Shown in pieces: positions 1-64,000 of a DNA stretch of 64,000 nt. Position numbers and translations under genes: made by a program. Each line of letters starts with the position of its first letter. The first letter of the stretch is position 1. Location of the stretch: positions 856-64,855 of the forward strand of contig CAVYMT010000004.1 in the NCBI GenBank assembly GCA_963769655.1, in the 5' to 3' direction. The notes under the pieces are model-generated. The model was given only the letters and a program-made list of their open reading frames with translations, was not told the origin of the DNA and ran no database searches. The DNA is from an uncultured Rubrobacteraceae bacterium. Its GTDB lineage: Bacteria > Actinomycetota > Rubrobacteria > Rubrobacterales > Rubrobacteraceae.

Positions 1-553
1 GTCCCCAGAGCCGTTCCAGCCCGGCGCACGGCAGAAAGACCCCGACCATCCCCGGCTCTTTAGCGTACTTGCGGATCTCGCGCGCCGCGTCCTCGGGGTC
101 CTGGGGACAGGCGAGGATACACCCGAGGAGGCCGTTCTCGACCGAGCACCACTCCTCGAGCAGCCAGGCGTTGTAGGCGCGGGCGAGGGCGGCGGCGTAC
201 TCTACCTGCGAGATCACGGGTATCTTCAGGAAGTGGTCGGGGAAGAGGACGCCGATGTCGACGTGGATCTCGTCGAGCTCCTCGCGCATCTGGGAGGCGG
301 TGTGCACCATCCGCGTTCCCTCCTGCCCCGACGGGAACTTGGCCTCGTAGACTGTGGTCCCCGGCGAGAAACCCGGGATGTCGAGGTAGAACTCCTCCAC
401 GTCCTTTATGGTCTCTAGCGCCTTCCTCCACGGCATCTCGCAGTAGGGCATGAGCGCCGCAGGCGACTCGTGGACATGCACGTCGCAGTCCACGACGAGG
501 ATGTCCTCCAGCCTCTCCTTGCGCTCCTTCGTCCGCTCGACGGCCTGTGCCAC
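1..553 (-). CDS. amidohydrolase-family metal-dependent hydrolase (5' part; the gene runs off the window start)
   Basis: Absent from the ORF track because it has no stop inside the window. My minus-strand translation from GTG at 553 (GAGAGGAGAAG just upstream) gives VAQAVERTKERKERLEDILVVDCDVHVHESPAALMPYCEMPW...ARAYNAWLLEEW...GMVGVFLP with no stops. The DxHxH metal motif and overall pattern fit Amidohydrolase_2 (PF04909, ACMSD/LigI type). Confidence 0.65.
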   Translation of the reverse strand, partial: MAQAVERTKERKERLEDILVVDCDVHVHESPAALMPYCEMPWRKALETIKDVEEFYLDIPGFSPGTTVYEAKFPSGQEGTRMVHTASQMREELDEIHVDIGVLFPDHFLKIPVISQVEYAAALARAYNAWLLEEWCSVENGLLGCILACPQDPEDAAREIRKYAKEPGMVGVFLPCAGLERLWG

Positions 554-583
554 GCGCTTCTCCTCTCTGGTAGTTTGCGGCTC

Positions 584-1933
584 CTACGCCGGGGTCGCCG
601 ACGGTGGTCCGACCTCTTCTTCCTCGACCTCTTCGCTCGTCATCTCCCGTCCGTAGGTCTCGGGGCCGAGGGCCACGGCCACCACGGTTATGAGGGCCAG
701 CGCGATCATGTACACGGCTATCGGCCAGTAGCTGCCCGTCGACAAGAGCAGCCCCGTCGCTACGAAGGGCGCGATGCCGCCGGCGAGCGGCGCGGAGATC
801 TCGCGCGCGAGCGCTATGCCGGAGAAGCGCACCCGCGTGTCGAAGAGCTCTGAGAAGTAGGCCGCCTGCGGGGAGAACATCGCGTAGATGCCGAACGAGT
901 TGGCCAGGACTATGGCCAGCCAGATCAGGACGCTTACCTCGGTGTTCAGCAGCCAGAAGAAGGGGAAGGCGAAGAGCGCCAGGAACGCCGAGCCGGCCAG
1001 GTAGACCGGCCTGCGGCCCACACGGTCCGAGAGCGCCCCGAAGAGGGGTATGGTCGCGATCCCTAGAGCAGAGGAGATCAGGACCCCCGTCAACGCAACC
1101 CTGTCGGGGAGCCCGAGCTCCTGCGCCACGTAGGTCAGCGCGAAGGTCGTGATGATGTAGGAGTTCCCGTTCTCCGAGAAACGCGCTCCGATGGCGACGA
1201 GCAGGTTCCTCCGCTGCGAGCGCACCACCTCGAGGACAGGGGTCTCGACCTCGGTGTCGGTCTCTTTGACCCTGGAGAAGACCGGCGTCTCCATGACGCG
1301 CAGCCGGATGTATAGCCCGACGAGCACGATGACGATGCTCAGGAGGAAGGGCACCCGCCAGCCCCAGGAGAGGAACTGCTCTTCGGGCAACGACGAGAAG
1401 TAGGCGAAGACGCCGGACGAGAGCAGCAAGCCTATGGCAACCCCCGTGCAAGGAAGGCTCGCGTAGAGCCCTCGCTTACGGGCCGGGGAGTACTCCGCCG
1501 CCATGACCACCGCCCCACCGAACTCCGCCCCGGCTCCGAGGCCCTGCATGATGCGCAACAGGAGCAGTAGTATCGGGGCCAGTATCCCGACGGACTCGTA
1601 GGTGGGCAACAGGCCCATCAGCGTCGTGGCGACGCCCATCAGCATGAGCGTGATGACGAGGATGGCCTTGCGGCCGATCTTATCCCCCAGGTTGCCGAAG
1701 ATAATCCCCCCGACCGGCCTGGCAAAGAAGCCCACCGCGTAGGTGCCGAAGGCGGCCATCGTCCCCGCGAGCGGGGCGAACTCGGGGAAGAACAGCTCGT
1801 TGAAGACGACGGCCGCCGCCGCCCCGTAGATAAAGAAGTCGTACCATTCGATCACGGTCCCGACGACGCTCGCCGCCGACACCTGCACGATGGATGTGCG
1901 TTGCCCCTCGTCCTCCCCACCGATCCTTTGCAC
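584..1933 (-). CDS. MFS transporter, metabolite:H+ symporter (MHS) type
   Basis: 449-aa ORF with multiple TM helices. Motifs EWYDFFIYG, GFFARPVGGIIFGNLGDKIGRK and GAEFGGAVVMAAEY are typical of MHS-family MFS proteins. Confidence 0.9.
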   Translation of the reverse strand: MQRIGGEDEGQRTSIVQVSAASVVGTVIEWYDFFIYGAAAAVVFNELFFPEFAPLAGTMAAFGTYAVGFFARPVGGIIFGNLGDKIGRKAILVITLMLMGVATTLMGLLPTYESVGILAPILLLLLRIMQGLGAGAEFGGAVVMAAEYSPARKRGLYASLPCTGVAIGLLLSSGVFAYFSSLPEEQFLSWGWRVPFLLSIVIVLVGLYIRLRVMETPVFSRVKETDTEVETPVLEVVRSQRRNLLVAIGARFSENGNSYIITTFALTYVAQELGLPDRVALTGVLISSALGIATIPLFGALSDRVGRRPVYLAGSAFLALFAFPFFWLLNTEVSVLIWLAIVLANSFGIYAMFSPQAAYFSELFDTRVRFSGIALAREISAPLAGGIAPFVATGLLLSTGSYWPIAVYMIALALITVVAVALGPETYGREMTSEEVEEEEVGPPSATPA

Positions 1934-1980
1934 GGTCTCCTCCTCCCCGGTCCCTACCGGGAGTTTGCCAAAGCCTCCGG

Positions 1981-2718
1981 TTAGGCCGAACCCATCTCCA
2001 CGGGATCGGCCCTCTCGACGGTGCGGTCCACGTGCTCGGCCATCAGTCGCCTGGCCTCGTCCCCGTCGCCAGCCTCGAGCGCCGCGAAGATCTCCAGATG
2101 CTCAGCGTAGAACTCGCGCCAGTCGCCGGGCGAGATCCGGCATTCCCCCCAGGCCTCGATCCAGAGCGCGTGCACCGACCGCTGCGCCTCGGCCAGCAAG
2201 GGGTTGCCCGCCTCGCGCGCCAGCGCCGCCTCGAAGCGAAGATCCAGGCTCCCCGGCTCCCCGGTCGCGCTCAGGTCCGCCCCCGACCGCTCCAACGCGG
2301 CCCGGACGGACGCGAGATCCGCATCCTCCCGCTTCGCGAAGAGCTCCACAACCTTGTCCTCGATCGCGGCCCGCACGTCCACGAGGTGCCTGAGAAAGAC
2401 GCGGTCCACCGGCAACACGGACCTCATCTGCGCGGCCAGCGCGTTGCCGTTGGGATGCACCAGGAAACTGCCGGCGTTGGGCCGGATCTCGATCTTGCCC
2501 ATGCTCTCCAGCGCCCGCAACGCCTCCCGCACTGACACCCGGCTGACCCCAAGCCTCACCACAAGCTCCCGCTCCGGCGGCAGCCGGTCCCCCGGCGCCA
2601 TCCCGCTCTCGCTGATGAGCGCGTTTAACTGCGCCAGCACCGACTCGTACACGTCGACCCGCCGTATCGGGACGATCTCAAACGGCTTGCGTCCCCCACC
2701 CAACTTCCTCACCTCCAC
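1981..2718 (-). CDS. GntR-family regulator with FadR-type (FCD) C-terminal domain
   Basis: The wHTH segment LPPERELVVRLGVSRVSVREALRALE is followed by a helical FCD-like domain. The ORF track extends to 2832, but that extension covers the operator palindrome. I place the start at GTG 2718 or TTG 2703 (GGAGGTGAGG RBS). Confidence 0.8.
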   Translation of the reverse strand: MEVRKLGGGRKPFEIVPIRRVDVYESVLAQLNALISESGMAPGDRLPPERELVVRLGVSRVSVREALRALESMGKIEIRPNAGSFLVHPNGNALAAQMRSVLPVDRVFLRHLVDVRAAIEDKVVELFAKREDADLASVRAALERSGADLSATGEPGSLDLRFEAALAREAGNPLLAEAQRSVHALWIEAWGECRISPGDWREFYAEHLEIFAALEAGDGDEARRLMAEHVDRTVERADPVEMGSA

Positions 2719-2732
2719 CGGTATGTGGACTG

Positions 2733-2743
2733 TGGTCTGACCA
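2733..2743. promoter_or_regulatory. candidate GntR operator, palindrome TGGTCTGACCA
   Basis: Perfect TGGTC-T-GACCA inverted repeat just upstream of the GntR start. It matches the classical FadR/GntR half-site pattern TGGT..ACCA. Confidence 0.5.
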
Positions 2744-2810
2744 AAGTATGGTATTGCGTTCCTTGTGTCAAGATCGGGATGGGGATATCGGATACTAGGT
2801 GACCTCGATC

Positions 2811-2835
2811 TGGTCTTGATTGACCAAGTCAATCA
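2811..2835. promoter_or_regulatory. second candidate operator region (TGGTC-N6-GACCA overlapping TGATTGAC-caa-GTCAATCA)
   Basis: Two overlapping inverted repeats read directly from the sequence, in the intergenic region upstream of the GntR-MFS-amidohydrolase operon. Confidence 0.4.
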
Positions 2836-3047
2836 TCGAGCAAGGGTCATTCGGAGAAGGCTGAGCCTTGTCGGGCAGAGGTAAACTGGATACAGACCAG
2901 GAGCCATGTGGCGTGGGGGGACCTGCGCGGGGGTATCTGGATGAGGTCGCAGAAGGAGGCGGGACAGAAGGCTAGGGCAAACCGGGGAGCACCTGCCCCT
3001 TCGGGCTCGGTTCCGCGTCTTCTGTCTTACGTGCCCCGCGGTGCCTG

Positions 3048-3842
3048 TTGGAGTGCCGGCTTCCGAGCGTTGACTTCGATATCGCAGCCTCGGCCGGGTG
3101 GTACTCGGCTATCGCCGGGCTGCTCGCAGGGTTCGCGTTGTTGTACATCCTGTTCCCGCTGGACCACGAGACGGCCGACGTCGATGAGACCGAGATAGGC
3201 AACGCGGCGGTGGTCTTTACCTGTGCCTCCTTCTCCCTCCTTATCCTGGCCTTCACGTATGCCGTGCTGCCAGGCCGCACCGGCGACGGACCGGTGGTCG
3301 GTGTCGCGGCACACGAGCAGTTGCTCAACGGCGCGGCCTTCGGATTTACCATGTTGCTCCTGCTGTTCGGACTTCATGAGTTGCTGAAGGCTTACGGAGC
3401 TAATCGACAGGTCTTTCAGCCGGCCCGGCGCGTCATCGTCGCGATGACGTCGATCGTCGGTCCGTTGGTGGTGCTGGCGTTTCAGTTCAGCAACACTCTG
3501 GATCTGCAGCGGTACCGGATCGCTGTCGCCGAGGCGTCATCGGTGCAGTGCGGGATGTGGGGTTTGCCCGACGGGGTGTGGATCAACCTCGGGATCACCG
3601 CTGCAGCCATCGCGGCGGTGCTCGTACTCGGCGCGGTGCGAGATCGCTTGCCGAGGTGGCGTTCGGCTCCGACCCTGGTCGCCAAGGTCGTCCTCGGCTT
3701 CACCGTGACCGGATGGGCTGCGATCGTGCTTCCACTCCTGCCGGATTCGGCCGTCACCAGTGCTTTGTTCGAGCATCTGGCGTTGGCGGTAACGGCTACC
3801 GCCACCGCGGGGGTCGCCGGAGCCTCGTGGCTCGGTCGTTAA
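3048..3842 (+). CDS. hypothetical multi-pass membrane protein
   Basis: 264-aa ORF (TTG start) with several hydrophobic helices and codon bias consistent with coding. I recognise no family. Confidence 0.5.
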   Translation: MECRLPSVDFDIAASAGWYSAIAGLLAGFALLYILFPLDHETADVDETEIGNAAVVFTCASFSLLILAFTYAVLPGRTGDGPVVGVAAHEQLLNGAAFGFTMLLLLFGLHELLKAYGANRQVFQPARRVIVAMTSIVGPLVVLAFQFSNTLDLQRYRIAVAEASSVQCGMWGLPDGVWINLGITAAAIAAVLVLGAVRDRLPRWRSAPTLVAKVVLGFTVTGWAAIVLPLLPDSAVTSALFEHLALAVTATATAGVAGASWLGR

Positions 3843-4103
3843 CCGACTCGCCAGATGCTCGAATGCTGTCGGGTGACTTCGACGGGCGCCGCGGCTCAGC
3901 TCCCGAGCACCGGCGAGTCCGACAGGGGCTCCGCGGTGCGGTTCCGAGCCCGGTCGACCGGAATGTCCCCAAAGACGACCCGGCGCTATCCTGGCCTTTG
4001 CGGGATCTACTTCGCTGAGTCCGTGTTATTGGAGGTCCGTCGACGGCGGCCTAAAGCAGGCGGCCCGGCTGTCCACCGAAACCGGGGCGGCGGTTCGGTA
4101 CGA

Positions 4104-4373
4104 TCAAAGGCCGAATCGCCGGGCCGAGCGCGCTCTCGCCTTGGCCGTCTCTTCCTCCCTGTCCTTGGGCGGTGCGGCGGTTTCGAGTGAGGCAAGCAAC
4201 CTCTCCGAGATCTTCGCCACGTCCTCGACCGCGGAGTAGAAGGCCGCCTCGTTGGTCTTGGACGGCTTGTTGAAGCCGGTCACCTTCCGCACGTACTGCA
4301 GCGAAGCCGCGTTTATCTCCTCGCCGGTCGCCGGCGGCTCGAAGTTGAAGAGCGTCTTGATGTTCCTACACAT
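4104..4373 (-). CDS. DUF2277 family protein
   Basis: The N-terminus MCRNIKTLFNFEPPATGEEINAASLQYVRKVTGFNKPSKTNEAAF is the characteristic DUF2277 signature. Confidence 0.85.
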   Translation of the reverse strand: MCRNIKTLFNFEPPATGEEINAASLQYVRKVTGFNKPSKTNEAAFYSAVEDVAKISERLLASLETAAPPKDREEETAKARARSARRFGL

Positions 4374-5093
4374 GGGGGACGGCCTCTGCGGCGGATCCCC
4401 GACCGCGGGACTCGCTTGCTACCGGGATGCCCTGTGCGCCAAAAGCGTCGGGTACGGGTGCCTGGCTCACGTGCTCTCCTCTCCTCGTCCGTGTCGATGC
4501 CAAAGCGCAATTCAATGTTACTGCGCGCGGCGGCACAACCCCCGCCTATTCTTCGAGAAACGCTGGACGGCTACAAATCTACTGGGCTACGGAGCATAGG
4601 TGGCGCAAGGGTGGAAAGGCGAGGACGGTTCTCATCGGGCGGGTTCGTTGCCGGCGCGCTCGTGTGCTTCGTCTTGGCCGCCGTCGTCAGCTCGCTTATC
4701 GGCAGCTACTTGTTCACGGTCTCGCAGGCCGGCTTCGCGGCCGCCAAGGCCCGCCGGGACGGCGAGGCTGCCGGTGCTGTCGGCGCCCGGCCTCGGTGCA
4801 AGTGGCCACCCGAGCACTCCGGTCGCCGACAGCAGCGTTGTTGGGGGAGCGTGTTTCGTTGCCGTCGCTTCCCACAAGCTATACATCAGACTTCTCGCAG
4901 GAACGTTCTCCGAACTTCGCTCTGAGGGCGTTCACCCAGGAATATTCCCCGACGACTCGGGACACGAGCCTCTGGCGCCCGGGAACCGGGCGGGCTACGC
5001 TGCCTTCGTCGTGCGAAAACGGAAACGAGGAGGCGCAGAGATCATGCTAAGGATGACCTGCCAGGTAAGCGGGTGGGAAAGGAGGAATCTGCT

Positions 5094-5909
5094 ATGAGTG
5101 ATGAAGGGAAAGGCTACTTACTGGCCGGGCAGCTTTCGGAGCTCGCACGGCTACAACTGCAATCGCGCGTCTGGGAGCCCACCGGGCGACAGTTGCTGTC
5201 GCAGCTCGATGGAGGCACCGGCGGGAGGGTTCTGGATTTCGGCTGCGGAGTCATGAGCTGGCTCCGGATCCTCAGCGAGTGGGTCGGCCCCTCCGGACGG
5301 GTAGTGGGCACCGACATAGACGAAAACCTGCTGGATGCCGCTCGTTCATTTCTCGAGGCGGAAGGGATCTCAAACGTGGATCTGGTGGTCGATGATGTAT
5401 TCGACAGCAAGTTGGAGCCGCGGTCCTTCGATCTCGTTCATGCCCGATTCCTGATCGCGCCCCTCGGCCGTGGTCGCGACCAGGTGGCCGCGTATCGGCG
5501 ACTGGTCAGGCCAGGTGGTTGGCTGGTTCTCGAGGAGTGGGATACGAGCTCCTGGCACTTCAATCCACCCGCCCCCGCAACCGAGCGGCTGATCCGATTG
5601 ATGTACGAGATTTTCGCCACCCTAGGCGGGGAAGCTGGCCGCGAGCTCCCGGCGCTTCTTCGCGAGATCGGCATCGCCGACCCCGGGATCGATGCGCACG
5701 TGATCGCGCTGAAGCCAGGCCACCCCTATCTGCGCCTGCCGATTCAGTTCAGCGTGTCGCTTGAGCGTCCGCTGTTGCAGACCGTAAGTGCTGATGGGCT
5801 TGCTTCCCTACGCCGGGCCGCCGAAGCGGAGTTGGCCGACCCGGCAAGGTGGGGAACGACGTTCACCGTGGTCCAGAGTTGGGGCAAGGTCGAAGGCGGC
5901 TGTTACTAG
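5094..5909 (+). CDS. class I SAM-dependent methyltransferase
   Basis: Motif I is VLDFGCGVMSW, followed by a Rossmann-type pattern. ATG 5094 is preceded by GGAGG 8 nt upstream, whereas the ORF-track GTG 5073 would overlap that RBS. Confidence 0.8.
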   Translation: MSDEGKGYLLAGQLSELARLQLQSRVWEPTGRQLLSQLDGGTGGRVLDFGCGVMSWLRILSEWVGPSGRVVGTDIDENLLDAARSFLEAEGISNVDLVVDDVFDSKLEPRSFDLVHARFLIAPLGRGRDQVAAYRRLVRPGGWLVLEEWDTSSWHFNPPAPATERLIRLMYEIFATLGGEAGRELPALLREIGIADPGIDAHVIALKPGHPYLRLPIQFSVSLERPLLQTVSADGLASLRRAAEAELADPARWGTTFTVVQSWGKVEGGCY

Positions 5910-5935
5910 CTCGGTCCCCTACTCAAGGGACCGAG
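5910..5935. terminator. bidirectional stem-loop between convergent genes
   Basis: CTCGGTCCC-ctactcaa-GGGACCGAG is a perfect 9-bp stem, followed by ATTTATT. Confidence 0.55.
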
Positions 5936-5987
5936 GCCCGGATTTATTCACCCACCTCCCGGTAGTGGGATTTCTCGAGGTTCGCCG

Positions 5988-6317
5988 TTACTCAATTATG
6001 TCCCGTATACCGAGTTTGGTCAGGTTTAGTTCGTGCGCGCCAACCTCCCCGACTATTGTTTCCGGCGAGGTGGGGAGCGCCGATGACAGGTTCCTCCCTA
6101 CCCAATCCTCCGCCAACTTGTTCGATCTTTCGGCTCCCGCTCGCTGCTCGAAGATGCTTATCGAGGTGAGCGTGCCACCCCCGCTTTCCAGCACGTAGTA
6201 GGCCAAGAACCCCGGTGCACTTCTGATTATGGGGATGAAGCCTTCCCTTATTCCGCGCAAAACGTTCTCTACCGGCTCGTTGGTCAGCAGACCGTACTGC
6301 CGTATCGCCACATACAT
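5988..6317 (-). CDS. ABM-like (dimeric alpha-beta barrel) small protein
   Basis: MYVAIRQYG...GFLAYYVLESGGGTLTSISIFEQRAGAERS resembles the antibiotic-biosynthesis-monooxygenase fold. ATG 6317 is preceded by an AAGGAG RBS. Confidence 0.6.
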   Translation of the reverse strand: MYVAIRQYGLLTNEPVENVLRGIREGFIPIIRSAPGFLAYYVLESGGGTLTSISIFEQRAGAERSNKLAEDWVGRNLSSALPTSPETIVGEVGAHELNLTKLGIRDIIE

Positions 6318-6388
6318 GCTCTGTGCTCCTTTCTCTCTGTTTCCGAGGGCCGGGATACCGATATTCTGGCCTTTTTGTCCCCCTTTTT

Positions 6389-6428
6389 CATCCAACGGCC
6401 TTGAACGTTGCGTTCTCGGAACTTCGCC
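6389..6428 (+). repeat. copy of short intergenic repeat R (core GTTCTCGGAACTTCGC)
   Basis: CATCCAACGGCCTTGAACGTTGCGTTCTCGGAACTTCGCC aligns along its length with the intact copy at 10719..10759. Confidence 0.5.
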
Positions 6429-6619
6429 TGTACAGGGTTCTAAGGAACTCGGCTAAAGGGGCTTCTGCGAACTTCGGTTGTCATTCTCGGACGTTTGCTG
6501 TGAGGGTGTCTTCTACGTTGAGCCTAGAAACAGACACTCTTGAGGAATGTGGCGGCAAAGCGCAGCAATGTATAAGATGCATTCGTTGCAAAAGAATGCC
6601 CCATCGGATGGAGTAGTAG

Positions 6620-7280
6620 ATGCTAAGGGTGCTGCACCGAACCGCATGGGTATTGGTAACCATCGGGGCTCTGCTCATGTTCTTGCTGGCGGCGCGATAC
6701 TTCTTCTTGGACCTCGAGGCCGAAGCTGCCGATCCGGACACGACTATTCTCAGGGAACTCTACCTCGAGAGGCCGGTGGGCACTCTACATTCACGCCTTT
6801 GCCATCATGTTCCCGCTGATCATCGGTCCCGTTCAGTTCTTTCTGCGGCGGCTCACTCCTGAGGCACGACGCGCCAGGTACCTACCACTGCATCGGTGGC
6901 TCGGTCGGATATACGTAGCGGGGGCTCTCATCGGCGGACTGGCGGGACTATACTTGGCCATCTACGCCTATGGTGGTTTCGCCTCGGCCCTTGGGTTCGG
7001 GGTCTTGGCCGTCCTTACGCTCACCACCACCTCGATCGCGTACCTACGCATCCGGGCCGGGGACGAGTTCTCCCATAAGGAGTGGATGACCCGCAGCTAC
7101 GCCTTGATCTTCGCCGCACCGACGCTCCGACTGTTGCTGGGCCTGTATGTCGGAGTTTTCGGGATAGGAGAGACGGAAGCATACCAGGCGGTAGCCTGGT
7201 CCTGCTGGGTACCCAACCTGATCGTGGCCGAGATCATCAATTTAAGACGCCGGCAGACCGAGGCACCCGTGAACGTGTAG
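6620..7280 (+). pseudogene. DUF2306 membrane protein, frameshifted near 6775-6782
   Basis: ORF 6620..6862 encodes TM1 (...ELYLERPVG). ORF 6807..7280 carries HRWLGRIYV...WMTRSYALIFAAPTLRL, the DUF2306 pattern. The second frame is open upstream and reads ALYIHAFAIMFPLIIGPVQF, so one gene is split by a 1-nt shift. Confidence 0.65.
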
Positions 7281-7433
7281 GTACAGGAGAGACAAGTGGC
7301 CTTCTGCACGGCGTAGGACCATACAAGAACCCAATGCAGTTGCCGCAAAAGGGCGCCATGCTACGTTGGGACTCTAGCCCTTCTTTCTACCCCTATTCAC
7401 CATAGTGCGTGGAAGGTAGAAGCTCTTCGAAGC

Positions 7434-8048
7434 TCAGCTCACGCGCGAGGGTTCGCCAGCTGAGGTGAGCCTTCCCGGTGCGAGTTCCAGCCACGCGGTG
7501 GCCAGGAAGAAGCTCCCGAAGGCCAGCGTGCCGGCCGGGTAGGGATGCCCTCCCATCAGGAACACTCCAGCCATGATCAGCAAGAGGAAGGGGCCTAGGG
7601 ACGCACCGGCATGCCGTAGCGCCATCGCCGCCGCGATCAGCGCAACCACCCACGCGAGCGTTCCCACCACCGAGAGGCCGAAGGGCAGGCTGAACAGTGG
7701 CAGGTCCTTCACCGCCTCGTAGACGGCTTCTTGCCCGTTGGCCGAGAGCCCTTGCGCGTTGCGAAGGGCTTACCCTGTGCCGATGCCCGCCGCCGCGTCG
7801 TAGGCGCTGAAGAAGACGGCGAAGACCCCGATGGCCCAGCGGCTCACGCTCACCGCTCTCCCCTCAAGCCCTTCGGTGAGCAGGTAGACGGCCAGGGCGA
7901 TGAGCCCGATGAGGGGAACCTGGATGATGTGGAACCACATGAACCACGCCCCCTGCTCCACGGCACCGCTGGCACCGCTGGGCCGCTCCGGATGGAAGAT
8001 CTCCAGGATGGCAAGGGCCAGCCCCGGCCCTTCGGCGCCTCCATTCAC
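7434..8048 (-). pseudogene. membrane protein gene interrupted by an in-frame TAA (7770..7772)
   Basis: ORFs 7770..8048 and 7434..7712 are in the same frame (offset 60 nt). Read-through gives ...AAGIGTG*ALRNAQGLSANGQEAVYEAVKDLPLF... The 5' end abuts the left end of IS copy 1. Confidence 0.55.
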
Positions 8049-8062
8049 CCAACTGCGGGTAA
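8046..8062 (+). repeat. left half of repeat R, split by the IS insertions
   Basis: CACCCAACTGCGGGTAA is identical to the left half of the intact copy at 10719. Confidence 0.6.
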
Positions 8063-9010
8063 GAAACTGTCCGAAAAGGGGTCTTGAGGGGGTGGCTCGG
8101 TACCCTACCGGGCATGGAAAGAGCGTACCAAACCGACCTCTCCGACGAAGAGTGGACCTTCGTGGAGCCCCATCTCCCTGCCCCCGAAGCCCCCGGACGG
8201 CCGAGGATCCACGCCTTGCGCGAGGAGATCCTGAACGCCGGCTTCTACATCGTCCGTAGCGGCTGCGCCTGGCGCCTGGTGCCCAAAGAGTATCCGCCCT
8301 GGAAGACCGTCCACCACTACTTCAGGATTTGGCGCTTGGACGGCACCTGGGAGAGGCTGCACGCCGCCCTGCGCGAGCGGGTGCGCGTGCGTACGGGCCG
8401 AGACCCTCAGCCCACGGCCGGCGTGGTCGACAGCCAATCGGTCAAGACGACCGGCGTGGGAGGAAAAGAGCGAGGATACGACGGCGGAAAGAAGGTGAAG
8501 GGGCGCAAACGGCATCTCCTGGTGGACACCGAGGGCCTGGTGCTCAAAGCCAAGGTCCACAGCGCCAAGGTCATGGACCACGAGGGGATCAAGAGGTTGC
8601 TCCACGGCGCCTGGTCGGCGTTCCCCCGCCTGAAGCACCTGTGGCTGGAGGCGGGGTACCGGGGCGAGGACAAGGGCAAGGATTGGGTCGAGAAGACCCT
8701 GGGGTGGGGCGTGGACCTCGTCGAGCGTCCGCGCAAGCCCGCCCCCGAAGAGGTCCTGAGAGAGTGGGCGGAGCAGTGGCACAAGGAGGGCGTGAGCGTG
8801 GACCGGGAGGAGCTGTTGCCGCCGCGAGGCTTCCAAGTGTTGCCGAGGAGATGGGTGGTGGAGCGGACCTTCTCGTGGTTAGACCACAACAGACGGATGA
8901 GCAAGGACTACGAGAGGCTCCCAGAAACCGGCGAGGCGTTCGTCTACGCAGCCATGATCCGTTTGATGGTGAGGCGTCTAACCCGTGCCTGAGAATTCCC
9001 AAACAGTTTC
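8063..9010 (+). mobile_element. IS5-family insertion sequence, copy 1 (intact transposase)
   Basis: Terminal inverted repeats are GAAACTGTCCGAAAA (8063) and CCCAAACAGTTTC (8998..9010). It has a single transposase ORF. Confidence 0.85.
8114..8992 (+). CDS. IS5-family (DDE) transposase
   Basis: MERAYQTDLSDEEW...VDSQSVKTT...LVDTEGLVLKAKVHSAKV...RRWVVERTFSWL...YERL is typical of IS5/IS427-group transposases. ATG at 8114. Confidence 0.9.
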   Translation: MERAYQTDLSDEEWTFVEPHLPAPEAPGRPRIHALREEILNAGFYIVRSGCAWRLVPKEYPPWKTVHHYFRIWRLDGTWERLHAALRERVRVRTGRDPQPTAGVVDSQSVKTTGVGGKERGYDGGKKVKGRKRHLLVDTEGLVLKAKVHSAKVMDHEGIKRLLHGAWSAFPRLKHLWLEAGYRGEDKGKDWVEKTLGWGVDLVERPRKPAPEEVLREWAEQWHKEGVSVDREELLPPRGFQVLPRRWVVERTFSWLDHNRRMSKDYERLPETGEAFVYAAMIRLMVRRLTRA

Positions 9011-9013
9011 GGA

Positions 9014-9954
9014 GAAACTGTTTGGAAACTCTCACCCACGAGCCAACCTCTTGACCATCAGCCGGATCATCGCCGCGTACACGAACGCTTCGGCGCTGGC
9101 GCACAACCTCTCGTAGTCCTCGCTCATCCTCCTGTTCTGGCACAACCACGAGAAGGTCCGCTCCACGACCCACCTGCGGGGTAATGCCACGTACCCTCGC
9201 GGCGGCATCAGCCTTTGCCAGTCGACCTTCTTGTCCTCCTTGGCCCACTCCTCTGCCCAGATCCTCGCCACCTTCTCGGGGGCCGGCTTGGGCGGCTTGC
9301 GCACGACCTCCACGCTCAAGCCCATGCCTTCCTCGGCCCACCGCTTGCCCCGCCCTTGGTAGCCGGCATCCAGCCACAAATGTCTCAGACGCGAGAGCCC
9401 GCTCTGCGCCGACCCCAGCAACAGCCTCAGCCCGTCCTGGTCGGGCACCTTGGCGCTGTGGACCTTGGCCTTGAGCACTAGACCCTCTGTGTCTACCAAA
9501 ATGCGTCGCTTGCGGCCCCTCACCTTCTTGTTGCCGTCGTATCCTCTGTGTTCTCCGCCGACCCCTGTGGTCTTGGAGGACTGGGAGTCGGCGATGCCCG
9601 CGCTCGGGAGCGGGTTCCTACCCCCGTCGACTGCGCAACCGCTCGCGCAGGGCGGCGTTGAGCCGCTCGAAGGTCCCGTCCACGCGCCATCTCCCGAACC
9701 ACCAGTAGACGGTCTCCCAGGGCGGGAAGTCTCGGGGCAACAGCCGCCACGGGCAGCCGCTCTTCAGGACGTAGAAGACGGCGTCGAGGATCTCGCGGGT
9801 GGTGTGGGTCCTCGGTCGTCCTCGCTCGTTGGGAGCCGGGACGTGGGGCTCGAGGCACCTCCATTCGTCGTCGGACAGGTCGGTCGAGTAGCTCCTTTTC
9901 ATGCTCGGGAGCGTACGTCATCGACCTGCCTCGCTCGCTTTTCCAAACAGTTTC
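9014..9954 (-). mobile_element. IS5-family insertion sequence, copy 2 (related to but distinct from copy 1), flanked by GGA direct repeats
   Basis: Inverted repeats are GAAACTGTTTGGAAA (9014..9028) and TTTCCAAACAGTTTC (9940..9954). GGA occurs at 9011..9013 and 9955..9957. Confidence 0.85.
9032..9902 (-). pseudogene. IS5-family transposase split by a 1-nt indel in a G/C run (9621..9625)
   Basis: ORFs 9618..9902 and 9032..9523 together align with the copy-1 transposase. Removing one G from the G5 run gives SRRGRNPLPSAGIADSQSSKTTG, colinear with copy 1 (VRTGRDPQPTAGVVDSQSVKTTG). Confidence 0.85.
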
Positions 9955-9957
9955 GGA

Positions 9958-9980
9958 AGGTGGGTTCTCGGAAGTTCGCA
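9958..9980 (+). repeat. right half of repeat R, split by the IS insertions
   Basis: AGGTGGGTTCTCGGAAGTTCGCA matches AGGTGGGCGTTCTCCGAAGTCCGCA of the intact copy. Confidence 0.6.
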
Positions 9981-10248
9981 AACACAAAGCAACTCCTATG
10001 CAACAGCAAGTATGTGCCACCTGGGGGATGTTCCGTCTGTTGCGAGGGTACTACGGTGTCTGATTATACAAGCGGGCAGAGGCTTGGAACCGCGTCTCGG
10101 TGAAGGTGGGTACCCCGTGGGGCGCGGGGAGCCAGTGGTGCAACCGGCTGTGCCGCGCGAACTAGGAGGAGGTCGCGCTTGTGAGGCGCCCTATCTTGCT
10201 GGTTACGCTGGCTTTGGTGATGGCGAAGATGCTGAGAGGAGAGAAGAA

Positions 10249-10665
10249 GTGCTGAGGAAGAGGCTAGTGCTACTGAGCGTGTTTGCTCTGATGTTGGCCT
10301 CCGCCGTTTTCGCCCCCGTTGCCCTGGCGCAAGAGCCGGCCGAGGTCGACGTGCGGTCGGTGAAGCTGGGTCCGGGTGGGTCGGTGACCGTCACCGGCAC
10401 CATCGAATGCATAGAGGGATATATCTACGACTCAACCGTGACGGTCAGGCAGAGGACGGGCCGCAAGGTTAACACGGTCAATGTGTTCGCCTCCGGTACG
10501 TGTGAGGAGCCCACTGGACGGCAAGAATTCACGGCCACCGGCAACTCGGATAGGCGATTCCACAGGGGGACAGCCACAATACAGGCGTTCGGGACCCTTT
10601 ACAACCCAGAAGTCTCCGACAGCATAAATTGGGTAGGAGCGGACGAGGCTGTCCGCATCCGTTAG
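10249..10665 (+). CDS. hypothetical secreted protein (signal peptide)
   Basis: GTG 10249 follows GAGAGGAGAGAAGAA. The N-terminus VLRKRLVLLSVFALMLASAVFAPVALAQEP is signal-peptide-like. No family recognised. Confidence 0.55.
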   Translation: MLRKRLVLLSVFALMLASAVFAPVALAQEPAEVDVRSVKLGPGGSVTVTGTIECIEGYIYDSTVTVRQRTGRKVNTVNVFASGTCEEPTGRQEFTATGNSDRRFHRGTATIQAFGTLYNPEVSDSINWVGADEAVRIR

Positions 10666-10718
10666 CGTAAAATGAGGATGCTGTAGAAAGAGGGCCGGCC
10701 CTTCTCCTTGCCCTTATC

Positions 10719-10759
10719 CACCCAACTGCGGGTAAGGTGGGCGTTCTCCGAAGTCCGCA
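10719..10759 (+). repeat. intact copy of intergenic repeat R
   Basis: CACCCAACTGCGGGTAAGGTGGGCGTTCTCCGAAGTCCGCA equals the left half at 8046 plus the right half at 9958. Confidence 0.6.
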
Positions 10760-10895
10760 TCCAGGATCGTGCATAGTCCCGATCCTTTACGTCCCTCGGA
10801 AGCCGTCTGAGGGCCTCGGGTCATCGGACCGGGGGACTACATGTTGCGGTTCTGCGTAGATATACGAGATCGTGGATGCGCGGGTCCTCTGCGTG

Positions 10896-10930
10896 GGGCA
10901 TGAGGAGGTGCGGCGAACCTCCTCATGCCC
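10896..10930 (-). terminator. strong stem-loop downstream of the VOC-fragment stop
   Basis: GGGCATGAGGAGGT-gcggcga-ACCTCCTCATGCCC is a perfect 14-bp stem. Confidence 0.6.
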
Positions 10931-10942
10931 GTCCGTTGATGG

Positions 10943-11160
10943 TCAGGACGCGTTGTACTCGCTCACGACCTCCACGACCCAGGTGACGCCGAATCGGTCG
11001 GTCAGCATCCCGAACAAGGGCGCCCACTGGGACGAGGCGAGCGGTTCGACGACGGTCGCGCTGTCAGAAAGCTTTTCCAGTACCTGGTGATCTCGTCAAC
11101 ACTCTCGCCCCGCAGCGAGATGAAGAACGGATCCTGCGTGATCGTCACCCCGTTCTCTCG
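10943..11160 (-). pseudogene. C-terminal remnant of a VOC/PhnB-like protein, with a frameshift
   Basis: My translation gives ...DPFFISLRGESVDEITRYW, then after a 1-nt shift KLSDSATVVEPLASSQWAPLFGMLTDRFGVTWVVEV*. No matching N-terminal half lies upstream. Confidence 0.6.
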
Positions 11161-11250
11161 CCGCGTCGAGGGCTCGCTTGGCCTAGCGGACTGCCCCGTC
11201 GCGGGCACGTCGCACAGGCACTGCTCGCAGACGGGCGCACGGTCCGCTGC

Positions 11251-11388
11251 ATGGCTCGTGATACGACCCGTGTTCAAGACTTGGCTGACGCCGGGTGTGA
11301 GGTCGTCCAAGGCGACATCCTGGATGCCGCGTCGGTGGAGCACGCGCTGGAATCCGTCCAAGCAGCGTATATCTGCATCCACACGCTG
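11251..11388 (+). pseudogene. fragment of an NmrA/NAD(P)-binding (atypical SDR) gene
   Basis: ARDTTRVQDLADAGCEVVQGDILDAASVEHALESVQAAYICIHTL resembles an internal segment of NmrA-like proteins. The Rossmann N-terminus and the C-terminus are both missing. Confidence 0.45.
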
Positions 11389-11389
11389 G

Positions 11390-11959
11390 CAGATAGCGCG
11401 TCGCTTCGACGATCTCGAGATCGAGGACGTGTCGGAGCTGCTGCGCAGCCCCGTCCACGAGGAGCGTCTGGTGGCGCTGGTATGGTTCGTTCGCCGCTAC
11501 GAGCGCGGAGACGGGGCGACGCGACGGTCCGTCTACGACCTCTACCTTGAGAACACCGACCGGGTGAACAATTGGGACCTGGTGGACGTCTCGGCGCCGC
11601 AAATAGTGGGTGCCCACCTCCTCGACCGGCCGCGGGACATCCTCGACCGTCTCGCCCGTTCGTCTTCGGTTTGGGAGCGCCGGATCTCCATTATGGCAAC
11701 CTTCGCGTTCATCCGGGCCGGCGAGTACGAGGACACGTTGCGTCTCGGGCGCATCCTACTGCGGGACGAGCACGACCTGATCCACAAGGCCGTCGGCTGG
11801 ATGCTGCGCGAGGTCGGCAAGCGCGACGAGGCGCTCTTGATGGGCTTCCTCGAGCGCCACGCCCCGGAGATGCCCCGGATGATGCTCCGGTACTCCGTGG
11901 AGCGGCTGGATCCCCAGAACCGGGCCCGACTGATGGGCATGGAGCGACGGACGAATTGA
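11390..11959 (+). pseudogene. DNA alkylation repair protein (AlkD/AlkC-like HEAT-repeat family), N-terminally truncated
   Basis: QIARRFDDLEIEDVSELLRSPVHEERLVAL...NNWDLVD...WERRISIMATFAFI...KAVGWMLREVGKR matches PF08713-type proteins starting at roughly residue 55. It is fused out of frame to the NmrA fragment. Confidence 0.7.
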
Positions 11960-12051
11960 GCCGGAGCCCTGGTTCTGAGGTCCCTTCGGGTTCAGCGTTT
12001 GTCCAAGCCGGGTAGATCAACGCTCGGGTGAAGCGAGGGAAAGGGGCAGCC

Positions 12052-12834
12052 GTGTTTGACTACCGTACGATGTTCGACCTCACGGGCAAGACCGCGCTCG
12101 TGGTCGGGGCCGGCAGGGGGATAGGGGAGGCCGGGGCGCAGGGCCTTGCCGCCTTCGGGGCCGAGGTGTATTGCGCCGACGTGGACGCCGAGGCCGCGGA
12201 GGGCTCGGCCCAGGAGATCCAGGCGCAAGGCGGCAAAGCGCAGGCCCTGCGGCTCGACATGACGGATCCCGAGAGCATGGGCGCGGCGGCCGAGCGGGTC
12301 GGGACGCCGGACGCGCTCGTCGTGACGCCGAGCATCAACGCGAGAAAACCGCTGCTCGAGATCACTGATGAGGAGTTCGACCGCGTCGTCGACCTGAACC
12401 TCAAGGGGCTCTTCCGCCTGATGCGGATATTCGGGCGGGGCATGTCCGAGCGGGGCTCGGGCAGCATCGTGGCCTTCTCGAGCTTCCGGGCCCAGATCGT
12501 CGAGCCGGGCCAGAGCGTCTACGCCGCGACGAAATCCGGGACCGTGCAGATGGTCCGCGCCCTGGCGGCCGAGCTAGGAGAGCGCAACGTCCGTGTCAAC
12601 GCCATAGCCCCGGGGGCGGTCGAGACGCCGCTGACGGCCCAGATCAAGAACACCCCCGAGTGGTGGGAGGCCTACGCTCAGGGGAACGTCTTCGGGCGCT
12701 GGGCCCAGCCGCACGAGATGGTCGGCATGATCGTCTACCTGGTCTCGGACGCCTCTTCCTACACGACCGGCTCGCAGATGTTCGTGGACGGGGGCTGGAC
12801 CGCCGCCGACGGACGCTTCACCCCGCCGCTCTAG
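12052..12834 (+). CDS. SDR-family oxidoreductase
   Basis: TALVVGAGRGIGEA glycine motif and YAATKSG catalytic motif. The start is uncertain among 12028, 12052 and 12070. Confidence 0.85.
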   Translation: MFDYRTMFDLTGKTALVVGAGRGIGEAGAQGLAAFGAEVYCADVDAEAAEGSAQEIQAQGGKAQALRLDMTDPESMGAAAERVGTPDALVVTPSINARKPLLEITDEEFDRVVDLNLKGLFRLMRIFGRGMSERGSGSIVAFSSFRAQIVEPGQSVYAATKSGTVQMVRALAAELGERNVRVNAIAPGAVETPLTAQIKNTPEWWEAYAQGNVFGRWAQPHEMVGMIVYLVSDASSYTTGSQMFVDGGWTAADGRFTPPL

Positions 12835-13945
12835 ACGCTCGGCGGATTGTCCTTCAGGGACGCGACCCGCGCGGCGAAGCGGTCTACCCGGTCGTTGCCG
12901 TCGAGGGCTCCGAGCTCCAGGTCGTAGGTGCGCTTCTCGCCGGGCGCGAGCTCGATCAGCTCCCCGCGCTCGCGGGCGTCGAGGCGCCCGGCGGTGCGGT
13001 TGGTGCTCGGCTCGATGCCCACCATGTAGGTGCCCTCGCCGAGCATCCGCCAGACGAAGTGGTGGGGGAGCTGATCCCGCCTGTAGACCTGGTAGAGGCC
13101 GACGCCCAGGTCCCTGTTGACCACCGCCACCGGCACGGTGCCGCCCTCCTCCGCGACGAGGTCGTGCTCGAAGACCCGCTCTACGTATCCGCTCTCCGGA
13201 GCGTGGAACCTACCGTAGCCCTCCGCCGGGTAATCGCCGCGGGGCGAGACGCCGGCTCGCGGGGACCAGCAGCTCGGCGCCCTCGTCCACGACCGGGAAG
13301 CCGACGTTGACGTGGTAGAGGTACATGTGCGGCGTCGGGCCAAAGCCCGACGTTCTCGACCTCGTCGTGGATCGTCAGGCGCGACTCGCCGACCCGCGCC
13401 TCGACGCGCCGCCGCAGCAGCAGGTTCTCCCCGAAGACCGCCGCCTGCGAGACCTCGCCCTCGGCCCAGAGCACGCACTCGTCGCCGTCCCAGCGCTCGC
13501 CGTAGCCGGCGAGCCGGGCCGGGCGGTTGGAGACGCGGCCGTGCAGGCCGTGGGACTCGGTCTCCTTCGGCGGGTAGTGGTACTGCTCGGCCGTGTCCTC
13601 CGCCATGAACAGCGCGTGGTCGAGGCCGGCGGTCGTCGCCAGGCCGCCGCCCCAGTTGCGCAAGAAACCGAGGCCCTCGGGCTCGTGGAACCAGGGGCCG
13701 GCGAAACCGACGGGCGAGAGCCAGCCCAGGGATCGTCCGCCCAACGCGCAGCGGCCCACGTCGAAGGCACGGTCCACGACGATGTCGAAGGCGAAGCCCG
13801 TGCCGGTGCGGAACTCGAGTAGCCGCACGCCGCGCTCGGCGCCGTCTTCCAGGGTGACGAGCCGGACGCCGGCGACCTGGTCCAACCTCCCGACCCGTCG
13901 CAGCAACTCGCCGCGACGGTAGCTCTTGCCGAAGAGGTCGGGCAT
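12831..13945 (-). pseudogene. DUF4432 / aldose-1-epimerase-like protein, frameshifted (about 13330 and 13260)
   Basis: The N-terminal part MPDLFGKSYRRGELLRRVG...GLHGRVSN and the C-terminal part ...HFVWRMLGEGTYMVGIEPSTN... lie in different frames. The ATG overlaps the upstream stop (ATGA at 13943..13947). Confidence 0.7.
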
Positions 13946-15042
13946 CAGCTGACCGCCTCGGGCCTCGTCTCCGAGAGCGGGACGGCGCGGCCCTCGCGCC
14001 CGGACCGGTACGCCGCCTCGACGAGCGCCATGGTCCCGAGCGTCGTGCGGCCGGATATCTCCGGCTCGGCATCGTCGTGCACGGCCCGCATTAGCTGGCC
14101 CATGGTCCCCTTGAAGGCCTGGGGGAACCACTGTTCGGACCAGCGGGGCCTCTCCCAATCGCCGTCCATGGCCATGGTCATCCAGTCTATCGTCGAGGGA
14201 CTCCCCTCCGGGTAGTCGGGCCAGCCGATCGTGCCCTTGGCCATGCCCACCGTGCCCTCGACGCGCCACTCGATCCTGTGGTCGGCCCACGTAAAGCAGT
14301 TGTCGAGGCCGATGGCCCTCAAGCCGTCGGCGTACTCGAGGATGTAGAACGCCATCCCGTCCTCGTGCGGGAAATCGTGGCTCGGGTCTTCGCGGAAGGA
14401 GGCGAGCACCCTCTCCGGGTCGCCGAAGAGGTAGCGGAAGGCGTCGAGGTGGTGGATGGACATGTTGAGCAGCGCTATCCGGCCGTAGGGCTTGATGAAA
14501 TCCTGCCAGTGCGGGCGGGCGTTCATGACGATCTGTGCCACCACCGCCTCTCCCAGCCGCCCTTCGTCTAGCAGCGCCTTCAGCGCGCGCATGGACTGGT
14601 CGTAGCGCATGTTGTGGTTGACGCCGAGCTTCACGCCCGCCTCGTCGCAGAGGCGCACCATCTCGACTGCCTCAGCGAGGGTGAAAGCGACGGGCTTCTG
14701 GGCGAGGATGCCCTTGATGTGGGGCCGCTTCACGGCTTCCCGGACGATGGCCAGTTGCTGGTCGGGCGGGAAGGCGATGTCGAGTATCTCGACCCGCTCG
14801 TCATCGAGCAGCTCTTGCCAGGTGTCATGGACCGTCCCTATGCCGTGCTCCTCGGCCGCCGCCCGCGCGTGGGCCGGGGTGCGCGAGGCGATGGCGACGA
14901 CGTCGAAGCCGGCCTCGGCGTAGGAGACCAGGTGGATGTCCTTCATGATGAACCCGGCGCCGACGCAGCCGATCCTGTAGTCGGTCTTCGGCGGGAGGTC
15001 GGGGCCGGCCCGACCGGCGAGGTCCAGCGTGTCCTCGGCCAT
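13945..15042 (-). CDS. Gfo/Idh/MocA-family oxidoreductase
   Basis: N-terminal Rossmann segment YRIGCVGAGFIMKDIHL plus the typical C-terminal dimerisation domain; 365 aa. Confidence 0.9.
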   Translation of the reverse strand: MAEDTLDLAGRAGPDLPPKTDYRIGCVGAGFIMKDIHLVSYAEAGFDVVAIASRTPAHARAAAEEHGIGTVHDTWQELLDDERVEILDIAFPPDQQLAIVREAVKRPHIKGILAQKPVAFTLAEAVEMVRLCDEAGVKLGVNHNMRYDQSMRALKALLDEGRLGEAVVAQIVMNARPHWQDFIKPYGRIALLNMSIHHLDAFRYLFGDPERVLASFREDPSHDFPHEDGMAFYILEYADGLRAIGLDNCFTWADHRIEWRVEGTVGMAKGTIGWPDYPEGSPSTIDWMTMAMDGDWERPRWSEQWFPQAFKGTMGQLMRAVHDDAEPEISGRTTLGTMALVEAAYRSGREGRAVPLSETRPEAVS

Positions 15043-15052
15043 CGCTGCCTCC

Positions 15053-15901
15053 TCAGGCCCTCGCCGACCCGTCGCGGACGCCGATGTCGGCCATAATCCT
15101 GGCCGTCTCCCTGTAGGCCTCCTCGACCCACTCGACGATCTCGTCCGGGTTCGGGGAGTACTCGAGCTCGATGGAGACCGTGCCGGAGTAGCCGGTGTCG
15201 GCGATGGCCTGAAGGTACTCCTGGATCGGGGTCACCCCCCTGCCGGCGGGCAGGTCGCCGTGCTTCTCGCCGTCGCAGTCGGAGAGGTGGATGTGCCCGA
15301 TCATGCCCCGCAGCTTGGCAACGTCCTCGAAAGAGGCGTCCGAGAGGTGCAGGTGCGAGATGTCGGCGTTGGCCTTGACGGCCGGGTGGTCCACCTCCCT
15401 GATGAATCGGGCGAGCTCGTCCACGTCCTTGACCAGCGCCTGGCTGAACGGCTCAAGCTCGATGACGACCTCGAGCCCGTTCTCCCCGGCGTACTCTCCG
15501 AGCTGTCTCACCCGGTCCACCGTGTAGTCCCAGATCGCCTCTTGCGGGAACACCTCGCCGTCCCAGAAGTACTCGCCGATCACGAGCAGCAGGTTGCGGG
15601 CGCCGAAGTAGGCCCCCTGGTCGATGTAGGCCCTGGCCCGGTCCATGGCGAAGCGCTCTACGGAGGGGTTGAAGTCCACGAGGCCGAAGTTCACGCAGAC
15701 CACCGAGCGGATCGGGAGCCCCACCTCGTCGCACGTGTTCTTTATTAGCGCGCGCGTCTCGTCGTCGATGTCGAGCGGATCCTCGAAGATGTCGTAGGAG
15801 TCGAACCCGATCTCCTTGGCCCTCCGAATGCCCTCTTCCACGCCGACCTTGGTGCCCACCCAGGTCGAGCTGATCATCCCTAGCTCCAGGTCGTTCGCCA
15901 C
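15053..15901 (-). CDS. sugar phosphate isomerase/epimerase (xylose-isomerase-like TIM barrel)
   Basis: 282 aa with the pattern ...IGFDSYDIFEDP...LLLVIGEYFW...HIHLSDCDG... typical of AP_endonuc_2 / TIM-barrel proteins. Confidence 0.9.
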   Translation of the reverse strand: MANDLELGMISSTWVGTKVGVEEGIRRAKEIGFDSYDIFEDPLDIDDETRALIKNTCDEVGLPIRSVVCVNFGLVDFNPSVERFAMDRARAYIDQGAYFGARNLLLVIGEYFWDGEVFPQEAIWDYTVDRVRQLGEYAGENGLEVVIELEPFSQALVKDVDELARFIREVDHPAVKANADISHLHLSDASFEDVAKLRGMIGHIHLSDCDGEKHGDLPAGRGVTPIQEYLQAIADTGYSGTVSIELEYSPNPDEIVEWVEEAYRETARIMADIGVRDGSARA

Positions 15902-16038
15902 GCGCTGCCCCTTTCCCTTTCCGCGTCACACGTCAAGACCGCTCGCGCTCCTATGTCTTATGACGACCGCCGCCCGACCTAACCAGAGCCGCCCACGGCC
16001 CCACCTCCTCTTCTGGAACATTCTTACGGCACCGGGTC

Positions 16039-16794
16039 TCAGTGCGTCACCCAGCCGCCGTCGATCTGCACGGTCTGGCCGGTGATGAACGAGGCCGCGT
16101 CGCTTGCGAGGAAGGCGGCGAGGTTGCCGACGTCATCGGGCGTTCCCCTGCGCTTGAGGCATTGCTGCTCGAGTATGTGGCGGTTGAGGGCTTCCTGGTC
16201 AGGGTGGACCCTCTCCGCGGCGGTGGGGAACGCGCCGGGGGAGATGGCGTTTACGGTGACGCCGTCGGAGCCGACCTCCCGGGCGAGCGTGCGGGTAAAG
16301 CCGACGACCGCACCCTTGGACGAGACGTAGTCCAGGAAGCCGGCCCAGCCGATGAAGAAGGTGATGGAGGCGACGTTGATGACGCGCCCGTGGCCCCGCT
16401 CCTTCATGCTCGGATAAGCGGCCCGCGCGCACAGGAAATAGCCCTTGAGGTTGACCGCCATCACCCGGTCCCACTCCTCTTCTTCTATCTCCAGCCACGG
16501 CCTCAGAGGATAGATGGCGGCGTTGTTCACGACGATGTCCACCCCGCCGAGCTCGCCCGCGACGCGGTCCACCATGGCCTTCACCGATGCGTCGTCGGAG
16601 ACGTCGGTCTCGACCGAGATGGCGCGCCCCCCGTCGGAACCCGCTATCCCGGACACGCGTTCGGCCTCGGCACGATCCCGGTCAACGACGGCGACCGCGG
16701 CCCCGGCGTTCGCGAGGGACGAGCAGATGCCCTCGCCCAGGCCGCCACCGCCGCCGGTCACGATCGCCACCCTGCCGTCGAGCGGACCCGTCAT
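16039..16794 (-). CDS. SDR-family oxidoreductase
   Basis: VAIVTGGGGGLGEG, NNAAI and YVSSKGA motifs. Confidence 0.9.
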   Translation of the reverse strand: MTGPLDGRVAIVTGGGGGLGEGICSSLANAGAAVAVVDRDRAEAERVSGIAGSDGGRAISVETDVSDDASVKAMVDRVAGELGGVDIVVNNAAIYPLRPWLEIEEEEWDRVMAVNLKGYFLCARAAYPSMKERGHGRVINVASITFFIGWAGFLDYVSSKGAVVGFTRTLAREVGSDGVTVNAISPGAFPTAAERVHPDQEALNRHILEQQCLKRRGTPDDVGNLAAFLASDAASFITGQTVQIDGGWVTH

Positions 16795-17068
16795 CGTTGC
16801 CTCCTCGAGCTAGTGATGTTTCCGAACGGGCCGTTCATTGGGCCCGTAGAGCCGAGATCGCGGACGGAAGCGTACTCGGATCGCCGAGGCCGGGGATGGT
16901 CCCGATCCCATCGATGAGGCCGCACGACGCCCCTCCCACCACCGCGATTCTCCTTCCCCAAAAAGACCCCGCGAGTGCGGGCCATGTTAGCATAGTCGGC
17001 CGCGGACCCGTCGCCGCGCGAGACGTTCTTTCGGCGCCCTGAAACGTTCCGAGCTCCTGTCGTGTTGT

Positions 17069-17674
17069 ATGGGTATGGAGACCGAATCCGTGAGCGAGAG
17101 AGGTAGAGGGGACCCCGATTCTCTGGCTCGCCGCCTGGCGGGCGGGGACCCGAAGGCGCCCGAGGAGCTGGTGAGACGGCATCACGCCGAACTCTACCGC
17201 TACGCCCGGGCGTTGCTGCGCGGCGCGCCCGCCGCCGAGGACGCGGTCCAGGAGGCGTTCGCGCGGGCCTTCGTCGCACTTGGCAAGTACTCGGAGGAGC
17301 GCATCGAGGCCCTCCAATTGCGCCCCTGGCTTTACCGCATCACCCTCAACGTGGTGCGCAACAACTGGCGCGCCGGTCGCCGGGAGGTCCTCGTGGCCGA
17401 GATGCCGGAGTCCGGCGGCAGCCTCGGGGCTTCGTCGGTCTCTGACGCAGAGAGCAAGGTGGCCTGGCTGGACGCGCTCGACGCGCTCGGGCGGCTGTCC
17501 GAGCGGCAGCGGATCGCGGTGACGCTGCGCTACCTCGAAGATCTACCCTACGCCGCGATTTCGGAGGTCACCGGCTGGCCGGAGAACACCTGCAAGACTC
17601 TGGTGCGCCGGGGTGTCGGAAGGCTCGGAGCGCTGCTGTCGGAGGGAACCAAGGAAACGGAGGCACCAAGATGA
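17069..17674 (+). CDS. ECF-type sigma-70 family RNA polymerase sigma factor
   Basis: Region 2 is RPWLYRITLNVVRNNWR. Region 4 is SERQRIAVTLRYLEDLPYAAISEVTGWPENTCKTLVRRGVGRL. Confidence 0.85.
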   Translation: MGMETESVSERGRGDPDSLARRLAGGDPKAPEELVRRHHAELYRYARALLRGAPAAEDAVQEAFARAFVALGKYSEERIEALQLRPWLYRITLNVVRNNWRAGRREVLVAEMPESGGSLGASSVSDAESKVAWLDALDALGRLSERQRIAVTLRYLEDLPYAAISEVTGWPENTCKTLVRRGVGRLGALLSEGTKETEAPR

Positions 17675-18480
17675 ACGACGAGAAGTCCCTGCGGTCGGGC
17701 GAATCGAGCGACGAGGAGCGCATCGCCGGGCTGCTTGGTGAGGCCGCCGAGCACCTGTTGCCCGCCCTGGATCCGGACGAATCGGTGGAGCGGGCGCTCG
17801 CGCGCGGGACGGATCGCCTCTTCTCGTGCGACTCGCTCCTGGGCGAGGTGTACGTCGGGGTGAGCGCGTACGGCGTTCGCATGGTCGGGAGGGCCGACTC
17901 GCCCGAGGAGTTCGCCCGCCGCTACCGCGATCGCTTCGATCGCCTCCTCTCGTGGGGCACGGACCAGAAGTCGCGCAGGCTCGCCCAGAGGGTGGCCGCG
18001 GCGTTGGCCGGCGAGAGGGTCCAGGTCCCGGCGGACCTCTCGGGTACGACGCCCTTCCAGCGGCGCGTGCTCGAGGTGGTGAAGGGGATCCCCCGCGGCG
18101 AGGTCAGGCCCTACGCCTGGGTCGCCCGCGAGGCCGGCTCCCCGAGGGCCTCCCGCGCCGTGGGCACGGTGATGGCGAACAACCCCGTCCCGCTGATCGT
18201 ACCCTGCCATCGCGTCGTCAGGAACGACGGTACCACCGGACAGTACGGCTTCGGCCCCCAGGAGAAGGTCGGGCTGCTCGAAGGGGAGGGCGTGCCCGTA
18301 GACGAGTTGGCGGGCTTCCCGTACCTGGCCACGCCGACGACGGGTATCTTCTGCCACGCCACCTGCCGCAACGCCAGGAGGATTAAGCCCGAGAACCGCC
18401 GCCGCTTCCGCTCGGTACGGGCGGCGTCGGAGGCCGGCTTCAGACCCTGCGAGGTGTGCCGACCGGTGGCTGCTGGTTAG
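17671..18480 (+). CDS. O6-alkylguanine-DNA alkyltransferase fused to a C-terminal Ada-type Zn(Cys)4 domain
   Basis: Active site NNPVPLIVPCHRVV. The C-terminal TTGIFCHATCRNARRIKPENRRRFRSVRAASEAGFRPCEVCRP matches Ada_Zn_binding (CxxxC...CxxC). The start overlaps the sigma-factor stop (ATGA). Confidence 0.85.
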   Translation: MNDEKSLRSGESSDEERIAGLLGEAAEHLLPALDPDESVERALARGTDRLFSCDSLLGEVYVGVSAYGVRMVGRADSPEEFARRYRDRFDRLLSWGTDQKSRRLAQRVAAALAGERVQVPADLSGTTPFQRRVLEVVKGIPRGEVRPYAWVAREAGSPRASRAVGTVMANNPVPLIVPCHRVVRNDGTTGQYGFGPQEKVGLLEGEGVPVDELAGFPYLATPTTGIFCHATCRNARRIKPENRRRFRSVRAASEAGFRPCEVCRPVAAG

Positions 18481-18555
18481 CCAGCACGAACGGCCCGCCG
18501 GAGGCGGCAACCCGGCAAAGGTGACTCCAGTAAGCTATGCGAGAGGATGAGGAAC

Positions 18556-19071
18556 ATGCGCGCTTTTGTAGGCGAGATCCAGTCCCCACTTGGACCCGTC
18601 GCCTTCGCGACAGACGAAAACGGGGCGCTGGTCGGCCTGCGGTTCCGCGATGGCAGGGGCCAGTCCTCCCTCGAGAACGGGCTGAAGCGTGGCGGCTTCA
18701 CCCTTTCTCACGTCGAGGAGCCGACCACCCACACGCGCGAACAGCTCTCCGAGTACTTCGGCGGCGAGCGCCGCTCGTTCGACCTGCCGTTGGCGCCCGG
18801 GGGCTCGGACTTTCAGGAGGCCGTCTGGGACGAGCTCTCGCGCATCCCGTTCGGCGAGACGCGAACCTACGGCCAGGTCGCGGAGGCGGTCGGGGGAACG
18901 GGCAACGCCCAGGAGGTGGGGGCCGCGTGCGCCGCCAACCCGGTCCTGCTGGTGATCCCCTGCCACAGGGTGCTCGGCGCCGACGGCTCGCTCAAAGGGT
19001 ACGCCGACGGCATGCCCCTCAAGGCCCGCCTGCTGGACTTCGAGGCTAGCCAGAAACCCCTCTTCGCCTAG
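18556..19071 (+). CDS. ogt: methylated-DNA--protein-cysteine methyltransferase
   Basis: FQEAVWDELSRIPFGETRTYGQVA...NPVLLVIPCHRVLGADGSL. ATG 18556 has better RBS spacing than 18547. Confidence 0.9.
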   Translation: MRAFVGEIQSPLGPVAFATDENGALVGLRFRDGRGQSSLENGLKRGGFTLSHVEEPTTHTREQLSEYFGGERRSFDLPLAPGGSDFQEAVWDELSRIPFGETRTYGQVAEAVGGTGNAQEVGAACAANPVLLVIPCHRVLGADGSLKGYADGMPLKARLLDFEASQKPLFA

Positions 19072-19148
19072 GCGGGCGCCCACAAAATCACCGCGACCGG
19101 CCCGGGAGGTACCGGCGCCGAACACACATTCCAAGATATTTCTTGTTG

Positions 19149-19168
19149 TATCGCGATATATCGTGATA
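19149..19168. promoter_or_regulatory. tandem 10-bp palindromes TATCGCGATA / TATCGTGATA upstream of the membrane-wHTH/PadR pair
   Basis: An AT-rich island in GC-rich DNA, 40 nt upstream of ATG 19209. The first unit is a perfect palindrome. Confidence 0.4.
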
Positions 19169-19208
19169 TACTGCCACCGGCTGGTCCCCGACGGCAAACG
19201 GAGGCGAG

Positions 19209-19679
19209 ATGTACGGTCCGGGCAGGATGGGTTATTGGGGCGGGGGGAGGATGATGCGCGGCGGTCCGGGGTCTCCGGCGCTGGTGATCGGCGTCCTCTT
19301 CGGGGCGTTCTTTCTCTTCGCGGTGGCCGGTCCTTGGTTCAACTTCTTTCCGTTCGTCTTCCTCTTCTGGATGATCCCCTTCTTCCTGGTGCCGGCCCTC
19401 GGGTTGGCGGCGAGGGGTTTCGGGGGTCTGCTGCAGGCGCGGGCGGGGCGTGCCGCTGCCGAGGACTCCAGGGAGCGGGAGCTTCTGGAGGCGCTCGCGC
19501 GGCGCGGGGAGCTCACGCCGGCGGGGGCGGCGCTCGAGACCACGCTTGGGGTCTCCGAGGCGGACAGGATGCTCTCCCGGCTGGCCAATGACGGGCACAT
19601 CGAGGTCCGGGCCCGCGAAGGAGCGTTGGGATACGCCCTCTGGGACGCGGACCGGCGGGAGTTGACCAGCTCCGGCTAA
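19209..19679 (+). CDS. hypothetical membrane protein with a C-terminal wHTH-like domain
   Basis: GGAGG RBS, Gly/Met-rich N-terminus, two hydrophobic helices, then RELLEALARRGELTPAGAALETTLGVSEADRMLSRLANDGHIEV. Confidence 0.5.
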   Translation: MYGPGRMGYWGGGRMMRGGPGSPALVIGVLFGAFFLFAVAGPWFNFFPFVFLFWMIPFFLVPALGLAARGFGGLLQARAGRAAAEDSRERELLEALARRGELTPAGAALETTLGVSEADRMLSRLANDGHIEVRAREGALGYALWDADRRELTSSG

Positions 19680-19727
19680 GCAAGTCGAAAGTGGCGTCAT
19701 CGGGCGCCCAAAAAGGAGGCAAAGACC

Positions 19728-20303
19728 ATGTTCGGAAAGCGGATGAAGAAGGGGTTCTTCGGTCCCGGGCACGGGTGGGGTTACGGACGGGGCCGCGGCT
19801 TCGACCCGCGGCGGGGCCGCATGTTCGAGAAAGGGGACCTCAAGTACGTCGTGCTGGACCTCCTCGCGGAGAAGCCGTCGCACGGCTACGAGGTCATGAA
19901 GGCGCTCGAGGAGCGTTTCCGCGGCCTGTACTCCCCGAGCCCGGGCTCGGTGTATCCGACGCTCCAGCTCCTGGAAGACCTGGGCTACGTCACCGTCACG
20001 CCCCAGGACGGCAAGAAGGTCTACCAGGTTACCGAAGAAGGGCGCGGCTTCCTCGAACAGAACCGGGGCTCCGTGGACAAAATCTGGGGTCGCGTCGAGG
20101 GCGGTTGGGATCCCCAGGTGGCGAGCGGGCTGCACGAGATGCGGCACGAGATCATGGGCTTCGGCCAGCTCTTCGGGCGCGCGATGCACGAGGGGCGGAT
20201 CGACCAGGAGAAGCTGCAAAGGATCCGGTCGGTCATCTCGGGCGCCACCAGGGAGATCGAGGAGATCCTCGAAGATCGTGGCGGCGAGGGAACCCGCGCG
20301 TAG
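19728..20303 (+). CDS. PadR-family transcriptional regulator
   Basis: LKYVVLDLLAEKPSHGYEVMKALEERFRGLYSPSPGSVYPTLQLLEDLGYV is the canonical PadR wHTH. AAGGAGG RBS. Confidence 0.9.
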   Translation: MFGKRMKKGFFGPGHGWGYGRGRGFDPRRGRMFEKGDLKYVVLDLLAEKPSHGYEVMKALEERFRGLYSPSPGSVYPTLQLLEDLGYVTVTPQDGKKVYQVTEEGRGFLEQNRGSVDKIWGRVEGGWDPQVASGLHEMRHEIMGFGQLFGRAMHEGRIDQEKLQRIRSVISGATREIEEILEDRGGEGTRA

Positions 20304-20386
20304 AGCGGTTGGCGAAGGGGCTGGTCCCCTTCGCCAACGCCGTCAGCTTTCAGCTTTCGGCCATCAGCAACCCGGGGAGGTGACCG

Positions 20387-20845
20387 GTGGAGGCTAACTC
20401 TGTTGTAGGGACCACCGCGCCGCGGTGGCTGGGCTTCCACCACGTCGCTTTGTTGACCCCGGATCTCGACGCCACGATCGCCTTCTACGAGGACGTGCTC
20501 GGCATGCAGGTGGGCGAGGTTGTACCCGCGAGGGGCGAGCAGGGCAAGCACTGCTTTATCCGGCCGGGCAAGACCGAGGCGTGGGGCCTGCACTACTTCG
20601 AGCAAGGCGAGGCGCGCATCTTCCAGTTCCCGGAGGAGATGGGGAGGTCCAGCTGGATCCCGGGCGCCCTCCAGCACGTGGCGTTCGCCCTTTCCGGCGC
20701 CGCCGATGCGGACGCCCTGCGGGAGCGGCTCTCGAGGTCAGGGGTTCTCGTCATGGAGATCGAAAACCCCGCAGCGCGGGGCCTGTTGTTCCGCGACAAC
20801 AACGGCATCCTGCTCGAGGCCACCTGGGACCCGCAGGCCGGCTGA
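20387..20845 (+). CDS. VOC-family (glyoxalase/bleomycin resistance/dioxygenase) protein
   Basis: FHHVALLTPDLDATIAFYEDVLGM is the typical first beta-alpha-beta-beta-beta module. Confidence 0.85.
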   Translation: MEANSVVGTTAPRWLGFHHVALLTPDLDATIAFYEDVLGMQVGEVVPARGEQGKHCFIRPGKTEAWGLHYFEQGEARIFQFPEEMGRSSWIPGALQHVAFALSGAADADALRERLSRSGVLVMEIENPAARGLLFRDNNGILLEATWDPQAG

Positions 20846-20948
20846 GGACGCCTCCAGCCCGGAGATACTCACCCCCTTGCCGGCGGCGAACCTCCGCCGC
20901 GATAATACGGCCCACGTTTCTTCGTTTGGAACGCGGGTTAGGAGGAGC

Positions 20949-21959
20949 TTGCACGTATACAGCGACGCCGCCTCGGAGCGGCACGTCAACGGCCTGGCCG
21001 CCGTCGAGGCTCCCGAGAGGTTTCCGGCGGCCATCGCCGGGGTGGAGAGGGCCGAGGGCGAGGGTGTGCCGGTGCAGTGGCGCCCTTGCCAGCCGGCAGA
21101 TGAAGGAGCCCTGACCGCGGCCCACGATCCCGCGTACCTCGACCGTTTGCGGACGCTCTCGGCGTCGGGGGGTGGGTACCTCAGCCTGGACACGGCGCTC
21201 GGTACCGGGTCCTGGGAGGCCGCGGTACTTGCGAGCGGGGCCGCATGCTCCGCCGTGGCGAGCGCCCTCTCGGGGGTGGCCGCCTTCGCCGTCGCCCGGC
21301 CGCCAGGGCATCACGCCGGCAGGGACTTCGGGATGGGCTTCTGCCTCACCAACCACGCCGCGGTGGCCGCCGAGCACGCCCGGCGGTTGGGGGCCGGCAG
21401 GATCTCCATCCTCGACTGGGACGTGCACCACGGCAACGGCACCCAGGACATCTTCTACGCCGACCGTGAGGTTCTCTACCTCTCGGCACATCAGAGCCCC
21501 TTCTACCCCGGCACCGGCGCGGCCGGCGAGGTGGGGGAGGGCGACGGGCTCGGTTTTACGGTCAACGTCCCCCTCCCCGCCGGCACCAGGGAGGACGTCT
21601 ACGCGGCCGCGTTCGCCGGCGTCTTCCTGCCCGTTCTGCGGGAGTTCGAGCCCGAACTCCTCATTGTCTCCGCCGGCTACGACGCCCACGTCGCGGATCT
21701 CCTCGGTGGCATGTCGTTAGAGAGCGGGTCCTTCGCGCGCTTCGCGGCAAGCCTCGCCTCCCTGATGCGGGAGTTGGACGCGCCGCCGCCGGCGTTCGTC
21801 CTGGAGGGTGGCTACAACCTCGACGCCCTGACGGCGAGCGTCGCCGCGACCCTGCACGGGTTCGGGGAAGAGGCCCCCGTGTGGGAGTATCGGGGCGGCG
21901 CGCGGGCCGTGGAGAGGAGCCGCGCGGCCCTGGCGCCCCTCTGGAAGAGCCTGCGCTAG
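20949..21959 (+). CDS. histone deacetylase-family (AcuC/acetylpolyamine-type) deacetylase
   Basis: ARPPGHHA, DWDVHHGNGTQ and SAGYDAH motifs. TTG 20949 follows AGGAGGAG. The upstream part of the long ORF overlaps the VOC gene in another frame. Confidence 0.85.
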   Translation: MHVYSDAASERHVNGLAAVEAPERFPAAIAGVERAEGEGVPVQWRPCQPADEGALTAAHDPAYLDRLRTLSASGGGYLSLDTALGTGSWEAAVLASGAACSAVASALSGVAAFAVARPPGHHAGRDFGMGFCLTNHAAVAAEHARRLGAGRISILDWDVHHGNGTQDIFYADREVLYLSAHQSPFYPGTGAAGEVGEGDGLGFTVNVPLPAGTREDVYAAAFAGVFLPVLREFEPELLIVSAGYDAHVADLLGGMSLESGSFARFAASLASLMRELDAPPPAFVLEGGYNLDALTASVAATLHGFGEEAPVWEYRGGARAVERSRAALAPLWKSLR

Positions 21960-21993
21960 GCCTGCCGCGATTTCTCCTCCAGCACAACGACGG

Positions 21994-22641
21994 GTGCGCC
22001 GTGTGATCGAGCGCCTGGTCCGTGAGGGCAGCGCCGTCGCGCGCTCCGACGGCACGCTCCATAGCCTCTTCCCGGTCGCGGTGAGCGCCGCCGAGGGTGA
22101 GGCGCTACTGGGGTGGGTCGTGAGCGAGGGGGCGACGCGGACGGTCGAGATCGGCCTCGGCTACGGCTTCTCGGCGCTCCACGTCTGCGAGGGCCTGCTC
22201 GGGAACGACGATCCCGCCGCCCGACACGTCGCCATCGACCCTTACCAGGCGACTAGGTTCGCGAACTGCGGGCTCCAGTTCCTCGACGAGGCGGGCGTCG
22301 CGGGGCTGGTCGAACACCACGCGGACGAGTCGCAGATGGTCCTGCCGCGATTTCTCGGCGAATCCCGGAGTTTTGACCTGGCGTTCGTCGACGGCAACCA
22401 CCGTTTCGACGGGGTCTTTCTCGACCTCGTCTTTCTCGGGCGGCTCGTCCGCGCGGGAGGAATAGTGTTCGTCGACGACTACCAGCTGCCGTCCGTCGTC
22501 CGCGCGGCGGCGTTCTGTGAGACAAATCTGGGCTGGACGCTCGAGGAGGTCTCGGCCGCGGACGATCTTCACCGTTGGGCCGTCCTCCGTACCTCCACGG
22601 TCCCCGACGCGCGACCGTTCGACCACTACCGCGATTTCTGA
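21994..22641 (+). CDS. class I SAM-dependent (O-)methyltransferase-like protein
   Basis: VEIGLGYGFSAL motif I, then DLAFVDGNH...GGIVFVDDY. Confidence 0.7.
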   Translation: MRRVIERLVREGSAVARSDGTLHSLFPVAVSAAEGEALLGWVVSEGATRTVEIGLGYGFSALHVCEGLLGNDDPAARHVAIDPYQATRFANCGLQFLDEAGVAGLVEHHADESQMVLPRFLGESRSFDLAFVDGNHRFDGVFLDLVFLGRLVRAGGIVFVDDYQLPSVVRAAAFCETNLGWTLEEVSAADDLHRWAVLRTSTVPDARPFDHYRDF

Positions 22642-22880
22642 CGCCTCGCCGACGCCCGCGACGCCCAGTTTCCCGCAGGTTAACTATACTCGGGGCGCGG
22701 GTATCAAATTCGCAAGCTACTCGCAGACGGGAGTGTCGGAAAAGGCGCGATGGATCCGCGAGAGTGCGACGCGGCATACTACGGTGGCGGCACCGGGGAT
22801 GACGGGGCCACGAACGGGGAAGTACGGTGCTGGAACCGCCCCTGTCGGGGAGTGGGGTCCGGTTGAGAAGGCTGTCCAGG

Positions 22881-23549
22881 ATGCTTCGCGGGGAGCCGCC
22901 GTTCGAGGACCGTGCGGACGCCGGACGAAGGCTGGCGGGGAGGCTGGCCCCGTATCGGGACGAGAACCCCGTGGTGTTCGCGTTGCCCCGCGGGGGGGTG
23001 CCGGTGGCGTACGAGATCTCACGCGCCCTGAACGCGCCGCTGGACGTCCTCGTCGCGCGCAAACTGGGGGCGCCGGGGCAGCCGGAGTTCGGCATCGGCG
23101 CCGTCGCGCCTGGGGGCGTGCGCGTCCTGAACCGGGACGTCGTCTGGCGGCTCGGAATACCGGAGGACTACCTCCGGTTGGTCACGGAGACGGAGCTCGC
23201 GGAGGTGGACCGGCGGCTGGCGCACTTCAGGGGCGACAGGCCGGAGCCGCCCGTCGCCGGGAGGACCGCCATCCTGGTGGACGACGGCCTCGCCACCGGG
23301 GTGACGGCCCGCGCGGGCGCCGCCGCCCTCCGGATGCGGCGCCCACGCCGGCTCGTGCTCGCCGTCCCCGTGTGCGCCTCCCAGACGGCGGACGTCATCG
23401 CGGAAGAGGTGGATGACCTCGTGTACCTGATCTCACCCCCGGATCTCGGGGCCATAGGATTCTGGTACAAGAACTTCGATCAGACCTCGGACGAGGAGGT
23501 CATAGAGCTGCTCGAGCGGTCCCGGCGTGAGGGCGGCGAACCGGGGTGA
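22881..23549 (+). CDS. phosphoribosyltransferase-family protein
   Basis: FEDRADAGRRLA...VFALPRGGVPVA...TAILVDDGLATGVT (PRPP-binding motif). ATG 22881 preferred over the GTG at 22827. Confidence 0.8.
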   Translation: MLRGEPPFEDRADAGRRLAGRLAPYRDENPVVFALPRGGVPVAYEISRALNAPLDVLVARKLGAPGQPEFGIGAVAPGGVRVLNRDVVWRLGIPEDYLRLVTETELAEVDRRLAHFRGDRPEPPVAGRTAILVDDGLATGVTARAGAAALRMRRPRRLVLAVPVCASQTADVIAEEVDDLVYLISPPDLGAIGFWYKNFDQTSDEEVIELLERSRREGGEPG

Positions 23550-23650
23550 GACGAGGTCGCTCATCCCGGAGATGGACCGGTGGGAGGCGGCCTTTAGCCG
23601 GGTACAATTAGCGTAGAGATTGGGGTCAAGCGGCCAAAGAGAGGTAAGAC

Positions 23651-24320
23651 ATGTGCGGCAGGTACACCCTGGCTACCCCCGTGAACCGGCTCGCGGAAGC
23701 GTTCGGCTTCGACGCTTCGGCGCCGGATCTCCCGCCAAACTACAACGTGGCGCCGACCCAGACGGTTGCCGCGGTCCTCAGAGATGACGGGGCGCGGCGG
23801 CTGGAGATGCTGCGGTGGGGGCTCGTCCCCTCCTGGGCCGACGACCCCGGGATCGGGTCGCGCATGATCAACGCCCGCAGCGAGACCGCTTCGGAGAAGC
23901 CCTCGTTCCGCAGCGCCTTCCGCGCGCCGCCGGTGCCTGATGCCGGCCGACGGGTTCTACGAGTGGAAGCGCGAGAACGGCGGCAAGCAGCCCTACCACT
24001 TCCGCATGAAGGACGGGCACCCGTTCGCCTTCGCGGGCCTCTGGGAGAGCTGGAGGGGGGACGGCGAGGGCGAGCTGCGCACCTGCGCGCTGCTCACGAC
24101 GGAACCCAACGGGGTCGCGAGCCCCATCCACAACAGGATGCCCGTCATCTTGCCGCCCGACGCCTACGACGCCTGGCTCGACCCCGAAGCCGAGCGGCAG
24201 GAGCTCGAGGCCCTGCTCGTCCCGTACCCGGACGAGGAGGAGATGGAGGCCTACCCCGTCAGCCGCTTCGTCAACAGCCCCGGCAACAACGACGAGCGAT
24301 GCATAGAGCCGGCGGCCTGA
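23651..24320 (+). pseudogene. SOS-response-associated peptidase (SRAP/YedK), frameshifted near 23925-23935
   Basis: N-terminal MCGRY...YNVAPTQ in one frame, and (RRCL)MPADGFYEW...GLWESW...TTEPN in another, split by one extra base in GCGCGCCGCCGG. Confidence 0.8.
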
Positions 24321-24327
24321 AAGCCGC

Positions 24328-25251
24328 GTGAGGGCCCTCGAGGTCCGCGCCGAGGTCGCGGAGGCCCTCGACTCCGGGGGAGCGGTCGTGGCGCTCGAGT
24401 CTACCCTGATCTCCCACGGTCTCCCCAGCCCGATGAACCTTCGCGTGGCCCGCGAGGCGGAGCGAACCGTGCGCGCCGAGGGCGCCGTCCCCGCCACGGT
24501 CGCCGTCCTCGACGGGGTGGCGAAGGTCGGCCTGGACGATGCCGAGCTCGAGGTGCTCGCCGGCGCGGACAACATCCCCAAGCTCTCCGCTCGGGACCTG
24601 GCCGTCGCCGCCGCCAAGCGGAGCCACGGGGCCACCACCGTCGCCGCCACCGCGCACCTCGCCGCCCTCGCCGGGATACGGCTCTTCGCCACGGGTGGAC
24701 TCGGAGGCGTCCACCGGGGGGCGCGCGAGACCTGGGACGTCTCCGCCGATCTCGCGGCCCTCACCCGGACCCCGGTCGCCGTGGTCTGCTCGGGGGTCAA
24801 GTCCATCCTCGACGTGCCCGCAACCCTCGAGTACCTGGAAACCCTGGGCGTGCCTGTCGTCGGCTTCCGCACGCGGAGCTTCCCCGGCTTCTACCTCTCG
24901 GACTCCGGAAGCCCCCTCGACTGGTCCGTGGAGACGAGGAGGAGGCGGCGCGGCTCGTGCCGGCGCTGGCCTCGCTCGGGTTCGGCGGCTCGGGCGTCGT
25001 GATCGCCAACCCCCTGCCCCCAGGGGAGCAGCTCGACCCGGAGCTGCACGACCGGGTGCTCGGCGGGGCCCTCGAAGAGCTCGGGGCCCGTGGCGTGCGC
25101 GGCGGGGACGGTGACGCCGTTCCTGCTGGACCGCTTCGTGCGGGAGACGGGCGGCGCGAGCCTCGAGGTCAACGAGAAGATAATCCTGCGCAACGCCGGC
25201 CTCGCCGCCCGCGTCGCGGTCGCGCTCTCCGCCATCCAAACGCGAGGATGA
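24328..25251 (+). pseudogene. psuG: pseudouridine-5'-phosphate glycosidase, two frameshifts (about 24940 and 25110)
   Basis: [18 protein letters not shown]...[12 protein letters not shown]...[10 protein letters not shown], then [22 protein letters not shown] and [38 protein letters not shown] in shifted frames. Confidence 0.8.
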
Positions 25252-26180
25252 CGGGGCCAGAGAAAAGCCGAACGGAAAACCCGAGGGTCGTGGTCGTCGG
25301 GGATCTGATCTTCGACCTGCTCGCCAAGGCCGACGGGCCGGTCGCCCTCGGCACCGACACGTTCGCCCCCATACGGGCCGTCGCGGGCGGCTCGGGGGCC
25401 AACGCCGCCGCCTGGCTCGCCGCATCGGGGGTCGAGACCCACTTCGTCGGAAGGATCGGCGACGACGTCTTCGGCGCGCTTTCTGGTCGAGGAGCTCGAA
25501 GAGCGCCGGCGTCGCGGCGCACGTGGCCCCCGACCCCGACCTGCCGACCGGCAAGGTCTTCGTCCTCGTGGACGGCGCCGGGGAGCGGACCATGATCACG
25601 GACCGTGGCGCCGGCGAGAACCTGAGCCCGAACGACCTTCTGCCCGACCTCTTCAACGGTGGACACCTGCACCTCTCCGGCTACACCTCTCTCGGCGACA
25701 GCCGCCGCGAGACCGCCGAGGAGGCCCTGCGCCTCGCGCGCCGTGGGGGGATGACCGTCTCGGTCGACCCCTCCTCCGTCCCGCTGTTGGAGTCGGTGGA
25801 ACCAGGCCGCTTTCTGGAGTGCACCGGCGGCGCGGACCTCTGCTTCCCGAACCTCGAGGAGGGCGTGCTGCTGACCGGGGAGTCGGACCCAGACCGCATC
25901 GCCGAAGCGTTGCTCGGCCATTACCCCGGCGTCGTCCTCAAGCTCGGGGCCGGACGGCGCGCTATACGCGGATACCAGCGGCGAGCGGACGCGCGTCCCG
26001 GCGGCCCCGGCTCGGGTCGAGGACACCACGGGGGCCGGCGACGCCCTGTGCGCGGGTTTCCTCTCCGCGTGGCTCTCGGGCGAACCGCCGGACGGTGCGT
26101 TGTCGCGGGGTGTCGAGGTGGCCGCGCGGGCGGTGCAGCTGGTCGGCGCCCGGCCGTCGCCGCGCGGCGGGTCTGGCTGA
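25248..26180 (+). pseudogene. psuK: PfkB-family carbohydrate (pseudouridine-type) kinase, at least two frameshifts
   Basis: [12 protein letters not shown]...[10 protein letters not shown]; then [22 protein letters not shown]; then VEDTTGAGDALCAGFLSAW, across three frames. The ATG overlaps the psuG stop (ATGA). Confidence 0.75.
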
Positions 26181-26303
26181 CGTCCGCCGGCGGCTCGCGG
26201 GCCTATGATCCCGCACACGTTCTCCAGGGGCAGATCCGTAGTATCTTCGGATCCGTATACTCCTGTACATCTTTCCGCGAAACACCGGAGGAAGGCCACA
26301 GTT

Positions 26304-27089
26304 TTGGACACCAGCAAGAACGCACGAAACTTCTGCGCCTCGGCCCTGATGCTCGCCATGATCCTGGTGACGGCCTGCGGCGGGAACGAGTCGTCTGGCG
26401 GAGGACAGCAGGAGTCTTCCGGCGAGGGATCGGGGGGCGCCGCCTCCGAGAAAGCCTCCGGAGGGAGGCCGCCGGGGCCGGTGGTGGAGGAGAACGGGGA
26501 GCAGACCGCCGCGGGCGAGACCACCGCTCAAGCGGCGGCTTCGGGAGAGGCCGCCGAGCTCGCACGAGCCGAGGTTGGGCGGAACGAGATCCAGAACATG
26601 CTACCCGCGGACGGCAAGCAACCGGACCCGGCGCGGCCCCTGCCCGAGGACCCGCCCGAGGGTATAGAGGTCTACCCGGCGACGTCCAACGCGACCACCG
26701 AGGGGCCCTTGGACTACCCGCGGACCCCGCCGACCAATGGAGATCACGACACGCTGTGGCAGAACTGCGGCTTCTACGAGAGGCCCATAAAGGATCGGCA
26801 CGTCGTCCACAGCATGGACCACGGCGTCGTCTGGATCACCCACAGCCCCGACCTGCCGGCCGAGCAACTGCGGACGCTGCGCCCCTACGGTCAGGAGGAC
26901 TACGTGATAGTCAGCCCCTACCCCGGCCAGGACGCGCCGGTGATCGCCACCTCCTGGCGGGTCCAGCTAGAGCTCGACGGCGCCGAAGACCCTCGCCTGA
27001 GGGAGTTCGTTGACGGCTTCCGCTCCTCCGAGCTGGCCCCCCTGTCGGGCAACCGCTGCACGCTGGGCGTCGGCAACCCGCAAGCGTAG
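26304..27089 (+). CDS. DUF3105 domain lipoprotein
   Basis: Lipobox-like LVTACGG. TPPTNGDHDTLWQNCGFYERPIKDRHVVHSMDHGVVWITHSPDLP is the DUF3105 core. TTG 26304 follows GGAGGAAGG. Confidence 0.8.
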   Translation: MDTSKNARNFCASALMLAMILVTACGGNESSGGGQQESSGEGSGGAASEKASGGRPPGPVVEENGEQTAAGETTAQAAASGEAAELARAEVGRNEIQNMLPADGKQPDPARPLPEDPPEGIEVYPATSNATTEGPLDYPRTPPTNGDHDTLWQNCGFYERPIKDRHVVHSMDHGVVWITHSPDLPAEQLRTLRPYGQEDYVIVSPYPGQDAPVIATSWRVQLELDGAEDPRLREFVDGFRSSELAPLSGNRCTLGVGNPQA

Positions 27090-27098
27090 CGGACCGCG

Positions 27099-27674
27099 CT
27101 AGACCGGATCCAGCTCCTCCCGGGGCGCGCCCCATTCGAGCGAGGATGGCGCCTGCCGCCACTGCTGCATGACCTCGCCCGTGACGGGATCCCGGTCGGG
27201 GATGGGCAGGCTCATGATGAGCTTGAGCGCGGCGCGCCAGTCGGCCTCGGACACCATCCCGTCTCTCAGCAGGTCCCAATCGCGCCCGTCGGCGTATCCA
27301 CCGACCACCAGGATGTCGCTGGTTCCGTCGATAAAGGCGTGCGACACGCCGGCCGGCATCACGATGACGTCGCCGGCCGCGAAGCTCACGTCGGCTTCGT
27401 CCTCGCCGCCCAGGCGCAGCGTCATCTCGCCCTGAGCGACGCCGAGCACCTCGTGTGAGGTCGAATGGAAGTGGTAATAGTCGTAGATGCCGGGGTAGCG
27501 CCAGTTGTTCAGCCAGTTGTGTTGCCTGAAAATGCTTATGATAGTCTCGGCGGGATCGGTGCCCGGATCGAGCGTCACGGCGCCGCGGTACACGAGCAGC
27601 GGGAAACGGCTGTTGGGAGCCGCTTCCTTGGGGCTGAACCGCAGTGCTTCCACACGGTAACCATCTTTGGCCAT
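27099..27674 (-). CDS. cupin-domain protein (YjlB-like)
   Basis: MAKDGYRVEALRF...YHFHSTSHEVLGVAQGE...GDVIVMPAGVSH. The rest of the long ORF (27099..28547) lies off-frame over the hydrolase gene. Confidence 0.75.
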   Translation of the reverse strand: MAKDGYRVEALRFSPKEAAPNSRFPLLVYRGAVTLDPGTDPAETIISIFRQHNWLNNWRYPGIYDYYHFHSTSHEVLGVAQGEMTLRLGGEDEADVSFAAGDVIVMPAGVSHAFIDGTSDILVVGGYADGRDWDLLRDGMVSEADWRAALKLIMSLPIPDRDPVTGEVMQQWRQAPSSLEWGAPREELDPV

Positions 27675-27820
27675 ATCCGCATACCTTTCCCTGATCGCTC
27701 CCTCCGCGGCGATGGTACCAGTTGCGCGTCGAGACCACACGTCCTCTGAAGGTGGGCCCGGCTCAACCCTCCGTGCATGCATTCTTGGAGGCAAGGAACG
27801 GCGCGCTGCGGGCCGACCGG

Positions 27821-28684
27821 CTAGGCGTTCAATCGCCCCACGAGCGCCGAGCAGAGGGGGCTGTCGGCGTCGAGGAAACCGTCCAAGACCGAGAAGTGGT
27901 GCTTGCCCGGCTGCGGCAGAAGCCCGCCGGGCAATCCCCGGTCCCTCCAGGCCGATAGGAAATCCTCGCTCTGGCGCCGGAGCTCGTCGGTCTCGTCGGC
28001 GCCGTAGCTGACCAGGAGCGGCGGCGCGTGCTGCGGCAGGTTCAGGATCGGGCTCATTCTGAGGATCTCGGCCCAGGTGAGTTGCAGCTTCGGCTGCAGG
28101 AAGGTATAGGGGAAGGGGCGCAGGTCGAAGAGGCCGCTTACGGGGAAGCAGCCCTTGACGGTGTCCGCGGGCAACCCGTAGTCGCCCCGCCAGTCGGTTA
28201 TGGCCGACATCGTGGCCAGGTGTCCGCCGGCGGAGTGGCCCGAGACGAAGACCCTCTCCGGGTCCGCGCCGAAACCCTCCGCGTTGCGGAAGGTCCAGGC
28301 GACCGCCGCCCGCGCCTGGCGCACGATCTCGCCCACGGACACCTTTGGGCACAGGGCGTAGTCGACGACGACCGTGGCGACGCCGGACGAGACGGGACCC
28401 CTCGCGACGAAGGAGAACTCGTTCTTCGAGAAGCTGCGCCAGTAGCCGCCGTGGAAGAAGACCAGGACCGGCGCCCCCTCGCGCGTGGCGGGGAACACGT
28501 CGAGGCCCTCGGCCAGCGTGGGGCCGAACCTGAGGTCGGGCCGGCACTCCAGTTCTTGCCTGGCTTTGCGGCTCTCCTGCTCATAGAACTCGAGGTAGGA
28601 AGGAAAGTCGGGTACCGCCGCCCGCAGGTCGTACTGGGCGTCCAGCGCCTCCTGCGTCGCGTAGTCCCGGTAGAGCACGCTCAT
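27821..28684 (-). CDS. alpha/beta hydrolase, arylformamidase-like
   Basis: HGGYW oxyanion motif and GHSAGGHL nucleophile elbow; 287 aa. Confidence 0.8.
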   Translation of the reverse strand: MSVLYRDYATQEALDAQYDLRAAVPDFPSYLEFYEQESRKARQELECRPDLRFGPTLAEGLDVFPATREGAPVLVFFHGGYWRSFSKNEFSFVARGPVSSGVATVVVDYALCPKVSVGEIVRQARAAVAWTFRNAEGFGADPERVFVSGHSAGGHLATMSAITDWRGDYGLPADTVKGCFPVSGLFDLRPFPYTFLQPKLQLTWAEILRMSPILNLPQHAPPLLVSYGADETDELRRQSEDFLSAWRDRGLPGGLLPQPGKHHFSVLDGFLDADSPLCSALVGRLNA

Positions 28685-28755
28685 CCTCCCTTGCGCAGAC
28701 CGTCCTCCGGGCGGCCGGGTGCGGCTGCCAGCACTCGGCCGCCCGGCCGGTCCGC

Positions 28756-30108
28756 TTAGCCCGGTATCCCGGCGAGGGCCATCTCGAGATCCTCTTCCGA
28801 GTGCTCGGTGTCGACCAGGCTGCCCGCCAGGTACCGTTCGTAGGCGGCGAGATCGAAATGTCCGTGGCCGCAGAGGTTGAAGAGGATGACCTTCTCTTCC
28901 CCGGCCTCCTTCGCCTCCAGGGCCAGGTCGACGGTGGCCTTGATGGCGTGGGTGACCTCGGGGGCCGGAACTATCCCCTCCGTCTGGGCGAAGAGGACGC
29001 CGGCCTCGAAGGTCGGGTTCTGGGCGTAGGCGCGAGCCTCGACGAGCCCCTCGTGCACGAGCGCGCTCAGGATCGGGGACTCACCGTGGTACCGGAGCCC
29101 CCCAGCGTGGATGCCGGGCGGTACGAAGGAGTGTCCGAGGGTGTACATCTTCATCATGGGGGTCGTCCCGGCGGTGTCCCCGAAGTCGTAGGTGTAGCGC
29201 CCCTTGGTGAACGTGGGGCAGGAGGCCGGCTCGACGGCGATGACGCGCGTGTCCTTGCCGCCCTTCACGTTCTCCCGGATAAACGGAAAGGCGATGCCGC
29301 CGAAGTTCGAGCCCCCGCCCGCGCACCCGACGACGATGTCCGGATACTCGCCGGCCATCTCCATCTGCTTGAGGGCCTCCTGGCCTATGACCGTCTGGTG
29401 CAGGAGGACGTGGTTCAGGACGCTGCCCAGCGAGTACTTGGCGTCCTCGTTCCCCGCCGCGTCCTCGATGGCCTCGCTTATGGCGATGCCGAGGGAGCCC
29501 GGCGAGTCGGGGTGCCCGGCGAGGATGTCGCGGCCGGCATGGGTCAGGTCTGTGGGGCTCGCGTGGACCTCCGCCCCGTAGGTCTGCATCATGATCCTGC
29601 GGTACGGCTTCTGGTCGTAGGAGACGCGCACCATGTAAACGGTGCAATCCAGGCCCATGAACCCGCACGCGAAGGCCAGGGAGGATCCCCACTGGCCCGC
29701 CCCGGTCTCGGTGGTCAGGCGCCGGACGCCCTCCTCGCGGTTGTAGTAGGCCTGGGGAACGGCGGTGTTCGGCTTGTGGGAGCCGGCGGGGGAGACGCCT
29801 TCGTACTTGTAGTAGATGTGCGCCGGGGTACCCAGGTGCCTCTCCAGGCGCCTGGCGCGGAAGAGCGGCGTCGGGCGCCAGAGGCTGTAGATCTCCCTGA
29901 CCTCCTCGGGGATCGGCACGGTTGGCTCCGCCGTCACCTCCTGGCGGATGATCTCCTCGGGAAAGATGGGCGCGAACGCCTCGGGACCCACCGGCTCGCG
30001 GGTCGCCGGGTTGAGCGGCGGCTCGAGGCCGAAGGGCAGGTCCGGCACGAGGTTGTACCAGGTCTCCGGAAGGTCCTTCTCCGTCAGCAGATACTTGGTG
30101 GTCTCCAT
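28756..30108 (-). CDS. trpB: TrpB-like PLP-dependent enzyme (tryptophan synthase beta, TrpB2 type)
   Basis: 450 aa with [24 protein letters not shown] (PLP lysine) and the long N-terminal extension typical of TrpB2. Confidence 0.9.
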
Positions 30109-30303
30109 CCCACACCTCCGACTTATCGAGCCTCCTGCCGTCGGCGGTCAGCTTACATACTTTCGCGCCATCGCGTCGGCGACCGATGCGCCCGTCTTCG
30201 GTACCGGAAAATCATCCAATTGCGTGATGCGCCGCCAACCGCGCACATGACACACTTTGATTCGAAGCGAGTTGCTAGTAGTTGCAAGGCAGAAGGAGAC
30301 GAG

Positions 30304-30942
30304 ATGTCCAAATCGGGAGAGGTGTTCGATAACCCGGTGACGGGGGAGTGGGGGGTCGTGCGGGTCGGCACGGAGGAGACGGGGGGAGAACGTCTGGTGA
30401 CCGATCTGTACGTCCGGCCCGGGGGTGCGGTGGCCGGGGAGCACGTGCACCCGGTGATCGAGGAATGGTTCACGGTGAAGAGCGGCCGGGTGGGCTTCCG
30501 TATCGACGGGCGGGAGAGCATCGCCAGGCTGGGGGAGCGCTTGCACGTACGGCCCGGCACGGCGCACGACTGGTGGAACGCCGGGGACGAGGAGGCGCAC
30601 GTCGTCGTCGAGGTCAGTCCCGCCGCCAGGTTCGAAGAGGCGATCAAGACCACCTTCGGGCTCGCCCGGGACGGCAAGACGAACAAGAAGGGCATGCCCA
30701 ACCTGCTGCAGGTGGCCCTCATCTCGCGGGAGTTCGAGGACGTGCTGTACTTCACCAGCCCGCCGCGCTTCTTGCAGAAGATCCTGTTCGGCGTGCTCGC
30801 GCCGATAGCGCGGGCCCTCGGCTACAAGGGCAGCTACCCCGAGTACGCGGACCGTCCGTTTCCGGCAACCGTCGAGGTCGAGCCGTGGCCCGCGACGTTG
30901 AGCGACGAGGCGGTGAGGCGGGTGGCCGCCCGCCTGCGCTGA
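30304..30942 (+). CDS. cupin-domain protein
   Basis: ATG 30304 follows GAAGGAGACGAG. GEHVHPVIEEWFTVKSG...LHVRPGTAHDWWN is a cupin motif pair. Confidence 0.75.
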   Translation: MSKSGEVFDNPVTGEWGVVRVGTEETGGERLVTDLYVRPGGAVAGEHVHPVIEEWFTVKSGRVGFRIDGRESIARLGERLHVRPGTAHDWWNAGDEEAHVVVEVSPAARFEEAIKTTFGLARDGKTNKKGMPNLLQVALISREFEDVLYFTSPPRFLQKILFGVLAPIARALGYKGSYPEYADRPFPATVEVEPWPATLSDEAVRRVAARLR

Positions 30943-31009
30943 ACGCGGGCGGGTACGGCCGCCGCGCCTGCGGCCGCGCTAGTACTTTGGGGCCGTCGTG
31001 GGCCGCGCG

Positions 31010-32473
31010 TTACGCCTGAGGGCCCGCGTCCACCGAGCTTGCGATCCTGCCCGACTTTTGGGCCGCGCAGAGCGCCGCGTGGTCCCGTTCGGTCTGGTCG
31101 GCGTAGGCCTCCGCGAAGTCGGCGATCGCCTCGTCGAAACGCCCGCTCTTGCCGAGGTAGCCCGCTATCTGCACGCGGTCGCCGGAGCGGGCGTGGGCGC
31201 GGGCCAGGGCCAGGCCGCAGACCCTCGCGTACAGGGCCAGCTCGGCTGACGACAGACGCTCAATCTTGGCCGAGGCTTTCATGTCTCGCAGCTGGCGGCA
31301 GTAGAAGTGGTGTCCCTCCGGGCCGTGCAGCCAGCCGAGGAAGATGTCGCTCGCGGCCTGCATCAGCCGCTGGCCGGCTACCACGCGATGTCCCTGGTTC
31401 CTGTAGACGCTCCTGGGGAGGTGGGTTTCCAGCACCGAGGCTTCGGCCTCCTTGACCTGCAGGAACAGGGGATCGTTCGCGTCTCGACCTTCGAGCAACG
31501 CGACGAAGGCCCGGGTGCCAACGCTGCCAACACCAACAACCTTGCGGGCCACATCCACAAACTCGTACCGGTCGAGCAGGTGACGCCGATCGTCTTGCAG
31601 GGTGCCCTTGTAAGAATCGAAGATCTCTTGGATCCGTCTCCTCAGCTCTTCCTGCTCGACACGAACCAGAAGCGGCGGGTCGTTCTTGATCCTCGGTCGG
31701 CCATCGACGTTCTCGGCCAATTTGGAGAGGGCTTGCAGGCTATCGCGCCCGTGGGCTTTGTCCGCTGCTTTCGACACCTTCTTTCGCACCCTCTTCGCAG
31801 CACCTTTTCCGATCCCGGAGCCGGAGATCTGGTTCATAAACGCTTCCACGCTGACGCGGAAGTACCAGACTTCGAGGTCTCCCATCTGCGAGAATTCCGC
31901 CATCCGCTGCCGGTACGAGGCCGCGGCGCTGCGCGCCGCTTCGCGGCAGCTGGCGACGTCGAAGCCGTTCTCCCGGCCGGCCACGACGAAGCTCGTGGAG
32001 AGGCGCTTCACGTCCCACTCCCAGGGCCCTGGCAGGGTCTCGTCAAAGTCGTTGACATCGAACAGGAGGGTCCGCTCTGGTGAGGCATAGGCCCCGAAGT
32101 TCGAGAGGTGACAGTCGCCGCACAGCTGGGCTCGAATGCCGGTATGCGGCGCGCTCGCGAGGTCGTGGGCCATCACGATCGCGGCCCCGCGCAAGAACGT
32201 GAACGGTGATGGCATCATGCGCGCGTACCGGATCGGCGCGAGGTCGGGCAACCGGGTCCTGGCCTGATCCTCCAGCAGGTCTACGGGATCCGGTCGGTTG
32301 GGTGGCGGGGTCCAGGCCCCGTGGCTGCTCCGTGGGATCTCTTGACGCGCGGCGCGGCCACGCTCGCGGCGCCGCCGATACGTCGAGGTTCTCTCAGGGC
32401 TCTCGTGGCGCTGTGCCGTCGCGACAGGCGATCCCGAGTCCGCTGCGCTGCGTCGTTCTTGGTTGGCTTTCAC
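31010..32473 (-). CDS. DUF2252 domain protein
   Basis: MPSPFTFLRGAAIVMAHDLA...CGDCHLSNFG...FDVNDFDETLPGPWEWDVKRL is the DUF2252 signature. Confidence 0.85.
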   Translation of the reverse strand: MKANQERRSAADSGSPVATAQRHESPERTSTYRRRRERGRAARQEIPRSSHGAWTPPPNRPDPVDLLEDQARTRLPDLAPIRYARMMPSPFTFLRGAAIVMAHDLASAPHTGIRAQLCGDCHLSNFGAYASPERTLLFDVNDFDETLPGPWEWDVKRLSTSFVVAGRENGFDVASCREAARSAAASYRQRMAEFSQMGDLEVWYFRVSVEAFMNQISGSGIGKGAAKRVRKKVSKAADKAHGRDSLQALSKLAENVDGRPRIKNDPPLLVRVEQEELRRRIQEIFDSYKGTLQDDRRHLLDRYEFVDVARKVVGVGSVGTRAFVALLEGRDANDPLFLQVKEAEASVLETHLPRSVYRNQGHRVVAGQRLMQAASDIFLGWLHGPEGHHFYCRQLRDMKASAKIERLSSAELALYARVCGLALARAHARSGDRVQIAGYLGKSGRFDEAIADFAEAYADQTERDHAALCAAQKSGRIASSVDAGPQA

Positions 32474-32570
32474 GGCCCTCCCCTTGCGGCGTCGAGGCTT
32501 TGCGTGTCGTGGGACGCTGTCAACGGTCCCTTCGACCTACCAACGTACGGTGCTGGGGTCCCGGATCGCC

Positions 32571-32807
32571 TCATGGGTGGGGGCCTGTGGGGTACATGAA
32601 TCCCACGTAGGCGTCAAGCACGGCCATGGCTCGCGCGAGGGTCGCGCTCTGCTCGGCGGTTTGCCCTACCGGAACACGCCCCGCACGCAAGTCCATGCGC
32701 AATTGGCTCAGAAGCAGGTCGGCCTGCTCCAATCGCTTCGAGGCCGCGATTTTGTCCATGACACCGCCGCTTGCGGTCTCTGGTGTCTGCTCTCCGTGCC
32801 CCTTCAT
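32571..32807 (-). CDS. hypothetical small protein (weak call)
   Basis: ATG 32807 follows GGGAGAAAG. The 78-aa MKGHGEQTPE...LDAYVGFMYPTGPHP lies downstream of the PLD gene. No family recognised. Confidence 0.3.
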   Translation of the reverse strand: MKGHGEQTPETASGGVMDKIAASKRLEQADLLLSQLRMDLRAGRVPVGQTAEQSATLARAMAVLDAYVGFMYPTGPHP

Positions 32808-32895
32808 CTTGTCTTTCTCCCGTTCTCCTGCAGTAGACCTGCCGGCCGAGTTCTGGTTGGCGGAGGACCGCGAAGTCGTTGGTTTGGCAGAGGGA

Positions 32896-34419
32896 TCAAG
32901 AGTCCCCGCCGCCAGAGGATCCATCGTCTTCAATCCCAGGACGGTCCGTATCGCGCCCTGCCGCGCTCTTGCCTTTGGCCGAGCGTGCGGCGCGCACGAC
33001 GCCGAGGCCACCGACGAAGGCGCAGCCCGCCGCCAGCGGCCATGCCACAGCCCGCGGGAAGCGCAGCCCGATCAGCGACGCCCCCAGCATGGCGCCGCTC
33101 ACCGCCGCGGCCAGCGCCATCTCGTGCGTCTCGATTGGGGCGCCGCTCTTCTGGAGCGCCGCCGTGGACACCCTGGCCAGGGTGGCCCCCGAACCCGAAC
33201 CGCCACCCGCGATGCCGCGGCGGGCCCCGGTGTTGGCGGTGTCCAGCGGACGCTCGGGTCGTGCCTCCCGGCGTCGGCCAGCCTTCACGAGGCGCACCTC
33301 CCCGGCGTTGGCGAGGTCGTCCTCGAACAGGGCCTCCATTTGGGAGGCGAAGCCCTCGTCCTCGACCACGAGGTCTATCTCCCAGTTGGCGAACAGGCTG
33401 CTGAAGTTGAGGTTCGTGGAGCCCACCTTCGACCACCAGCCGTCGGCGACCAGCGTCTTGGCGTGGATCATCGGCCCTGCGTACTCGAAGATCCTCACCC
33501 CCGACTCCAAGAACTGCCGGTAGCCGGTCCGCGAGACAGCCCCGATCCACCGCAGGTTATTCGTGGCCGGGACGAGGACGCGGACGTCGACGCCGTCGCG
33601 GGCCGTGGCCATCAGGGACTGGGTGAGGATGGGCAAAGAGAGGAAGTAAGGGTCCGTGACCCACAGGCGCTTTTCCACCCCGGCGGTGACCAGCTCGATC
33701 AGGCGCAGGGTGCGCATCCTCCTGGGCTCCTGCACCACGATTCGCGCCGCCTGCTCCCCGGCCTTGGAGATGTTCTCGGAGTCAGGACGCTCGTCGTGGG
33801 GCAGCGCCTCGCCAGCCTCGTCCCACACCCCCGCGAAGGCCCGCTCCACCTCGGCGACTACCGGCCCCCGGATGCTCACCGCCGTGTCGCGGTACGGCAA
33901 GCCGGTCTCCGGGGAGACCACCAGCCAGCCGTCCGAGATGCACACCCCGCCCGCGGAGGCGTACTCCCCGTCCACCCCGATCAGCTTGCGGTGGTCCCGG
34001 CTAACGACCCCCAGCGGCGTCCCGACGGTCGGGGGGTTGACCGCCCGAACCTCCACGCCCGCCTCGGCCATCCCCCGCCAGAACGAGCGCGGCACGTAGG
34101 CGGAGCCGAACCAGTCGTGGAGCACGCGCACGGACACGCCCTGGCTGGCCTTCTCCGAAAGCGCCTCTGCAATCCTTTGGCCGATCCCGTCGTTCTGGAA
34201 GATGTAGTTGTCCAGGTGGACCCACCTCTCGGCCCGACCGATGGCGGCGATCCAGTCATCGTAGGTGCGGGGGCCGTTCTTGAGGAGCTCCAGCCGGTTG
34301 CCCTCGCGCAAGGGGGCGTCGCTGGTTCGCGCCAGGACGCGGTCCAGACGGGCGCCGCGTGACGCCGCGTAGTCCGGGATGGGTGTATTCTCGCGCCCGT
34401 TGTCTCGTTCTTCTGACAA
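32896..34419 (-). CDS. phospholipase D / cardiolipin-synthase-like protein with two HKD motifs and C-terminal TM segment(s)
   Basis: HRKLIGVD and HAKTLVAD are both HxKxxxxD motifs. TTG 34419 follows GAGGAGAA. The C-terminal tail is hydrophobic. Confidence 0.9.
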   Translation of the reverse strand: MSEERDNGRENTPIPDYAASRGARLDRVLARTSDAPLREGNRLELLKNGPRTYDDWIAAIGRAERWVHLDNYIFQNDGIGQRIAEALSEKASQGVSVRVLHDWFGSAYVPRSFWRGMAEAGVEVRAVNPPTVGTPLGVVSRDHRKLIGVDGEYASAGGVCISDGWLVVSPETGLPYRDTAVSIRGPVVAEVERAFAGVWDEAGEALPHDERPDSENISKAGEQAARIVVQEPRRMRTLRLIELVTAGVEKRLWVTDPYFLSLPILTQSLMATARDGVDVRVLVPATNNLRWIGAVSRTGYRQFLESGVRIFEYAGPMIHAKTLVADGWWSKVGSTNLNFSSLFANWEIDLVVEDEGFASQMEALFEDDLANAGEVRLVKAGRRREARPERPLDTANTGARRGIAGGGSGSGATLARVSTAALQKSGAPIETHEMALAAAVSGAMLGASLIGLRFPRAVAWPLAAGCAFVGGLGVVRAARSAKGKSAAGRDTDRPGIEDDGSSGGGDS

Positions 34420-34606
34420 GATAGGTTCTCCTCTAGTAGACGCAGCCTCGATTGACGGGTCCTGCCTTCACGCCACGCACGGCGTCTCGATGGATCGTGG
34501 CTCGCCCGTGTTGCGCCCTGGATCACAACGAAGTTCGCGGAGAACTTTTCCCGGCCCCGGATCGGTGGCTCGCCTCCAGGTCCGGCTGCAACCTCGTTGT
34601 TCGCCG

Positions 34607-34682
34607 CCCTTCTCCAAGATTCTCTGAGGGTAGAGCACGCGTCGGTGGCCTGTCCTCACCCACCGGCCCATTTCCCCTAGGG
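34607..34682 (-). promoter_or_regulatory. conserved 76-nt leader element, long-form copy B (between the LuxR stop and the PLD start)
   Basis: The reverse complement aligns without gaps to 48524..48599 with 65/76 identities (hand count). Confidence 0.5.
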
Positions 34683-34704
34683 GGATTTGCGCGCTTCCGG
34701 AGGG

Positions 34705-37015
34705 TCAGACGAGTCCCCGCGCGCGGGCTTCCTCCAGAGCCGCCTCGCGAGAGGAGACCCCGAGTTTGCGGTAGATGGACTTGATGTGGCTCCTGACGGT
34801 CGAGGGAGAGACGAAGAGGACGTGCCCGATCTCCCGCGTGCAGAGCTCGCTGTCGAGGTGTCCGAGCACGTCCAGCTCGCGCTCCGTTAGCTCCCCGTGG
34901 AGCTGTCCGTCCCGCGGCTTGCCGGTCCGAAGCTTGCGCTCCAGGCTCTCGACGAGCCCCGGGAAGGTACCGGCGTCGGGAATGTTCTCCAGAGAGCGCT
35001 GTACCTCGGCGACGATGGCCCTGGCTCCGGTCCTGTCGCCGCGGACGAGGTGGACCCGAGCGAGGGCCACGAGCCCGATGAGGTTGGGCCAGGGGCTCAG
35101 GCCGGGTAACCCGCGGCGCACGGAGATACCTTTCTCCAGCTCTCGCTGGGCATCCTCCAGCTTCCCCTCACCCGCGAGCACGATACCGAGCGCGATGGGC
35201 GCCATGGTGGACTGGGGAGTCCCCCACAGCCCGAGTCTATCCACCAGCGCGTGCGCCTCGTCCGCGAGCGCCCTGGCCTCCTCCAGGTTCCCTTCGTCTA
35301 CGGCGACAAACGACAGGAAAGACAGAACGACCACCCGCAACAGGGGTAGGCCGATCCCCGTCAGCTCGATGGCTTCTTCGAGCGGTTGTCGGGCCGCGGG
35401 CGCGTCCCCGGAAAGGTAAAGACCCGCCCCCAGGGCGAAGCGTGCCAGGACGGCTTGCGGCGAGCCCCTTTCGGTCTCCAGCTTCGCGGCCTGGCGGGCC
35501 AGCTCGATGATATCGTGGACGCCACCCAGGCCGAAGACGGCCCGGATCGTGGTCACGCCCGATTCTACCGAGGCGGTGCCGTCGAGGAGCAACCCGTCAC
35601 CGGGGAAGGCCTCGACCAGCTCCAGCAAGGCCTCGCTCTCCTTCAACCGGCCGTGCAAAGCATAGATCCACGCCTTCACCAGGATGAGCGAAGGATCGCC
35701 GTTGACGAGACCTTCGGGCAGTGCCTCGAGCCACCGCTCTAGGGTCGCCGTCTGGCCGGCGAACGCGTAGCCGAACCAGTGGCGCGCGATCAGCATGCCC
35801 GCGCGCTCGTAGTCTGCCGCCGCTACGGCGTGGCGGGTGGCCCCTTCGAATAACCCTGCTCTTTCGCACCAGAGGCTCGCCCGACCGTGCAGGACGGGCA
35901 CCAATTCGGGCTGGCTGCTCTTGAGCTCGTAGAGCAGCAGGTCGGAGAAGAGGTGGTGGTAGCGGTACCAATCGCCCTCTTCGTCTAGGGGGATCACGAA
36001 CAGGTTGGTGTGGGCGAGCTCGCGCAGCAGCTTGGCCGGAGCCCTCCGTCTCCGCCACGGTGTCGCACAGGGGCCCCGTCATGGTCCGCAGCACCGAGGT
36101 ATGGAGCAGGAATCCTTTCTCGTCCTCCGAAAGGTGCGCCAGAACCTCTTCTCCCAGCAAGTCCACTATGTACCGGCTGCTGCCCCCGTAAGACTCGATA
36201 AAGGCGTGCTTGTCTTTCCTGGTCTGCAGGGAGAGGGCGGCCAGGTAGAGGGCCGCCGGCCATCCTTCTGTCCGCACGAACAGAAGGTTCAGGTCGTCGG
36301 GGCCAACGTCCAGTTGCATTCTGTCGTTGAGCAATATGGCGGCCTCCTCCTCCGAGAAGGCCAGCTGAGCGGTGCGGATCTCGATCATCTCGCCCCTCGC
36401 CCTGAGCCTACCCACCGGCAGCTGCGGTTCGGAGCGGCTCGAGATGACGAGGTGGACGTTCTCCGGGAGGTGCTCGATAAAGAAGGCCATCGCCTCGTGG
36501 CAGTCGCGTTCGGACACGAACTGGTAGTCGTCCAGGATCAGGACCACAGGTTGGAGGAACTCGGCGAGCCCGTTTATGAGCCTGGGGAGCTCCACCTCGG
36601 CGAGCCTTTGCCTGCCGGCGCTCATCCCCATGAGGACGTCGCTCCCGAAGTCTTTTTTCGGCAAGGTCGCGCGTAGCGCCTCTACGATGTGCCGCCAAAG
36701 CCGAATAGGGTCGTTGTCCTGCTCGTCGAGGGAGACCCACGCGAAGGGCACCTCATCCTCTTTCGCCCGGCGCCATTGGGCCAGAAGGGTCGTCTTGCCG
36801 TAGCCGGCCGGGGCACTAAGGAGCGTGAGCCTGCAGCCGGTTGCCTCGTTGAGGCGCTCGAGAAGCCCCGGCCGGACCAGCTGATCGGAGCGTGGCGAAG
36901 GCGCCCTCAGCTTGGGCTTGAGGATTATCCTGGGAGCATCGACGCTCGGGTCGCTGGAGTACTCGATGGCGATGTGTGGACCCCGTTTCCTGCTTGCGAC
37001 AGACCCGGCGGCCAC
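34705..37015 (-). pseudogene. MalT/LuxR-type regulator (P-loop NTPase + TPR-like repeats + LuxR HTH), frameshifted near 36035
   Basis: N-terminal ORF: LLSAPAGYGKTTLL (Walker A) ...ILDDYQ. C-terminal ORF: WYRYHHLF...TPR-like... LTERELDVLGHL...EIGHVLFVSPSTVRSHIKSIYRKLGV. The junction reads GSGQ | KLLRELAHTNLFVIPLDEE. Confidence 0.8.
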
Positions 37016-37301
37016 TCCTGTTCGCCAGATGTGTCCCTTCCTCGCCGACTACGCGGGCAGCATACCACAGGGCCTTCCCTACCCCCGGCATCCGCATCGC
37101 GAGCCACCCTGCGCAAGGTGGTACATGGCACCGATCGCCAACGTCCATACGCCAGATGGACTACCCCGCACCAGTCTCGTGCCCGACTACCTCCGTTTCC
37201 TCAGTATCCCGACAAACTTACATAATAAGAAAGTAGGGGACAAGGATATGTATTGCAGGATACAAAAACGCGTTCGGATTAGACGATCGTGCCGGCCGGG
37301 A

Positions 37302-37868
37302 TCAGCCCGGATGCCGAGCCCGCATTCGCAAGGCCAAGACGATCAGCGCTAACCCCACTACCACGGCGAAGGCGCCGATGAACGGCGCCACGGAGGGTAG
37401 GCTGGAGCCGGCCAGCGTTGCGAGGATCGCGCCGAACAGCACCGAGAGCGCGCCGCTTCCGGCGAGCAGCCACGCGCTTTCGACCTCCCTGCGCAGCGTG
37501 ATCGCCGTGAGTATCTTGATGATGCCGGTGAGCAGGGCCCATGCCGCGATGACGTACAGCAACCCGACAGGGTTCAGGCCGGGCCAAAAGAGGGCCAGCA
37601 GGCCGGAGATCACGCCCACCGTCCCCTCGGCGGTCGGCAGCCACCGCTGCGGCCCCGGATCTGGGGACCTGAGCGCTGGTATGGAGGTGATCGATCCGTC
37701 CACCAGCGCGTAGAGGCCAAACAGGATGGACAACAGGGCGAAGACGAGGCCGGGCCAGAAGAGGACCACCAGGCCGAATAGCACGGCCACGAAGCCGCGG
37801 AGCGCCAGCGCCCGCCAGTTGGCGGCGAACGCGCTCAACCTCTGTCGGTATCCTCCCTGGTCGCTCAT
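37302..37868 (-). CDS. HdeD-family (DUF308) acid-resistance membrane protein
   Basis: Repeated DUF308 helices: WRALALRGFVAVLFGLVVLFWPG...GLYALVDG...LLTGIIKILTAITLR. Confidence 0.8.
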   Translation of the reverse strand: MSDQGGYRQRLSAFAANWRALALRGFVAVLFGLVVLFWPGLVFALLSILFGLYALVDGSITSIPALRSPDPGPQRWLPTAEGTVGVISGLLALFWPGLNPVGLLYVIAAWALLTGIIKILTAITLRREVESAWLLAGSGALSVLFGAILATLAGSSLPSVAPFIGAFAVVVGLALIVLALRMRARHPG

Positions 37869-38046
37869 CCGTAGGCCCTCCCCGAATCTGCTGGTTGCGG
37901 CTCTAACGAGTCACATTGTGCCCGAGGGTCACGTCCTGCACCGGGCCACCGGTCGCGGCACGCCGGTCGCCGAGCGTTCGCCAGCGACCTCCGGTGTCGC
38001 AAGAGTGACCTACGGGCTGGTATGGGGCACACGGTCCCGACCTAGG

Positions 38047-38679
38047 CTATCCGGCGAGGATGATGACGACGAACACGAGGTAGACGATGATGTTCACCGC
38101 CCAGCTGTTGTTGTTCATCCAGTCGCGCACCTTCGGCATGAAGTTCCGCGCGTGTCTCCGGAACAGTAGGTAGAACAAGATCGGGAGCGCCGCGACCAGC
38201 ACGGTGGCCGCTATGAACGGCAGCGCGGCCAGTACGGAGGAGCCGTGATGCTCGAGGTTTATTCCGACCGTCAGCATGATGATTATGTCGGAGGGCATCA
38301 GCAGGATCACCAGCAGCCCGGTCTTGAAGGCCAGCGAGGGGCCGGCTTGCTGGAGCCTACCCAGCCACGCTGGAGGCTCGATCGTCTCGCGCCTCACCCA
38401 GTTCTTGATGGCCAGGGCGATCAGTAGGATGACCAGGGCGTACTGGATCAGGTTGCCGATCGAAAAGGCGTCGGAGGGGTCGCCTAGTGGGATGCTGATC
38501 CCGAACAGGGAGGCGACGAACCGCATGATTATGACACCCACGGTGGCGGCGATCGCCACGCCGGCCACGAAAGCCAGGGATATCCTGACCGGCTTGGGGG
38601 CGGTGACGAAGATGATGTCCGACATGATCTGCGGTCCCAACATCATGGTGATGGCCAGGGGGAGTACCGTCAGGTCCAT
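38047..38679 (-). CDS. GAP/Sap-family membrane protein (PF11139-like)
   Basis: 210 aa, about 6 TM helices. The N-terminus MDLTVLPLAITMMLGPQIMSDIIFV and overall architecture resemble GPL/sulfolipid-addressing proteins. Confidence 0.7.
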   Translation of the reverse strand: MDLTVLPLAITMMLGPQIMSDIIFVTAPKPVRISLAFVAGVAIAATVGVIIMRFVASLFGISIPLGDPSDAFSIGNLIQYALVILLIALAIKNWVRRETIEPPAWLGRLQQAGPSLAFKTGLLVILLMPSDIIIMLTVGINLEHHGSSVLAALPFIAATVLVAALPILFYLLFRRHARNFMPKVRDWMNNNSWAVNIIVYLVFVVIILAG

Positions 38680-38862
38680 AGTCTCCTCTCGATCTTCGGT
38701 TGCTCTACGCTAATTCTGAGGGTTCATAGGCGCCAAGTCCGTCCTTTGGCTGGCGGTGATCGAGCGGATAGCTTGGCGCGCTGCTGGCTGGCTCCTCAAT
38801 CGCTTTGTTTGATCCAGCCAATGGGTTTCTCCTGTTTCGTCGCTGGTCCTTGGCTATCAACC

Positions 38863-41250
38863 CTATTGCCGCGCTATCAATACCTTAGCGTACTGCTCGG
38901 GATCGACCAGGTGACCGTGGTCGTCTTCACCGACCTTGAGTTCGACCCAGTTGATCTCACCGGAGAACTCGCTGTTCTGCGCGTCGCACTCGGGAGCAAC
39001 CGCCGTCCCGGTCTCGTAGCCGATGTCGAGGCCCTCGTCCGCCGAAAAGACGAACGGCTGGGTCGCTTCGACGCGCCCCTCGCCGACCTTGTTGCCATCG
39101 TAGTAGAGCGATACGTCACCGCCCTTGCCCAGGCCGCCGCCGTCGTAGGCGAACTCGGCGCGTACCTGGTGCTTGCCGGGCGGCACGGGCTCGTGGGCTT
39201 CGGTCGTGAAGGTCCTGACCCCCAGCAGGTTGTAGGTGAACTTCGTTGTCCCGTCCTTGGCGTAGAGGCTCCAGCCGCCGATCGCGCCGCCCTGGGCGAT
39301 GATCGTCCCGCCCGCAGGTCTATTCCCGTTCCCCCTCTGCTCGGGCACGACGACCTCGGCCGTCACGGAGAAGGACTTGTTCTTCACGCTGAGGACGCTG
39401 TTCTCGGACAGGTGGCTCATACCGGGGTAGAAGACCTGGGCGTTGCCCCTGACTAGCTGCGGACGGCCGGCCAGGTCCGGGTTCAGGCGCTCGGCGGCCC
39501 GGTCGTCGAGCGGGATGACGTTGTACTTGGTCGCCTCGATCAAGAACAGGCGCTGCAGCTCGTGCAGCTTCTCGGGCATCTCCTTGGCGAGGTCGTGCGC
39601 CTGGCTGTAGTCCTTGCTCCCGTCGTAGAGCTCCCAGATGTCGTCGTCGAACGCGGGCAGCTCGACCGCGCCGAGCACCCAGGGTGTGCGGTGCTTGGTC
39701 ACGGCGCTCCAGCCCTGGAAGTAGACGCCGCGGTTGCCAAACATCTCGAAGTACTGCAGGTCGTGTCGCTCGGGTGCCTCGGCCGCGTCGAAACTGTAGA
39801 GCATGCTCGTGCCTTCGTAGGGGCTCTGCGTAACCCCGTTGACCATCGTCGGCTCGGGGATGCCGGCCACTTCGAGCACCGTGGGCGCGATGTCGATTAC
39901 GTGGGTGAACTGCTGCCGTACCTCGCCTTTGGCCTCGATGCCCTTGGGCCAGTGGACGATCGTGCCGTTGCGGGTGCCGCCCCAGTGAGAGGCGACCTGC
40001 TTCGTCCACCGGAAAGGCGTGTCCATCGCGTGCGCCCAGCCGACCGCGTAGTGGTTGTACGACTCCGGCCCGCCGAACTTGTCGAGGCGCTCCGCCATGA
40101 ACTCGGGTGTCTGGATCGCGCCCATCCCGTTGAAGTCGATCATCTCGTTGAACGAGCCCTGGAAGGAGCCCTCGGCGGAGGCGCCGTTGTCGCCGATCAT
40201 CAGGTAGATCAGGGTATCGTCGAGGGTCCCCAGCTCCTCGATCGCGTCGAGCAGCCGGCCGACATGATGATCGGTGTGCGAGAGGAAGGCGGCGTAGATC
40301 TCCATCTGGCGCTCGAGGACCGGCTTCGTCTCGGTCGGCATGTCGTCCCAGGCCGGGATCTCCGCATGCCGCTCCGTCAGCTCCGCGTCCGCCGGGATGA
40401 CGCCCATCTCCTTCTGCCTGGCGAAGGTGATCTTGCGCTGTTCGTCCCAGCCGTGCGCGAACTTGCCCCTGTACTTCTCGATCCACTCCTTCGACACGTG
40501 GTGCGGTGCGTGCGTCGCGCCGGGGGCGAAGTACATGAAGAACGGCTTGTCGGGCATCAGCGCCTCCTGGGAGCGCACCCAGTTGATCGCGTGATCGGCG
40601 AGGTCCTCGGTGAGGTGGTAGCCCTCCTCCGGGGTCTTGGGCGGCTCGACAGGCGTCGTGCCCTCGTAGAGCGACGGGTACCACTGGTTGTCCTCGCCGC
40701 CGATGAAGCCGTAGAAGTACTCGAACCCGGAACCGGTCGGCCACATGTCGAACGGCCCCATCGGGCTCGACTGCCACACGGGCACCTCGTGGCACTTGCC
40801 GAACTGCGACGTCGAGTAACCGTTCAGCGTGAGCGTCTGGGCGAGCGGGGCCTTTGTGTTCGGCCGCAGCGAGTTGTTGCCCGGGGCAGAGGTCGCGATC
40901 TCCGTGATGCCGCCCATGCAGACGGAGTGGTGGTTGCGGCCGGTGAGCAGAGCCGCCCGTGTAGGCGCGCACAGGGCCGTCGTGTGGAAGCGGTTGTAGC
41001 GGAGGCCCTGGTTCGCGAGCCTCTCGAAGTTCGGCGTCTCGCACGGCCCACCGAAGGCACTCGAGGCGCCGAAGCCCACGTCGTCGAGCAGGATTACAAG
41101 GACGTTAGGAGCACCACCGGGTGGCCGCACGGGCTCGATCGGCGGGTACCGGGTGTTCGGATCCTTCGCGTCGTAGGTCGTGAGGCCCGTGTGTGTCTGG
41201 TCGGGGATCGGCAGGATCGCCCGCTGCGCTTTGTCATGCTGGTTCATCAA
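38863..41250 (-). CDS. arylsulfatase (Cys-type, formylglycine-dependent)
   Basis: 795 aa with the sulfatase signature TTALCAPTRAALLTGRNHH (CxPxR) and the N-terminal metal-binding segment LLDDVGFG. Confidence 0.9.
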   Translation of the reverse strand: MMNQHDKAQRAILPIPDQTHTGLTTYDAKDPNTRYPPIEPVRPPGGAPNVLVILLDDVGFGASSAFGGPCETPNFERLANQGLRYNRFHTTALCAPTRAALLTGRNHHSVCMGGITEIATSAPGNNSLRPNTKAPLAQTLTLNGYSTSQFGKCHEVPVWQSSPMGPFDMWPTGSGFEYFYGFIGGEDNQWYPSLYEGTTPVEPPKTPEEGYHLTEDLADHAINWVRSQEALMPDKPFFMYFAPGATHAPHHVSKEWIEKYRGKFAHGWDEQRKITFARQKEMGVIPADAELTERHAEIPAWDDMPTETKPVLERQMEIYAAFLSHTDHHVGRLLDAIEELGTLDDTLIYLMIGDNGASAEGSFQGSFNEMIDFNGMGAIQTPEFMAERLDKFGGPESYNHYAVGWAHAMDTPFRWTKQVASHWGGTRNGTIVHWPKGIEAKGEVRQQFTHVIDIAPTVLEVAGIPEPTMVNGVTQSPYEGTSMLYSFDAAEAPERHDLQYFEMFGNRGVYFQGWSAVTKHRTPWVLGAVELPAFDDDIWELYDGSKDYSQAHDLAKEMPEKLHELQRLFLIEATKYNVIPLDDRAAERLNPDLAGRPQLVRGNAQVFYPGMSHLSENSVLSVKNKSFSVTAEVVVPEQRGNGNRPAGGTIIAQGGAIGGWSLYAKDGTTKFTYNLLGVRTFTTEAHEPVPPGKHQVRAEFAYDGGGLGKGGDVSLYYDGNKVGEGRVEATQPFVFSADEGLDIGYETGTAVAPECDAQNSEFSGEINWVELKVGEDDHGHLVDPEQYAKVLIARQ

Positions 41251-41285
41251 CTGCTACCTCCTTGAGGTTGCTTTTGCGCCACGGT

Positions 41286-42446
41286 TTACAGTTCGCTAGA
41301 CCGTGCCCCGGGAACAGGATCGTCCGGAGCAGGAGTATCGGGAGCAGGGACCTCGGGGGCGCTGCTGTCCGGAGCGCCGATACCCATGAGGCTCGCGAGC
41401 CAGCGCGTCTCTGGGAACGTTCCGAGCATCAACACCACGAAGATCGTGAGGGGCGCCGCTAGGAACGCGCCCGGGCCGCCAAGCACAAAAGCCCAGAAGA
41501 TAAACCCTATAAAGAGGACCGTCGGAGAGAGGCTGAGCCCCCGGCCCATCAGCATCGGCGACACGAGGTTCTCGGCCAGGACGTTGATCACTATGACCCC
41601 CGCGATGACCAGCAATGCTTGCTCCACACCGGATTCCGCCAGGGCCAGAACTACCGCCGGCGCCACCGCCAACGGCAGGCCGATCCAGGGTATGAAGCTC
41701 AGGAAGAAGGTCAAAACACCCCACATGATCGCGAAGTCCACCCCAAGGACCAGCAGCAAGACGACCACGCCCGCGCCCGTGAAGAGGTTGACCAGGGCGC
41801 GCAACCCGAGCTGGCGCACGACGTTGCGGCCGAAGACGGTCAGCCGCTCGACCTGCGGATGGTCCTCGGCCACGCTGGCGCGCAGCCTGTTCATCATGGC
41901 GGGCCCCTCTGCCAGCAAGAACATCACGATGATCAAGATGAGGAACAGGTTGCTCAGGACGCCGGCGACGCCGCCCAGGACGGTGCCGACGGCCCCGATG
42001 AGGTCGCTGGGTTTGACGGCGTCGCTCAGATTAACGTCCGAAAGCCCCAGACGCTTGACTAGGGCATCGATGTTGTCAAACTGCCCGTTCAGCTTCCCTG
42101 TGTAGGATGCAATATCCGCGCTGAACCTGCTGATCGAGACGCTCAAGATGAAAAACAACCCCACGAAGAGGACGGTCAGCCCCACCAGCATGATCACGAG
42201 GGCTAGCGGGGTGGGGACCCCGCGCCGCTTTATCCAGGAGTAGACCGGGCTGAACAGGAGGCTCAGGACCAACGCGAAGAAGATGGGGTTGAGGATCGAC
42301 GCGGCCAGGCGCATCCCGACCAGCACGACCACGGTCGCGGCGAGGACGAGCATCACCCGCAAGAAGGAGGGTTGGCCCAGTGCGGTGGTCACGGCCGAAC
42401 CGAGGCTGGTCCTGTCACTTGCCGGGTTGTTGGGGGATTCGTTCAC
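41286..42446 (-). CDS. AI-2E family transporter (PerM/UPF0118)
   Basis: Multi-TM protein with typical AI-2E architecture. GTG 42446 follows GGAGG; the ORF track extends to TTG 42503. Confidence 0.85.
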   Translation of the reverse strand: MNESPNNPASDRTSLGSAVTTALGQPSFLRVMLVLAATVVVLVGMRLAASILNPIFFALVLSLLFSPVYSWIKRRGVPTPLALVIMLVGLTVLFVGLFFILSVSISRFSADIASYTGKLNGQFDNIDALVKRLGLSDVNLSDAVKPSDLIGAVGTVLGGVAGVLSNLFLILIIVMFLLAEGPAMMNRLRASVAEDHPQVERLTVFGRNVVRQLGLRALVNLFTGAGVVVLLLVLGVDFAIMWGVLTFFLSFIPWIGLPLAVAPAVVLALAESGVEQALLVIAGVIVINVLAENLVSPMLMGRGLSLSPTVLFIGFIFWAFVLGGPGAFLAAPLTIFVVLMLGTFPETRWLASLMGIGAPDSSAPEVPAPDTPAPDDPVPGARSSEL

Positions 42447-42521
42447 GATCCAGCCTCCGAGTTGGGCCTGGCTCTGGTGCTCTCCAAATCCCTTACCCTC
42501 CAACCGCCTACCACGGCTACC

Positions 42522-43769
42522 TCAGTCAGATGCAGTAGGCGGCGATGCCGACGCGACGGCGGGCTCGTTGGCCTCCCGGCTGGTTCGCCGGTAAGCCAGC
42601 ACCTCGGTGACTACTATCCGGATGATCTCGGCCACCGGGATGGCGAGCAACGCGCCGACGATGCCGAGCAGCTGCGCGCCTATCATAAGGGCGATCAGGA
42701 TCGCAAGCCCGTTGAGCTGGACGGCTTTGCTGTAGACCACCGGTTGGAGGACGTTGCTCTCCACCTGCTGATAGATCAGGACGAAGACGAGCAACACCAA
42801 AGCCTTCCAGGGTTCGACGAACAGGCCCACGACGACGAGCACCGCCCCACCGATGGTCGCGCCGACCAGCGGTACGAGGTCCAGCAAAGCAACCAGCAGC
42901 GCCAGCGGGGCAGCGTAGGGCATGCCAAGGACCAACAGCACGATGAAGGTGGTGACACCGCAGATCAAGCTGACGGCGAGGTTGCCTGAGACGTAGCCGC
43001 TGATCGCCCCCCCCGACTGGGTGAGCAGGCGCCGCACGAGCGGCTGGTGGGTATCCGAGAAGAGTCCTACCCCGGCGTTGAGATACCGTTCGCTGCCCAG
43101 GAGCAGGAAGAAGGTGAGCGTCAGAATGGTCAACAGAGAGACGACGGCTCCGGCAATGCTAGAGAATATAGCCCCGCTGGACGCGAAGAGGTTCCTTAGC
43201 AGGTCCGCCAGCTGGGTCCTGACATTGTCGAGTTGGTCGCTAAACTGCTTGAACAGCCCACCGAGCCCGTTCTGCTCGGCGAGTCCCTTGATGTATGCGG
43301 TCGGTCCTTCGGGAGCCTTGGCAGCAGAGGCAATGAAGTTGGTAAGGCCCTGGATCTGATCCACCAGCACGGGTATGAAGATCCCCACAACAAAAAGCAT
43401 CGCCACTAGCAGCCCGATATAGGTGAGCAGAATACAGAGGCTGCGCTTCATCAGCCTGTGGCGGCGCTGGAGCCAGTTGACCAGCGGGTTGAGCACCGCC
43501 GCCATAAAGAGGGCGATGACGAACCAGCCGATGAAGGTGCGCACCTGCCAGAGGAGGAAGAGCGCGCCCAGCACCAACGCTGCGGTGAGTAAGGCAACGG
43601 CGACCGTGCGCATCACTTGCGAAGTCGAGGCGCGTACCCACGCTGCATCCTGGCTGGGCGTTGACGTGCTTGGCTCCGCAAGCTCCGTAGAAACGGTCGG
43701 AGGTTGTGCCTGGGATTTTTCCTGGGGTTCTGCCTGCGAGTCCCTCTGTGTGCCTTTTACTTCGTCCAT
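42522..43769 (-). CDS. AI-2E family transporter (paralog)
   Basis: 415 aa with the same architecture: ...LDLVPLVGATIGGAVLVVVGL...LQPVVYSKAVQLNGLAILIAL... Confidence 0.85.
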   Translation of the reverse strand: MDEVKGTQRDSQAEPQEKSQAQPPTVSTELAEPSTSTPSQDAAWVRASTSQVMRTVAVALLTAALVLGALFLLWQVRTFIGWFVIALFMAAVLNPLVNWLQRRHRLMKRSLCILLTYIGLLVAMLFVVGIFIPVLVDQIQGLTNFIASAAKAPEGPTAYIKGLAEQNGLGGLFKQFSDQLDNVRTQLADLLRNLFASSGAIFSSIAGAVVSLLTILTLTFFLLLGSERYLNAGVGLFSDTHQPLVRRLLTQSGGAISGYVSGNLAVSLICGVTTFIVLLVLGMPYAAPLALLVALLDLVPLVGATIGGAVLVVVGLFVEPWKALVLLVFVLIYQQVESNVLQPVVYSKAVQLNGLAILIALMIGAQLLGIVGALLAIPVAEIIRIVVTEVLAYRRTSREANEPAVASASPPTASD

Positions 43770-43927
43770 ATCTGTAGCTCCTACTGTTCTCTAGGGTGCG
43801 ACTCTTCAGCCGCGCCGAGTCGATTGGCAATCGAAGTCCCCATGTACCGGGCTCCTTCCATCTCGCTATCTCATTGGGTCTCCTCCGCTACTTTGGCAGA
43901 GCCCAAGCGGGTCGGCAGCCATACCGC

Positions 43928-45148
43928 TCATTGCTTCTCCGGCGCGTCCGCGGCCATCCCCTGAACACGGTGGGCGTACGCGGCCGAGAGCGGGGCGGCC
44001 GTGACCCCGTGCAAGAGCACGCTAAGGAGCACGGTCAGGGCCACCACAGACACGATCTGCCCGCGCCCTTCAAGCAAGGGAGCCTCCGATACCACGACTA
44101 GGCCAAGCACGATCGAGGCGAGCCCCCGCGGACCGAACCAGCCCGCGAACAGCACCGAGACGCCGCGCAGGTGCGCTCCGACCAGGCTAACCGCGACCGG
44201 GAGCATGCGGATCACGGTCAAACTCAAGATGGCATAAAGGACTACCTCCCAGCTCATGGGTTGGACCAGGCCGATCACGAACACCCCGAAGATGAAGAAC
44301 ACGCTCAGGTTGAGAAGCTGCCCTTCGGCCTCGGTGAAGCTCATGAGTCGCTCTCCAACCCGCTTTACGGCCGGCCCGATCGCCAGGCCGCCGACAAAGG
44401 CAGCGATGAAGCCGTTGCCCCCTATCTGGTCTGCCAGCGTGTAGGCGACCAGCGCTAGCGCCAGGAAGGCGAGTCGCTGGAAGGATCCTGTCATCCACTC
44501 CCGCTGCGAGGCCCGGCTCATCAACCAGCCTCCCGCCAGACCGATGCCCACGCCGACCAGAACCCCAAACCCTATCTGCTCCAGGGAGAAGCGTATCCAG
44601 AAGCTCGCGGGATCCAGTTCCTCTCCGGCCACCGCCAGGGCCAAGAAGAGGGTCAAGAAGGGCACCGAAAGGCCGTCGTTGAGTCCGGCCTCGACGTTCA
44701 GGGCCTGGCGCAAGCGGGCCGGGACGCGAGGGTTGCTCACCACCGCCTCGCCCAGCGCAGCGTCTGTTGGGGCAAGGACCGTGCCCACGATGGCGGCCTC
44801 CCAGAAGGACAGGTCGGTGAGCAGCAGCGCCGCGGCAACGGTACCCAGAGCGATCGTGAGCGGCATCCCGATGCCGAGGAGGCGCAGGGGCAATCCCTCG
44901 TTTCTTTGAAGGGACGAGAAGTTGATCCCCGCGGCAACGGTGAACAGCACGAGTGCCAGGGCGATCTCGCCCAGCAAGAGCACGCGGTGGTCGTCGAGCC
45001 CGAACTCGACCAGGCCGAGCCCGTGGGGGCCGAGGACGATACCCGCCGCGACGAACGCTATCGGCGCCGTGAGAATGGTCCCCTCCAGCCGGCGCGAGAC
45101 GAGGCCGAAGGCGAAGACGACGCCGGCTAGCACGGCGAGATCAACCAC
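43928..45148 (-). CDS. cation:proton antiporter (CPA1, Na+/H+ exchanger type)
   Basis: 406 aa, 11-12 TM helices, with segments such as APTDAALGEAVV and LNDGLSVPF typical of Na_H_Exchanger proteins. Confidence 0.9.
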   Translation of the reverse strand: MVDLAVLAGVVFAFGLVSRRLEGTILTAPIAFVAAGIVLGPHGLGLVEFGLDDHRVLLLGEIALALVLFTVAAGINFSSLQRNEGLPLRLLGIGMPLTIALGTVAAALLLTDLSFWEAAIVGTVLAPTDAALGEAVVSNPRVPARLRQALNVEAGLNDGLSVPFLTLFLALAVAGEELDPASFWIRFSLEQIGFGVLVGVGIGLAGGWLMSRASQREWMTGSFQRLAFLALALVAYTLADQIGGNGFIAAFVGGLAIGPAVKRVGERLMSFTEAEGQLLNLSVFFIFGVFVIGLVQPMSWEVVLYAILSLTVIRMLPVAVSLVGAHLRGVSVLFAGWFGPRGLASIVLGLVVVSEAPLLEGRGQIVSVVALTVLLSVLLHGVTAAPLSAAYAHRVQGMAADAPEKQ

Positions 45149-45303
45149 CGTGGGCTCCGGGAGCGCACTGAACTCCCGACTTGCGGGAGCCAGGAAGGAG
45201 CGTCTCTCTCCCTAACTGATTTCCGCGCGCGTATGATAGTGGCGGTTGGCGGAGGGGTTCGGCAAGCTTATTCATCGAGGATCTTTGACGGCCAGCCATT
45301 CTC

Positions 45304-45956
45304 CTATCCACCGTAGAGGCTCCTCAGAAGGAAGAAAGCTCCGAATACGAAGCAAAGAACGGCCGTGATCGCGCGATTGTTCTTGTCCATCCAGGCTCGC
45401 AAGGAGCCGAGGATTCGCGAGGCCCGCTGGGGCACGGCGCGTAGAGGCCGATGAGGTCCAGAATCGGGACGGCAAAGATGAGGAGCACTATCCCGAGCGC
45501 CACGACGTTGCCTTGAGGGTTGAGGCTCCCCACGGCGATCAGGTCGATGCACGCCACGAAGATGGGGAGGTTCTTGATCTGGATCGGAAAGAGCGCCGTG
45601 CCCAGCCCGAAGGCCCTGGCAGGCGACATGGAGCTCACCGACTTCGTCCACCTCGGCTGTTGAACGTCGGGATCCGGCGCGCGGAGCAGGGTCCTGACAC
45701 CAAAGAGGAGGAGCAGCGCGCCGATCGACGCGCCGAGCACGCGGCCGACAGTGGAGACGGCCTCCCCCGCTCCGCCGAAGAGCGTGAGACCCGCGATGCC
45801 TATCGCCGCGCAGGTGGTGAAGTAGCCGGGCGCGAGTGCCGTTGCGTTGGGTAGGGGTCTGCTGGAGCCTAGGAGCAATATTGTGAGGAGCAGGATAGGC
45901 GGCGCGATCGAGCCGCCGACCGCCAGGGGTACGAGCCCTGGGAGCAGATCGCTCAC
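45304..45956 (-). pseudogene. GAP/Sap-family membrane protein, frameshifted near 45440
   Basis: VSDLLPGLVPLAVGGSIAPPILLLTILLLGS... parallels the N-terminus of 38047..38679. The C-terminus RASRILGSLRAWMDKNNRAITAVLCFVFGAFFLLRSLYGG* lies in another frame. Confidence 0.6.
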
Positions 45957-46204
45957 GGAGTTTCTGCTCGCCACAGCCTCGACCAGGCGGGTGCGGATAG
46001 TTAACGCTGAGGGTGAGCGCAGCGGGGAAAGGGTGGCTACGGACAGTGGATATCCTCGCCAAGGTAGTTCCCTGTAGTTGGGAGTGCCTACCATGACCGC
46101 CCAGAGTCCGTTTATCCATTCGCTGCCGTCACTCCACGGTGTCGTTTTTCGCCTTGGGGCGCCCGCAAGTAGCACGCCCCAAAGCGATTCGGTCCACGTT
46201 AGTG

Positions 46205-46699
46205 TTACTCCGTGTGCGCGAAAGCTTCGCGTAATTGCTTCTCCTGCTCCTCCGGCAGGTTCGTCGAGATGATCTCGAAGTCGTAGGCTTTGAGCTCGTC
46301 TACCACCTTATCTACCGCCGTTGCCCCGCTGGTCAGCGCGAACAGGGCCGATGTGCCCTCCGTCACTTTATCGCGCACTTGCTTGATGAAGTCGTCGCTT
46401 ATGCCCACGTCGGCCAGGGCGCCCGACATGCCGCCCATGCCTGCGCCTATCGCCGCGCCGAGGAAGGGCACGAAGAAGATCAGCCCGAACAGGAAACCCC
46501 AGAAGGCGCCCCAACCCGCGCCCGCGCCGGCCATGCTGTGTAGCTGGTGGGTCGACGGCTTCTTGTTGCCCTGGGGCCAGCTGACGACCGCGGCGTCCTC
46601 CAGGGTGATCAGCTCCCTCTCCTGCATTCCCTGCAGGGCCACCATGACCCGGTCTGCTCCGTAAGGGTCGCTGAACTTCAGTACCGATAGCGTCGCCAC
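46205..46699 (-). CDS. DUF1269 domain membrane protein
   Basis: VATLSVLKFSDPYGADRV...LEDAAVVSW...GAFWGFLFGLIFFVPFLGAAIGAGMGGMSGALADVGISDDFIKQV...SALFAL matches the DUF1269 pattern. GTG 46699 follows AGAGGAGGA. Confidence 0.85.
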   Translation of the reverse strand: MATLSVLKFSDPYGADRVMVALQGMQERELITLEDAAVVSWPQGNKKPSTHQLHSMAGAGAGWGAFWGFLFGLIFFVPFLGAAIGAGMGGMSGALADVGISDDFIKQVRDKVTEGTSALFALTSGATAVDKVVDELKAYDFEIISTNLPEEQEKQLREAFAHTE

Positions 46700-47010
46700 T
46701 TGCGTCCTCCTCTGTGTTGGCGTGTGTGGATCGCGATGCCTGCTTCGAGGAACGATCGGGGGGAGACCTGCCCCCGACCTCACACCCTTGATGGATGCGG
46801 ACCCCGGCCACCAAAGTCGCCCCTGATCCTTCAGAGCTCCAGCCTTTCTCAAGGTGGGACCGGATGGTGATTCTTACGCGGATTGTCGAGCCTCCTGTCG
46901 GGTTGCTCGGTTGCTTGCTCATCCGCTGGGCCTCGAGAACCGAGCCTCTTGACAAGACCGATCAAGCCGACGAAGTGCCATGCTCATCCGAGCCCGGCAC
47001 CGGAAGGTGC

Positions 47011-47466
47011 TCAGGCGCTCTCGAGTTGGTCGGAGTACCTGGCGAGCGCGTAGATGACCATCACACAAAGCGCGATGACCACCACCGCTAGGACCGGCGC
47101 GGCCGGGATGACAAAGAGCCACCTGATGGCGGCCACGATGGCAAAGAGGTAGCCCATCGTCCGACCGAAGCTCCCTCCTCTCAGGAGGTCTATGCCCGCG
47201 TACAGCGCGATTAGCGCGACGATCAAGTCGACGATGCCCCAGAAAACGAAGTTCGCGTACACCAGGTTCCCCGCTTCGGTCACCCACCAGCCGGTGCCCG
47301 TGAACGCAAGAAGCGCGCTCAAGGCCTCCAAGCCAGCAACCACGAACATTAGGACCGCGGCGAAGGTGACCATGCCGGGCCTGTGCGTTACTGCCCTGGC
47401 CTCGACCGGATCCTCCGTACGATCGCCGATTCCTCCCGGGACCGGATCTCTGTGTTGTTCCGCCAT
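47011..47466 (-). CDS. DUF7144-like membrane protein
   Basis: 151 aa, 4 TM helices: FAAVLMFVVAGLEALSAL...FWGIVDLIVALIALYAGIDLLRG...RTMGYLFAIVAAIRWLFVIP... Confidence 0.6.
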   Translation of the reverse strand: MAEQHRDPVPGGIGDRTEDPVEARAVTHRPGMVTFAAVLMFVVAGLEALSALLAFTGTGWWVTEAGNLVYANFVFWGIVDLIVALIALYAGIDLLRGGSFGRTMGYLFAIVAAIRWLFVIPAAPVLAVVVIALCVMVIYALARYSDQLESA

Positions 47467-47502
47467 TTTCGCTCCCCTTTCACTTGCTGCAGCCTCTGGG
47501 GA

Positions 47503-47997
47503 CTACATCGCGTCGATCGTCTTCTCCATCTCCCTGGCGTCCGCCCTGACCTCCTTCTTCAGCTCCTTCTTGGCCCGGGCGGTCGCCTCATCGACCGCCC
47601 GCTCGATCGTCGCCTCGCCGACCACGATCAGGGCCGCCTCGCTCTCGTCGAGCATCTCGCCGATCTCCTTCAGGTCAGAGTTGGACATCCCGCCCCGGAG
47701 GTGTCCGATGAGCGCACCCGCTCCAGCCCCCGCCAGCCCGCTGACCAGGATCGAAGGAGGAAAGATGAGGCCGATCGCCGCACCGGCCGCCAGGCCGGCC
47801 CAGCCTCCGTGCTGGGTCGGCTTCTCGGTCTTGTCGACTACCTTGACCTTGCCGTTTTCGTTCTTGGTGATGACCGCGGCGTCGTAAGTGCCAACGACGT
47901 GCTCGCGGTGCAGCTCCTTGAGCGCCTTGAGGTCGGCCTTCGCGTCGTCAACGCTCTCGTACTCGCCCGCGTAGAGGAACATCGGGTTATCGCTCAC
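47503..47997 (-). CDS. DUF1269-like stress-type protein with a Gly-zipper membrane segment
   Basis: YESVDDAKADLKALKELHREHVVGTYDAAVITKNENGKVKV...GGWAGLAAGAAIGLIF...GLAGAGAGALIGHL...EAALIVVG. GTG start 47997. Confidence 0.75.
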   Translation of the reverse strand: MSDNPMFLYAGEYESVDDAKADLKALKELHREHVVGTYDAAVITKNENGKVKVVDKTEKPTQHGGWAGLAAGAAIGLIFPPSILVSGLAGAGAGALIGHLRGGMSNSDLKEIGEMLDESEAALIVVGEATIERAVDEATARAKKELKKEVRADAREMEKTIDAM

Positions 47998-48123
47998 TCA
48001 AGTCTTCCTTTCGCTGTGTTTTGTCTTGCCCTGACTTCGTGACCTTCTGGTGTTGCCCCGTGCCCCGAATCGATCCAGGCAGCTCTCCTTTTCTGGATTG
48101 CTCGTCTCTTCCCGTATGTCAAT

Positions 48124-48180
48124 CTACCCTCGCTCCAGCAGGGGTTCATCACCCGGCAGAAGGTTTCCCCTAGGGGAATT
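48124..48180 (-). promoter_or_regulatory. short-form copy C of the leader element, with the perfect palindrome TTCCCCTAGGGGAA
   Basis: The reverse complement AATTCCCCTAGGGGAAACCTTCTGCCGGGTGATGAACCCCTGCTGGAGCGAGGGTAG shares the CCTAGGGGAAA-N9-GGGTGA frame with copies A and B. Confidence 0.45.
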
Positions 48181-48445
48181 CTCGCCTGAAGGGCGCTCGT
48201 CCGGCCGAATCGACGGCCCACGTGCCTCGCGGGACCTCGGTACCTACCTTCACGGTCTCTACCCCCAGGCACCTTGGACTTCGACCGCGGTGTGAGGCGT
48301 CTGGTACGAACTCTTGACGCGGCGCTGGGATAGCTCTGCGGCGTGAAAACCGACAGCGCTCGAGACGCGTGGTCGACGGTCGAGGTCGCGATTATCGGAT
48401 CGGGGTGCCGGGAGGAACCAGATCCTGCTCGGTTACGGGACGAAT

Positions 48446-48465
48446 CCCCGACAGTACTCCGTCCC
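48446..48465 (+). promoter_or_regulatory. 20-nt box CCCCGACAGTACTCCGTCCC, shared with the gadB leader
   Basis: 18/20 identical to 50602..50621. Here it sits inside a GGGACG...CGTCCC inverted repeat. Confidence 0.35.
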
Positions 48466-48523
48466 GAGTAGGTGCAAGGGGCCAACGTTGGCACGCACGG
48501 TTTATCCGAAACGATCGCGAATA

Positions 48524-48599
48524 CCCTAGGGGAAATAGGTCGGTGGGTGAGGACAGACCGCCTCACCGTGCTCTACCCTCAGAGAACCTTGGAGAGCGG
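48524..48599 (+). promoter_or_regulatory. conserved 76-nt leader element, long-form copy A
   Basis: CCCTAGGGGAAATAGGTCGGTGGGTGAGGACAGACCGCCTCACCGTGCTCTACCCTCAGAGAACCTTGGAGAGCGG, directly upstream of the small-protein gene. Confidence 0.5.
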
Positions 48600-48645
48600 A
48601 AGGAAACAGCGGAGCAACAAGAGTACAGGGAAATGCTACCGGATA

Positions 48646-48879
48646 GTGGTGCGCGGCGAGCTTAGCGAGCGCTTCGCCGTGGCCTTCGAAGAGATGCGGA
48701 TGGAGGCGGGAGGCGGACAGACCGTCCTCGAAGGGGAGCTCGTCGACCAGACCTACCTCCACGGCGTCCTGGATCGCATAGGCGGATTGGGGCTCGAGTT
48801 GATGAGCGTGGAGTCCTTGCCCGCAGAGGACCAGGACGCCCACGGAATCGAGTCGCCCGTGGATCAGCAATCGGGCTGA
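48646..48879 (+). CDS. small conserved actinobacterial protein (YRIVVRGELSERF... family); start uncertain
   Basis: (Y)RIVVRGELSERFAVAFEEMRMEAGGGQTVLEGELVDQTYLHGVLDRIGGLGLELMSVESL matches a widespread ~80-aa hypothetical family. There is no in-frame ATG; candidate starts are GTG 48646 or TTG 48589. Confidence 0.6.
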   Translation: MVRGELSERFAVAFEEMRMEAGGGQTVLEGELVDQTYLHGVLDRIGGLGLELMSVESLPAEDQDAHGIESPVDQQSG

Positions 48880-48988
48880 TGGAAACTTGCCAGAGCCTCT
48901 GGGGAATAGTGAGCAGCGATCGACGAAGATCAGGCAACGTTAGTAGTCAGGTGCGGGGCAGTGCGGGTCGAGATAGGAGGTATGGAGA

Positions 48989-49282
48989 ATGGGTTGCTTG
49001 CTCGCCATGTTTGCGGGTCTCTTTCCGAGGCTCGCGCTGCTCGTCCTATGGATCGCTCGGCCGGCGATCGTCGGCGCCGCGTTCGGCACGTTCCTCCTGC
49101 CGTTGCTGGGCTTCATCTTCCTTCCCTTCACGACCCTGATCTACGTGCTCGTGTACACGCCCGGCGTCGGGGTGGTCGGGTTGGAGTGGGTCTGGGTCAT
49201 CATCGCCTTGCTCCTGGACGTCGGGCACTGGGGGGCCGGCTACACCCAGCGGGACCAGTTCCCCGGGACGCGCGGCGCGTGA
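48989..49282 (+). CDS. hypothetical small membrane protein
   Basis: GGAGG RBS; 97 aa with 3 hydrophobic helices. Confidence 0.55.
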   Translation: MGCLLAMFAGLFPRLALLVLWIARPAIVGAAFGTFLLPLLGFIFLPFTTLIYVLVYTPGVGVVGLEWVWVIIALLLDVGHWGAGYTQRDQFPGTRGA

Positions 49283-49328
49283 ACGCCGGGCGCACGGCAC
49301 CAATGTGTCTGTAGAAGAGTCTTCCGGA

Positions 49329-49354
49329 GCGAGACCCCTTCTGTCGGGTCTCGC
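49329..49354 (+). terminator. stem-loop downstream of 48989..49282
   Basis: GCGAGACCC-cttctgtc-GGGTCTCGC is a perfect 9-bp stem, but no U-tract follows. Confidence 0.4.
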
Positions 49355-49514
49355 AGGACTCTGCGGCGGAGGCGAGAAGCAAGACCCGATCGCGCACTTC
49401 AGAGTGGGCGCAGGATAGGTGATACGGCGCCTGAGGAAGCGGGACGAATGGGGCCGCGCGGGACACCGAACCCGCGATTGAGGCTGACGGCGAACGAAGG
49501 TACGGAGGTGAACG

Positions 49515-50039
49515 ATGACGGAGAAGTTAGGACCGGTTCAGCTGCTGGCGATCGGCTTCGGCCCGGAGGCCGGTTTCGAGGGCAAGATCATGGACGAGCT
49601 CTCCAGGCTCGAGCGGCACGAGACGATCCGGATCCTGGACCTGCTGTTCGTGCACAAGGACGCCGAGACGGGCGATCTACTCGCCCTCGACTACCAGGGC
49701 GAAGAGCTCGGCGCCATCGTCGGCGCTTTGCTTGGCTTCGAGTTCGAGGGCGATGGGTCGGCCGAAACGCCGGAGGTAGAAGGCCACGCCTTCGGGCTCT
49801 CACAGCGGGAGATCGAGGACATGGCGGCCTCGCTCGAACCCGGCAGCTCGGCCGGATTCCTGCTCGTAGAGCACGTCTGGGCGCGAGAACTCAAGCGCGC
49901 GATCCGCGAGACGGGCGGCTACCCATTGGGAGAAGGTTTCCTCACGCCCGAGACCATCGCCGCCGTCGCAGCCGAGCTAGTCGCCATGGCCGAGGCCATC
50001 GAGGAGCTCGAGATCGAAGAAGCGAGCGCCGGAGCCTAG
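49515..50039 (+). CDS. DUF6325/DUF1269-like soluble protein
   Basis: LGPVQLLAIGFGPEAGFEGKIMDELSRLERHETIRILDLLFVHKDAETGD...LEPGSSAGFLLVEHVWARELKRAIRETGG. GGAGGTG RBS. Confidence 0.65.
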   Translation: MTEKLGPVQLLAIGFGPEAGFEGKIMDELSRLERHETIRILDLLFVHKDAETGDLLALDYQGEELGAIVGALLGFEFEGDGSAETPEVEGHAFGLSQREIEDMAASLEPGSSAGFLLVEHVWARELKRAIRETGGYPLGEGFLTPETIAAVAAELVAMAEAIEELEIEEASAGA

Positions 50040-50121
50040 GGGAGACCTGGAAGGACTCGAATCGGCGGAGCGAAAGGAGAACGGGACGTGGGACTCATCG
50101 CAGCAGCGGGCCGGAGGCAGG

Positions 50122-50367
50122 ATGCAGGCGCGGCAGACCTACCGAACGATGTCGCGGATGCAGCGACGCCGCTCGTACATCGAGGACAAGGTCGGCGCGC
50201 GTCAGGACTTCAGCAGCCCGGAGCAGGCACAGGCCCCGGAGGCCGCCCCGGCCGCTGCCGAGCCGGAGTACATGGGAGAGCTGGAACGGCTCGCCCAGCT
50301 TCGGGACCAGGGCATCCTCAGCGACGAGGAGTTCGAGGCCAAGAAGAAGCAGATACTGGGGATCTGA
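50122..50367 (+). CDS. SHOCT-domain protein
   Basis: The C-terminal EYMGELERLAQLRDQGILSDEEFEAKKKQILGI is a SHOCT motif. A GTG at 50088 with a better RBS lies in another frame (see findings). Confidence 0.7.
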   Translation: MQARQTYRTMSRMQRRRSYIEDKVGARQDFSSPEQAQAPEAAPAAAEPEYMGELERLAQLRDQGILSDEEFEAKKKQILGI

Positions 50368-50601
50368 AGACCTGTAATGGTGCCATGTCCTGCGCGAACG
50401 CCCTGGCCGGCGATGTGGATCTCGTCGACACTGCCTAGCCGGGGCAATCGGGTGTCGGGATCCGGGCTGGGGGCTTCTCGCGTCCAGAACCTGCCCATCG
50501 AGCTCGGTACGGTGCGCGGAGCGCCGACGCTGCAAGAGTGTGCCCCAGAAAGCCGACATGGTTAGCGGATTCGCGTCCCTGGCGCGATTCTCTCGAGTTG
50601 A

Positions 50602-50621
50602 CCCCAACAGTACTGCGTCCC
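50602..50621 (+). promoter_or_regulatory. 20-nt box CCCCAACAGTACTGCGTCCC in the gadB leader
   Basis: 18/20 identical to 48446..48465. GCGTCCCTG occurs twice in this leader (50573 and 50615). Confidence 0.35.
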
Positions 50622-50655
50622 TGATCGCGCCCGGAGGCAGGAAAGGAGAACGGCG

Positions 50656-52053
50656 ATGACGCTGCACACAAGGATCAGCGGCGAGGGGCCCGAGGAACAA
50701 AACCTCTCGGTCAATCCCCTCTTGGGCATCTACGGCGGGAGCACTGCCGTCCCCAAGCACCGCATTCCGGACGGTCCGATGCCGCCCGAGACGGCCTACG
50801 AGGTCATCCACGACGAGCTCATGCTCGACGGCAACGCCCGCCTGAACCTGGCCACCTTCGTGACGACGTGGATGGAGCCCCAGGCCGAGAGGCTGATGGC
50901 CGAGTGCTCCGACAAGAACATGATCGACAAGGACGAGTACCCGCAGACCGCCGAGCTGGAGATGCGCTGCGTGAACATGCTGAGCCGCCTGTGGAACTCG
51001 CCCGACACCGATTCGGCGACGGGCTGCTCGACCACCGGCTCCAGCGAGGCCGCCATGCTGGGAGGGATGGCCCTCAAGCGTCGTTGGCAGCACAGGAGGC
51101 GTGAGGCCGGAGAGAGCACCGACCGGCCGAACATGGTGATGGGCATAAACGTGCAGGTCTGCTGGGAGAAGTTCTGCAACTACTTCGAGGTCGAGCCCCG
51201 CTACGTGCCCATGGAAGGGAACCGCTTCCACCTCAACGGCGAGGAGGCGGCGAAACACTGCGACGAGAACACCATCGGCGTCGTGGCGATCCTCGGCTCG
51301 ACCTTCGACGGTTCTTACGAGCCGGTGCAGGAGATCTCCGATGCCCTCGACGACCTGCAGCAGCGCACCGGCCTCGACGTCCCGGTCCACGTGGACGGGG
51401 CGTCGGGGGCCATGGTCGCGCCCTTCCTGGACCCGGACCTGGTGTGGGATTTCCGCCTGCCGCGCGTGGCGTCGATCAACACCTCGGGCCACAAGTACGG
51501 CCGGGTGTACCCGGGCGTCGGCTGGGCGATCTGGCGCGACCCTGAGGCCCTGCCCGAGGACCTCGTCTTCCGGGTGAACTACCTCGGGGGGGACATGCCG
51601 ACGTTCGCGCTGAACTTCTCGCGCCCGGGCTCGCAGGTCGTGGCGCAATACTACAACTTCCTCAGGTTGGGCTTCGAGGGCTACCGGCGCGTTCAGCAGG
51701 AGTGCCGGGACATCGCGACCTTGGGATCTGCCGCCATCGCGGAGCTCGGCCCCTTCGAGCTCATTACCGACGGCTCCGAGCTCCCTGTCTTCGCCTTCAA
51801 GGTTCGTGACGAGGTGGACAATTTCTCGGCCTACGACGTCTCCAGCGGTATGCGCGAGCGCGGCTGGCAGGTTCCCGCGTACTCGTTCCCCAAGAATCGG
51901 GAAGACCTGGTCGCGCTGAGGGTGGTGGTCAGGAACGGCTACAACAGGGATCCGGCCGACATTTTCCTGGACGACCTGAAGCGGTTGGTGGCGCGCCTGG
52001 AGAAGCAGCCGGCCCCGGCGCACGACGAATCCGAGGCGGGCTTCTCCCACTGA
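50656..52053 (+). CDS. gadB: glutamate decarboxylase (PLP-dependent)
   Basis: 465 aa with NTSGHKYGRVYPGVGW (PLP lysine) and N-terminal IPDGPMPPETAYEVIHDELMLDGNARLNLATFVTTWMEP; colinear with bacterial GadA/GadB. Confidence 0.92.
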   Translation: MTLHTRISGEGPEEQNLSVNPLLGIYGGSTAVPKHRIPDGPMPPETAYEVIHDELMLDGNARLNLATFVTTWMEPQAERLMAECSDKNMIDKDEYPQTAELEMRCVNMLSRLWNSPDTDSATGCSTTGSSEAAMLGGMALKRRWQHRRREAGESTDRPNMVMGINVQVCWEKFCNYFEVEPRYVPMEGNRFHLNGEEAAKHCDENTIGVVAILGSTFDGSYEPVQEISDALDDLQQRTGLDVPVHVDGASGAMVAPFLDPDLVWDFRLPRVASINTSGHKYGRVYPGVGWAIWRDPEALPEDLVFRVNYLGGDMPTFALNFSRPGSQVVAQYYNFLRLGFEGYRRVQQECRDIATLGSAAIAELGPFELITDGSELPVFAFKVRDEVDNFSAYDVSSGMRERGWQVPAYSFPKNREDLVALRVVVRNGYNRDPADIFLDDLKRLVARLEKQPAPAHDESEAGFSH

Positions 52054-52074
52054 TGTTCACGATCCTCGAGAACG

Positions 52075-52114
52075 AACGCTTCGGGAATGACTGCTGACAG
52101 CGGTCCGAAGCGTT
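52075..52114 (+). other. 10-bp stem-loop with a 20-nt loop between gadB and the antiporter gene
   Basis: AACGCTTCGG-N20-CCGAAGCGTT, 22 nt after the gadB stop. Confidence 0.4.
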
Positions 52115-52328
52115 GCGGGGAATCCCGAGAGGTGGGAGTATCGAGAGCGATGGAGGCCCGCGGTCATCTCCTGGAATTCCTGTGGCCGGGAGGGACCGAC
52201 CCGACCGGACCGGGTGGTAAGGCGGTGCTGGTGCAATCCTGCAACGTCGAGGAAGAGATGACGGTCTCCCGGCAGATCCTGACCGGCGACGGTCCCCGCC
52301 GTTCGTCAGCCATCGGGGCGGAAAATGT

Positions 52329-54170
52329 GTGCCGACCATGACCACGGACCAGCTGCTCACAGGTCTCGGGCTCGTGCTTGTGCTGGCGATTGCCTGCCAG
52401 CTGGTGGCGGCCCGCACGCGGGTTCCGGCGATCGTGCTGCTGCTGCCCGTGGGCTTCGTCGCGGGCGCCGCCACCGACGTCGTGCATCCCGACGTCCTGT
52501 TCGGGGACACCTTCCAGCCGCTCGTGTCCCTCGGCGTCGGGCTGATACTCTTCGAGGCGGGCCTCAGGTTGCGGGTGTACGAGCTCGGCTCCGGCGTTCG
52601 TCGAGTCGTTGGGCGGCTGATCCTCATCGGCACGCCCGTAACGACGGCCGGCGTGATGGTGGCTGTCAAGGTCCTCTTCGGACTCGGATGGAGCGTGTCG
52701 CTCGTGATCGGCGCGATTCTCGTGGTGTCCGGGCCGACGGTGGTGTTGCCGCTGCTCGCCTTTGTCCGGCCCACGGACCGGGTGCGATCCGTCCTCAAGT
52801 GGGAGGGGACGCTGATCGACCCGGTCGGCGCGCTGTTGGGCGTGGTCGCGTTCCACGCCGTGCTGTCGGGCGCGGGCGGCGACGAGGTCTTCAGGCTCGG
52901 CGGGATGCTGCTCGGCCTGATCACGGGCTCCCTCGTCGGGGTGGGAGGGGCGGCGCTCCTCTGGCTCATGCTCGGCGGCTTTCAGCGCGCGGCGCCCAGG
53001 CAGGCGGTCTCCGCGGCGCTCATGGTCGTCGCCGGCGCGCTCGTCGCCGCCGATCTCCTGCAGGACGACGCGGGCTTCGTGGCCACGACCGTCATGGGCG
53101 TGATCCTGGCGAACCAGCGCAGGGTGGACGTCTCCGGCATCCTCGAGTTCCAGGGCACCGTGGTGAACCTCCTGATCGGGGTGCTCTTCGTCCTGATCTC
53201 CGCCTCCGTCGAGCCGTCCCAGGTCCTGGCCTTGCTGCCTGAGGGCCTCATCCTGGTAGCCGTGCTGGTGTTGGTCATCCGACCTGCGGTCGTGGCGCTC
53301 GGGACCTGGGGATCGGAGCTGGATCGCGCGGAGCGCGCGTTCGCGGCCTGGCTCGCGCCGAGGGGGATCGTGGCCGCCGCGACCGCGTCGGCGTTCGGCC
53401 TGCAACTGACCCAGGCCGGGGTGGCCGGGGCGGGGCGGATCCTGCCCGTCGTCTTTATCGTCATCTTCGGAACCGTGCTCCTCTACGGCCTCAGCGCCGC
53501 CCCGGTCGCGCGTCTCCTCGGGCTTGCGGGGGCGGGAGGCAGCGTGGTGCTCGTGGTAGGGGGCCACGGGTGGGCGCGGCAGATCGCGCAGGCCCTGGAG
53601 AGGGCGGGGCTCGGGGTGCGCCTGTGGACGGGCAGGACCGCCGAGCAGGTAGCCGCGCGCGAGGCGGGGCTCGCCGCGGACAACGCGCGCCTGGGTGGAG
53701 ACCTGGCGCGTCGCGAGGCCGAGCTGGAGGAGGTCGACGACGTTCTGCTCGTGACGGAGAGCGACGACTTCAACGCCCTCGCGGCCGGCGTGCTACGCCA
53801 GGAGCTGGGCAACGACCACGTGTACAGGCTTCCCGCCGCTTCGGATCTGCTGGATGCGGTGCCGGCCCACGCCGAGGGCGGGATCCTGTTCTCCGAGGAT
53901 CTGACCTTCCCGGAGTTGACCCGGCGCTTCGAGGGAGGGGCCCGGCTGGTGGAGCTTGCGGCGGACGACGTCCCGAACGACCCGTCGGCACATGACGACG
54001 GGATGCGGCCGCTGTTCGTCGTCACGGGCGCCGGCGAACTACGGGTCGTCACTATGGGGGCCCAACCTCCAGCGTCCCCCGCGGAGAAGACCATCTTCCT
54101 GGCGGGCGGGACGACGCGGGCAGACGGGCAGACCTCCGGGGTGGCAGACGCCTTGAACCTCGACCACTGA
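52329..54170 (+). CDS. CPA1 cation:proton antiporter with a C-terminal RCK/TrkA-like domain
   Basis: 613 aa: a 12-TM Na_H_Exchanger part, then VVLVVGGHGWARQIAQALERAGLGVRLW (Rossmann-like). The start is GTG 52329 or ATG 52338. Confidence 0.88.
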   Translation: MPTMTTDQLLTGLGLVLVLAIACQLVAARTRVPAIVLLLPVGFVAGAATDVVHPDVLFGDTFQPLVSLGVGLILFEAGLRLRVYELGSGVRRVVGRLILIGTPVTTAGVMVAVKVLFGLGWSVSLVIGAILVVSGPTVVLPLLAFVRPTDRVRSVLKWEGTLIDPVGALLGVVAFHAVLSGAGGDEVFRLGGMLLGLITGSLVGVGGAALLWLMLGGFQRAAPRQAVSAALMVVAGALVAADLLQDDAGFVATTVMGVILANQRRVDVSGILEFQGTVVNLLIGVLFVLISASVEPSQVLALLPEGLILVAVLVLVIRPAVVALGTWGSELDRAERAFAAWLAPRGIVAAATASAFGLQLTQAGVAGAGRILPVVFIVIFGTVLLYGLSAAPVARLLGLAGAGGSVVLVVGGHGWARQIAQALERAGLGVRLWTGRTAEQVAAREAGLAADNARLGGDLARREAELEEVDDVLLVTESDDFNALAAGVLRQELGNDHVYRLPAASDLLDAVPAHAEGGILFSEDLTFPELTRRFEGGARLVELAADDVPNDPSAHDDGMRPLFVVTGAGELRVVTMGAQPPASPAEKTIFLAGGTTRADGQTSGVADALNLDH

Positions 54171-54205
54171 CACCAAAAGCGACCCGCAAGGGAAAGGAGC
54201 AGCAA

Positions 54206-55045
54206 ATGTGCCGTTGGTTAGCCTACTCGGGTTCCCCGATCCTCCTGGAGGAGATACTCTACAAACCCAAGCACTCGCTTATCGACCAGAGCCTCCACTC
54301 TCGCATGGGAGCCGAGACTACAAACGGAGACGGCTTCGGCGTGGGTTGGTATGGCCAGGAGAACGGTACCCCCTCCCTGTTCCGCAGCATCGAGCCGGCC
54401 TGGAACGACCGCAACCTGCGCGAAATCGCCGGGAGCGTCACGTCCCCGCACTTCCTCGCGCATATCCGCGCGGCAACCGGGACCGCCGTCCAGCAGACCA
54501 ACTGCCACCCGTTCCGTCACGGTCGTTGGCTCTGGGTACACAACGGCATGGTGAACGAGTTTTCGCGGGTGAAGCGCGACCTCACGCTCGCCATAGACGA
54601 GTCGCTGTTCATGTCCATCGAAGGATCTACCGACTCGGAGGTGCTGTTCCACCTGGCGCTCACGTTCGGCCTTGAAGACGACCCACCCGCCGCCGTCGAG
54701 AAGATGGTCGGTTACGTCGAGGACGTCGGGCACCGGCACGGCGTCGAGCACCCGATCCAGATGACCATCGCCACTACCGACGGGAAGAGCGTGTGGGCGT
54801 TTAGGTACTCGAGCGAGGGCAAGTCTCGGACGCTGTTCTACAGCACCGAGGTGCAAACGATACGGGAGTTGCATCCGGACCTGCCGATGTGGCAGCTGGA
54901 GATCTCGGACGAAACCCGCCTCATCGTCTCCGAGCCGCTGGGCGATCTCCCGGGGGCGTGGAACGCGGTGCAGGAGTCGAGCTACGGCGTCATCCAGGAG
55001 GGAGAAGACGAGATGCACCCGTTCCGACCTCGCCGCAGCTCTTAA
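54206..55045 (+). CDS. class II (Ntn) glutamine amidotransferase, YafJ/EgtC-like
   Basis: MCRWLAYSGSPILLEEILYKPKHSLIDQS...NGDGFGVGWY...RAATGTAVQQTNCHPF, with the Cys2 nucleophile. Confidence 0.85.
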   Translation: MCRWLAYSGSPILLEEILYKPKHSLIDQSLHSRMGAETTNGDGFGVGWYGQENGTPSLFRSIEPAWNDRNLREIAGSVTSPHFLAHIRAATGTAVQQTNCHPFRHGRWLWVHNGMVNEFSRVKRDLTLAIDESLFMSIEGSTDSEVLFHLALTFGLEDDPPAAVEKMVGYVEDVGHRHGVEHPIQMTIATTDGKSVWAFRYSSEGKSRTLFYSTEVQTIRELHPDLPMWQLEISDETRLIVSEPLGDLPGAWNAVQESSYGVIQEGEDEMHPFRPRRSS

Positions 55046-55187
55046 GGTGTCCCGTTCGACCGCTCCGGCGGGAGGGGTCCCGCCGGCGTAGCTCTGCACG
55101 GAACCTGACCGGGCCAACTCGAGCCCTGGGGCTTCTGTATCATCGGTGCGGCATGCTACCGTCGCGCGAAAGCCCCGGCTTGCCGTA

Positions 55188-55897
55188 ATGCCGTCGGCCT
55201 TGCTGGCGCTACTGGCGAGTCTCGGTTTCGGCTCGAGCGACTTCGTGGCCGGCCTTGTCAGCCGCCGCGTCTCCTCGGTGACCGTGGCGCTCTGGAGCCA
55301 GCTCACCGGTGCCGCGGCGCTCTCGGTGGCGCTGGCCGTCAGCGGGCAGGGCCCGGACGCCTCGGGCGTCCTCTGGGGGGTGGTCGCGGGCGTCGCGGTC
55401 GCCGTCGGGATTCTCTCGTTGTACCGGGCGCTGGCGATCGGCCCCGCGTCGGTGGCGGCGCCGGTGGCCGCAAGCGCGGTGGCGATACCGGTCATGGTTG
55501 GCCTCCTCGGTGGGAATCCGCCAGCGCCGATCGTGGTTCTGGGGCTCGCGGTTACGGTCGGTGGGGTGGCCTTGGTGTCGTTCGCCGGCGAGGAGGAGAC
55601 CGAGGAGGCCGAGGGCATCGCGGTGCCCATACCCGGGCATGGGCTCCCCCCGGAGAGGAGCTCGCCCACCAGCCGAGGGGCGCGGCGGGTGGTGCCGTGT
55701 TGGCCGTGGTCGCGGACATCTCCCTGACCTTCGCACTCGCCTCCGGGCAGATCGCAGTGGTGAGCGTGCTGGCCTCGCTGGACCCGCTGGTGACGGTCCT
55801 GCTCGCCCGCATCATGCTCGCCGAGAGGCTGCCACGTCTGCAGTCCGTCGGGGTTGGCTTGACACTTGTGGGCGTTATCATCGTCTCGGCGGGTTAG
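55188..55897 (+). pseudogene. EamA/DMT-family transporter, frameshifted near 55690 with a shortened second repeat
   Basis: The first EamA repeat is intact. An acidic linker follows, then the frame changes to ...AVLAVVADISLTFALASGQIAVVSVLASLDPLVTVLLARIMLAERL... Confidence 0.6.
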
Positions 55898-56143
55898 GCC
55901 CGCCCCGATGCGCCATCCTGGATCATCGTCCACGGTCTCGAGATGCGGGCAAGCACGGTAGCATCCACGGTGTCGTGGCGGATGCTTCCCACTTGGACGG
56001 GGGGTCACGCAAGATCCTGGACGCGATACTTCTTCGACGTGTCGCACTTCGGGTGGTCGGAAGAATGGGCTCGCCGCTGCGGGCGCGGATCAGCACGGTC
56101 GGCGGCGCGTCGGGATTGCCACTTGCCCCTTACGCCGGCCTGC

Positions 56144-56929
56144 CTAGCCAGGGACCAGCCGGTATCCGCGAACGTAGTCCACGACGAACTCTTTCGGGTA
56201 GGGTCCCGAGCTCGTTCTGTCGCCGGCCTCGTCGGGGAACTCGTAGAGGCTGAGCATGAGCTGCATCGGGTAGCACGGGGATTGTCCGACCGTCTTGATG
56301 CGCTCGCCGTCGATAAAGAACTCTACCTGCTCGGGCGTCCACTCCGCCGCGTAGACGTGGAACTCACGGGCGTCTATCGGCACCCGCTCGGCCGCGAAGT
56401 CGTCTGTGATGCGTGGGTCACCGAAGGGGTGCACGCCGATGCCGACCGCGGCGTGGTCCGTCGACACGGCGCGCCCGAAGATCTCACACACGCATATCTC
56501 CGCCGAACGCTCCGGCTCGTCCTCGTAGCCGATCATCCACAGGGCGACCATGCAGCGGTGGTCGTCGGTGGCCCTGGCGCGCAGCTCGATCCGGCCGTAG
56601 CGCGGGGTGTACAGCCGGAAATTCTCCTGCGCCTCGCGCACGACGGCCTCGGGCGCGAAGCGGTGCTGCCCGACCTTGCTGCCAACCGGACCCGCGAAGA
56701 TGCCGGTCTGCAGCGACGAGACGCGGACCTCGCCGTCGAACTCGGGGCACCAGGGCAGTTGGTCGGCCTCTATCCGCAACCGCAGACGGCCTCCGCCCAC
56801 CGCGTAACGCGCCGCGGAGCGCTCGCGGCTGCTCCACTGCGGCAGGTAGTGCGGAACCCATCGTTGCTCGTCCAGCGCGTCGCCGCCGAACGTGTCCTCG
56901 AACTCGAGCTCGTACCGCGTCGCGCTCAC
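56144..56929 (-). CDS. GH16-like (concanavalin-A-fold) glycoside hydrolase
   Basis: FEDTFGGDALDEQRW...YGRIELRARA...VALWMIGYEDEPERSAEICVCEIFG resembles GH16, with EICVCE at the ExDxxE position. GTG 56929 preferred. Confidence 0.6.
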   Translation of the reverse strand: MSATRYELEFEDTFGGDALDEQRWVPHYLPQWSSRERSAARYAVGGGRLRLRIEADQLPWCPEFDGEVRVSSLQTGIFAGPVGSKVGQHRFAPEAVVREAQENFRLYTPRYGRIELRARATDDHRCMVALWMIGYEDEPERSAEICVCEIFGRAVSTDHAAVGIGVHPFGDPRITDDFAAERVPIDAREFHVYAAEWTPEQVEFFIDGERIKTVGQSPCYPMQLMLSLYEFPDEAGDRTSSGPYPKEFVVDYVRGYRLVPG

Positions 56930-57209
56930 AAGTGCCGCCCCATGCCACCCACACGATATGCCTGCGGCGATGGCGCCGCAAGCCACGCTCCGAGAACGTC
57001 CCACCCTCGCAAGCCGGAAGAAGGACACCGAGCGCGCGGCACAGGCCGCGGCGAGGATCCGAGGTCATAGCCCAGCGTCGATCTCCCTGACACCGCCGAC
57101 AATGGGCTACAATGCGCAGCCTTGCCGACTGGGTTTTTCGGTATCCAGGCCCCTGCCCGCACGGCGCCCAACGAAATAGGTCTCCGGGAGAGGTGCGCCG
57201 GCCCGCCCT

Positions 57210-58792
57210 TTACGGCAGCAGCACCACCGCGTCGCCGATCGGCCGCTCGCCGGTCGCGTCGGAGGGACGGGTGACGAGCTGTCCGCCGACCGTCATCCCG
57301 GTGGAGCCGCCGCCGTCGAGGTTGACGGCCTCCTCGGCCCGTAGGGCGTCCATGATCGCCGCGCTCTCCTCGAAGCTGGCGCCGACGCTGTAGCCGGGCC
57401 TGCCGGCCGTCTACAGCCACGAGGAGCAGGTTGCCGCCGGGCGTAATCCCGGCCAGGGTGCGCGGGTTGCGTCGCTCACCGAAGCGGTAGTAGAACTCCG
57501 GATCCTCCGGGTAGACGAAGCCCTCGACGAAGGCGGTGATCTCCGGTTCGCCGCTCGTCGAGGAGCCGTGGGCCGCCGTTCACGACGCCGGTGCCGTCGC
57601 TCGAGCGGCGCGCCGTCCGACCGGAGACGTTGGCTCTGAGACGCGGATCCTCTGCCCCGGCGTGGCGTGGGCCCGGAGCCAGTCGGCGCCCTCCCGGTGC
57701 CGGAGAGGACGGAGCCGTCCGGCGGGATGGGTCCGCCGCGCCCTTCGCGCAGCGCCGTCACCCGGCCCGAGGCGTCGAGGACGGCCTCGGCGCCCTCGCC
57801 GGGCTCCGTGTTCGCGCCGAAGATGGGGGTGAAGAGGATCAGCTCGCACCCGTCCGTGCAGGTGAAGTCGTGCTTGGGCCTCTCGGTCGGCGCGTCCCCG
57901 CCCTCGCCGCCGCAGCCACGGATCAGGCCCGGCTCACGGTTCTTGCCGTCGACCTCGCGCCTCGCCCCGTCCGAGGCCTTCGGCACGAGATCTCGTCCGA
58001 GAGGGCCGCCACGTCGGCGCCCGCGCCGTCGCCCTCGGGTAGCACGAGGCTCGTGCGGCCGTCGACCGCCTCGCTGACGAGGTCGCCTTCGAGCACGGAG
58101 ATGCCGGCGAGGTCCCCGGCGTGCCGTCGGTCTCGCCGATCACGAAGTAGCCGCCGTTTATGGCCGCCAGGGCGTCCGTGCGGGCCGAGATGGACGTCAG
58201 CAGCTCCCGCTCCGGCACGACCTCCGTCGCCAGCTCCGGGCGCGAGCCTGCCCGCCGTAGCGGTCGGGGTTGACCTTCAGGACGTGGACCACCCACGGCC
58301 CCGTCGTCTTGCCGCCGTCCTCGCCGGTGTAGACCGTGCGGAGGCCCGCGTATCCGTCGGCGGTGAGCTCGGCGCGCAGGGCGTCGGCCTCGGCCTGCGT
58401 GTCGAAGGAGCCGACGCGGACCAGGTAGCCCGAGAGGACCTCGCCGGGTCGTCAGGGGCCCGGTCGCAGACCTCTACGACGCGGGGCTCGTAGCCGTCGG
58501 CCCGCAGCTCGGCGGCGACGCTCCGCGGCCGCGGCACGGTCGGCCTCGAACGCCACGTCCACGGTGTAGAAGTCTTTCGTGGACGCACGGCCCCGCTCGA
58601 TGCGGGTGTAGGTGACGCCGGGGGAGACCCGCTGGCGGTCCCGATCCTCCTCCAGACCGGGTTCGCCGAGCGGCAGCTCGCGGGCCAGAGCCTTCTCGGG
58701 CTCGGCGCTGGCGAGACCCGGCAGCGAGGGCCAGCGTGCGCCAGGAAGAGGACACCGAGCGTGCCAGTAGCAGGCCGTGGTGAGGGCTTCAT
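57210..58792 (-). pseudogene. phosphodiester glycosidase (NAGPA/DUF2233) family exported protein, many frameshifts
   Basis: Recognisable blocks lie in alternating frames: signal-like MKPSPRPATGTLGVLFLAHA; YTRIERGRASTKDFYTVDVAFE; AAELRADGYEPRVVEVCD; LAAINGGYFVIGETDGTPG; LLLVAVDGRQ; VNLDGGGSTGMTVGGQLVTRPSDATGERPIGDAVVLLP*. Confidence 0.7.
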
Positions 58793-58816
58793 GGGCTTCC
58801 TTCCACCTTCCTCGTG

Positions 58817-59823
58817 CTACGGCGCCACGTTCTCCTCGACGATCTCCGGCTCGAAGGAGAACACCTCCTCGTCTCGCGGTGTCGACCGTGGCGCGGACCC
58901 AGTGCACGTCGGGGTCGCCGAAGGTCTCGACGCGGGTGAAGTTCAGGACGCGGGTCTCCTCGTTGCCCTCCTCGGCGATAGACGGGCTTGTCGATGCGGA
59001 AGTAGTGGCTGTCGCCGTGCACGAGGACGACCGGCCTGCTCGAAGGCGATGGCCTCGCGCTCGCAGGGCCTCCTTGAACTCGGCGAAGCCGGAGGGCTCG
59101 GCCGTGTCCTCCTCGAAGGGGTTGGCCTGGATCACGAGCATCACGGCCGTCGCTGCCGTCGCGCCTCGGCCTTGTCGAAGGTCCCGCGCAGCCACTCCAG
59201 GTTGGCGGCGTTGCGGGCCTCGTACTCCTGCCTCGTTACCGACGACCGTGCCGTCAGGAAGCGTGGTCGGGCGGTTGTTGTTCGAGCCGACGACGTGCAG
59301 GGTGGCGAAGGTCACGCCGCCACTGCTCCAGCGGGCGTTCTCCGGGTACTCCTCGCTCTGGCGCTGGAGCGGGATCTCCTTGCGGCCCAGCGACGTCGTC
59401 GTCGGCGAAGAAGGTGCTCGCGCACGAGCTCCAGGCGGTTCAGCGGGTCGGCCTCCTCGGCGTCGGGTTCGGCGGGCGGTGGCAGTCCGTCCACTCGTTG
59501 TCGCCCGGCGTGTAGACGAACGGGTTCCTGGAGACTTCGAACCGCCGGAACTCCTTCCGGTAGACGTCGTCCGTGCAGGCCGAGGAGCCGCTCTTGATGT
59601 CGCCGTCGTGGGCGACGAAGGCCAGCTTCTCGCCGTTCAGCTCGTCGAGAAGGTTATCCGCTTCCTGCTCCTGCTCCGGCGCGTACGGGAAATCGCCGAT
59701 CAAGCCGACGTCGAAAGCCTGCGCCTCCTTCCCGGACGAGTTCGGCACGGCGAGGGCCGCCGTTGCGGTTAGGGCCACGAAGATCGCCAGCATCATGGCC
59801 GTCGCGACGCGTCTGGTGTTCAT
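58817..59823 (-). pseudogene. exported metallophosphoesterase, several frameshifts
   Basis: MNTRRVATAMMLAIFVALTATAALA signal; LIGDFPY...FVAHDGDIKSG...YTPGDNEWTDC; TFATLHVVGSNNN; GDPDVHWVRATVDT...EIVEENVAP*, spread over different frames. Confidence 0.7.
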
Positions 59824-59949
59824 GCGAAAGCTCCTAGTCTCTTGTGGTGGCGCCGCCCGGAAAGGCCGTCGATGCATTTCGCAGAAGCGACGGGGAGACC
59901 GGACGGGTCCCCCCATTCGGCGGCATATTCTCCGGTCGGGCATGTACGT

Positions 59950-61471
59950 CTAGGCGAGCGGGACGCCGAGGCGGTCGAAGGCGGCGGCTTCGAGCTCGCT
60001 CATGCCGTACCTCTGCGGCGGCCTCCGAGAGCTCACCGGAGACCTGCGGGCGAGCTTCTTCGGGGGCTCGGCGTGGGCCATCTGGCGCTGCCGGCCGGCG
60101 TTTGCGCGGCTTGAATGGTCCCCAGATGGCGTAGGTGATGCCGGGGCTCTGGATGTTGACGAAGAACGTCTGGCCGTCGGGCGAGAAGGTGGGGCCGGCG
60201 AACTCGGAGCGTTCGCCCGGGTCTCCGGCGGGCACGCCCGGCGAGCTCTGGAACGGGACGCGGTTGTTGGCGAACACGTAGGAGCGTCCCTCCGGGCGTG
60301 AAGCCGATGATCCGGTTGCCGAAGTCGCCGTCCTCGGCCACCCACAGGTCGCCCCAGGGGGTGACGGTGATGTTGTCCGGGCTCTCCAGGCGGTTCTCGT
60401 CCGTGCCCTCGTAGTAGAGCTCGATGGTGTTCGTCGCCGGGAGGTAGCGGAAGATCTGGCCGAGGCGGTCCTCGCCGCCGGCGGTGTCGTCGAACCAGAA
60501 CGCCCCGCCCTTGAAGAACGCGCCCTCGAGGCGGTTGAAGCGGGTGGCGTCCGCGGCCAGGGCGTCTGTCGCGCGGGGTCTCGGGGTTCACGTTGATCCA
60601 GCGCATCGTGAACCGCTGGCCCTGATCTATGAAGTCGGCGTCGCGCCGGCGCCTCGTCGAGCTTGGCGACCTGCAGCGTGCCGCCCTGCTGCAGCGCGCC
60701 GGGCCGCGCCCGGCGGTCGTTGGGCAGGAAGCGGTAGAGGTAGCTGCGGCGGGTGTCCAGGTTCGGGTCATCGTCGTCGATCAGGCCCTCGAAGTCGTCC
60801 TCGGTGAGGTAGGCGATGCCCGTTCTCGGGTCTATGTCGACCGCCTCGTGCGAGAACCGGCCCATGTCCCGGATCGGGGTCCTCGAAAGCTCGTTCTCGG
60901 GGTCGCTCGGGTCGACCTCGAAGACGTAGCCGTGGTCCTGCTCGCCGACGGTCGTGCGGTCCTCCTCGCAGGTCAGCCAGGTGCCCCAGGGGGTGGCGCC
61001 ACCCGCGCAGTTGTTGGCGGAGCCCGAGGAGCTGACGTAGTCCGCGGATCACCCGCCGGTTCGCTCCGACGACGATGGCGGTCGTTCCCCCGGTCTGGGT
61101 GGCATCGTAGGGGTTCCGCCCTCCAGCGGGTTGGCGTCGGCCGGTCCTGAGCTCGTGGTTGCGGACGAGCACGGTGGTGTCGCCCTCGCCCCTGAAGGCC
61201 GCCATGCCGTCGTGGTCTCCGGGAACGGGCGAGCCGTCGGATAGCCGGGTTCCCTCCTCGGAGATCACGCGGTACTCGAAGCCCGCGGGCAGGTCGAGCA
61301 TGCCGCCGGGATCCGGCTGCGTCGGCCCGTACCCGGCCCGCCCGGCCGCCTGCGCCCAACGGCCTCGCCCGAGCCGAGCAGGAGCGCCGCGGCCCCTAGG
61401 CCTCCTACACCTAGAAACGCCCTTCGGCTGACGCGCCTGTCCCAGTTACCGCCGATGCCCAAGTTGCCCAC
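59950..61471 (-). pseudogene. PhoX-like / DUF839 exported phosphatase with a Tat-type signal, many frameshifts (3' limit uncertain, conserved core ends about 60113)
   Basis: RRVSRRAFLGVGGLGAAALLLGS; LPAGFEYRVISEEGTRLSDGSPVPGDHDGMAAF; NCAGGATPWGTWLTCEE; MGRFSHEAVDIDPRTGIAYLTEDD; FAGPTFSPDGQTFFVNIQSPGITYAIWGPF, all in different frames. Confidence 0.65.
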
Positions 61472-61602
61472 CCTCCTCGAGGAGCCATTCGTATCGGCGA
61501 GAGCGTAGCAACGATGCAACGGGGCATGGTTGCAGGACCGTAAACTTTACGTAAAACCTGCGCTACCTGATCCGGAGCAAACCTTCGTGAACCCGTCCGA
61601 AG

Positions 61603-64000
61603 CTAGGATACCGTCTCTACGACGAGCCTCTGCTCGCCTTCCGGCGGGGCCTCGATGAGCACCTCTTTGCCGCGGTTGGTCCCGCGGACCTCGTAATCTT
61701 TCACGGGCTCGCCGTTCAGGGAGACGGTCCCTACCCGCGCATCACGCGGCAATACGTGCCCGACGGTGAGGTCTTGCAGCGCCACGTCGGGGCTCACTAC
61801 CGTTGTATAAGTCGAGTCTCCGGCCTCGGCGGAGACGGAGACCGAGCCGCCGGCCAGGCGGATGTTTTCGCCGGAGATGAGGGATTCGGAGGGGACCTGG
61901 GGGATGATCTCCAGCGTGCCGCGGCCCATGTCGGGGCGGACGCCGAGTTGCTGGTGGACGACGGGCCAGATCGTGCCGTAGGCGCCCCATGCCTGCAGGA
62001 CCATGGCCCGCTCGTTCAGGGGCTTGTCCACGGAGCGGCCGTAGTCCGGGGAGGGGGCTATCTCGGGCATCGCTCCCGGTTGCTCGTCGGGGTCGGGGAG
62101 CTGGAGTCTTGCGTTGGCGGACGTGAAGCGCTGTTGCTGATCCACCCCGAGCCGCCCGTAGTTGCCCTCGGCGACGGCCATGATCGCGGTGTTCAGCGTG
62201 TAGGTGTTCTTCTCCGCCGGCACCTCGGACTCGACCGAATCGCAGCCGGATCCGCCCGTGTGGAAGAGGCCGAAGTCGTCCCCGTAGCATTCCTCTTCGC
62301 GCAGGTCGAGGGCGGGGTTGGCCCTCTCGCGCAGCGCGAGGCCCGGGCGCGTCCCGTCTTCGCGGACCAGCTCCACATCCATGGGGGTCAGCCCGATCCA
62401 ATGCCGCTGCTGGACGGCGTCGTTGCCGGGGTTCTCCAACGAGTCGGCGTGCTGGGGCACGCCCTCCATCCACCACGCGTCTCCGAAGCGGCGCGCCATC
62501 TCGTCCGCCCGCTCCTCGGCCCAACGCGCGGTCTCCTCGTCGCCCTTGCTGCGGGCCATGTCGGCGAGGTCGCGCAGGCCCCGCAGGGTGTAGACAGCGT
62601 TGTCCAGCTTCTCTTCGCCCATCCCTTCGCGCTCGACGTTGCCGAGGCCCTCGGGCCAGAGGTCACCGTCCTCGTCGAGCTCGCGGAAGATAAAGCGCAT
62701 GTTCGCCTCGCAGAAGGCGTACATCTCGTCCCTGAAAGCTTCGTCGCCGGTCCAGCGCCAGATCAGGGCGACGGCCGAGGGGAACTTGGCGGTCTCGTCG
62801 GTGTTGCCGTCGTCGGCGTCGGACCCGAAGAAGACCGAGCCGTCGGTGACGACCTCGTGGACGACCTTGCCGGAGCTCGCGTTGTCCGCCTCGCTGACGT
62901 CCCGCAGCGCCCGCAGGTGGTCCTTTATGGGCCCGAACTGCCCGGCGGCGACGCTCGCGAAGGCGGTGAACTCGCCGTCGGTGCCGAAGAGCCACTGGTA
63001 GTCGGGAAAGCCCGCGCCCAGAAAGCGTGCCCGGCCCACCCGGCCCTCGGGCGCGGGGTAGTTCGCGCCGGAGTTCGTCTCGCGGACCTCGAGGTCCTCG
63101 GCCACCTGCACGGAGTCGGCGAGGTTCTGCTTGCTCCAGTCGATGCTCTCCTCGAGCCTGCGGTCGCCGGGCAGGTCGAGGCGCGTGTACGCCTGCAACT
63201 TGAGGCGTACCGAGACCTTCTCCCGTAGCAACGCCCCGGGGTCCTCGAGCACCGCCGCGTTCTCTTCGAGTGCCGTGGCCCTGGCGTCCGCCGGATCCTC
63301 GCCGTCAGAGTCCGCCCCCGACACGGCGAACCAGACGGTCCGCTCCTCGCCCGCCGGGACGTTGACGTCGTAGGCGAGTTGGCCGCCTCTGCCCTTCCCG
63401 TAGGCCGTGTCGTCGCAGCGGTCGGGGGCCTCGTCGGGGGACGGGGACACACCTCTGCCGGGTCCTGCGGACCCCGGTACGCTTCTCCGGTCTCGCTGCC
63501 GGTCGGATCGAGGTTGGATCCCACGACCGCCGCCCAGTCGTGGGGCTCGGCGTTCTGCGCGTCCGGCGTGCCCTTCTCCCGGAAGACAAGCTTCCCTTCT
63601 TCGACGGAGACCTCGTCCTCCAGGTTGAAGTCCTGCTGGTTCGGCGTCGTCTCGCCCCACGGGTAGGCGCCCATGAGCTCGGAGTGGGCCTGCACCCTCA
63701 GGGTGAAGCTGCGGTCGGCCTCGCCAGCCGCGAACGTGAGGCCGAATAGGGCGGCGCGATGGCCGTCGGGGACGAAGTCGGTGCGGCTTATCTCGAGGCC
63801 GTCGCGGTCGGGGAGGTCCATCTCAACATAGCCGTAGCCGGTGGTGAACTCCGTGGCCGGGCCGATCCAATCGTCCCCGATGCCGAACCAGAGACCGTCG
63901 AGGAGCTTGATCGGGGGCGCCCACACCCCGCCCATCTCCCCGCGGGTGTGGAACCCCATCGCCGGGAACCGCCCGTCCTCGGTTCCAGCGACGTAGCCTC
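61603..64000 (-). pseudogene. large six-hairpin glycosidase (glycogen-debranching / GDE_C-like), one frameshift near 63455; the 5' end lies beyond the window
   Basis: 685-aa ORF with ...GFPDYQWLFGTDGEF...LWPEGLGNVEREGMGEEKLDNAVY...MVLQAWGAYG... The upstream frame (GEMGGVWAPPIKLLDGLWFG...) stays open to position 64000. Confidence 0.7.

Follow-up and report, generated by a model that had tools for sequence, protein, structure and literature searches.

In a 64,000 nt stretch of DNA from an uncultured Rubrobacteraceae bacterium (the window), the gene for an ECF sigma factor is followed, on the same strand and directly downstream, by a gene for a 269-aa protein related to DNA repair enzymes. [quoted passage not shown] Three forward-strand genes make up the locus: the ECF sigma factor gene (17075..17674), the fusion protein gene (17671..18480), whose predicted product combines a putative anti-sigma-domain remnant with an O6-alkylguanine alkyltransferase and an Ada-type Zn(Cys)4 domain, and a gene for a stand-alone Ogt (18547..19071; 174 aa). 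All three open reading frames are present as laid out in a preliminary description of this DNA, and the ATGA in which the stop codon of the sigma gene overlaps the start codon of the fusion gene was seen at 17671-17674. The longest ORF for the sigma factor (17069-17674) encodes 201 aa. In an upstream alignment of Rubrobacteraceae relatives, its first ATG (17069) is absent in three genomes (L005, L008 and L161) and the second (17075) is kept in 10 of 11; because the first ATG is not conserved, the gene more likely starts at the second, giving 199 aa. For the Ogt gene, a start at 18556 is likelier than the ATG at 18547. The gap of 75 nt that had been reported before it holds from the likelier start, while from 18547 the gap is 66 nt.

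Pfam analysis of the sigma protein matched Sigma70_r2 (E = 4e-13) and Sigma70_r4_2 (E = 6e-15) and did not find region 3, so this is an ECF-type (group 4) sigma factor with sigma2 and sigma4 domains only. The NCBIfam sigma70-ECF model scored 71.4 bits against a cut-off of 42.9, and the identity proposed in the preliminary description was borne out. A locus search seeded with the sigma protein recovered for the most part unspecific ECF sigma genes (25-40% identity), and the partner gene was present in only one of these loci (L083); these matches are no guide to the frequency with which members of this sigma clade lack the partner. In PMC8999054, which summarises Casas-Pastor et al. 2021, the passages on group ECF122 give a 6-O-methylguanine DNA methyltransferase as its conserved neighbour, possibly regulatory by an "unknown mechanism", count the group among those without a cognate anti-sigma factor and cite an example from an actinobacterium. 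A gene of this kind does lie next to the sigma gene in the window; possible membership of ECF122 is judged here from this shared alkyltransferase neighbour. The same passages name neither the zf-HC2 domain nor the Ada Zn domain found here (PMC8999054), and neither ECF122 nor methylguanine is mentioned in the main text or preprint of Casas-Pastor 2021. The pairing of sigma factor and alkyltransferase is already catalogued, so it is not a first sighting. Literature searches found no explanation of its wiring, no experimental work on the pairing and no report of an alkyltransferase acting as an anti-sigma factor.

The domain composition of the 269-aa protein was examined by profile searches and by an AlphaFold2 model (pLDDT 91.4). 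Residues 47-208 (17809..18294) form a predicted two-domain O6-alkylguanine-DNA alkyltransferase. PF01035 spans residues 128-208 (E = 3e-29), the PCHRV active site lies at residues 178-182 with the codon of the acceptor Cys179 at 18205-18207, and phmmer aligned residues 54-206 with residues 21-174 of 1SFE, the C-terminal half of Ada. A Foldseek search with the model returned 1SFE at a TM score of 0.84 (range 0.7-0.84 over 1SFE, 4BHB and 1EH6), with scores of 0.7-0.8 to human, Mycobacterium tuberculosis and archaeal alkyltransferases, and the model has the N-terminal alpha/beta domain and C-terminal helix-turn-helix domain of this fold. Residues 218-265 (18322..18465) match PF02805 (Ada_Zn_binding; E = 1.7e-10, 41.1 bits against a cut-off of 23), which predicts an Ada-type Zn(Cys)4 methylphosphotriester-acceptor domain. 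Residues 219-267 align with residues 29-76 of E. coli N-Ada (phmmer matches to 1ADN and 1U8B), so that C228, C232, C260 and C263 fall one to one on Ada C38, C42, C69 and C72; the codon of Cys228, the counterpart of Ada Cys38, is at 18352-18354. This domain was modelled with a pLDDT of 93-98 and superposes on 1U8B with an rmsd of 1.4 Å over 51 columns at 45% identity (Foldseek). No AraC-type HTH (HTH_18/AraC) was found in the protein by Pfam or NCBIfam, and its Ada equivalog score of 114.6 bits is below the cut-off of 345. It thus departs from the architecture of an E. coli Ada-type activator, in which an N-terminal Zn domain is followed by a central AraC/XylS HTH; here the Zn domain is C-terminal. 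The sequence and model confirmed the predicted composition, a two-domain alkyltransferase followed at its C-terminal end by a Zn(Cys)4 domain of the Ada type, and a complete alkyltransferase with a PCHRV site, an Ada-like zinc domain and the lack of an AraC-type HTH had all been correctly recognised beforehand.

When clustered at 50% identity, the alkyltransferase-AdaZn proteins make up a family with at least 114 clusters. Adjacency was scored as a same-strand ECF sigma ORF ending 440-690 nt before the PCHR codon. By this measure an ECF sigma gene lies directly upstream in 61 of the 61 family loci with enough upstream DNA; the first count was 60 of 61, and its sole exception (L200) was an ORF-calling artefact. 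In two control sets, the same measure gave a sigma gene for 9 of 59 plain alkyltransferases and for 1 of 32 genes of the classic Ada type. The single sigma-positive classic Ada locus looks like a zinc-motif false positive. Family loci span at least eight phyla, and the taxa represented are Actinomycetota, Chloroflexota, Acidobacteriota, Eremiobacterota, Dormibacterota, Methylomirabilota, Rokubacteria, Binatia and Entotheonella; start/stop overlaps between the sigma and fusion genes are frequent among them. Because every one of these relatives, across phyla, has the ECF sigma gene directly upstream, the pairing is not chance. It is also conserved well outside this genome, one of the points on which the preliminary description had staked its proposal in advance. 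Within the proteins, N171, P178-C179-H180-R181 and E206 of the alkyltransferase and the four cysteines C228, C232, C260 and C263 show no variation in sets of 70 and 74 diverse family members, and the residues that handle the lesion in alkyltransferases (Y148, R162, N171 and PCHR) are invariant or nearly so across the family.

The remaining part of the protein is its N-terminus, in which residues 1-126 gave no Pfam match. In the AlphaFold2 model this region begins with two helices (residues 12-29 and 35-46). A class I anti-sigma fold consists of a three-helix bundle, a linker and a fourth helix and may or may not contain HxxxCxxC, whereas the window protein has two helices only and lacks helices I-II and the zinc motif of that domain. 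The HxxxCxxC motif is missing from most family members, including the window protein, for which the absence of a ZAS motif had already been pointed out. Longer family members retain the complete arrangement: zf-HC2 (PF13490) was found in 14 of 21 long forms in a Pfam family scan, their N-terminal profile matched RsiW (E = 4e-9), RslA (2e-5), ChrR (1e-4) and DdvA in a PDB profile search, and the AlphaFold2 model of one long form (P0132) places three helices and, beyond a linker, a fourth one ahead of the alkyltransferase. In L083 the long-form arrangement is directly visible, again with an ATGA overlap; Pfam zf-HC2 gave no match to L083 by itself, although the motif can be seen by eye. A Foldseek search with the long-form model returned alkyltransferase and N-Ada structures only in its top 50, and the small anti-sigma domain did not surface there. 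Comparison of short and long N-termini by hhalign gave a probability of 87% (E = 4e-6), with the short forms aligning after the HxxxCxxC motif. The segment at residues 13-46 (17707..17808) would accordingly correspond to the end of helix III plus helix IV of a class I domain. In class I anti-sigma domains, helix IV binds sigma2 and makes most of the predicted sigma contacts (PMC7406223). Judged by this alignment, the N-terminus of the window protein is a remnant of two helices, matching the part of the zf-HC2 domain that binds sigma2, and homology supports the descent of the alkyltransferase-AdaZn family from anti-sigma factors. The earlier suggestion that the protein fills the anti-sigma slot thus gains support by homology, from the long members, which carry an N-terminal zf-HC2 domain, and from the window protein in that its N-terminus aligns with the tail of this domain, the domain itself being cut to two helices. 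Among close relatives, identity over the N-terminal helices is moderate (0.58 and 0.72), compared with 0.85-0.88 over the catalytic domains. P0176, considered as a natural fusion of sigma2 and alkyltransferase, was set aside as a singleton with a partial sigma2 that may be an assembly or deletion artefact.

An ECF-type promoter-like motif, TGAAAC-N16-GTGTTGTA, lies on the forward strand at 17040..17068, just upstream of the sigma start. It is kept in the Rubrobacteraceae alignment, and the 64-kb window has no second strict site. In 39 of 64 loci the sigma gene is preceded by a family-wide version of the motif, TG[CA]AAC-N14-18-G[TG]GTT, for which the background is 0.003 per region. GAAAC was rejected as a family-wide -35 element, because outside Rubrobacteraceae it holds in only a few cases; across the family the form is TGCAAC. 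With the motif this close to the sigma start, the predicted transcript would be leaderless or have a very short leader. We infer that TGAAAC-N16-GTGTTGTA is the promoter used by the adjoining sigma factor, which would make the locus autoregulated. The third gene encodes an ordinary two-domain Ogt (PF02870 and PF01035). Orthologues of this gene in L006, L008 and L010 (66-69% identity) each have their own copy of TGAAAC...GTGTT upstream, and a putative sigma-type promoter in this position fits an alkylation regulon. The gap of 66-75 nt before the Ogt gene of the window contains neither a terminator-like site nor a strict sigma-type motif, and a candidate promoter of its own was dismissed, as it comprised a weak GGCAAC without a -10-like element. 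Because no sigma-type promoter was found for it, this gene probably shares a transcript with the sigma and fusion genes. No conserved third gene was found across phyla, where different genes lie downstream of the pair, so that a wider repair regulon can be predicted at most within Rubrobacteraceae.

Together, these features suggest that the sigma and fusion genes form an alkylation-sensing two-gene regulatory cassette, extended here by a repair gene, in which a cytoplasmic sensor of anti-sigma type would be consumed by alkyl transfer and a sigma factor would bring about an adaptive response resembling that of Ada. We hold this reading with moderate confidence. The N-terminal helices of the fusion protein, as a cut-down class I anti-sigma domain, would hold the sigma factor. 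Its sensor module would offer two irreversible acceptors, Cys179 for the alkyl group of O6-alkylguanine and Cys228 of the Zn(Cys)4 site for the methyl group of a methylphosphotriester. Alkyl transfer would permanently change or destabilise the fusion protein and so free the sigma factor, with the signal presumably passing from the acceptor sites to the N-terminus through a conformational change or proteolysis. The free sigma factor would then transcribe its own operon, including the stand-alone Ogt, from the TGAAAC-N16-GTGTTGTA promoter, and once the lesions were gone, fresh unalkylated partner would sequester it again. The invariance of both acceptor sites speaks for selection on each of them. 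Methylphosphotriesters, as established for E. coli Ada, do no harm as lesions, and their repair acts as a signal; that the Zn domain has been kept although no HTH accompanies it therefore suggests a sensing role. Both sigma binding by the truncated form and sigma release on alkylation are predicted steps, and the window protein may bind the sigma factor weakly or not at all, because helices I-II and HxxxCxxC are missing.

Parts of this proposed scheme have counterparts in characterised systems. Like E. coli Ada, the window protein has a Zn(Cys)4 methylphosphotriester domain and a PCHRV alkyltransferase as irreversible acceptors, and the presumed common logic is that of a suicide acceptor that turns alkylation into a transcriptional signal and autoregulates. 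Unlike Ada, it carries these domains in reverse order (alkyltransferase, then Zn domain), has no AraC-type HTH and is coupled to a dedicated ECF sigma factor, so that its output would be sigma release instead of promoter binding. Other splits and fusions of the Ada Zn domain and alkyltransferase are seen in Bacillus AdaA/AdaB and in mycobacterial Ada-AlkA plus Ogt, but there the AraC-type HTH is on the Zn-domain protein and there is no sigma partner. Caulobacter Cada2 provides a precedent for an alkyltransferase as the sensor, since this regulator is switched by cysteine methylation of its alkyltransferase domain; in contrast to the window protein, it is a transcription factor with an N-terminal sequence-specific DNA-binding region, and it has neither a Zn domain nor a sigma partner (PMC10957082). 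With the class I (ZAS-type) anti-sigma factors RsiW, RslA, ChrR and RsrA, the family shares a gene position directly after the ECF sigma gene and, in its long members, an N-terminal zf-HC2 domain joined to a C-terminal sensor domain; like RsrA, the window protein is predicted to be soluble and cytoplasmic. The difference lies in the sensor, here a suicide enzyme of DNA repair joined to an Ada Zn domain, a combination that literature searches did not find for any characterised anti-sigma factor. In size, the roughly two helices of the window protein recall CnrY and other anti-sigma factors of class II (PMC7406223).

Alternatively, the fusion protein could be a bifunctional repair enzyme only, a target of a sigma factor that is controlled otherwise (for example, through its own transcription), with the N-terminal helices of short forms a vestige that plays no regulatory role. 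Such an enzyme would have fully intact catalytic residues, as seen here, and the truncated anti-sigma domain, the zinc motif missing from the window protein and most of its family, and an N-terminus less conserved than the catalytic domains would all be explained, as would the inclusion of ECF122 among the groups without an anti-sigma factor in the passages on that group (PMC8999054). However, the sigma gene adjoins the fusion gene in 61 of 61 loci from many phyla, in many cases with the stop codon of one overlapping the start codon of the other, which is tighter than expected for an ordinary target gene, and the remnant pattern is conserved across phyla without decay (hhalign E = 4e-6). A separate, ordinary Ogt already adjoins the fusion gene, and the methylphosphotriester acceptor has been kept although, judging by E. 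coli Ada, we know of no value that it has for pure repair. On this balance we consider the repair-only explanation rather unlikely.

Two further explanations retain a regulatory role for the fusion protein and differ from the main reading in how it would act or in what it would sense. Under positive control, the alkylated protein would activate the sigma factor, perhaps by recruiting or stabilising the complex of sigma and RNA polymerase, with the alkyltransferase helix-turn-helix and the Zn domain as a tether to DNA. Methylated Ada contacts RNA polymerase, and the predicted Ada-type Zn domain and DNA-binding alkyltransferase domain of the fusion are both intact. For methylated Cada2, too, contact with RNA polymerase is reported as the probable mode of action (PMC10957082), and a truncated anti-sigma domain could still lend affinity for sigma2 (PMC7406223). 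Nevertheless, positive control appears improbable, as a sequence-specific HTH such as that of AraC was not found in the protein, no operator-like motif stood out as conserved apart from the -35/-10-like elements, and the long relatives carry a full class I anti-sigma domain, which is inhibitory in all solved complexes (PMC7406223). We regard as very improbable a thiol-stress sensor comparable to RsrA-SigR, in which electrophiles or oxidants would attack the zinc-thiolate cysteines directly and the DNA-repair chemistry would be incidental. In Ada, the Zn(Cys)4 site is strongly nucleophilic and can be methylated by methyl iodide without an intermediary. By analogy, the site in the fusion protein may be open to the same reaction, and the long forms do have a ZAS-type HxxxCxxC site. 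Most members, including the window protein, have nonetheless lost the ZAS site yet kept the pairing, the alkyltransferase residues that handle DNA lesions (Y148, R162, N171 and PCHR) are invariant or nearly so, and a predicted sigma-type promoter precedes Ogt in relatives.

Known alkylation adaptive responses rely on one-component transcription factors switched by cysteine methylation (Ada and Cada2). For the family as a whole, we tentatively suggest, at chances a little short of even, that it represents an uncharacterised class of anti-sigma factors with paired suicide alkyl acceptors as the sensor, in which lesion transfer irreversibly consumes the anti-sigma factor and frees the ECF sigma factor. 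This would be a third, sigma-based design of adaptive response beside Ada and Cada2, and the prevailing one in Rubrobacteria, many other Actinomycetota, Chloroflexota, Acidobacteriota and several candidate phyla. Because its parts are small and soluble and a promoter motif is defined, direct testing is feasible, and the parts could be reused as an orthogonal switch responsive to alkylating agents. If the proposal is true, the same suicide chemistry feeds another regulatory machine, that of sigma and anti-sigma factors, and this would be a rare instance of an anti-sigma factor that is switched off when a DNA lesion is covalently transferred to it, with a built-in dose counter in which one lesion consumes one molecule. 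It would also supply a mechanism for an ECF group currently carried as "mechanism unknown" and would explain the induction of alkylation repair in large groups of soil bacteria that have no Ada-AraC regulator.

The ECF-type sigma factor gene (17069-17674, forward strand; 201 aa, with Sigma70_r2 and Sigma70_r4_2) and the gene for a 269-aa protein (17671-18480) are joined by an ATGA overlap, which confirms the arrangement given in the preliminary description, as does the stand-alone ogt found downstream on the same strand (18547-19071; 174 aa, an ordinary two-domain Ogt). A Pfam/NCBIfam domain search found no sigma region 3 in the sigma factor. The ogt begins 66-75 nt 3' of the 269-aa gene and this gap contains no terminator-like site, so that co-transcription with that gene is the simplest reading. 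The window comes from an uncultured bacterium of the Rubrobacteraceae, and the nearest proteins in a similarity search are ~82% identical. None of the genes on either side has a link to repair: those upstream are sugar-type oxidoreductases, while the downstream side has a PadR module, a glyoxalase and a deacetylase. Intergenic positions 19137-19170 hold an overlapping palindrome rich in AT (TATCGCGATAT / ATATCGTGATA), upstream of a 156-aa ORF (19209-19679) that had no match in a Pfam search and of the gene for a PadR-family regulator (19728-20303); the palindrome is possibly the PadR operator.

The 269-aa product, referred to here as the fusion protein, had been described as a complete alkyltransferase with a C-terminal Ada-type zinc domain and no AraC-type HTH, and all of this held in domain searches, which placed PF01035 at residues 128-208 (E 3e-29; PCHRV at 178-182) and PF02805 (Ada_Zn_binding) at 218-265 (E 1.7e-10, exceeding the curated cut-off) and detected no AraC-type HTH. 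Residues 54-206 align to all of the alkyltransferase moiety that forms the C-terminal half of E. coli Ada and residues 219-267 to N-Ada 29-76, with C228, C232, C260 and C263 falling on the Ada zinc ligands C38, C42, C69 and C72. An AlphaFold2 model built from 74 family members was confident (pLDDT 91.4, pTM 0.82), and its Foldseek matches include Ada-C (1SFE, TM 0.84), alkyltransferases of human, mycobacterial and archaeal origin, and N-Ada in its methylated form (1U8B; rmsd 1.4 Å across 51 columns). In alignments of 70 and 74 diverse members, N171, P178, C179, H180, R181, L203, E206 and the four zinc cysteines are invariant, while Y148, R162 and the adjoining DNA-binding helix are nearly so. 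Selection acts on both acceptor sites.

An exhaustive representative search with the fusion protein recovered at least 114 clusters at 50% identity (E < 1e-30), most of them proteins of 240-320 aa with PCHR and a C-terminal CxxxC...CxxC. Loci were gathered by similarity to the fusion protein rather than to the sigma factor, and every ORF was scored with a sigma profile. For 61 alkyltransferase-AdaZn genes the available sequence reached 1.3 kb or more upstream; at 60 of them a same-strand ECF sigma ORF ended 440-690 nt ahead of the PCHR codon, often with overlapping stop and start codons. The sole exception, L200, arose from faulty ORF calling and is likewise a pair, giving 61/61. In the same data, such a sigma gene was found at 9/59 plain alkyltransferase genes, several of which are sigma-coupled alkyltransferases lacking the Zn domain, and at 1/32 classic Ada genes. 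The pairing is therefore strongly non-random and a real feature, conserved well outside this genome. Its carriers include Actinomycetota (Rubrobacteraceae, Acidimicrobiia, Nonomuraea, Actinomadura, Streptosporangium, Spirillospora and Pseudonocardiales), Chloroflexota (Chloroflexia, Limnocylindrales, Anaerolineae, Ktedonobacteria and Dehalococcoidia), Acidobacteriota, Eremiobacterota, Dormibacterota, Methylomirabilota, Rokubacteria, Binatia and Entotheonella. The partner sigma factors resemble the window sigma factor more closely than even the top-ranking generic ECF sigma factors do, which is consistent with a dedicated clade.

Several variants of this arrangement were observed. Nocardiopsis, Actinokineospora, Mycolicibacterium, Mycobacterium and others have alkyltransferases that are sigma-coupled but carry no Ada Zn domain (loci L212, L215, L217, L221, L237 and L238; also L230, L235 and proteins P0207, P0208 and P0270), and some keep an N-terminal HxxxCxxC. 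In one Chloroflexia and one Ktedonobacteria genome, a single sigma gene is followed by two tandem alkyltransferase-AdaZn genes (L168, 3288-4187 and ~4190-4971; L192, 2886-4016 and 3992-4921). A metagenomic singleton of 287 aa (P0176) joins a partial Sigma70_r2 to the alkyltransferase C-domain and Ada Zn domain; this is either a fusion that occurs in nature or an artefact of assembly or deletion.

Among the matches listed, 18 of 150 representatives have a cysteine at ~3-8 followed by HxxxCxxC, the ZAS motif of zinc anti-sigma domains, at ~30. Pfam zf-HC2, the zinc anti-sigma domain, matches 14 of 21 such long forms, and their N-terminal profile matches the solved anti-sigma factors RsiW (full length, E 3.8e-9), RslA, ChrR and DdvA. 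One long form was modelled with AlphaFold2, which places three helices of high confidence, then a linker of low confidence and a fourth helix ahead of the alkyltransferase. Class I anti-sigma domains have the same published layout, with helices I-III binding sigma4 and helix IV, which binds sigma regions 2.1/2.2, preventing attachment to core (PMC7406223). A Dehalococcoidia locus (L083) has the full arrangement of a sigma gene, an ATGA overlap and a ZAS-alkyltransferase-AdaZn gene. By these homologies, the family appears to descend from anti-sigma factors. The fusion protein and most members are shorter, and since their N-termini align to the segment after the zinc motif (profile-profile probability 87%, E 4e-6, 30 columns), the fusion protein is probably a cut-down anti-sigma factor that keeps the counterpart of the sigma2-binding helix and may bind sigma through it. 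Its N-terminal segment is modelled as two helices (12-29 and 35-46); likewise, class II anti-sigma factors such as CnrY need just two helices (PMC7406223).

An upstream alignment of eleven Rubrobacteraceae relatives revealed a conserved island, GTGAAAC-N16-GTGTTGTAT, which stops 6 nt before ATG 17075. This ATG is conserved in the relatives, whereas ATG 17069, the start of the longest sigma ORF, is not; the position of ATG 17075, 6 nt past a -10-like element, suggests that the sigma mRNA is leaderless or near-leaderless. The cross-phylum counterpart is TGCAAC-N16-G(T/G)GTT, and TG[CA]AAC-N14-18-G[TG]GTT lies just 5' of the sigma gene in 39/64 loci (background 0.003 per region). A more stringent pattern has 41 sites in the pair loci; ~35 of these are 5' of the sigma gene, and three others lie directly 5' of stand-alone ogt genes orthologous to the third gene of the window (L006, L008 and L010). 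The window carries the motif once (17040-17066). A third copy in L006 (TGAAAC...GTGTT, 3833-3859) precedes a 148-aa ORF (3903-4349) that is located just 5' of the sigma gene, looks SnoaL-like by eye and is possibly a further regulon member there. What is conserved is the two-gene cassette, beyond which genes vary by lineage, the commonest neighbours being EamA transporters (8/91) and GMC oxidoreductases (5/91). Genes for a PF09859 oxygenase, which acts on damaged DNA, or an HhH-GPD glycosylase lie 3' of the cassette in a few lineages (e.g. L006 6717-7703).

The best-supported model, to which we give somewhat better than even credence, is that of a consumable anti-sigma-type sensor. The fusion protein would be produced 1:1 with the sigma factor and grip it via the N-terminal helices; irreversible alkyl transfer onto Cys179 and/or Cys228 would then inactivate or destabilise it, and the freed sigma factor would transcribe its own operon and Ogt until newly made, unalkylated fusion protein reset the system. 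Beyond the anatomy, conservation, homology and promoter motif observed here, we infer sigma binding, its release and the path that the signal takes. The earlier proposal that alkyl transfer releases or activates the sigma factor is partly supported; the comparative evidence speaks for it, but sigma binding by the truncated form is conjectural. An alkyltransferase domain acting as a switch has a precedent in Cada2, the Caulobacter adaptive-response regulator, which is activated by methylation of its alkyltransferase cysteine (PMC10957082).

It is less probable that the fusion protein is simply a repair enzyme under sigma control whose N-terminus is vestigial. Close relatives show moderate constraint on the N-terminal helices (identity 0.58 and 0.72; alkyltransferase C-domain 0.88, Zn domain 0.85). 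As is established for E. coli Ada, methylphosphotriesters are harmless lesions, and the signal is their transfer to Cys38; retention of the methylphosphotriester domain without a sequence-specific HTH therefore argues for sensing and against repair alone. It is unlikely that the fusion protein is an activating instead of an inhibitory partner of sigma. Its invariant and nearly invariant columns make it look like a DNA-lesion-handling alkyltransferase and methylphosphotriester acceptor, and a direct electrophile or thiol-stress sensor seems more improbable still.

The sigma/alkyltransferase pairing is already catalogued and this is not its first sighting, since a 2022 review of non-canonical ECFs lists "6-O-methylguanine DNA methyltransferases (ECF122)" as a conserved neighbour, with an example from Cellulomonas, classes ECF122 as "unknown mechanism" and proposes that such neighbours might regulate ECF groups without an anti-sigma factor (PMC8999054). 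The window sigma factor, with its similar neighbour, is a putative member, and the Zn-domain-free variants may be nearer to the published example. The text of the primary classification paper does not mention ECF122, and we found no description in the literature of an alkyltransferase-type anti-sigma factor, nor any description of or experiment on the zf-HC2-alkyltransferase-AdaZn architecture. The class I anti-sigma domain collection applied a 50-residue cut-off (PMC7406223), under which a two-helix N-terminus would fall, and this may be why ECF122 is listed without an anti-sigma factor. Provided that sigma is bound as we infer, the system equips an ECF sigma/anti-sigma pair with a new sensor or, put just as well, gives an Ada-type sensor a new output. 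An ECF group that is so far unexplained, and the alkylation responses of several large phyla, thereby gain a concrete mechanism that can readily be tested.

Follow-up and report, generated by a model that had tools for sequence, protein, structure and literature searches.

A conserved putative promoter module linked to a MalT-like LAL regulator in Rubrobacteraceae

Described LAL and LuxR-type operators and the Rubrobacteraceae locus

MalT multimerises on inducer and ATP, binds MalT boxes cooperatively and recruits RNA polymerase (PMC4381067), and the MalT box, GGGGA(T/G)GAGG, overlaps the -35 region in E. coli (PMC7567727). A MalT-like regulator of Actinoplanes sp. SE50/110 activates a 51-gene island through the motif TCATCC-N5-GGATGA, which ends 34.4 nt from mapped transcription starts (PMC7567727). 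The LuxR-type protein BldM, studied by ChIP-seq and DNase I footprinting, protects TCACcCgnncGgGTGA and has GGGTGA as its half-site (PMC4125116).

The locus analysed here lies in a stretch of 64,000 nucleotides (the window) from an uncultured Rubrobacteraceae bacterium, which holds three copies, A, B and C, of one sequence element. Judging from sequence comparisons, copy C is probably the regulatory region of an activator-dependent promoter of a DUF1269-DUF7144-DUF1269 operon, for which a MalT-like LAL protein is the likeliest regulator. The minus strand of 48124-48180 matches the sequence quoted for copy C in the original prediction, including its perfect 14-bp palindrome TTCCCCTAGGGGAA at 48165-48178 (-), and GGGTGA (48149-48154, -) starts 10 nt past GGGGAA. 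The frame CCTAGGGGAAA-N9-GGGTGA, likewise predicted to be common to all three copies, was matched in copy A (34656-34681, -) and copy B (48525-48550, +). Copies C (-) and B (+) were also found as described, inside a divergent intergenic region of 650 bp and each facing its own gene; the distance between them is 345 bp. With up to one mismatch, CCTAGGGGAAA has 5 matches in the window against 0.61 expected, a number reached in none of 100 shuffles. The full pattern occurs at exactly three sites in the 4.68-Mb genome, all within the window (reversed control, 0; chance expectation about 0.01 by our own estimate from base composition).

The distal operator of copy C, TTCCCCTAGGGGAA (48165-48178, -), consists of two inverted TAGGGGAW half-sites with a central TA in common and has its predicted centre at about -58. 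The proximal box CGGGTGATGA (48146-48155, -; family consensus TGGGTGAWGA) is a third half-site, in direct orientation, with predicted position -42 to -33. It is followed by a -10 hexamer of the TAnnnT type, TAGATT (48121-48126, -), and the transcription start is predicted 6-8 nt past this hexamer, at 48113-48116 (-). Behind copy C stand, by Pfam assignment, a DUF1269/DUF6325-like gene (47503-47997, -), a DUF7144 gene (47011-47466, -) and a DUF1269 gene (46205-46657, -).

Copy B, which shares the intergenic region with copy C as its partner promoter, spans as a predicted whole module 48522-48579 (+), with an imperfect palindrome whose core is CCCTAGGG (48524-48531, +), the box TGGGTGAGGA (48544-48553, +) and the -10 hexamer TACCCT (48574-48579, +). 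It heads the gene for a small protein of the YRIVVRGEL family (here YRIVV) and the genes that come after. Copy A (whole module 34627-34685, -) has the palindrome TCCCCCTAGGGGA (34673-34685, -), the same box TGGGTGAGGA (34653-34662, -) and the same -10 hexamer TACCCT (34627-34632, -). It begins about 20 nt past the stop codon of the LAL gene and heads a PLD/cardiolipin-synthase-like gene at 32896-34419. Elsewhere in the window, CCTAGGGGAGA at 50035-50045 (+) overlaps the stop codon of a DUF6325-like gene, 77 nt ahead of a SHOCT gene; no GGGTGA box stands at the proper distance from it, and it could represent a partial site reduced to the palindrome, or simply match by chance.

The candidate regulator, a MalT-like LAL protein (34705-37015, -; Pfam AAA_22, AAA_16, TPR_MalT and GerE), combines a STAND/AAA ATPase with a MalT-type TPR region and a LuxR/GerE helix-turn-helix. 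The NCBIfam MalT model matches it with 224.5 and 114.6 bits, under the cutoff of 537, over model positions 3-280 and 310-642. The gene is split over two frames by one indel near 36040, at GGCC. This frameshift (36020-36080, -) falls at ...GAGGGCTCCGGCCAAGCTGCTG..., where relatives have EGSAKLLRELA; with equal likelihood, it is a long-read assembly error or shows that the sole orthologue of this genome is a genuine pseudogene.

The locus resembles the MalT promoters of E. coli and Klebsiella in the domain plan of the regulator (STAND ATPase, TPR/SUPR, LuxR helix-turn-helix), with homology over the full length, in the presence of several half-sites, in a proximal box that is predicted here to overlap the -35 position and to end near -34, and in a poor -35. 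Unlike in MalT promoters, the core is GTGAWGA or GGGGAW and not GGA(T/G)GA, only GA(T/G)GA being in common, and the distal half-sites are arranged as a tight inverted repeat, predicted at about -58, whereas those of MalT are direct repeats. The regulon here is of the membrane and stress kind rather than for maltodextrin, and the regulator scores far under the MalT equivalog cutoff. By analogy, the module would work like a MalT-type promoter, yet without MalT boxes in the strict sense.

Similarity to the Actinoplanes regulon lies in an actinobacterial LAL activator (here a candidate one) inside an island of poorly annotated membrane and enzyme genes, in a motif that overlaps, here by prediction, the -35 of many island promoters, and in the patchy occurrence of island and motif among relatives. 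The two differ in half-site sequence and in architecture: a single 17-bp palindrome covers the -35 in Actinoplanes, whereas here a single half-site would take this position and the palindrome stands 17 bp upstream. With its tight palindrome and lone box at the predicted -35 position, the module would add a third architecture to the small number of LAL/MalT operators described so far. The BldM Group I box has a half-site, (c/t)GGGTGA, identical to the proximal box, and BldM carries a LuxR/FixJ-type helix-turn-helix; however, it is a response regulator rather than a LAL protein, and it binds a 16-bp palindrome built from two GGGTGA halves. For such a box (TCACCC-N4-GGGTGA), TCACCC is absent 4 nt upstream, and a single GGGTGA is combined here with the GGGGAA palindrome. 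Compared with classical LuxR-type 7-2-7 or 6-4-6 sites, the 14-bp palindrome is tighter, with abutting half-sites.

Fixed geometry and promoter classes

Ten sites from three genomes align without gaps as AAWTCCCCTAGGGGAAA, nine variable nucleotides, TGGGTGAWGA, about 20 nt and TAnnnT. Counted from the C of CCTAGG, TAnnnT lies at +48 or +49 in 39 of 41 strict sites (+49 in 33, +48 in 6). In the set of 67 relaxed, non-redundant sites it is found 22-23 nt past GGTGA at 59; among the eight exceptions, one is a chance match and five come from non-Rubrobacter lineages, four of these five (three near-identical) having GAGCNT at the TAnnnT offset. Positions outside the search pattern are conserved as well: those of the left palindrome arm are kept in 65-66 of the 67 homologous sites, and the T, G and A of the proximal box in 60, 66 and 57 of 67, respectively. 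The palindrome conserved in the family is the 12-bp TCCCCTAGGGGA, with 16-bp forms where one palindrome serves two divergent promoters, and the 14-bp perfection of copy C is within the normal variation of the family. At two loci, L028 (G085:C209, ~1365-1410) and L019 (G089:C272, ~7867-7913), a single 16-bp palindrome, TTTCCCCTAGGGGAAA, has TCACCCA-N9 to its one side and, symmetrically, N9-TGGGTGA to its other; divergent YRIVV and DUF1269 operons are both served by it, and no LAL gene lies between them.

Each promoter holds three half-sites of the form TRGGKGAW, two of them inverted (TAGGGGAW) and one direct (TGGGTGAW), 17 bp downstream. The numbering adopted here takes the -10 element as positions -12 to -7, and all promoter coordinates rest on the TAnnnT hexamer. 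With the start position deduced from this hexamer, the palindrome would be centred at about -58 and (T/C)GGGTGAWGA would occupy about -42 to -33. The box TGGGTGAWGA ends 20-21 nt ahead of TAnnnT, i.e. at about -33 if the start lies 7 nt past the -10 element, and GGGTGA itself is placed at about -41 to -36 because TAnnnT sits 22-23 nt further downstream. At a spacing of 17 or 18 nt, just the WGA of the box occupies the place of the -35 hexamer. A search for a sigma-70 consensus promoter across 47950-48700 found none.

Copy C had been described as a short form that lacks the central ~25 nt of copies A and B. This does not hold: the three copies are colinear, with GGGTGA at an equal offset in each and TAnnnT at +48 in copy C (TAGATT) and at +49 in A and B (TACCCT). 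An internal deletion was considered and rejected; MAFFT had put in a 12-nt gap, and gap-free alignment of 10 to 67 sites keeps the -10 spacing. The segment between box and -10 element falls into conserved promoter classes, namely type B (...GAAGACGAACCATCCTGCCGTGCACTACGCT...), which heads YRIVV operons, type C (...GATGAAAGCCTTCCTGCAACGAGAGTAGATTGCCATAC...), which heads DUF1269/DUF7144 operons, and a third class (GGGGATAYG...), which heads operons of the order smallTM-DUF6325-like-SHOCT. Positions 48091-48187 of the window share 75% identity with the type-C region of genome G014, and 48521-48697 show 75% identity to the type-B region of that genome. Given the class structure and these identities, copy C has its orthologues in a promoter class of its own and is not a deleted A or B. 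Copies A, B and C can be treated as one system, and copy C needs no explanation of its own.

The gene order DUF1269-DUF7144-DUF1269 recurs behind type-C sites in relatives. Type-C leaders (48060-48095, -, in the window; L005, L009, L028 and L037 elsewhere) also have a conserved block, (G)TGCAGGAAAGGAGAG...GATCG(A/G)TTGAG, about 40 nt past the predicted start; this block could be a leader element, or else the ribosome-binding site of an alternative start further upstream.

Distribution, linkage to the LAL gene and genes served

Searches of 104 Rubrobacteraceae genomes with the strict pattern gave 45 matches in 17 genomes and 3 of 17 genera, with none for the reversed control; the relaxed pattern gave 75 matches, spread over 18 genomes and 4 genera, where the control gave 7. 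A wider scan with a 19-base strict version, covering one genome for each of 185,579 species, returned 38 stretches, 34 of which belong to Rubrobacter, Rubrobacteraceae or other Actinomycetota assemblies and one to Cellulomonas soli, where the site is beside a LAL gene. Matches in Oscillospiraceae, Bdellovibrionales and Streptomyces look like chance, as probably is the one in Kribbella. On these counts, the motif is essentially confined to Rubrobacteraceae and two other actinobacterial lineages.

Orthologues of the LAL protein (at least 51% identity, ~760 aa) are present in 19 of the 104 family genomes and form a group clearly apart from generic LAL paralogues (~30-35% identity). When occurrence of the relaxed motif and of the LAL orthologue is compared across the family, both are present in 16 genomes, only the LAL gene in 3, only the motif in 2, and neither in 83. 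The three genomes with LAL only are fragmentary assemblies, in which absence of the motif was judged under the patterns used, and one of the two with the motif only has an N-terminal LAL fragment beside the site, at a contig end. Corresponding numbers for the largest genus are 11, 2, 2 and 18, so that motif and LAL gene make up an accessory pair, acquired or lost jointly. Being related, these genomes are not independent samples, and the co-occurrence counts are therefore descriptive, given without a statistical test.

At 35 of the 67 sites, the next gene upstream is the LAL gene. In 18 of these 35 cases, site and gene point the same way, with 10-150 nt from the LAL stop codon to the site, and in the other 17 the gene is divergent, with its start 240-590 nt away. 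No regulator gene other than LAL recurs next to the 67 sites. The sole LAL orthologue of the genome under study stands ahead of copy A, and tblastn found no LAL gene or remnant between C and B; in relatives, a LAL gene separates the orthologous promoters. The same association extends to other lineages: in Cellulomonas soli, which belongs to a different order, two sites flank a YRIVV-LAL operon, in which the YRIVV gene immediately precedes the LAL gene. A further Actinomycetota assembly has the motif ahead of DUF1269-like genes, with a LAL gene on the same stretch as one copy. LAL homologues from other families, at 38-42% identity, have no CCCCTAGGGG nearby, which indicates that the motif is specific to the LAL orthologue group. 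Near two LAL paralogues at 52-53% identity, the motif was not found within 1.5 kb.

Paralogous LAL genes carry matched variants of both boxes, for example CCCCTAGGTGAAA-N9-TAGGTGATGA, and this joint variation suggests that a single protein reads both. Variant sites flank paralogous LAL genes at L085 (G014:C7, ~572975) and at L087 (G006:C8, ~1139277 and 1141923), with the forms TAGGTGAAA...TAGGTGATGA and TAGGGGAGA...TAGGTGA. Such variants are suggestive of regulator-operator co-divergence after duplication.

The view that the genes served look like a stress regulon gains support, a coherent set of membrane and stress genes recurring behind the motif in many genomes. At 59 of the 67 sites, the first co-oriented gene belongs to a family that is also found in the island of the window: YRIVV at 20 sites, short DUF1269 at 15, a small membrane protein at 7, DUF7144 at 5, DUF308/HdeD-type at 4, the long form of DUF1269 at 3, a sulfatase at 2, and PLD, AI-2E and DUF6325-like at one site each. 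Genes that often come next in these operons encode GAP/SfLAP, glutamate decarboxylase (TIGR01788, 647 bits) and cardiolipin-synthase-like PLD proteins. A regulator-operator pair is proposed in this way for a number of common, uncharacterised actinobacterial membrane proteins (DUF1269, DUF7144, DUF308, GAP/SfLAP and SHOCT), and the same pairing would tie these proteins to glutamate decarboxylase and a cardiolipin-synthase-like enzyme, pointing to acid or envelope stress. The island in the window (37302-54170) contains glutamate decarboxylase, a DUF308/HdeD-type protein, two Na+/H+ exchangers, a sulfatase, AI-2E transporters and a LuxR-family regulator, and loosely recalls the acid fitness island of E. 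coli.

The YRIVV protein (48589-48879, +) is always encoded by the first gene after a LAL-linked type-B promoter. It has no Pfam or NCBIfam family. Its structural model, a confident one (pLDDT 78.7), shows a ferredoxin-like beta-alpha-beta-beta-alpha-beta fold, for which the best PDB match is not significant (E = 0.035). As the sole other conserved partner that is not an enzyme, it was considered as a DNA binder and rejected, the model having no DNA-binding motif. The ATG of the relatives is missing in this genome, and the only possible starts are TTG at 48589 or GTG at 48646/48649.

Proposed mechanism and alternative readings

Combining the geometry with the linkage, we propose that polymerase carrying the housekeeping sigma factor acts at the TAnnnT -10 element (TAGATT in copy C) in the absence of a usable -35 hexamer, with the box (T/C)GGGTGAWGA standing in its place. 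A LuxR-type helix-turn-helix protein would occupy the three half-sites as an oligomer and recruit polymerase. The likeliest binder is the MalT-like LAL/STAND regulator, the companion of the motif in nearly all carrier genomes, and its control would put copies A, B and C with their operons under one signal. Since the gene content comprises glutamate decarboxylase, HdeD-type DUF308, PLD, Na+/H+ antiporters and small membrane proteins, this signal may be acid, osmotic or envelope stress.

A broader picture, possible but in our opinion doubtful, is that the LAL gene and two outward-facing promoters, one past its stop codon and one divergent upstream, make up a portable cassette that has spread among Actinomycetota, where it would cover Rubrobacterales, Micrococcales and a further lineage. 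In soil relatives of Rubrobacter, the cassette would control an acid or envelope-stress island (glutamate decarboxylase, HdeD-type protein, PLD, antiporters, DUF1269/DUF7144), a functional analogue of the GadE-controlled acid fitness island of E. coli. The ferredoxin-like YRIVV protein might then be a co-sensor or modulator of the STAND regulator.

The alternative that survives best, although we regard it as unlikely, keeps the promoter and its factor site and assigns the site to another protein encoded elsewhere, either a different LuxR/NarL-type regulator or a CsoR/RcnR-type repressor, a kind of protein that reads G-tract palindromes. Binding by LAL is proposed from linkage and the LAL gene is frameshifted in this genome, while BldM-like response regulators read GGGTGA; nevertheless, LAL alone recurs as the adjoining regulator gene (35 of 67 sites). 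As for CsoR, its Streptomyces type 2 operators (ATATACCCCTNAGGGGTATAT; PMC3902906), the only systems that a literature search for the palindrome found, share the core CCCCTAGGGG. However, CsoR needs TAC/GTA flanks, in place of which the sites described here have ATC or TTC...GAA, and the "T swap" to TTC...GAA abolished CsoR binding (PMC3902906). Copper or other metal genes follow none of the sites. Furthermore, the palindrome would lie upstream of the promoter, at about -58, whereas repressor sites usually cover the core promoter.

It is very unlikely that the element acts post-transcriptionally as a structured RNA, either in a leader or, at sites behind the LAL stop codon, in the 3' untranslated part of that mRNA. 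Many copies do start 10-60 nt past the LAL stop codon on the same strand, and they fold somewhat better than mononucleotide shuffles (-18.2 versus -15.4 kcal/mol). Complementarity between the two spacers is marginal (-5.94 versus -5.53 kcal/mol; 7 of 200 permutations), and relatedness of the sites can account for it. The original prediction had preferred a dimeric DNA-binding protein to an RNA stem, and this preference is supported: no copy has an Rfam match, and RNAalifold, run on all sites, per promoter class and on both strands, gave no consensus fold beyond a weak one (-5.8 kcal/mol) over invariant columns, convincing covariation being absent. What is conserved are sequence blocks rather than stems, the palindrome has no loop, and at two loci a single palindrome serves both strands. 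For a divergent copy such as C, there is no gene upstream from which transcription could reach it, and the fixed TAnnnT fits a function at the DNA level.

Least probable of all is the reading of GGGTGA as the -10 element of a SigB/SigF-class or other alternative sigma promoter with an accessory palindrome: GGGTGA resembles GGGTAT and the gene set is stress-like, but in terms of GTTT-N14-16-GGGTAY no GTTT-type -35 is present 14-16 nt upstream (the lack of a -35 at normal spacing, already remarked on when this resemblance was proposed, stands), upstream conservation is limited to one block at a distance of 10 nt, too near for any sigma-70-family -35/-10 pair, the box runs on as GGGTGAWGA, unlike GGGTAY, the motif tracks LAL and not a sigma factor gene, and the TAnnnT conserved downstream in 59 of 67 sites would have no role.

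As a separate observation on the window, positions 10069-10159 (+) match the Rfam c-di-GMP-II-GAG riboswitch aptamer (RF03169) with 41.7 bits, the gathering score being 40.

Follow-up and report, generated by a model that had tools for sequence, protein, structure and literature searches.

What do two unrelated genes have in common when the same stretch of 76 nt precedes both of them? The question is raised by a 64,000-nt stretch of DNA from an uncultured Rubrobacteraceae bacterium (hereafter, the window), in which an earlier note had described such an element, had proposed that it forms a structured RNA leader, and had named an upstream peptide and an operator/promoter module as alternatives. 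The comparative evidence assembled here makes it probable that the element is a DNA module, consisting of a promoter and a binding site, that is placed before mostly membrane and stress genes and is served by a MalT-type regulator.

The repeated element in the window

Copy A (48524-48599, forward strand) aligns without gaps to the reverse complement of 34607-34682 (copy B) with 65 identities in 76 positions, reproducing exactly a count that had been made by hand. A repeat search of the window extended the match to 88 nt at 82% identity (48524-48611 versus 34595-34682). The 20-nt blocks that flank the two copies agree at only 4-10 of 20 positions, which bears out the claim that the flanks are unrelated. 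Moreover, a 19-mer (GTGCTCTACCCTCAGAGAA) and a 22-mer (TACCCTCAGAGAAYCTTGGAGA) are confined to the A and B sites, and neither occurred twice in any of 100 shuffles. Each of these long copies had also been said to share the orientation of its downstream gene, and this holds for both: copy A lies upstream of, and is co-oriented with, a small-protein ORF that ends at 48879, while copy B lies upstream of, and in the same direction as, a phospholipase D (PLD) family gene (34419-32896). A third, partial copy of a shorter form (copy C; 48146-48178, reverse strand), overlooked in the earlier note, lies upstream of a DUF1269 gene (47997-47503) and brings the total in the 64-kb window to three.

Conserved anatomy of the module

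The approximately 165 copies recovered by genome and metagenome scans have only four blocks in common, and the spacing of these blocks is fixed. The first is a palindrome, (A)ATCCCCTAGGGGAAAY, separated by an invariable N8 from the second, the box TGGGTGA(T/A/G)GA; these are followed, after 19-20 variable bases, by a TAnnnT hexamer and, 6 nt further on, by a conserved purine. The full consensus reads AaATCCCCTAGGGGAAAy-N8-TGGGTGAwGA-N19/20-TAnnnT, in which the palindromic site (AaATCCCCTAGGGGAAAy) is composed of a 12-bp core palindrome, TCCCCTAGGGGA, with a directional AAAY. Among 127 unique copies, positions that were not forced by the search pattern are also conserved: the A-A-A-T-C-C left of the palindrome is near-invariant, GGG is preceded by T in 126/127 copies, and the variable base of the box is followed by G in 127/127 and by A in 124/127. 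TAnnnT starts 22-23 nt after GGGTGA in 41 of 43 genome copies and in 108 of 115 metagenome copies, and in none of 39 chance matches from other taxa. The position 6 nt past the hexamer is A in 99, and a purine in 117, of the 127 unique copies. The spacer between box and hexamer varies in sequence and is constant in length (19-20 nt), as is expected for a promoter spacer.

Judging from these blocks, the layout is that of a promoter with an upstream binding site, in which the box covers the -35 region and the -10 hexamer leads into a start site. The box itself may be MalT-box-like, or it may serve as an unusual -35 element. All positions relative to +1 are predictions since they are read off the TAnnnT hexamer, and on this basis the center of the palindrome would lie approximately 57 bp upstream of the start. 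With a -10-like hexamer inside the element, most of the element can be argued to lie upstream of the start of transcription. The operator/promoter module that had been offered as one of the alternatives is the reading that the comparative data support. These data show directly which blocks are conserved, how they are spaced and oriented, and which genes surround them, as well as a lack of RNA covariation, whereas the start site, the identity of the bound protein, and an activating role are predictions.

In copy A, the palindromic site (ATACCCTAGGGGAAAT; 48521-48536, forward strand), a near-invariant sequence among the 127 unique copies, is the proposed site of a dimeric regulator. The box (TGGGTGAGGA; 48544-48553) would span roughly -41 to -32, covering part of the -35 region, and is followed on the same strand by the 20-nt promoter spacer (48554-48573), which has a low information content across copies, by the -10-like hexamer TACCCT (48574-48579), and by the putative transcription start, the A at 48585, 6 nt past the hexamer. 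Copy B, on the reverse strand, carries its palindromic site (AATCCCCCTAGGGGAAAT; 34670-34686) 18 nt past the stop codon (34707-34705) of a MalT-like regulator gene, followed by the same box (34653-34662), the same hexamer (TACCCT; 34627-34632), and a putative start at the A at 34621. Copy C is the short form TTCCCCTAGGGGAAAC-N8-GGGTGATGA (48146-48178, reverse strand), with TAGATT (48121-48126) as its -10-like hexamer and the A at 48115 as its putative start; the genes behind it, which it is predicted to drive, encode DUF1269 (47997-47503), DUF7144 (47466-47011), and a second DUF1269 protein (46852-46205). Four further loci (L039, L042, L135, and L142) have one palindrome in common to two divergent arms, in the bidirectional layout TCATCACCCA-N8-TTTCCCCTAGGGGAAA-N8-TGGGTGATGA.

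Distribution and downstream genes

The pattern CCTAGGGGAAA-N8-10-GGGTGA matched 69 genome stretches, 30 of which (carrying 40 copies) are from Rubrobacter, Rubrobacteraceae, or unclassified Actinomycetota MAGs, and a stricter pattern matched at least 120 metagenome stretches. Nearly all of the approximately 165 copies are from Rubrobacteraceae. In Cellulomonas soli (L038), the same palindrome and GGGTGATG are found beside homologs of the small protein, the regulator, and DUF1269; this copy lacks TAnnnT at the expected offset. A search of the literature on Rubrobacter promoters or transcription start sites (TSSs), and on the motif strings, returned nothing relevant.

ORFs of at least 12 recognizable gene families lie on the strand to which each copy points. 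These target families are unrelated to each other and include the small protein, DUF1269, DUF7144, DUF308/HdeD, DUF389, and AI-2E transporter families as well as VTT/DedA, SfLAP, PLD, sulfatase, and class-II GATase. No copy was seen inside a recognized gene, and every copy could be assigned to an ORF on the strand that it faces.

The long form and its short open reading frame

Copies A and B share approximately 30 extra bases, and both appear to retain the 5' end of the small-protein gene. The long form would extend into the start of the transcript, and it carries a mini-ORF (M/L-E-x-G-G-K/E-Q) that opens the small-protein gene. In copy A, this gene spans 48589-48879 (forward strand), and its TTG at 48589 opens L/M-E-S-G-R-K-Q in frame with the core YRIVVRGEL...; the public annotation places the start at GTG 48649, and public start calls differ among orthologs, which are found downstream of long-form copies. 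In a structural model, the small protein folds as beta-alpha-beta-beta-alpha-beta, and its N-terminus (residues 1-11) is disordered. A fold search with this model returned only generic ferredoxin/ACT/HMA-like matches, none at E <= 0.001, and the protein has no family in Pfam or NCBIfam.

In copy B, a TTG-opened ORF of 49 codons (L-E-K-G-G-E-Q-R...; 34468-34617, reverse strand), of which only the first eight or so codons resemble copy A, precedes the PLD-family gene (32896-34419, reverse strand; Pfam PLDc_2, E = 3.3e-30) that copy B is predicted to drive. Locus L010 has the order regulator, motif, intact small-protein gene, and truncated PLD-homologous ORF; locus L190, whose regulator is 74% identical to that of the window, has the order regulator, motif, remnant ORF (...GRAYRAVIF...), and PLD. 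We interpret the 49-codon ORF as the decayed remnant of a small-protein paralog that has come to lie in the PLD leader. Copies A and B would then resemble each other over 76-88 nt, instead of approximately 56 nt, because both are paralogs of the long form, and with the rest of the small-protein gene lost from copy B, the module there would now drive the PLD gene.

The last 11 nt of the 76-nt element open a short ORF (M/L-E-x-G-G-K/E...), which shows conservation within the long form, and it can be asked whether a translated upstream or leader peptide is itself the functional unit of the shared sequence. This is a possible reading and, in our estimation, a rather unlikely one. At the 3' end of the long form, the ORF begins M/L-E-x-G-G-(K/R/E); the M-E-x-G-G mini-ORF is present in approximately 15 of 20 long forms, with synonymous differences at both Gly codons (GGC/GGT and GGT/GGA/GGC). 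It has moreover been kept in at least four settings, ahead of the small protein, of PLD, of a sulfatase, or, in L068, of an unassigned ORF, and it stops ahead of the main start in L001, L027, and L067 and ahead of the sulfatase gene in L063. Against this, the mini-ORF is out of frame or missing in L002, L024, L010, and L039, the short-form copies lack it entirely (20/117), and a peptide accounts for no more than the last 11 of the 76 nt. The frame through the whole element, which had been proposed as a conserved upstream peptide, is interrupted by in-frame TGA codons in L001, L063, and L069 and by frame-shifting indels in L028 and L039; that part of the proposal falls, while the short ORF at the 3' end, conserved in long forms, may yet encode such a peptide. 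The -10 hexamer and the start codon are 9-17 nt apart, or 40-43 nt in L001 and L069, so that most copies would not be strictly leaderless.

The neighboring MalT-family regulator

The gene that precedes copy B (34705-37015, reverse strand) encodes a MalT-family LAL/STAND regulator in which Pfam models recognize AAA_16/AAA_22, TPR_MalT, and GerE helix-turn-helix (HTH) domains. In the window this gene is frameshifted, with tblastn matches in two reading frames that switch between 36038 and 36075. The intact ortholog in L010 matches the E. coli MalT structure 8bob (E = 1.6e-48) and the NCBIfam MalT model (E = 1e-100), the latter with 338 bits, which is under the equivalog cut-off of 537. The regulator is a true MalT homolog with the NOD-arm-TPR-GerE architecture.

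A MalT-like regulator gene flanks 84 of the 165 copies, copy B among them; in 49 cases the copy lies just past the regulator stop codon (no more than 60 nt away in 48 of them), and in 35 it lies at the start of the regulator gene and points the opposite way. It should be noted that many of these cases are orthologous synteny and therefore amount to few independent events. The palindrome was also considered as a terminator of the regulator gene and was rejected, as its stem is very short and lacks a U-tract and a terminator scan was empty. On the basis of this gene neighborhood, the MalT-like protein is the candidate cognate regulator and probably serves the module. The palindrome is unlike a MalT box, so a second protein may bind it.

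This last point leads to a reading in which the promoter is the same, a repressor or some other regulator uses the palindrome as its operator, and the MalT-like gene is no more than a co-regulated neighbor. Besides the dissimilarity of the palindrome to MalT boxes, it draws on the 75 of 165 copies that have no regulator gene in their locus (these loci are often short) and on the window itself, where no regulator gene lies between copies C and A (a search of the 350 bp between them found no regulator-gene remnants) and the one beside copy B is frameshifted. Three observations make it improbable. Sites near -57 are typical of activation by class I activators and are badly placed for repression, and the predicted center of the palindrome suits activation accordingly. 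No other regulator gene is conserved in module-bearing loci. Finally, the regulator, the palindrome, the small protein, and DUF1269 are kept together as far out as Cellulomonas.

Sigma factor promoters, RNA leaders, and mobile elements

It could also be argued that no activator is involved and that the element is a stress promoter for an alternative sigma factor (sigma-B/sigma-F-like), with GGGTGA acting as the -10 element and with a -35 contained in the palindrome. Actinobacterial SigF/SigB promoters have a GGGTA(T/C) -10 with a GTTT-like -35 12-17 nt upstream. GGGTGA does resemble this -10 (compare GGGTAT), TAGGGG lies 13 nt upstream of it, and the downstream genes resemble a stress regulon. 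A promoter of this type, however, gives no account of the TAnnnT that is fixed 22-23 nt downstream in approximately 94% of copies or of the purine that follows it, and the GTTT-like -35 is absent: GGGTGA matches the -10 only in part, and AGGGGAAA occupies the interval 12-17 nt before it. Unidirectional copies, too, conserve the left half of the palindrome, which fits a dimeric binding protein better than a sigma -35 element. This reading is quite improbable. A sigma-70 scan (TTGACA-N16-18-TATAAT, at least 9 of 12 matches) with the E. coli consensus found no site at the three copies, as is to be expected in high-GC actinobacteria, and so lends the promoter no positive support; for high-GC DNA, this outcome and that of the terminator scan are uninformative. 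The best -35-like hexamers, AGGACA and ATGAAC, match at 3-4 of 6 positions with an 18-nt spacer. Two further promoter types were checked by eye and set aside: a sigma-54 promoter (GG-N10-GC), whose GC falls out of register and is missing from the long forms, and an ECF-type promoter (a GGAAY -35 with a CGT/GTT-type -10 16-17 nt further on), which fits no copy.

The proposal that had drawn attention to the locus, a riboswitch-like cis-regulatory RNA leader with a stem and an H-type pseudoknot, has failed every test run and is already largely refuted; we regard it as very improbable. In its favor, copies A and B differ by GGUC/GACC against GGCC/GGCC, and long-form copies lie just 3' of a co-directional gene with no terminator detected, so that read-through transcription is possible. 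As these long forms begin at most 60 nt past the regulator stop, with no terminator between in the scan, a read-through RNA would include the motif. The earlier note recognized no riboswitch or leader family, and indeed Rfam 15 has no match over the element at the gathering threshold; relaxing the search to E <= 10 yielded only chance-level matches for both copies (e.g., mir-8286, with 19.5 bits where the gathering score is 70). The minimum free energies (MFE) of copies A and B indicate no extra stability (z = 0.04 and 0.36, respectively, relative to 200 dinucleotide shuffles). Nor did the compensatory stem survive the addition of homologs: across 20 long-form homologs, the proposed helices are paired in 62.7% of cells versus 60.8% in column shuffles, with helix 1 paired in just 52.5%. 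The central pairs of the supposed pseudoknot, 28-41 and 29-40, are broken in 19/20 and 18/20 homologs, respectively, and RNAalifold (-5.1 kcal/mol) returned no consensus fold and zero covarying pairs. The "divergent segment" of the earlier note and the 3' halves of its stems fall inside the variable promoter spacer. Further, the conserved blocks are also carried by short-form copies; among these, 35 are arranged divergently to the regulator gene, and copy C is not immediately preceded by a gene in its own direction. The use of one palindrome by two divergent arms is possible for a DNA site and impossible for an RNA.

That the element is a REP/MITE-like mobile or repetitive sequence dispersed in the genome is scarcely credible: it is multi-copy and contains a palindrome, but its anatomy is fixed and ends in a -10-like hexamer, there are just three copies in the 64 kb, terminal repeats and target duplications were not seen, and each copy faces an ORF on its strand, mostly from few gene families, so that neither the random orientation nor the copies inside genes that the earlier note had associated with such a repeat were found.

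A putative regulon and its significance

For the promoter-operator module, then, a sequence of events can be suggested. The MalT-family STAND/LAL regulator that is encoded beside approximately half of the copies would multimerize upon a signal; it would bind the palindrome, the box that overlaps the -35 region, or both; and, once bound, it would recruit RNA polymerase to a promoter that has no good -35 hexamer, which would amount to activation instead of repression. E. coli MalT at MalT boxes and the MalT-like regulator of Actinoplanes share this mode of action, and the mechanism itself is conventional.

A broader reading can be advanced only tentatively, and we would sooner doubt it than rely on it: that the module defines a new regulon of membrane and envelope stress genes under a MalT-type STAND regulator, extending from Rubrobacteria to Cellulomonas. 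Its promoters would be tripartite, with a palindrome at about -57, a MalT-box-like -35 element, and a -10 hexamer. Its core operon would open with a nearly leaderless M-E-x-G-G mini-ORF and an ACT-like small protein that appears always to accompany the regulator. By analogy with MalY, MalK, and Aes, which are partners of MalT, the small protein could be a ligand-sensing or inhibitory partner of the regulator.

Taken together, the analysis strikes what had looked like a new riboswitch class from the list of candidates and puts in its place a concrete, testable model of a regulon in a poorly studied, stress-tolerant lineage of actinobacteria, one that supplies a precise consensus site and a named candidate regulator. 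The target families (DUF1269, DUF7144, DUF308, DUF389, PLD, and the small ACT-like protein) are mostly without an assigned function. STAND/LAL regulators outside of the maltose system and antibiotic clusters are little understood, and a clean site and regulon could therefore help to assign functions to these DUFs.

Comparison with known systems

Dimers of GerE-type HTH proteins bind C-rich inverted repeats; NarL recognizes TACYYMT heptamers in 7-2-7 pairs, and DosR a 20-bp palindrome. The ...CCCCT/AGGGG... of the module presumably resembles a NarL 7-2-7 site, a likeness taken here as a lead only. Unlike NarL and DosR sites, the half-sites of the module are not separated by a spacer, and the regulator carries a STAND ATPase domain, not a receiver domain. 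As in the leaderless and short-leader mRNAs of mycobacteria, a short ORF without a Shine-Dalgarno sequence begins (TTG/ATG) 4 nt after the putative start, and, as in mycobacterial mRNAs with upstream ORFs, this short ORF is joined to the main gene in some copies and stands apart from it in others.

The MalT promoters of E. coli and Klebsiella offer a closer parallel. They have in common with the module an adjacent MalT homolog of NOD-arm-TPR-GerE architecture, an asymmetric box that, in the module, would overlap the -35 region, the want of a good -35 hexamer, and a further site approximately 20 bp upstream. The E. coli MalT box is GGGGA(T/G)GAGG, with the core GGA(T/G)GA (as cited in PMC7567727). 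The box of the module, GGGTGA(T/A/G)GA, differs from this sequence, although its TGA(T/A/G)GA, preceded by GGG, matches the core at 5/6 positions and has its variable base in the same place. The upstream site of the module is a perfect palindrome, in contrast to direct-repeat MalT boxes, and its predicted targets are membrane and stress proteins, not maltodextrin genes.

The other close parallel is the LAL regulon of Actinoplanes sp. SE50/110, in which the TSSs have been mapped and the regulator tested genetically (PMC7567727). The site of this actinobacterial MalT-like regulator, TCATCC-5nt-GGATGA, covers the -35 region, and its 3' end lies 34.4 +/- 1 nt from the TSS (PMC7567727); the box of the module would end approximately 31-32 nt before the putative start. 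The Actinoplanes half-sites are 5 bp apart (PMC7567727), in contrast to the single box and separate central palindrome found in most copies of the module, whose mirror-image box is present only in bidirectional copies and lies 42 bp away. Both systems are nevertheless actinobacterial, and both have a MalT-like LuxR-family regulator encoded inside or next to the regulon; in Actinoplanes, as proposed for the module, part of the site (its 3' half, GGATGA) reaches over the -35 region, and the regulon has no connection with maltose (PMC7567727).

Distribution and anatomy of the repeat

The 76-nt repeat is real and far beyond chance: 48524-48599(+) (copy A) aligns without gaps to the reverse complement of 34607-34682 (copy B) with 65 of 76 positions identical, as the earlier note had counted. 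A repeat finder lengthened this alignment to 88 nt (82% identity), and its 19-22-nt sub-strings occur in the window only at copies A and B and never occurred twice in shuffled sequence. The flanks are unrelated, as had been stated (20-nt blocks beside the repeat agree at only 4-10 of 20 positions), and each copy does lie in the orientation of its downstream gene, A before a small-protein ORF ending at 48879 and B before a phospholipase D (PLD)-family gene at 34419-32896 (Pfam PLDc_2, E = 3e-30). A shorter copy had been overlooked: copy C, on the minus strand at 48146-48178 (TTCCCCTAGGGGAAAC-N8-GGGTGATGA), is upstream of a DUF1269 gene (47997-47503).

Searched with the pattern CCTAGGGGAAA-N8-10-GGGTGA, a set of 185,579 species-representative genomes yielded 69 stretches. 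Thirty of these, holding 40 copies in all, belong to Rubrobacter, Rubrobacteraceae, or unclassified Actinomycetota MAGs, and a single MAG often held several. The other matches were scattered singles at chance expectation, except for locus L038 of Cellulomonas soli. A stricter pattern recovered at least 120 stretches from soil metagenomes. The consensus of the 127 unique copies among the matches listed is AaATCCCCTAGGGGAAAy-N8-TGGGTGAwGA-N19/20-TAnnnT-N4-gA. Judged at positions left free by the search pattern in these listed copies, the left half of the palindrome reads T in 126, then C in 126 and C in 125; the T preceding GGGTGA is present in 126, and the variable base of the box is followed by G in 127 and A in 124. 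The TAnnnT hexamer starts 22-23 nt past GGGTGA in 41/43 genome copies and in 108/115 metagenome copies among the matches listed, versus 0/39 chance matches of other taxa, and an A occurs 6 nt past the hexamer in 99 of the 127 listed copies. The stretch between box and hexamer, which takes in both the "divergent segment" and the 3' sides of the stems proposed earlier, is variable in sequence and constant in length.

Relative to the inferred start, a purine at +1, the -10 hexamer occupies -11 to -6, the box about -41 to -32, and the palindrome is centered at about -57. Judged from sequence, this is the anatomy of a putative promoter with upstream predicted protein-binding sites, and the operator/promoter module that the earlier note listed as an alternative fits the conserved blocks, their spacing, the TAnnnT, and the purine. 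At four loci (L039, L042, L135, and L142) one palindrome with mirror-image boxes on both sides is shared by two divergent genes, an arrangement possible for a DNA site and impossible for an RNA. The -35-like hexamers are weak (AGGACA, ATGAAC), consistent with activator dependence. A scan with a simple E. coli-type sigma-70 consensus found no site; empty scans of this kind are usual for high-GC actinobacteria. A repressor or a second regulator at the palindrome is a less likely alternative. A sigma-B/F-type promoter with GGGTGA as its -10 element is improbable, as it leaves the fixed TAnnnT and the start purine unexplained.

The structured RNA leader favored by the earlier note, with a compensatory stem and an H-type pseudoknot, is not supported. 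Rfam 15 holds no match on the element at gathering thresholds, in keeping with the note's failure to recognize a family, and relaxed Rfam searches with copies A and B gave chance-level matches only. Neither 76-mer folds more stably than its dinucleotide shuffles (z = 0.04 and 0.36). When the three proposed helices were counted on an alignment (A2) of 20 homologous long-form copies, 62.7% of cells paired versus 60.8% in column shuffles; the stem said to be compensatory (helix 1) paired in only 52.5% of cells, and two central pairs of the pseudoknot were broken in 18-19 of the 20 copies. RNAalifold found no consensus structure (-5.1 kcal/mol, zero covarying pairs). The Rfam searches, shuffle z-scores, helix counts, and RNAalifold together make an RNA leader very unlikely, and REP/MITE behavior is excluded by the orientation and context of the copies.

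Elsewhere in the window, 10069-10159(+) matches the c-di-GMP-II-GAG riboswitch aptamer (Rfam RF03169) over the full length of the model (41.7 bits, gathering score 40, E = 1e-4), and nested long inverted repeats at 8225-9794 (arms 8729-9010/9014-9295, 282 nt, 74%; 8403-8601/9417-9615; 8225-8386/9633-9794) together form an imperfect palindrome of ~1.6 kb.

Candidate regulator

Directly upstream of copy B, with its stop codon 18 nt ahead of the motif, is a LuxR-family regulator gene (34705-37015(-)) with AAA_16/AAA_22, TPR_MalT, and GerE domains. Homologs are present in 81/151 motif-bearing loci among the matches listed. Of the 165 copies listed, 49 lie just past the regulator stop codon on the same strand (48 within 60 nt), 35 are divergent from its start within 700 nt, 6 have the gene elsewhere in the locus, and 75 are in loci, often short, that lack it. 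Usually, a short form points into genes for DUF1269, DUF7144, and a second DUF1269 protein, and in the opposite direction the regulator is followed by a long form, the small protein, and a membrane protein; much of the adjacency is orthologous synteny. In the window, the interval from copy C to copy A contains no regulator gene. In L190, the closest relative, where a regulator paralog is linked to PLD, the region upstream of the regulator ortholog (4600-4680(+)) is AT-rich and lacks the divergent short-form copy of the usual arrangement.

The intact ortholog in locus L010 matches 8bob, a structure of E. coli MalT, across residues 19-432 (E = 1.6e-48) and NCBI's MalT model at E = 1e-100, with 338 bits against an equivalog cut-off of 537, so the regulator is a member of the family and not MalT itself. 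The reading frame of the window gene breaks at a point between 36038 and 36075(-), beside a GGGGCCCC run: its N-terminal 310 and C-terminal 457 aa align to the L010 ortholog in different frames, and the 430-aa C-terminal ORF is a separate protein, P0028, in the public record. This may reflect a homopolymer assembly error or a real pseudogene.

The Cellulomonas soli locus carries TCCCCTAGGGGAAAT-N8-GGGTGATG, without TAnnnT at the usual offset, beside a small-protein homolog (YRVVLRGELGDAF..., 31% identity), together with a regulator homolog (32-38% identity) and a DUF1269 homolog, and is an independent case of the association of motif and regulator. The element is best described as a predicted promoter/binding-site module belonging to a lineage-specific regulon, for which the MalT-family STAND regulator is the most probable controller.

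Downstream genes and the long form

Assigned on the strand to which each copy points, the downstream ORFs span many unrelated families: the small protein and a small membrane protein; DUF1269, DUF7144, and the second DUF1269; DUF308/HdeD-like; DUF389; AI-2E family transporters; VTT/DedA; SfLAP; PLD; sulfatase; and class-II glutamine amidotransferase. Integral membrane proteins make up the majority of these families, which gives the set the look of an envelope or stress regulon. Copies A and C lie within an island of stress-type genes (46205-52053) encoding three proteins with DUF1269 matches, one under Pfam's cut-off, a DUF7144 protein, a SHOCT-domain protein (50122-50367), and a glutamate decarboxylase-like ORF (50656-52053); the motif occurs only at the first genes on each side. 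The ORF at 37302-37868(-) resembles by eye the DUF308/HdeD-like protein of locus L011; its homologous family bears the motif in L011 and five metagenome loci, and no copy precedes it in the window.

Past the -10 hexamer, long forms share C(A/G)GAGAAC...(A/T)TGGAG(A)nCGGyGGnAAACAG, which opens the short reading frame M/L-E-x-G-G-(K/R/E); both of its Gly codons show synonymous variation. This mini-ORF shares the frame of the small protein in copy A and in L020, L022, L026, L042, L068, and L069, terminates before the main start codon (L001, L027, and L067) or before a downstream sulfatase gene (L063), and lies in a different frame in L002 and L024. Accordingly, public gene calls for the small protein begin at differing places. 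Among calls for its orthologs (P0006, P0010, P0015, P0016, and P0023), several begin upstream of the promoter and cross the GGGTGAGGACAG box as '...GEDRP...', the frame that the earlier note considered as a possible peptide, and others start at MESGGKQ or MGT..YRIVV, so start-codon annotation is inconsistent. A translated mini-ORF at the 3' end of the element is possible, although it would account for no more than 11 of the 76 nt.

The small protein (48589-48879(+)) matched no Pfam or NCBIfam family; its AlphaFold model (pLDDT 74) has disordered residues 1-11 and, from residue 15, a beta-alpha-beta-beta-alpha-beta core forming a ferredoxin/ACT-like domain. It accompanies the MalT-like regulator in Rubrobacteraceae and in C. 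soli (L038, about 4110-4420(+)) and so may be its partner. Of the mini-ORF region, copy B retains no more than the first ~8 codons; next come an unrelated 49-codon ORF and PLD. In L010, the order is regulator, motif, intact small-protein paralog, and truncated PLD-homologous ORF; in L190, whose regulator is 74% identical to that of the window, it is regulator, motif, remnant ORF still reading LENGRKDAGNGRAYRAVIF..., and PLD. From the remnant and these gene orders, A and B are probably paralogous copies of a "promoter plus 5' end of small-protein gene" unit, and the gene body at B appears to have decayed. Paralogy of the long forms would account for the greater similarity of A and B compared with the remaining copies.

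Comparison with MalT-type activation

No description of the module turned up in the papers searched, either by its motif strings or among promoter and TSS data for Rubrobacter. The E. coli MalT box is given as GGGGA(T/G)GAGG, with the core GGA(T/G)GA (PMC7567727). The palindrome is unlike this box and may be contacted by a GerE dimer bound in a different mode, or by a second protein. MalT-like activation is proposed as the mechanism: the regulator would multimerize on a signal, bind cooperatively to the module, and recruit RNA polymerase to a promoter that lacks a good -35 hexamer. The proposal draws on a precedent from Actinoplanes, in which a MalT-like regulator switches on 40 genes of a 51-gene co-regulated genomic region from a site, TCATCC-5nt-GGATGA, over the -35 region (PMC7567727), and on two features of the module's box. 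Its end, TGA(T/A/G)GA, shares five of six core bases with the E. coli box and has the variable base at the same place, and it stops about 31-32 nt short of the inferred start, compared with 34.4 +/- 1 nt between the 3' end of the Actinoplanes site and mapped TSSs (PMC7567727).
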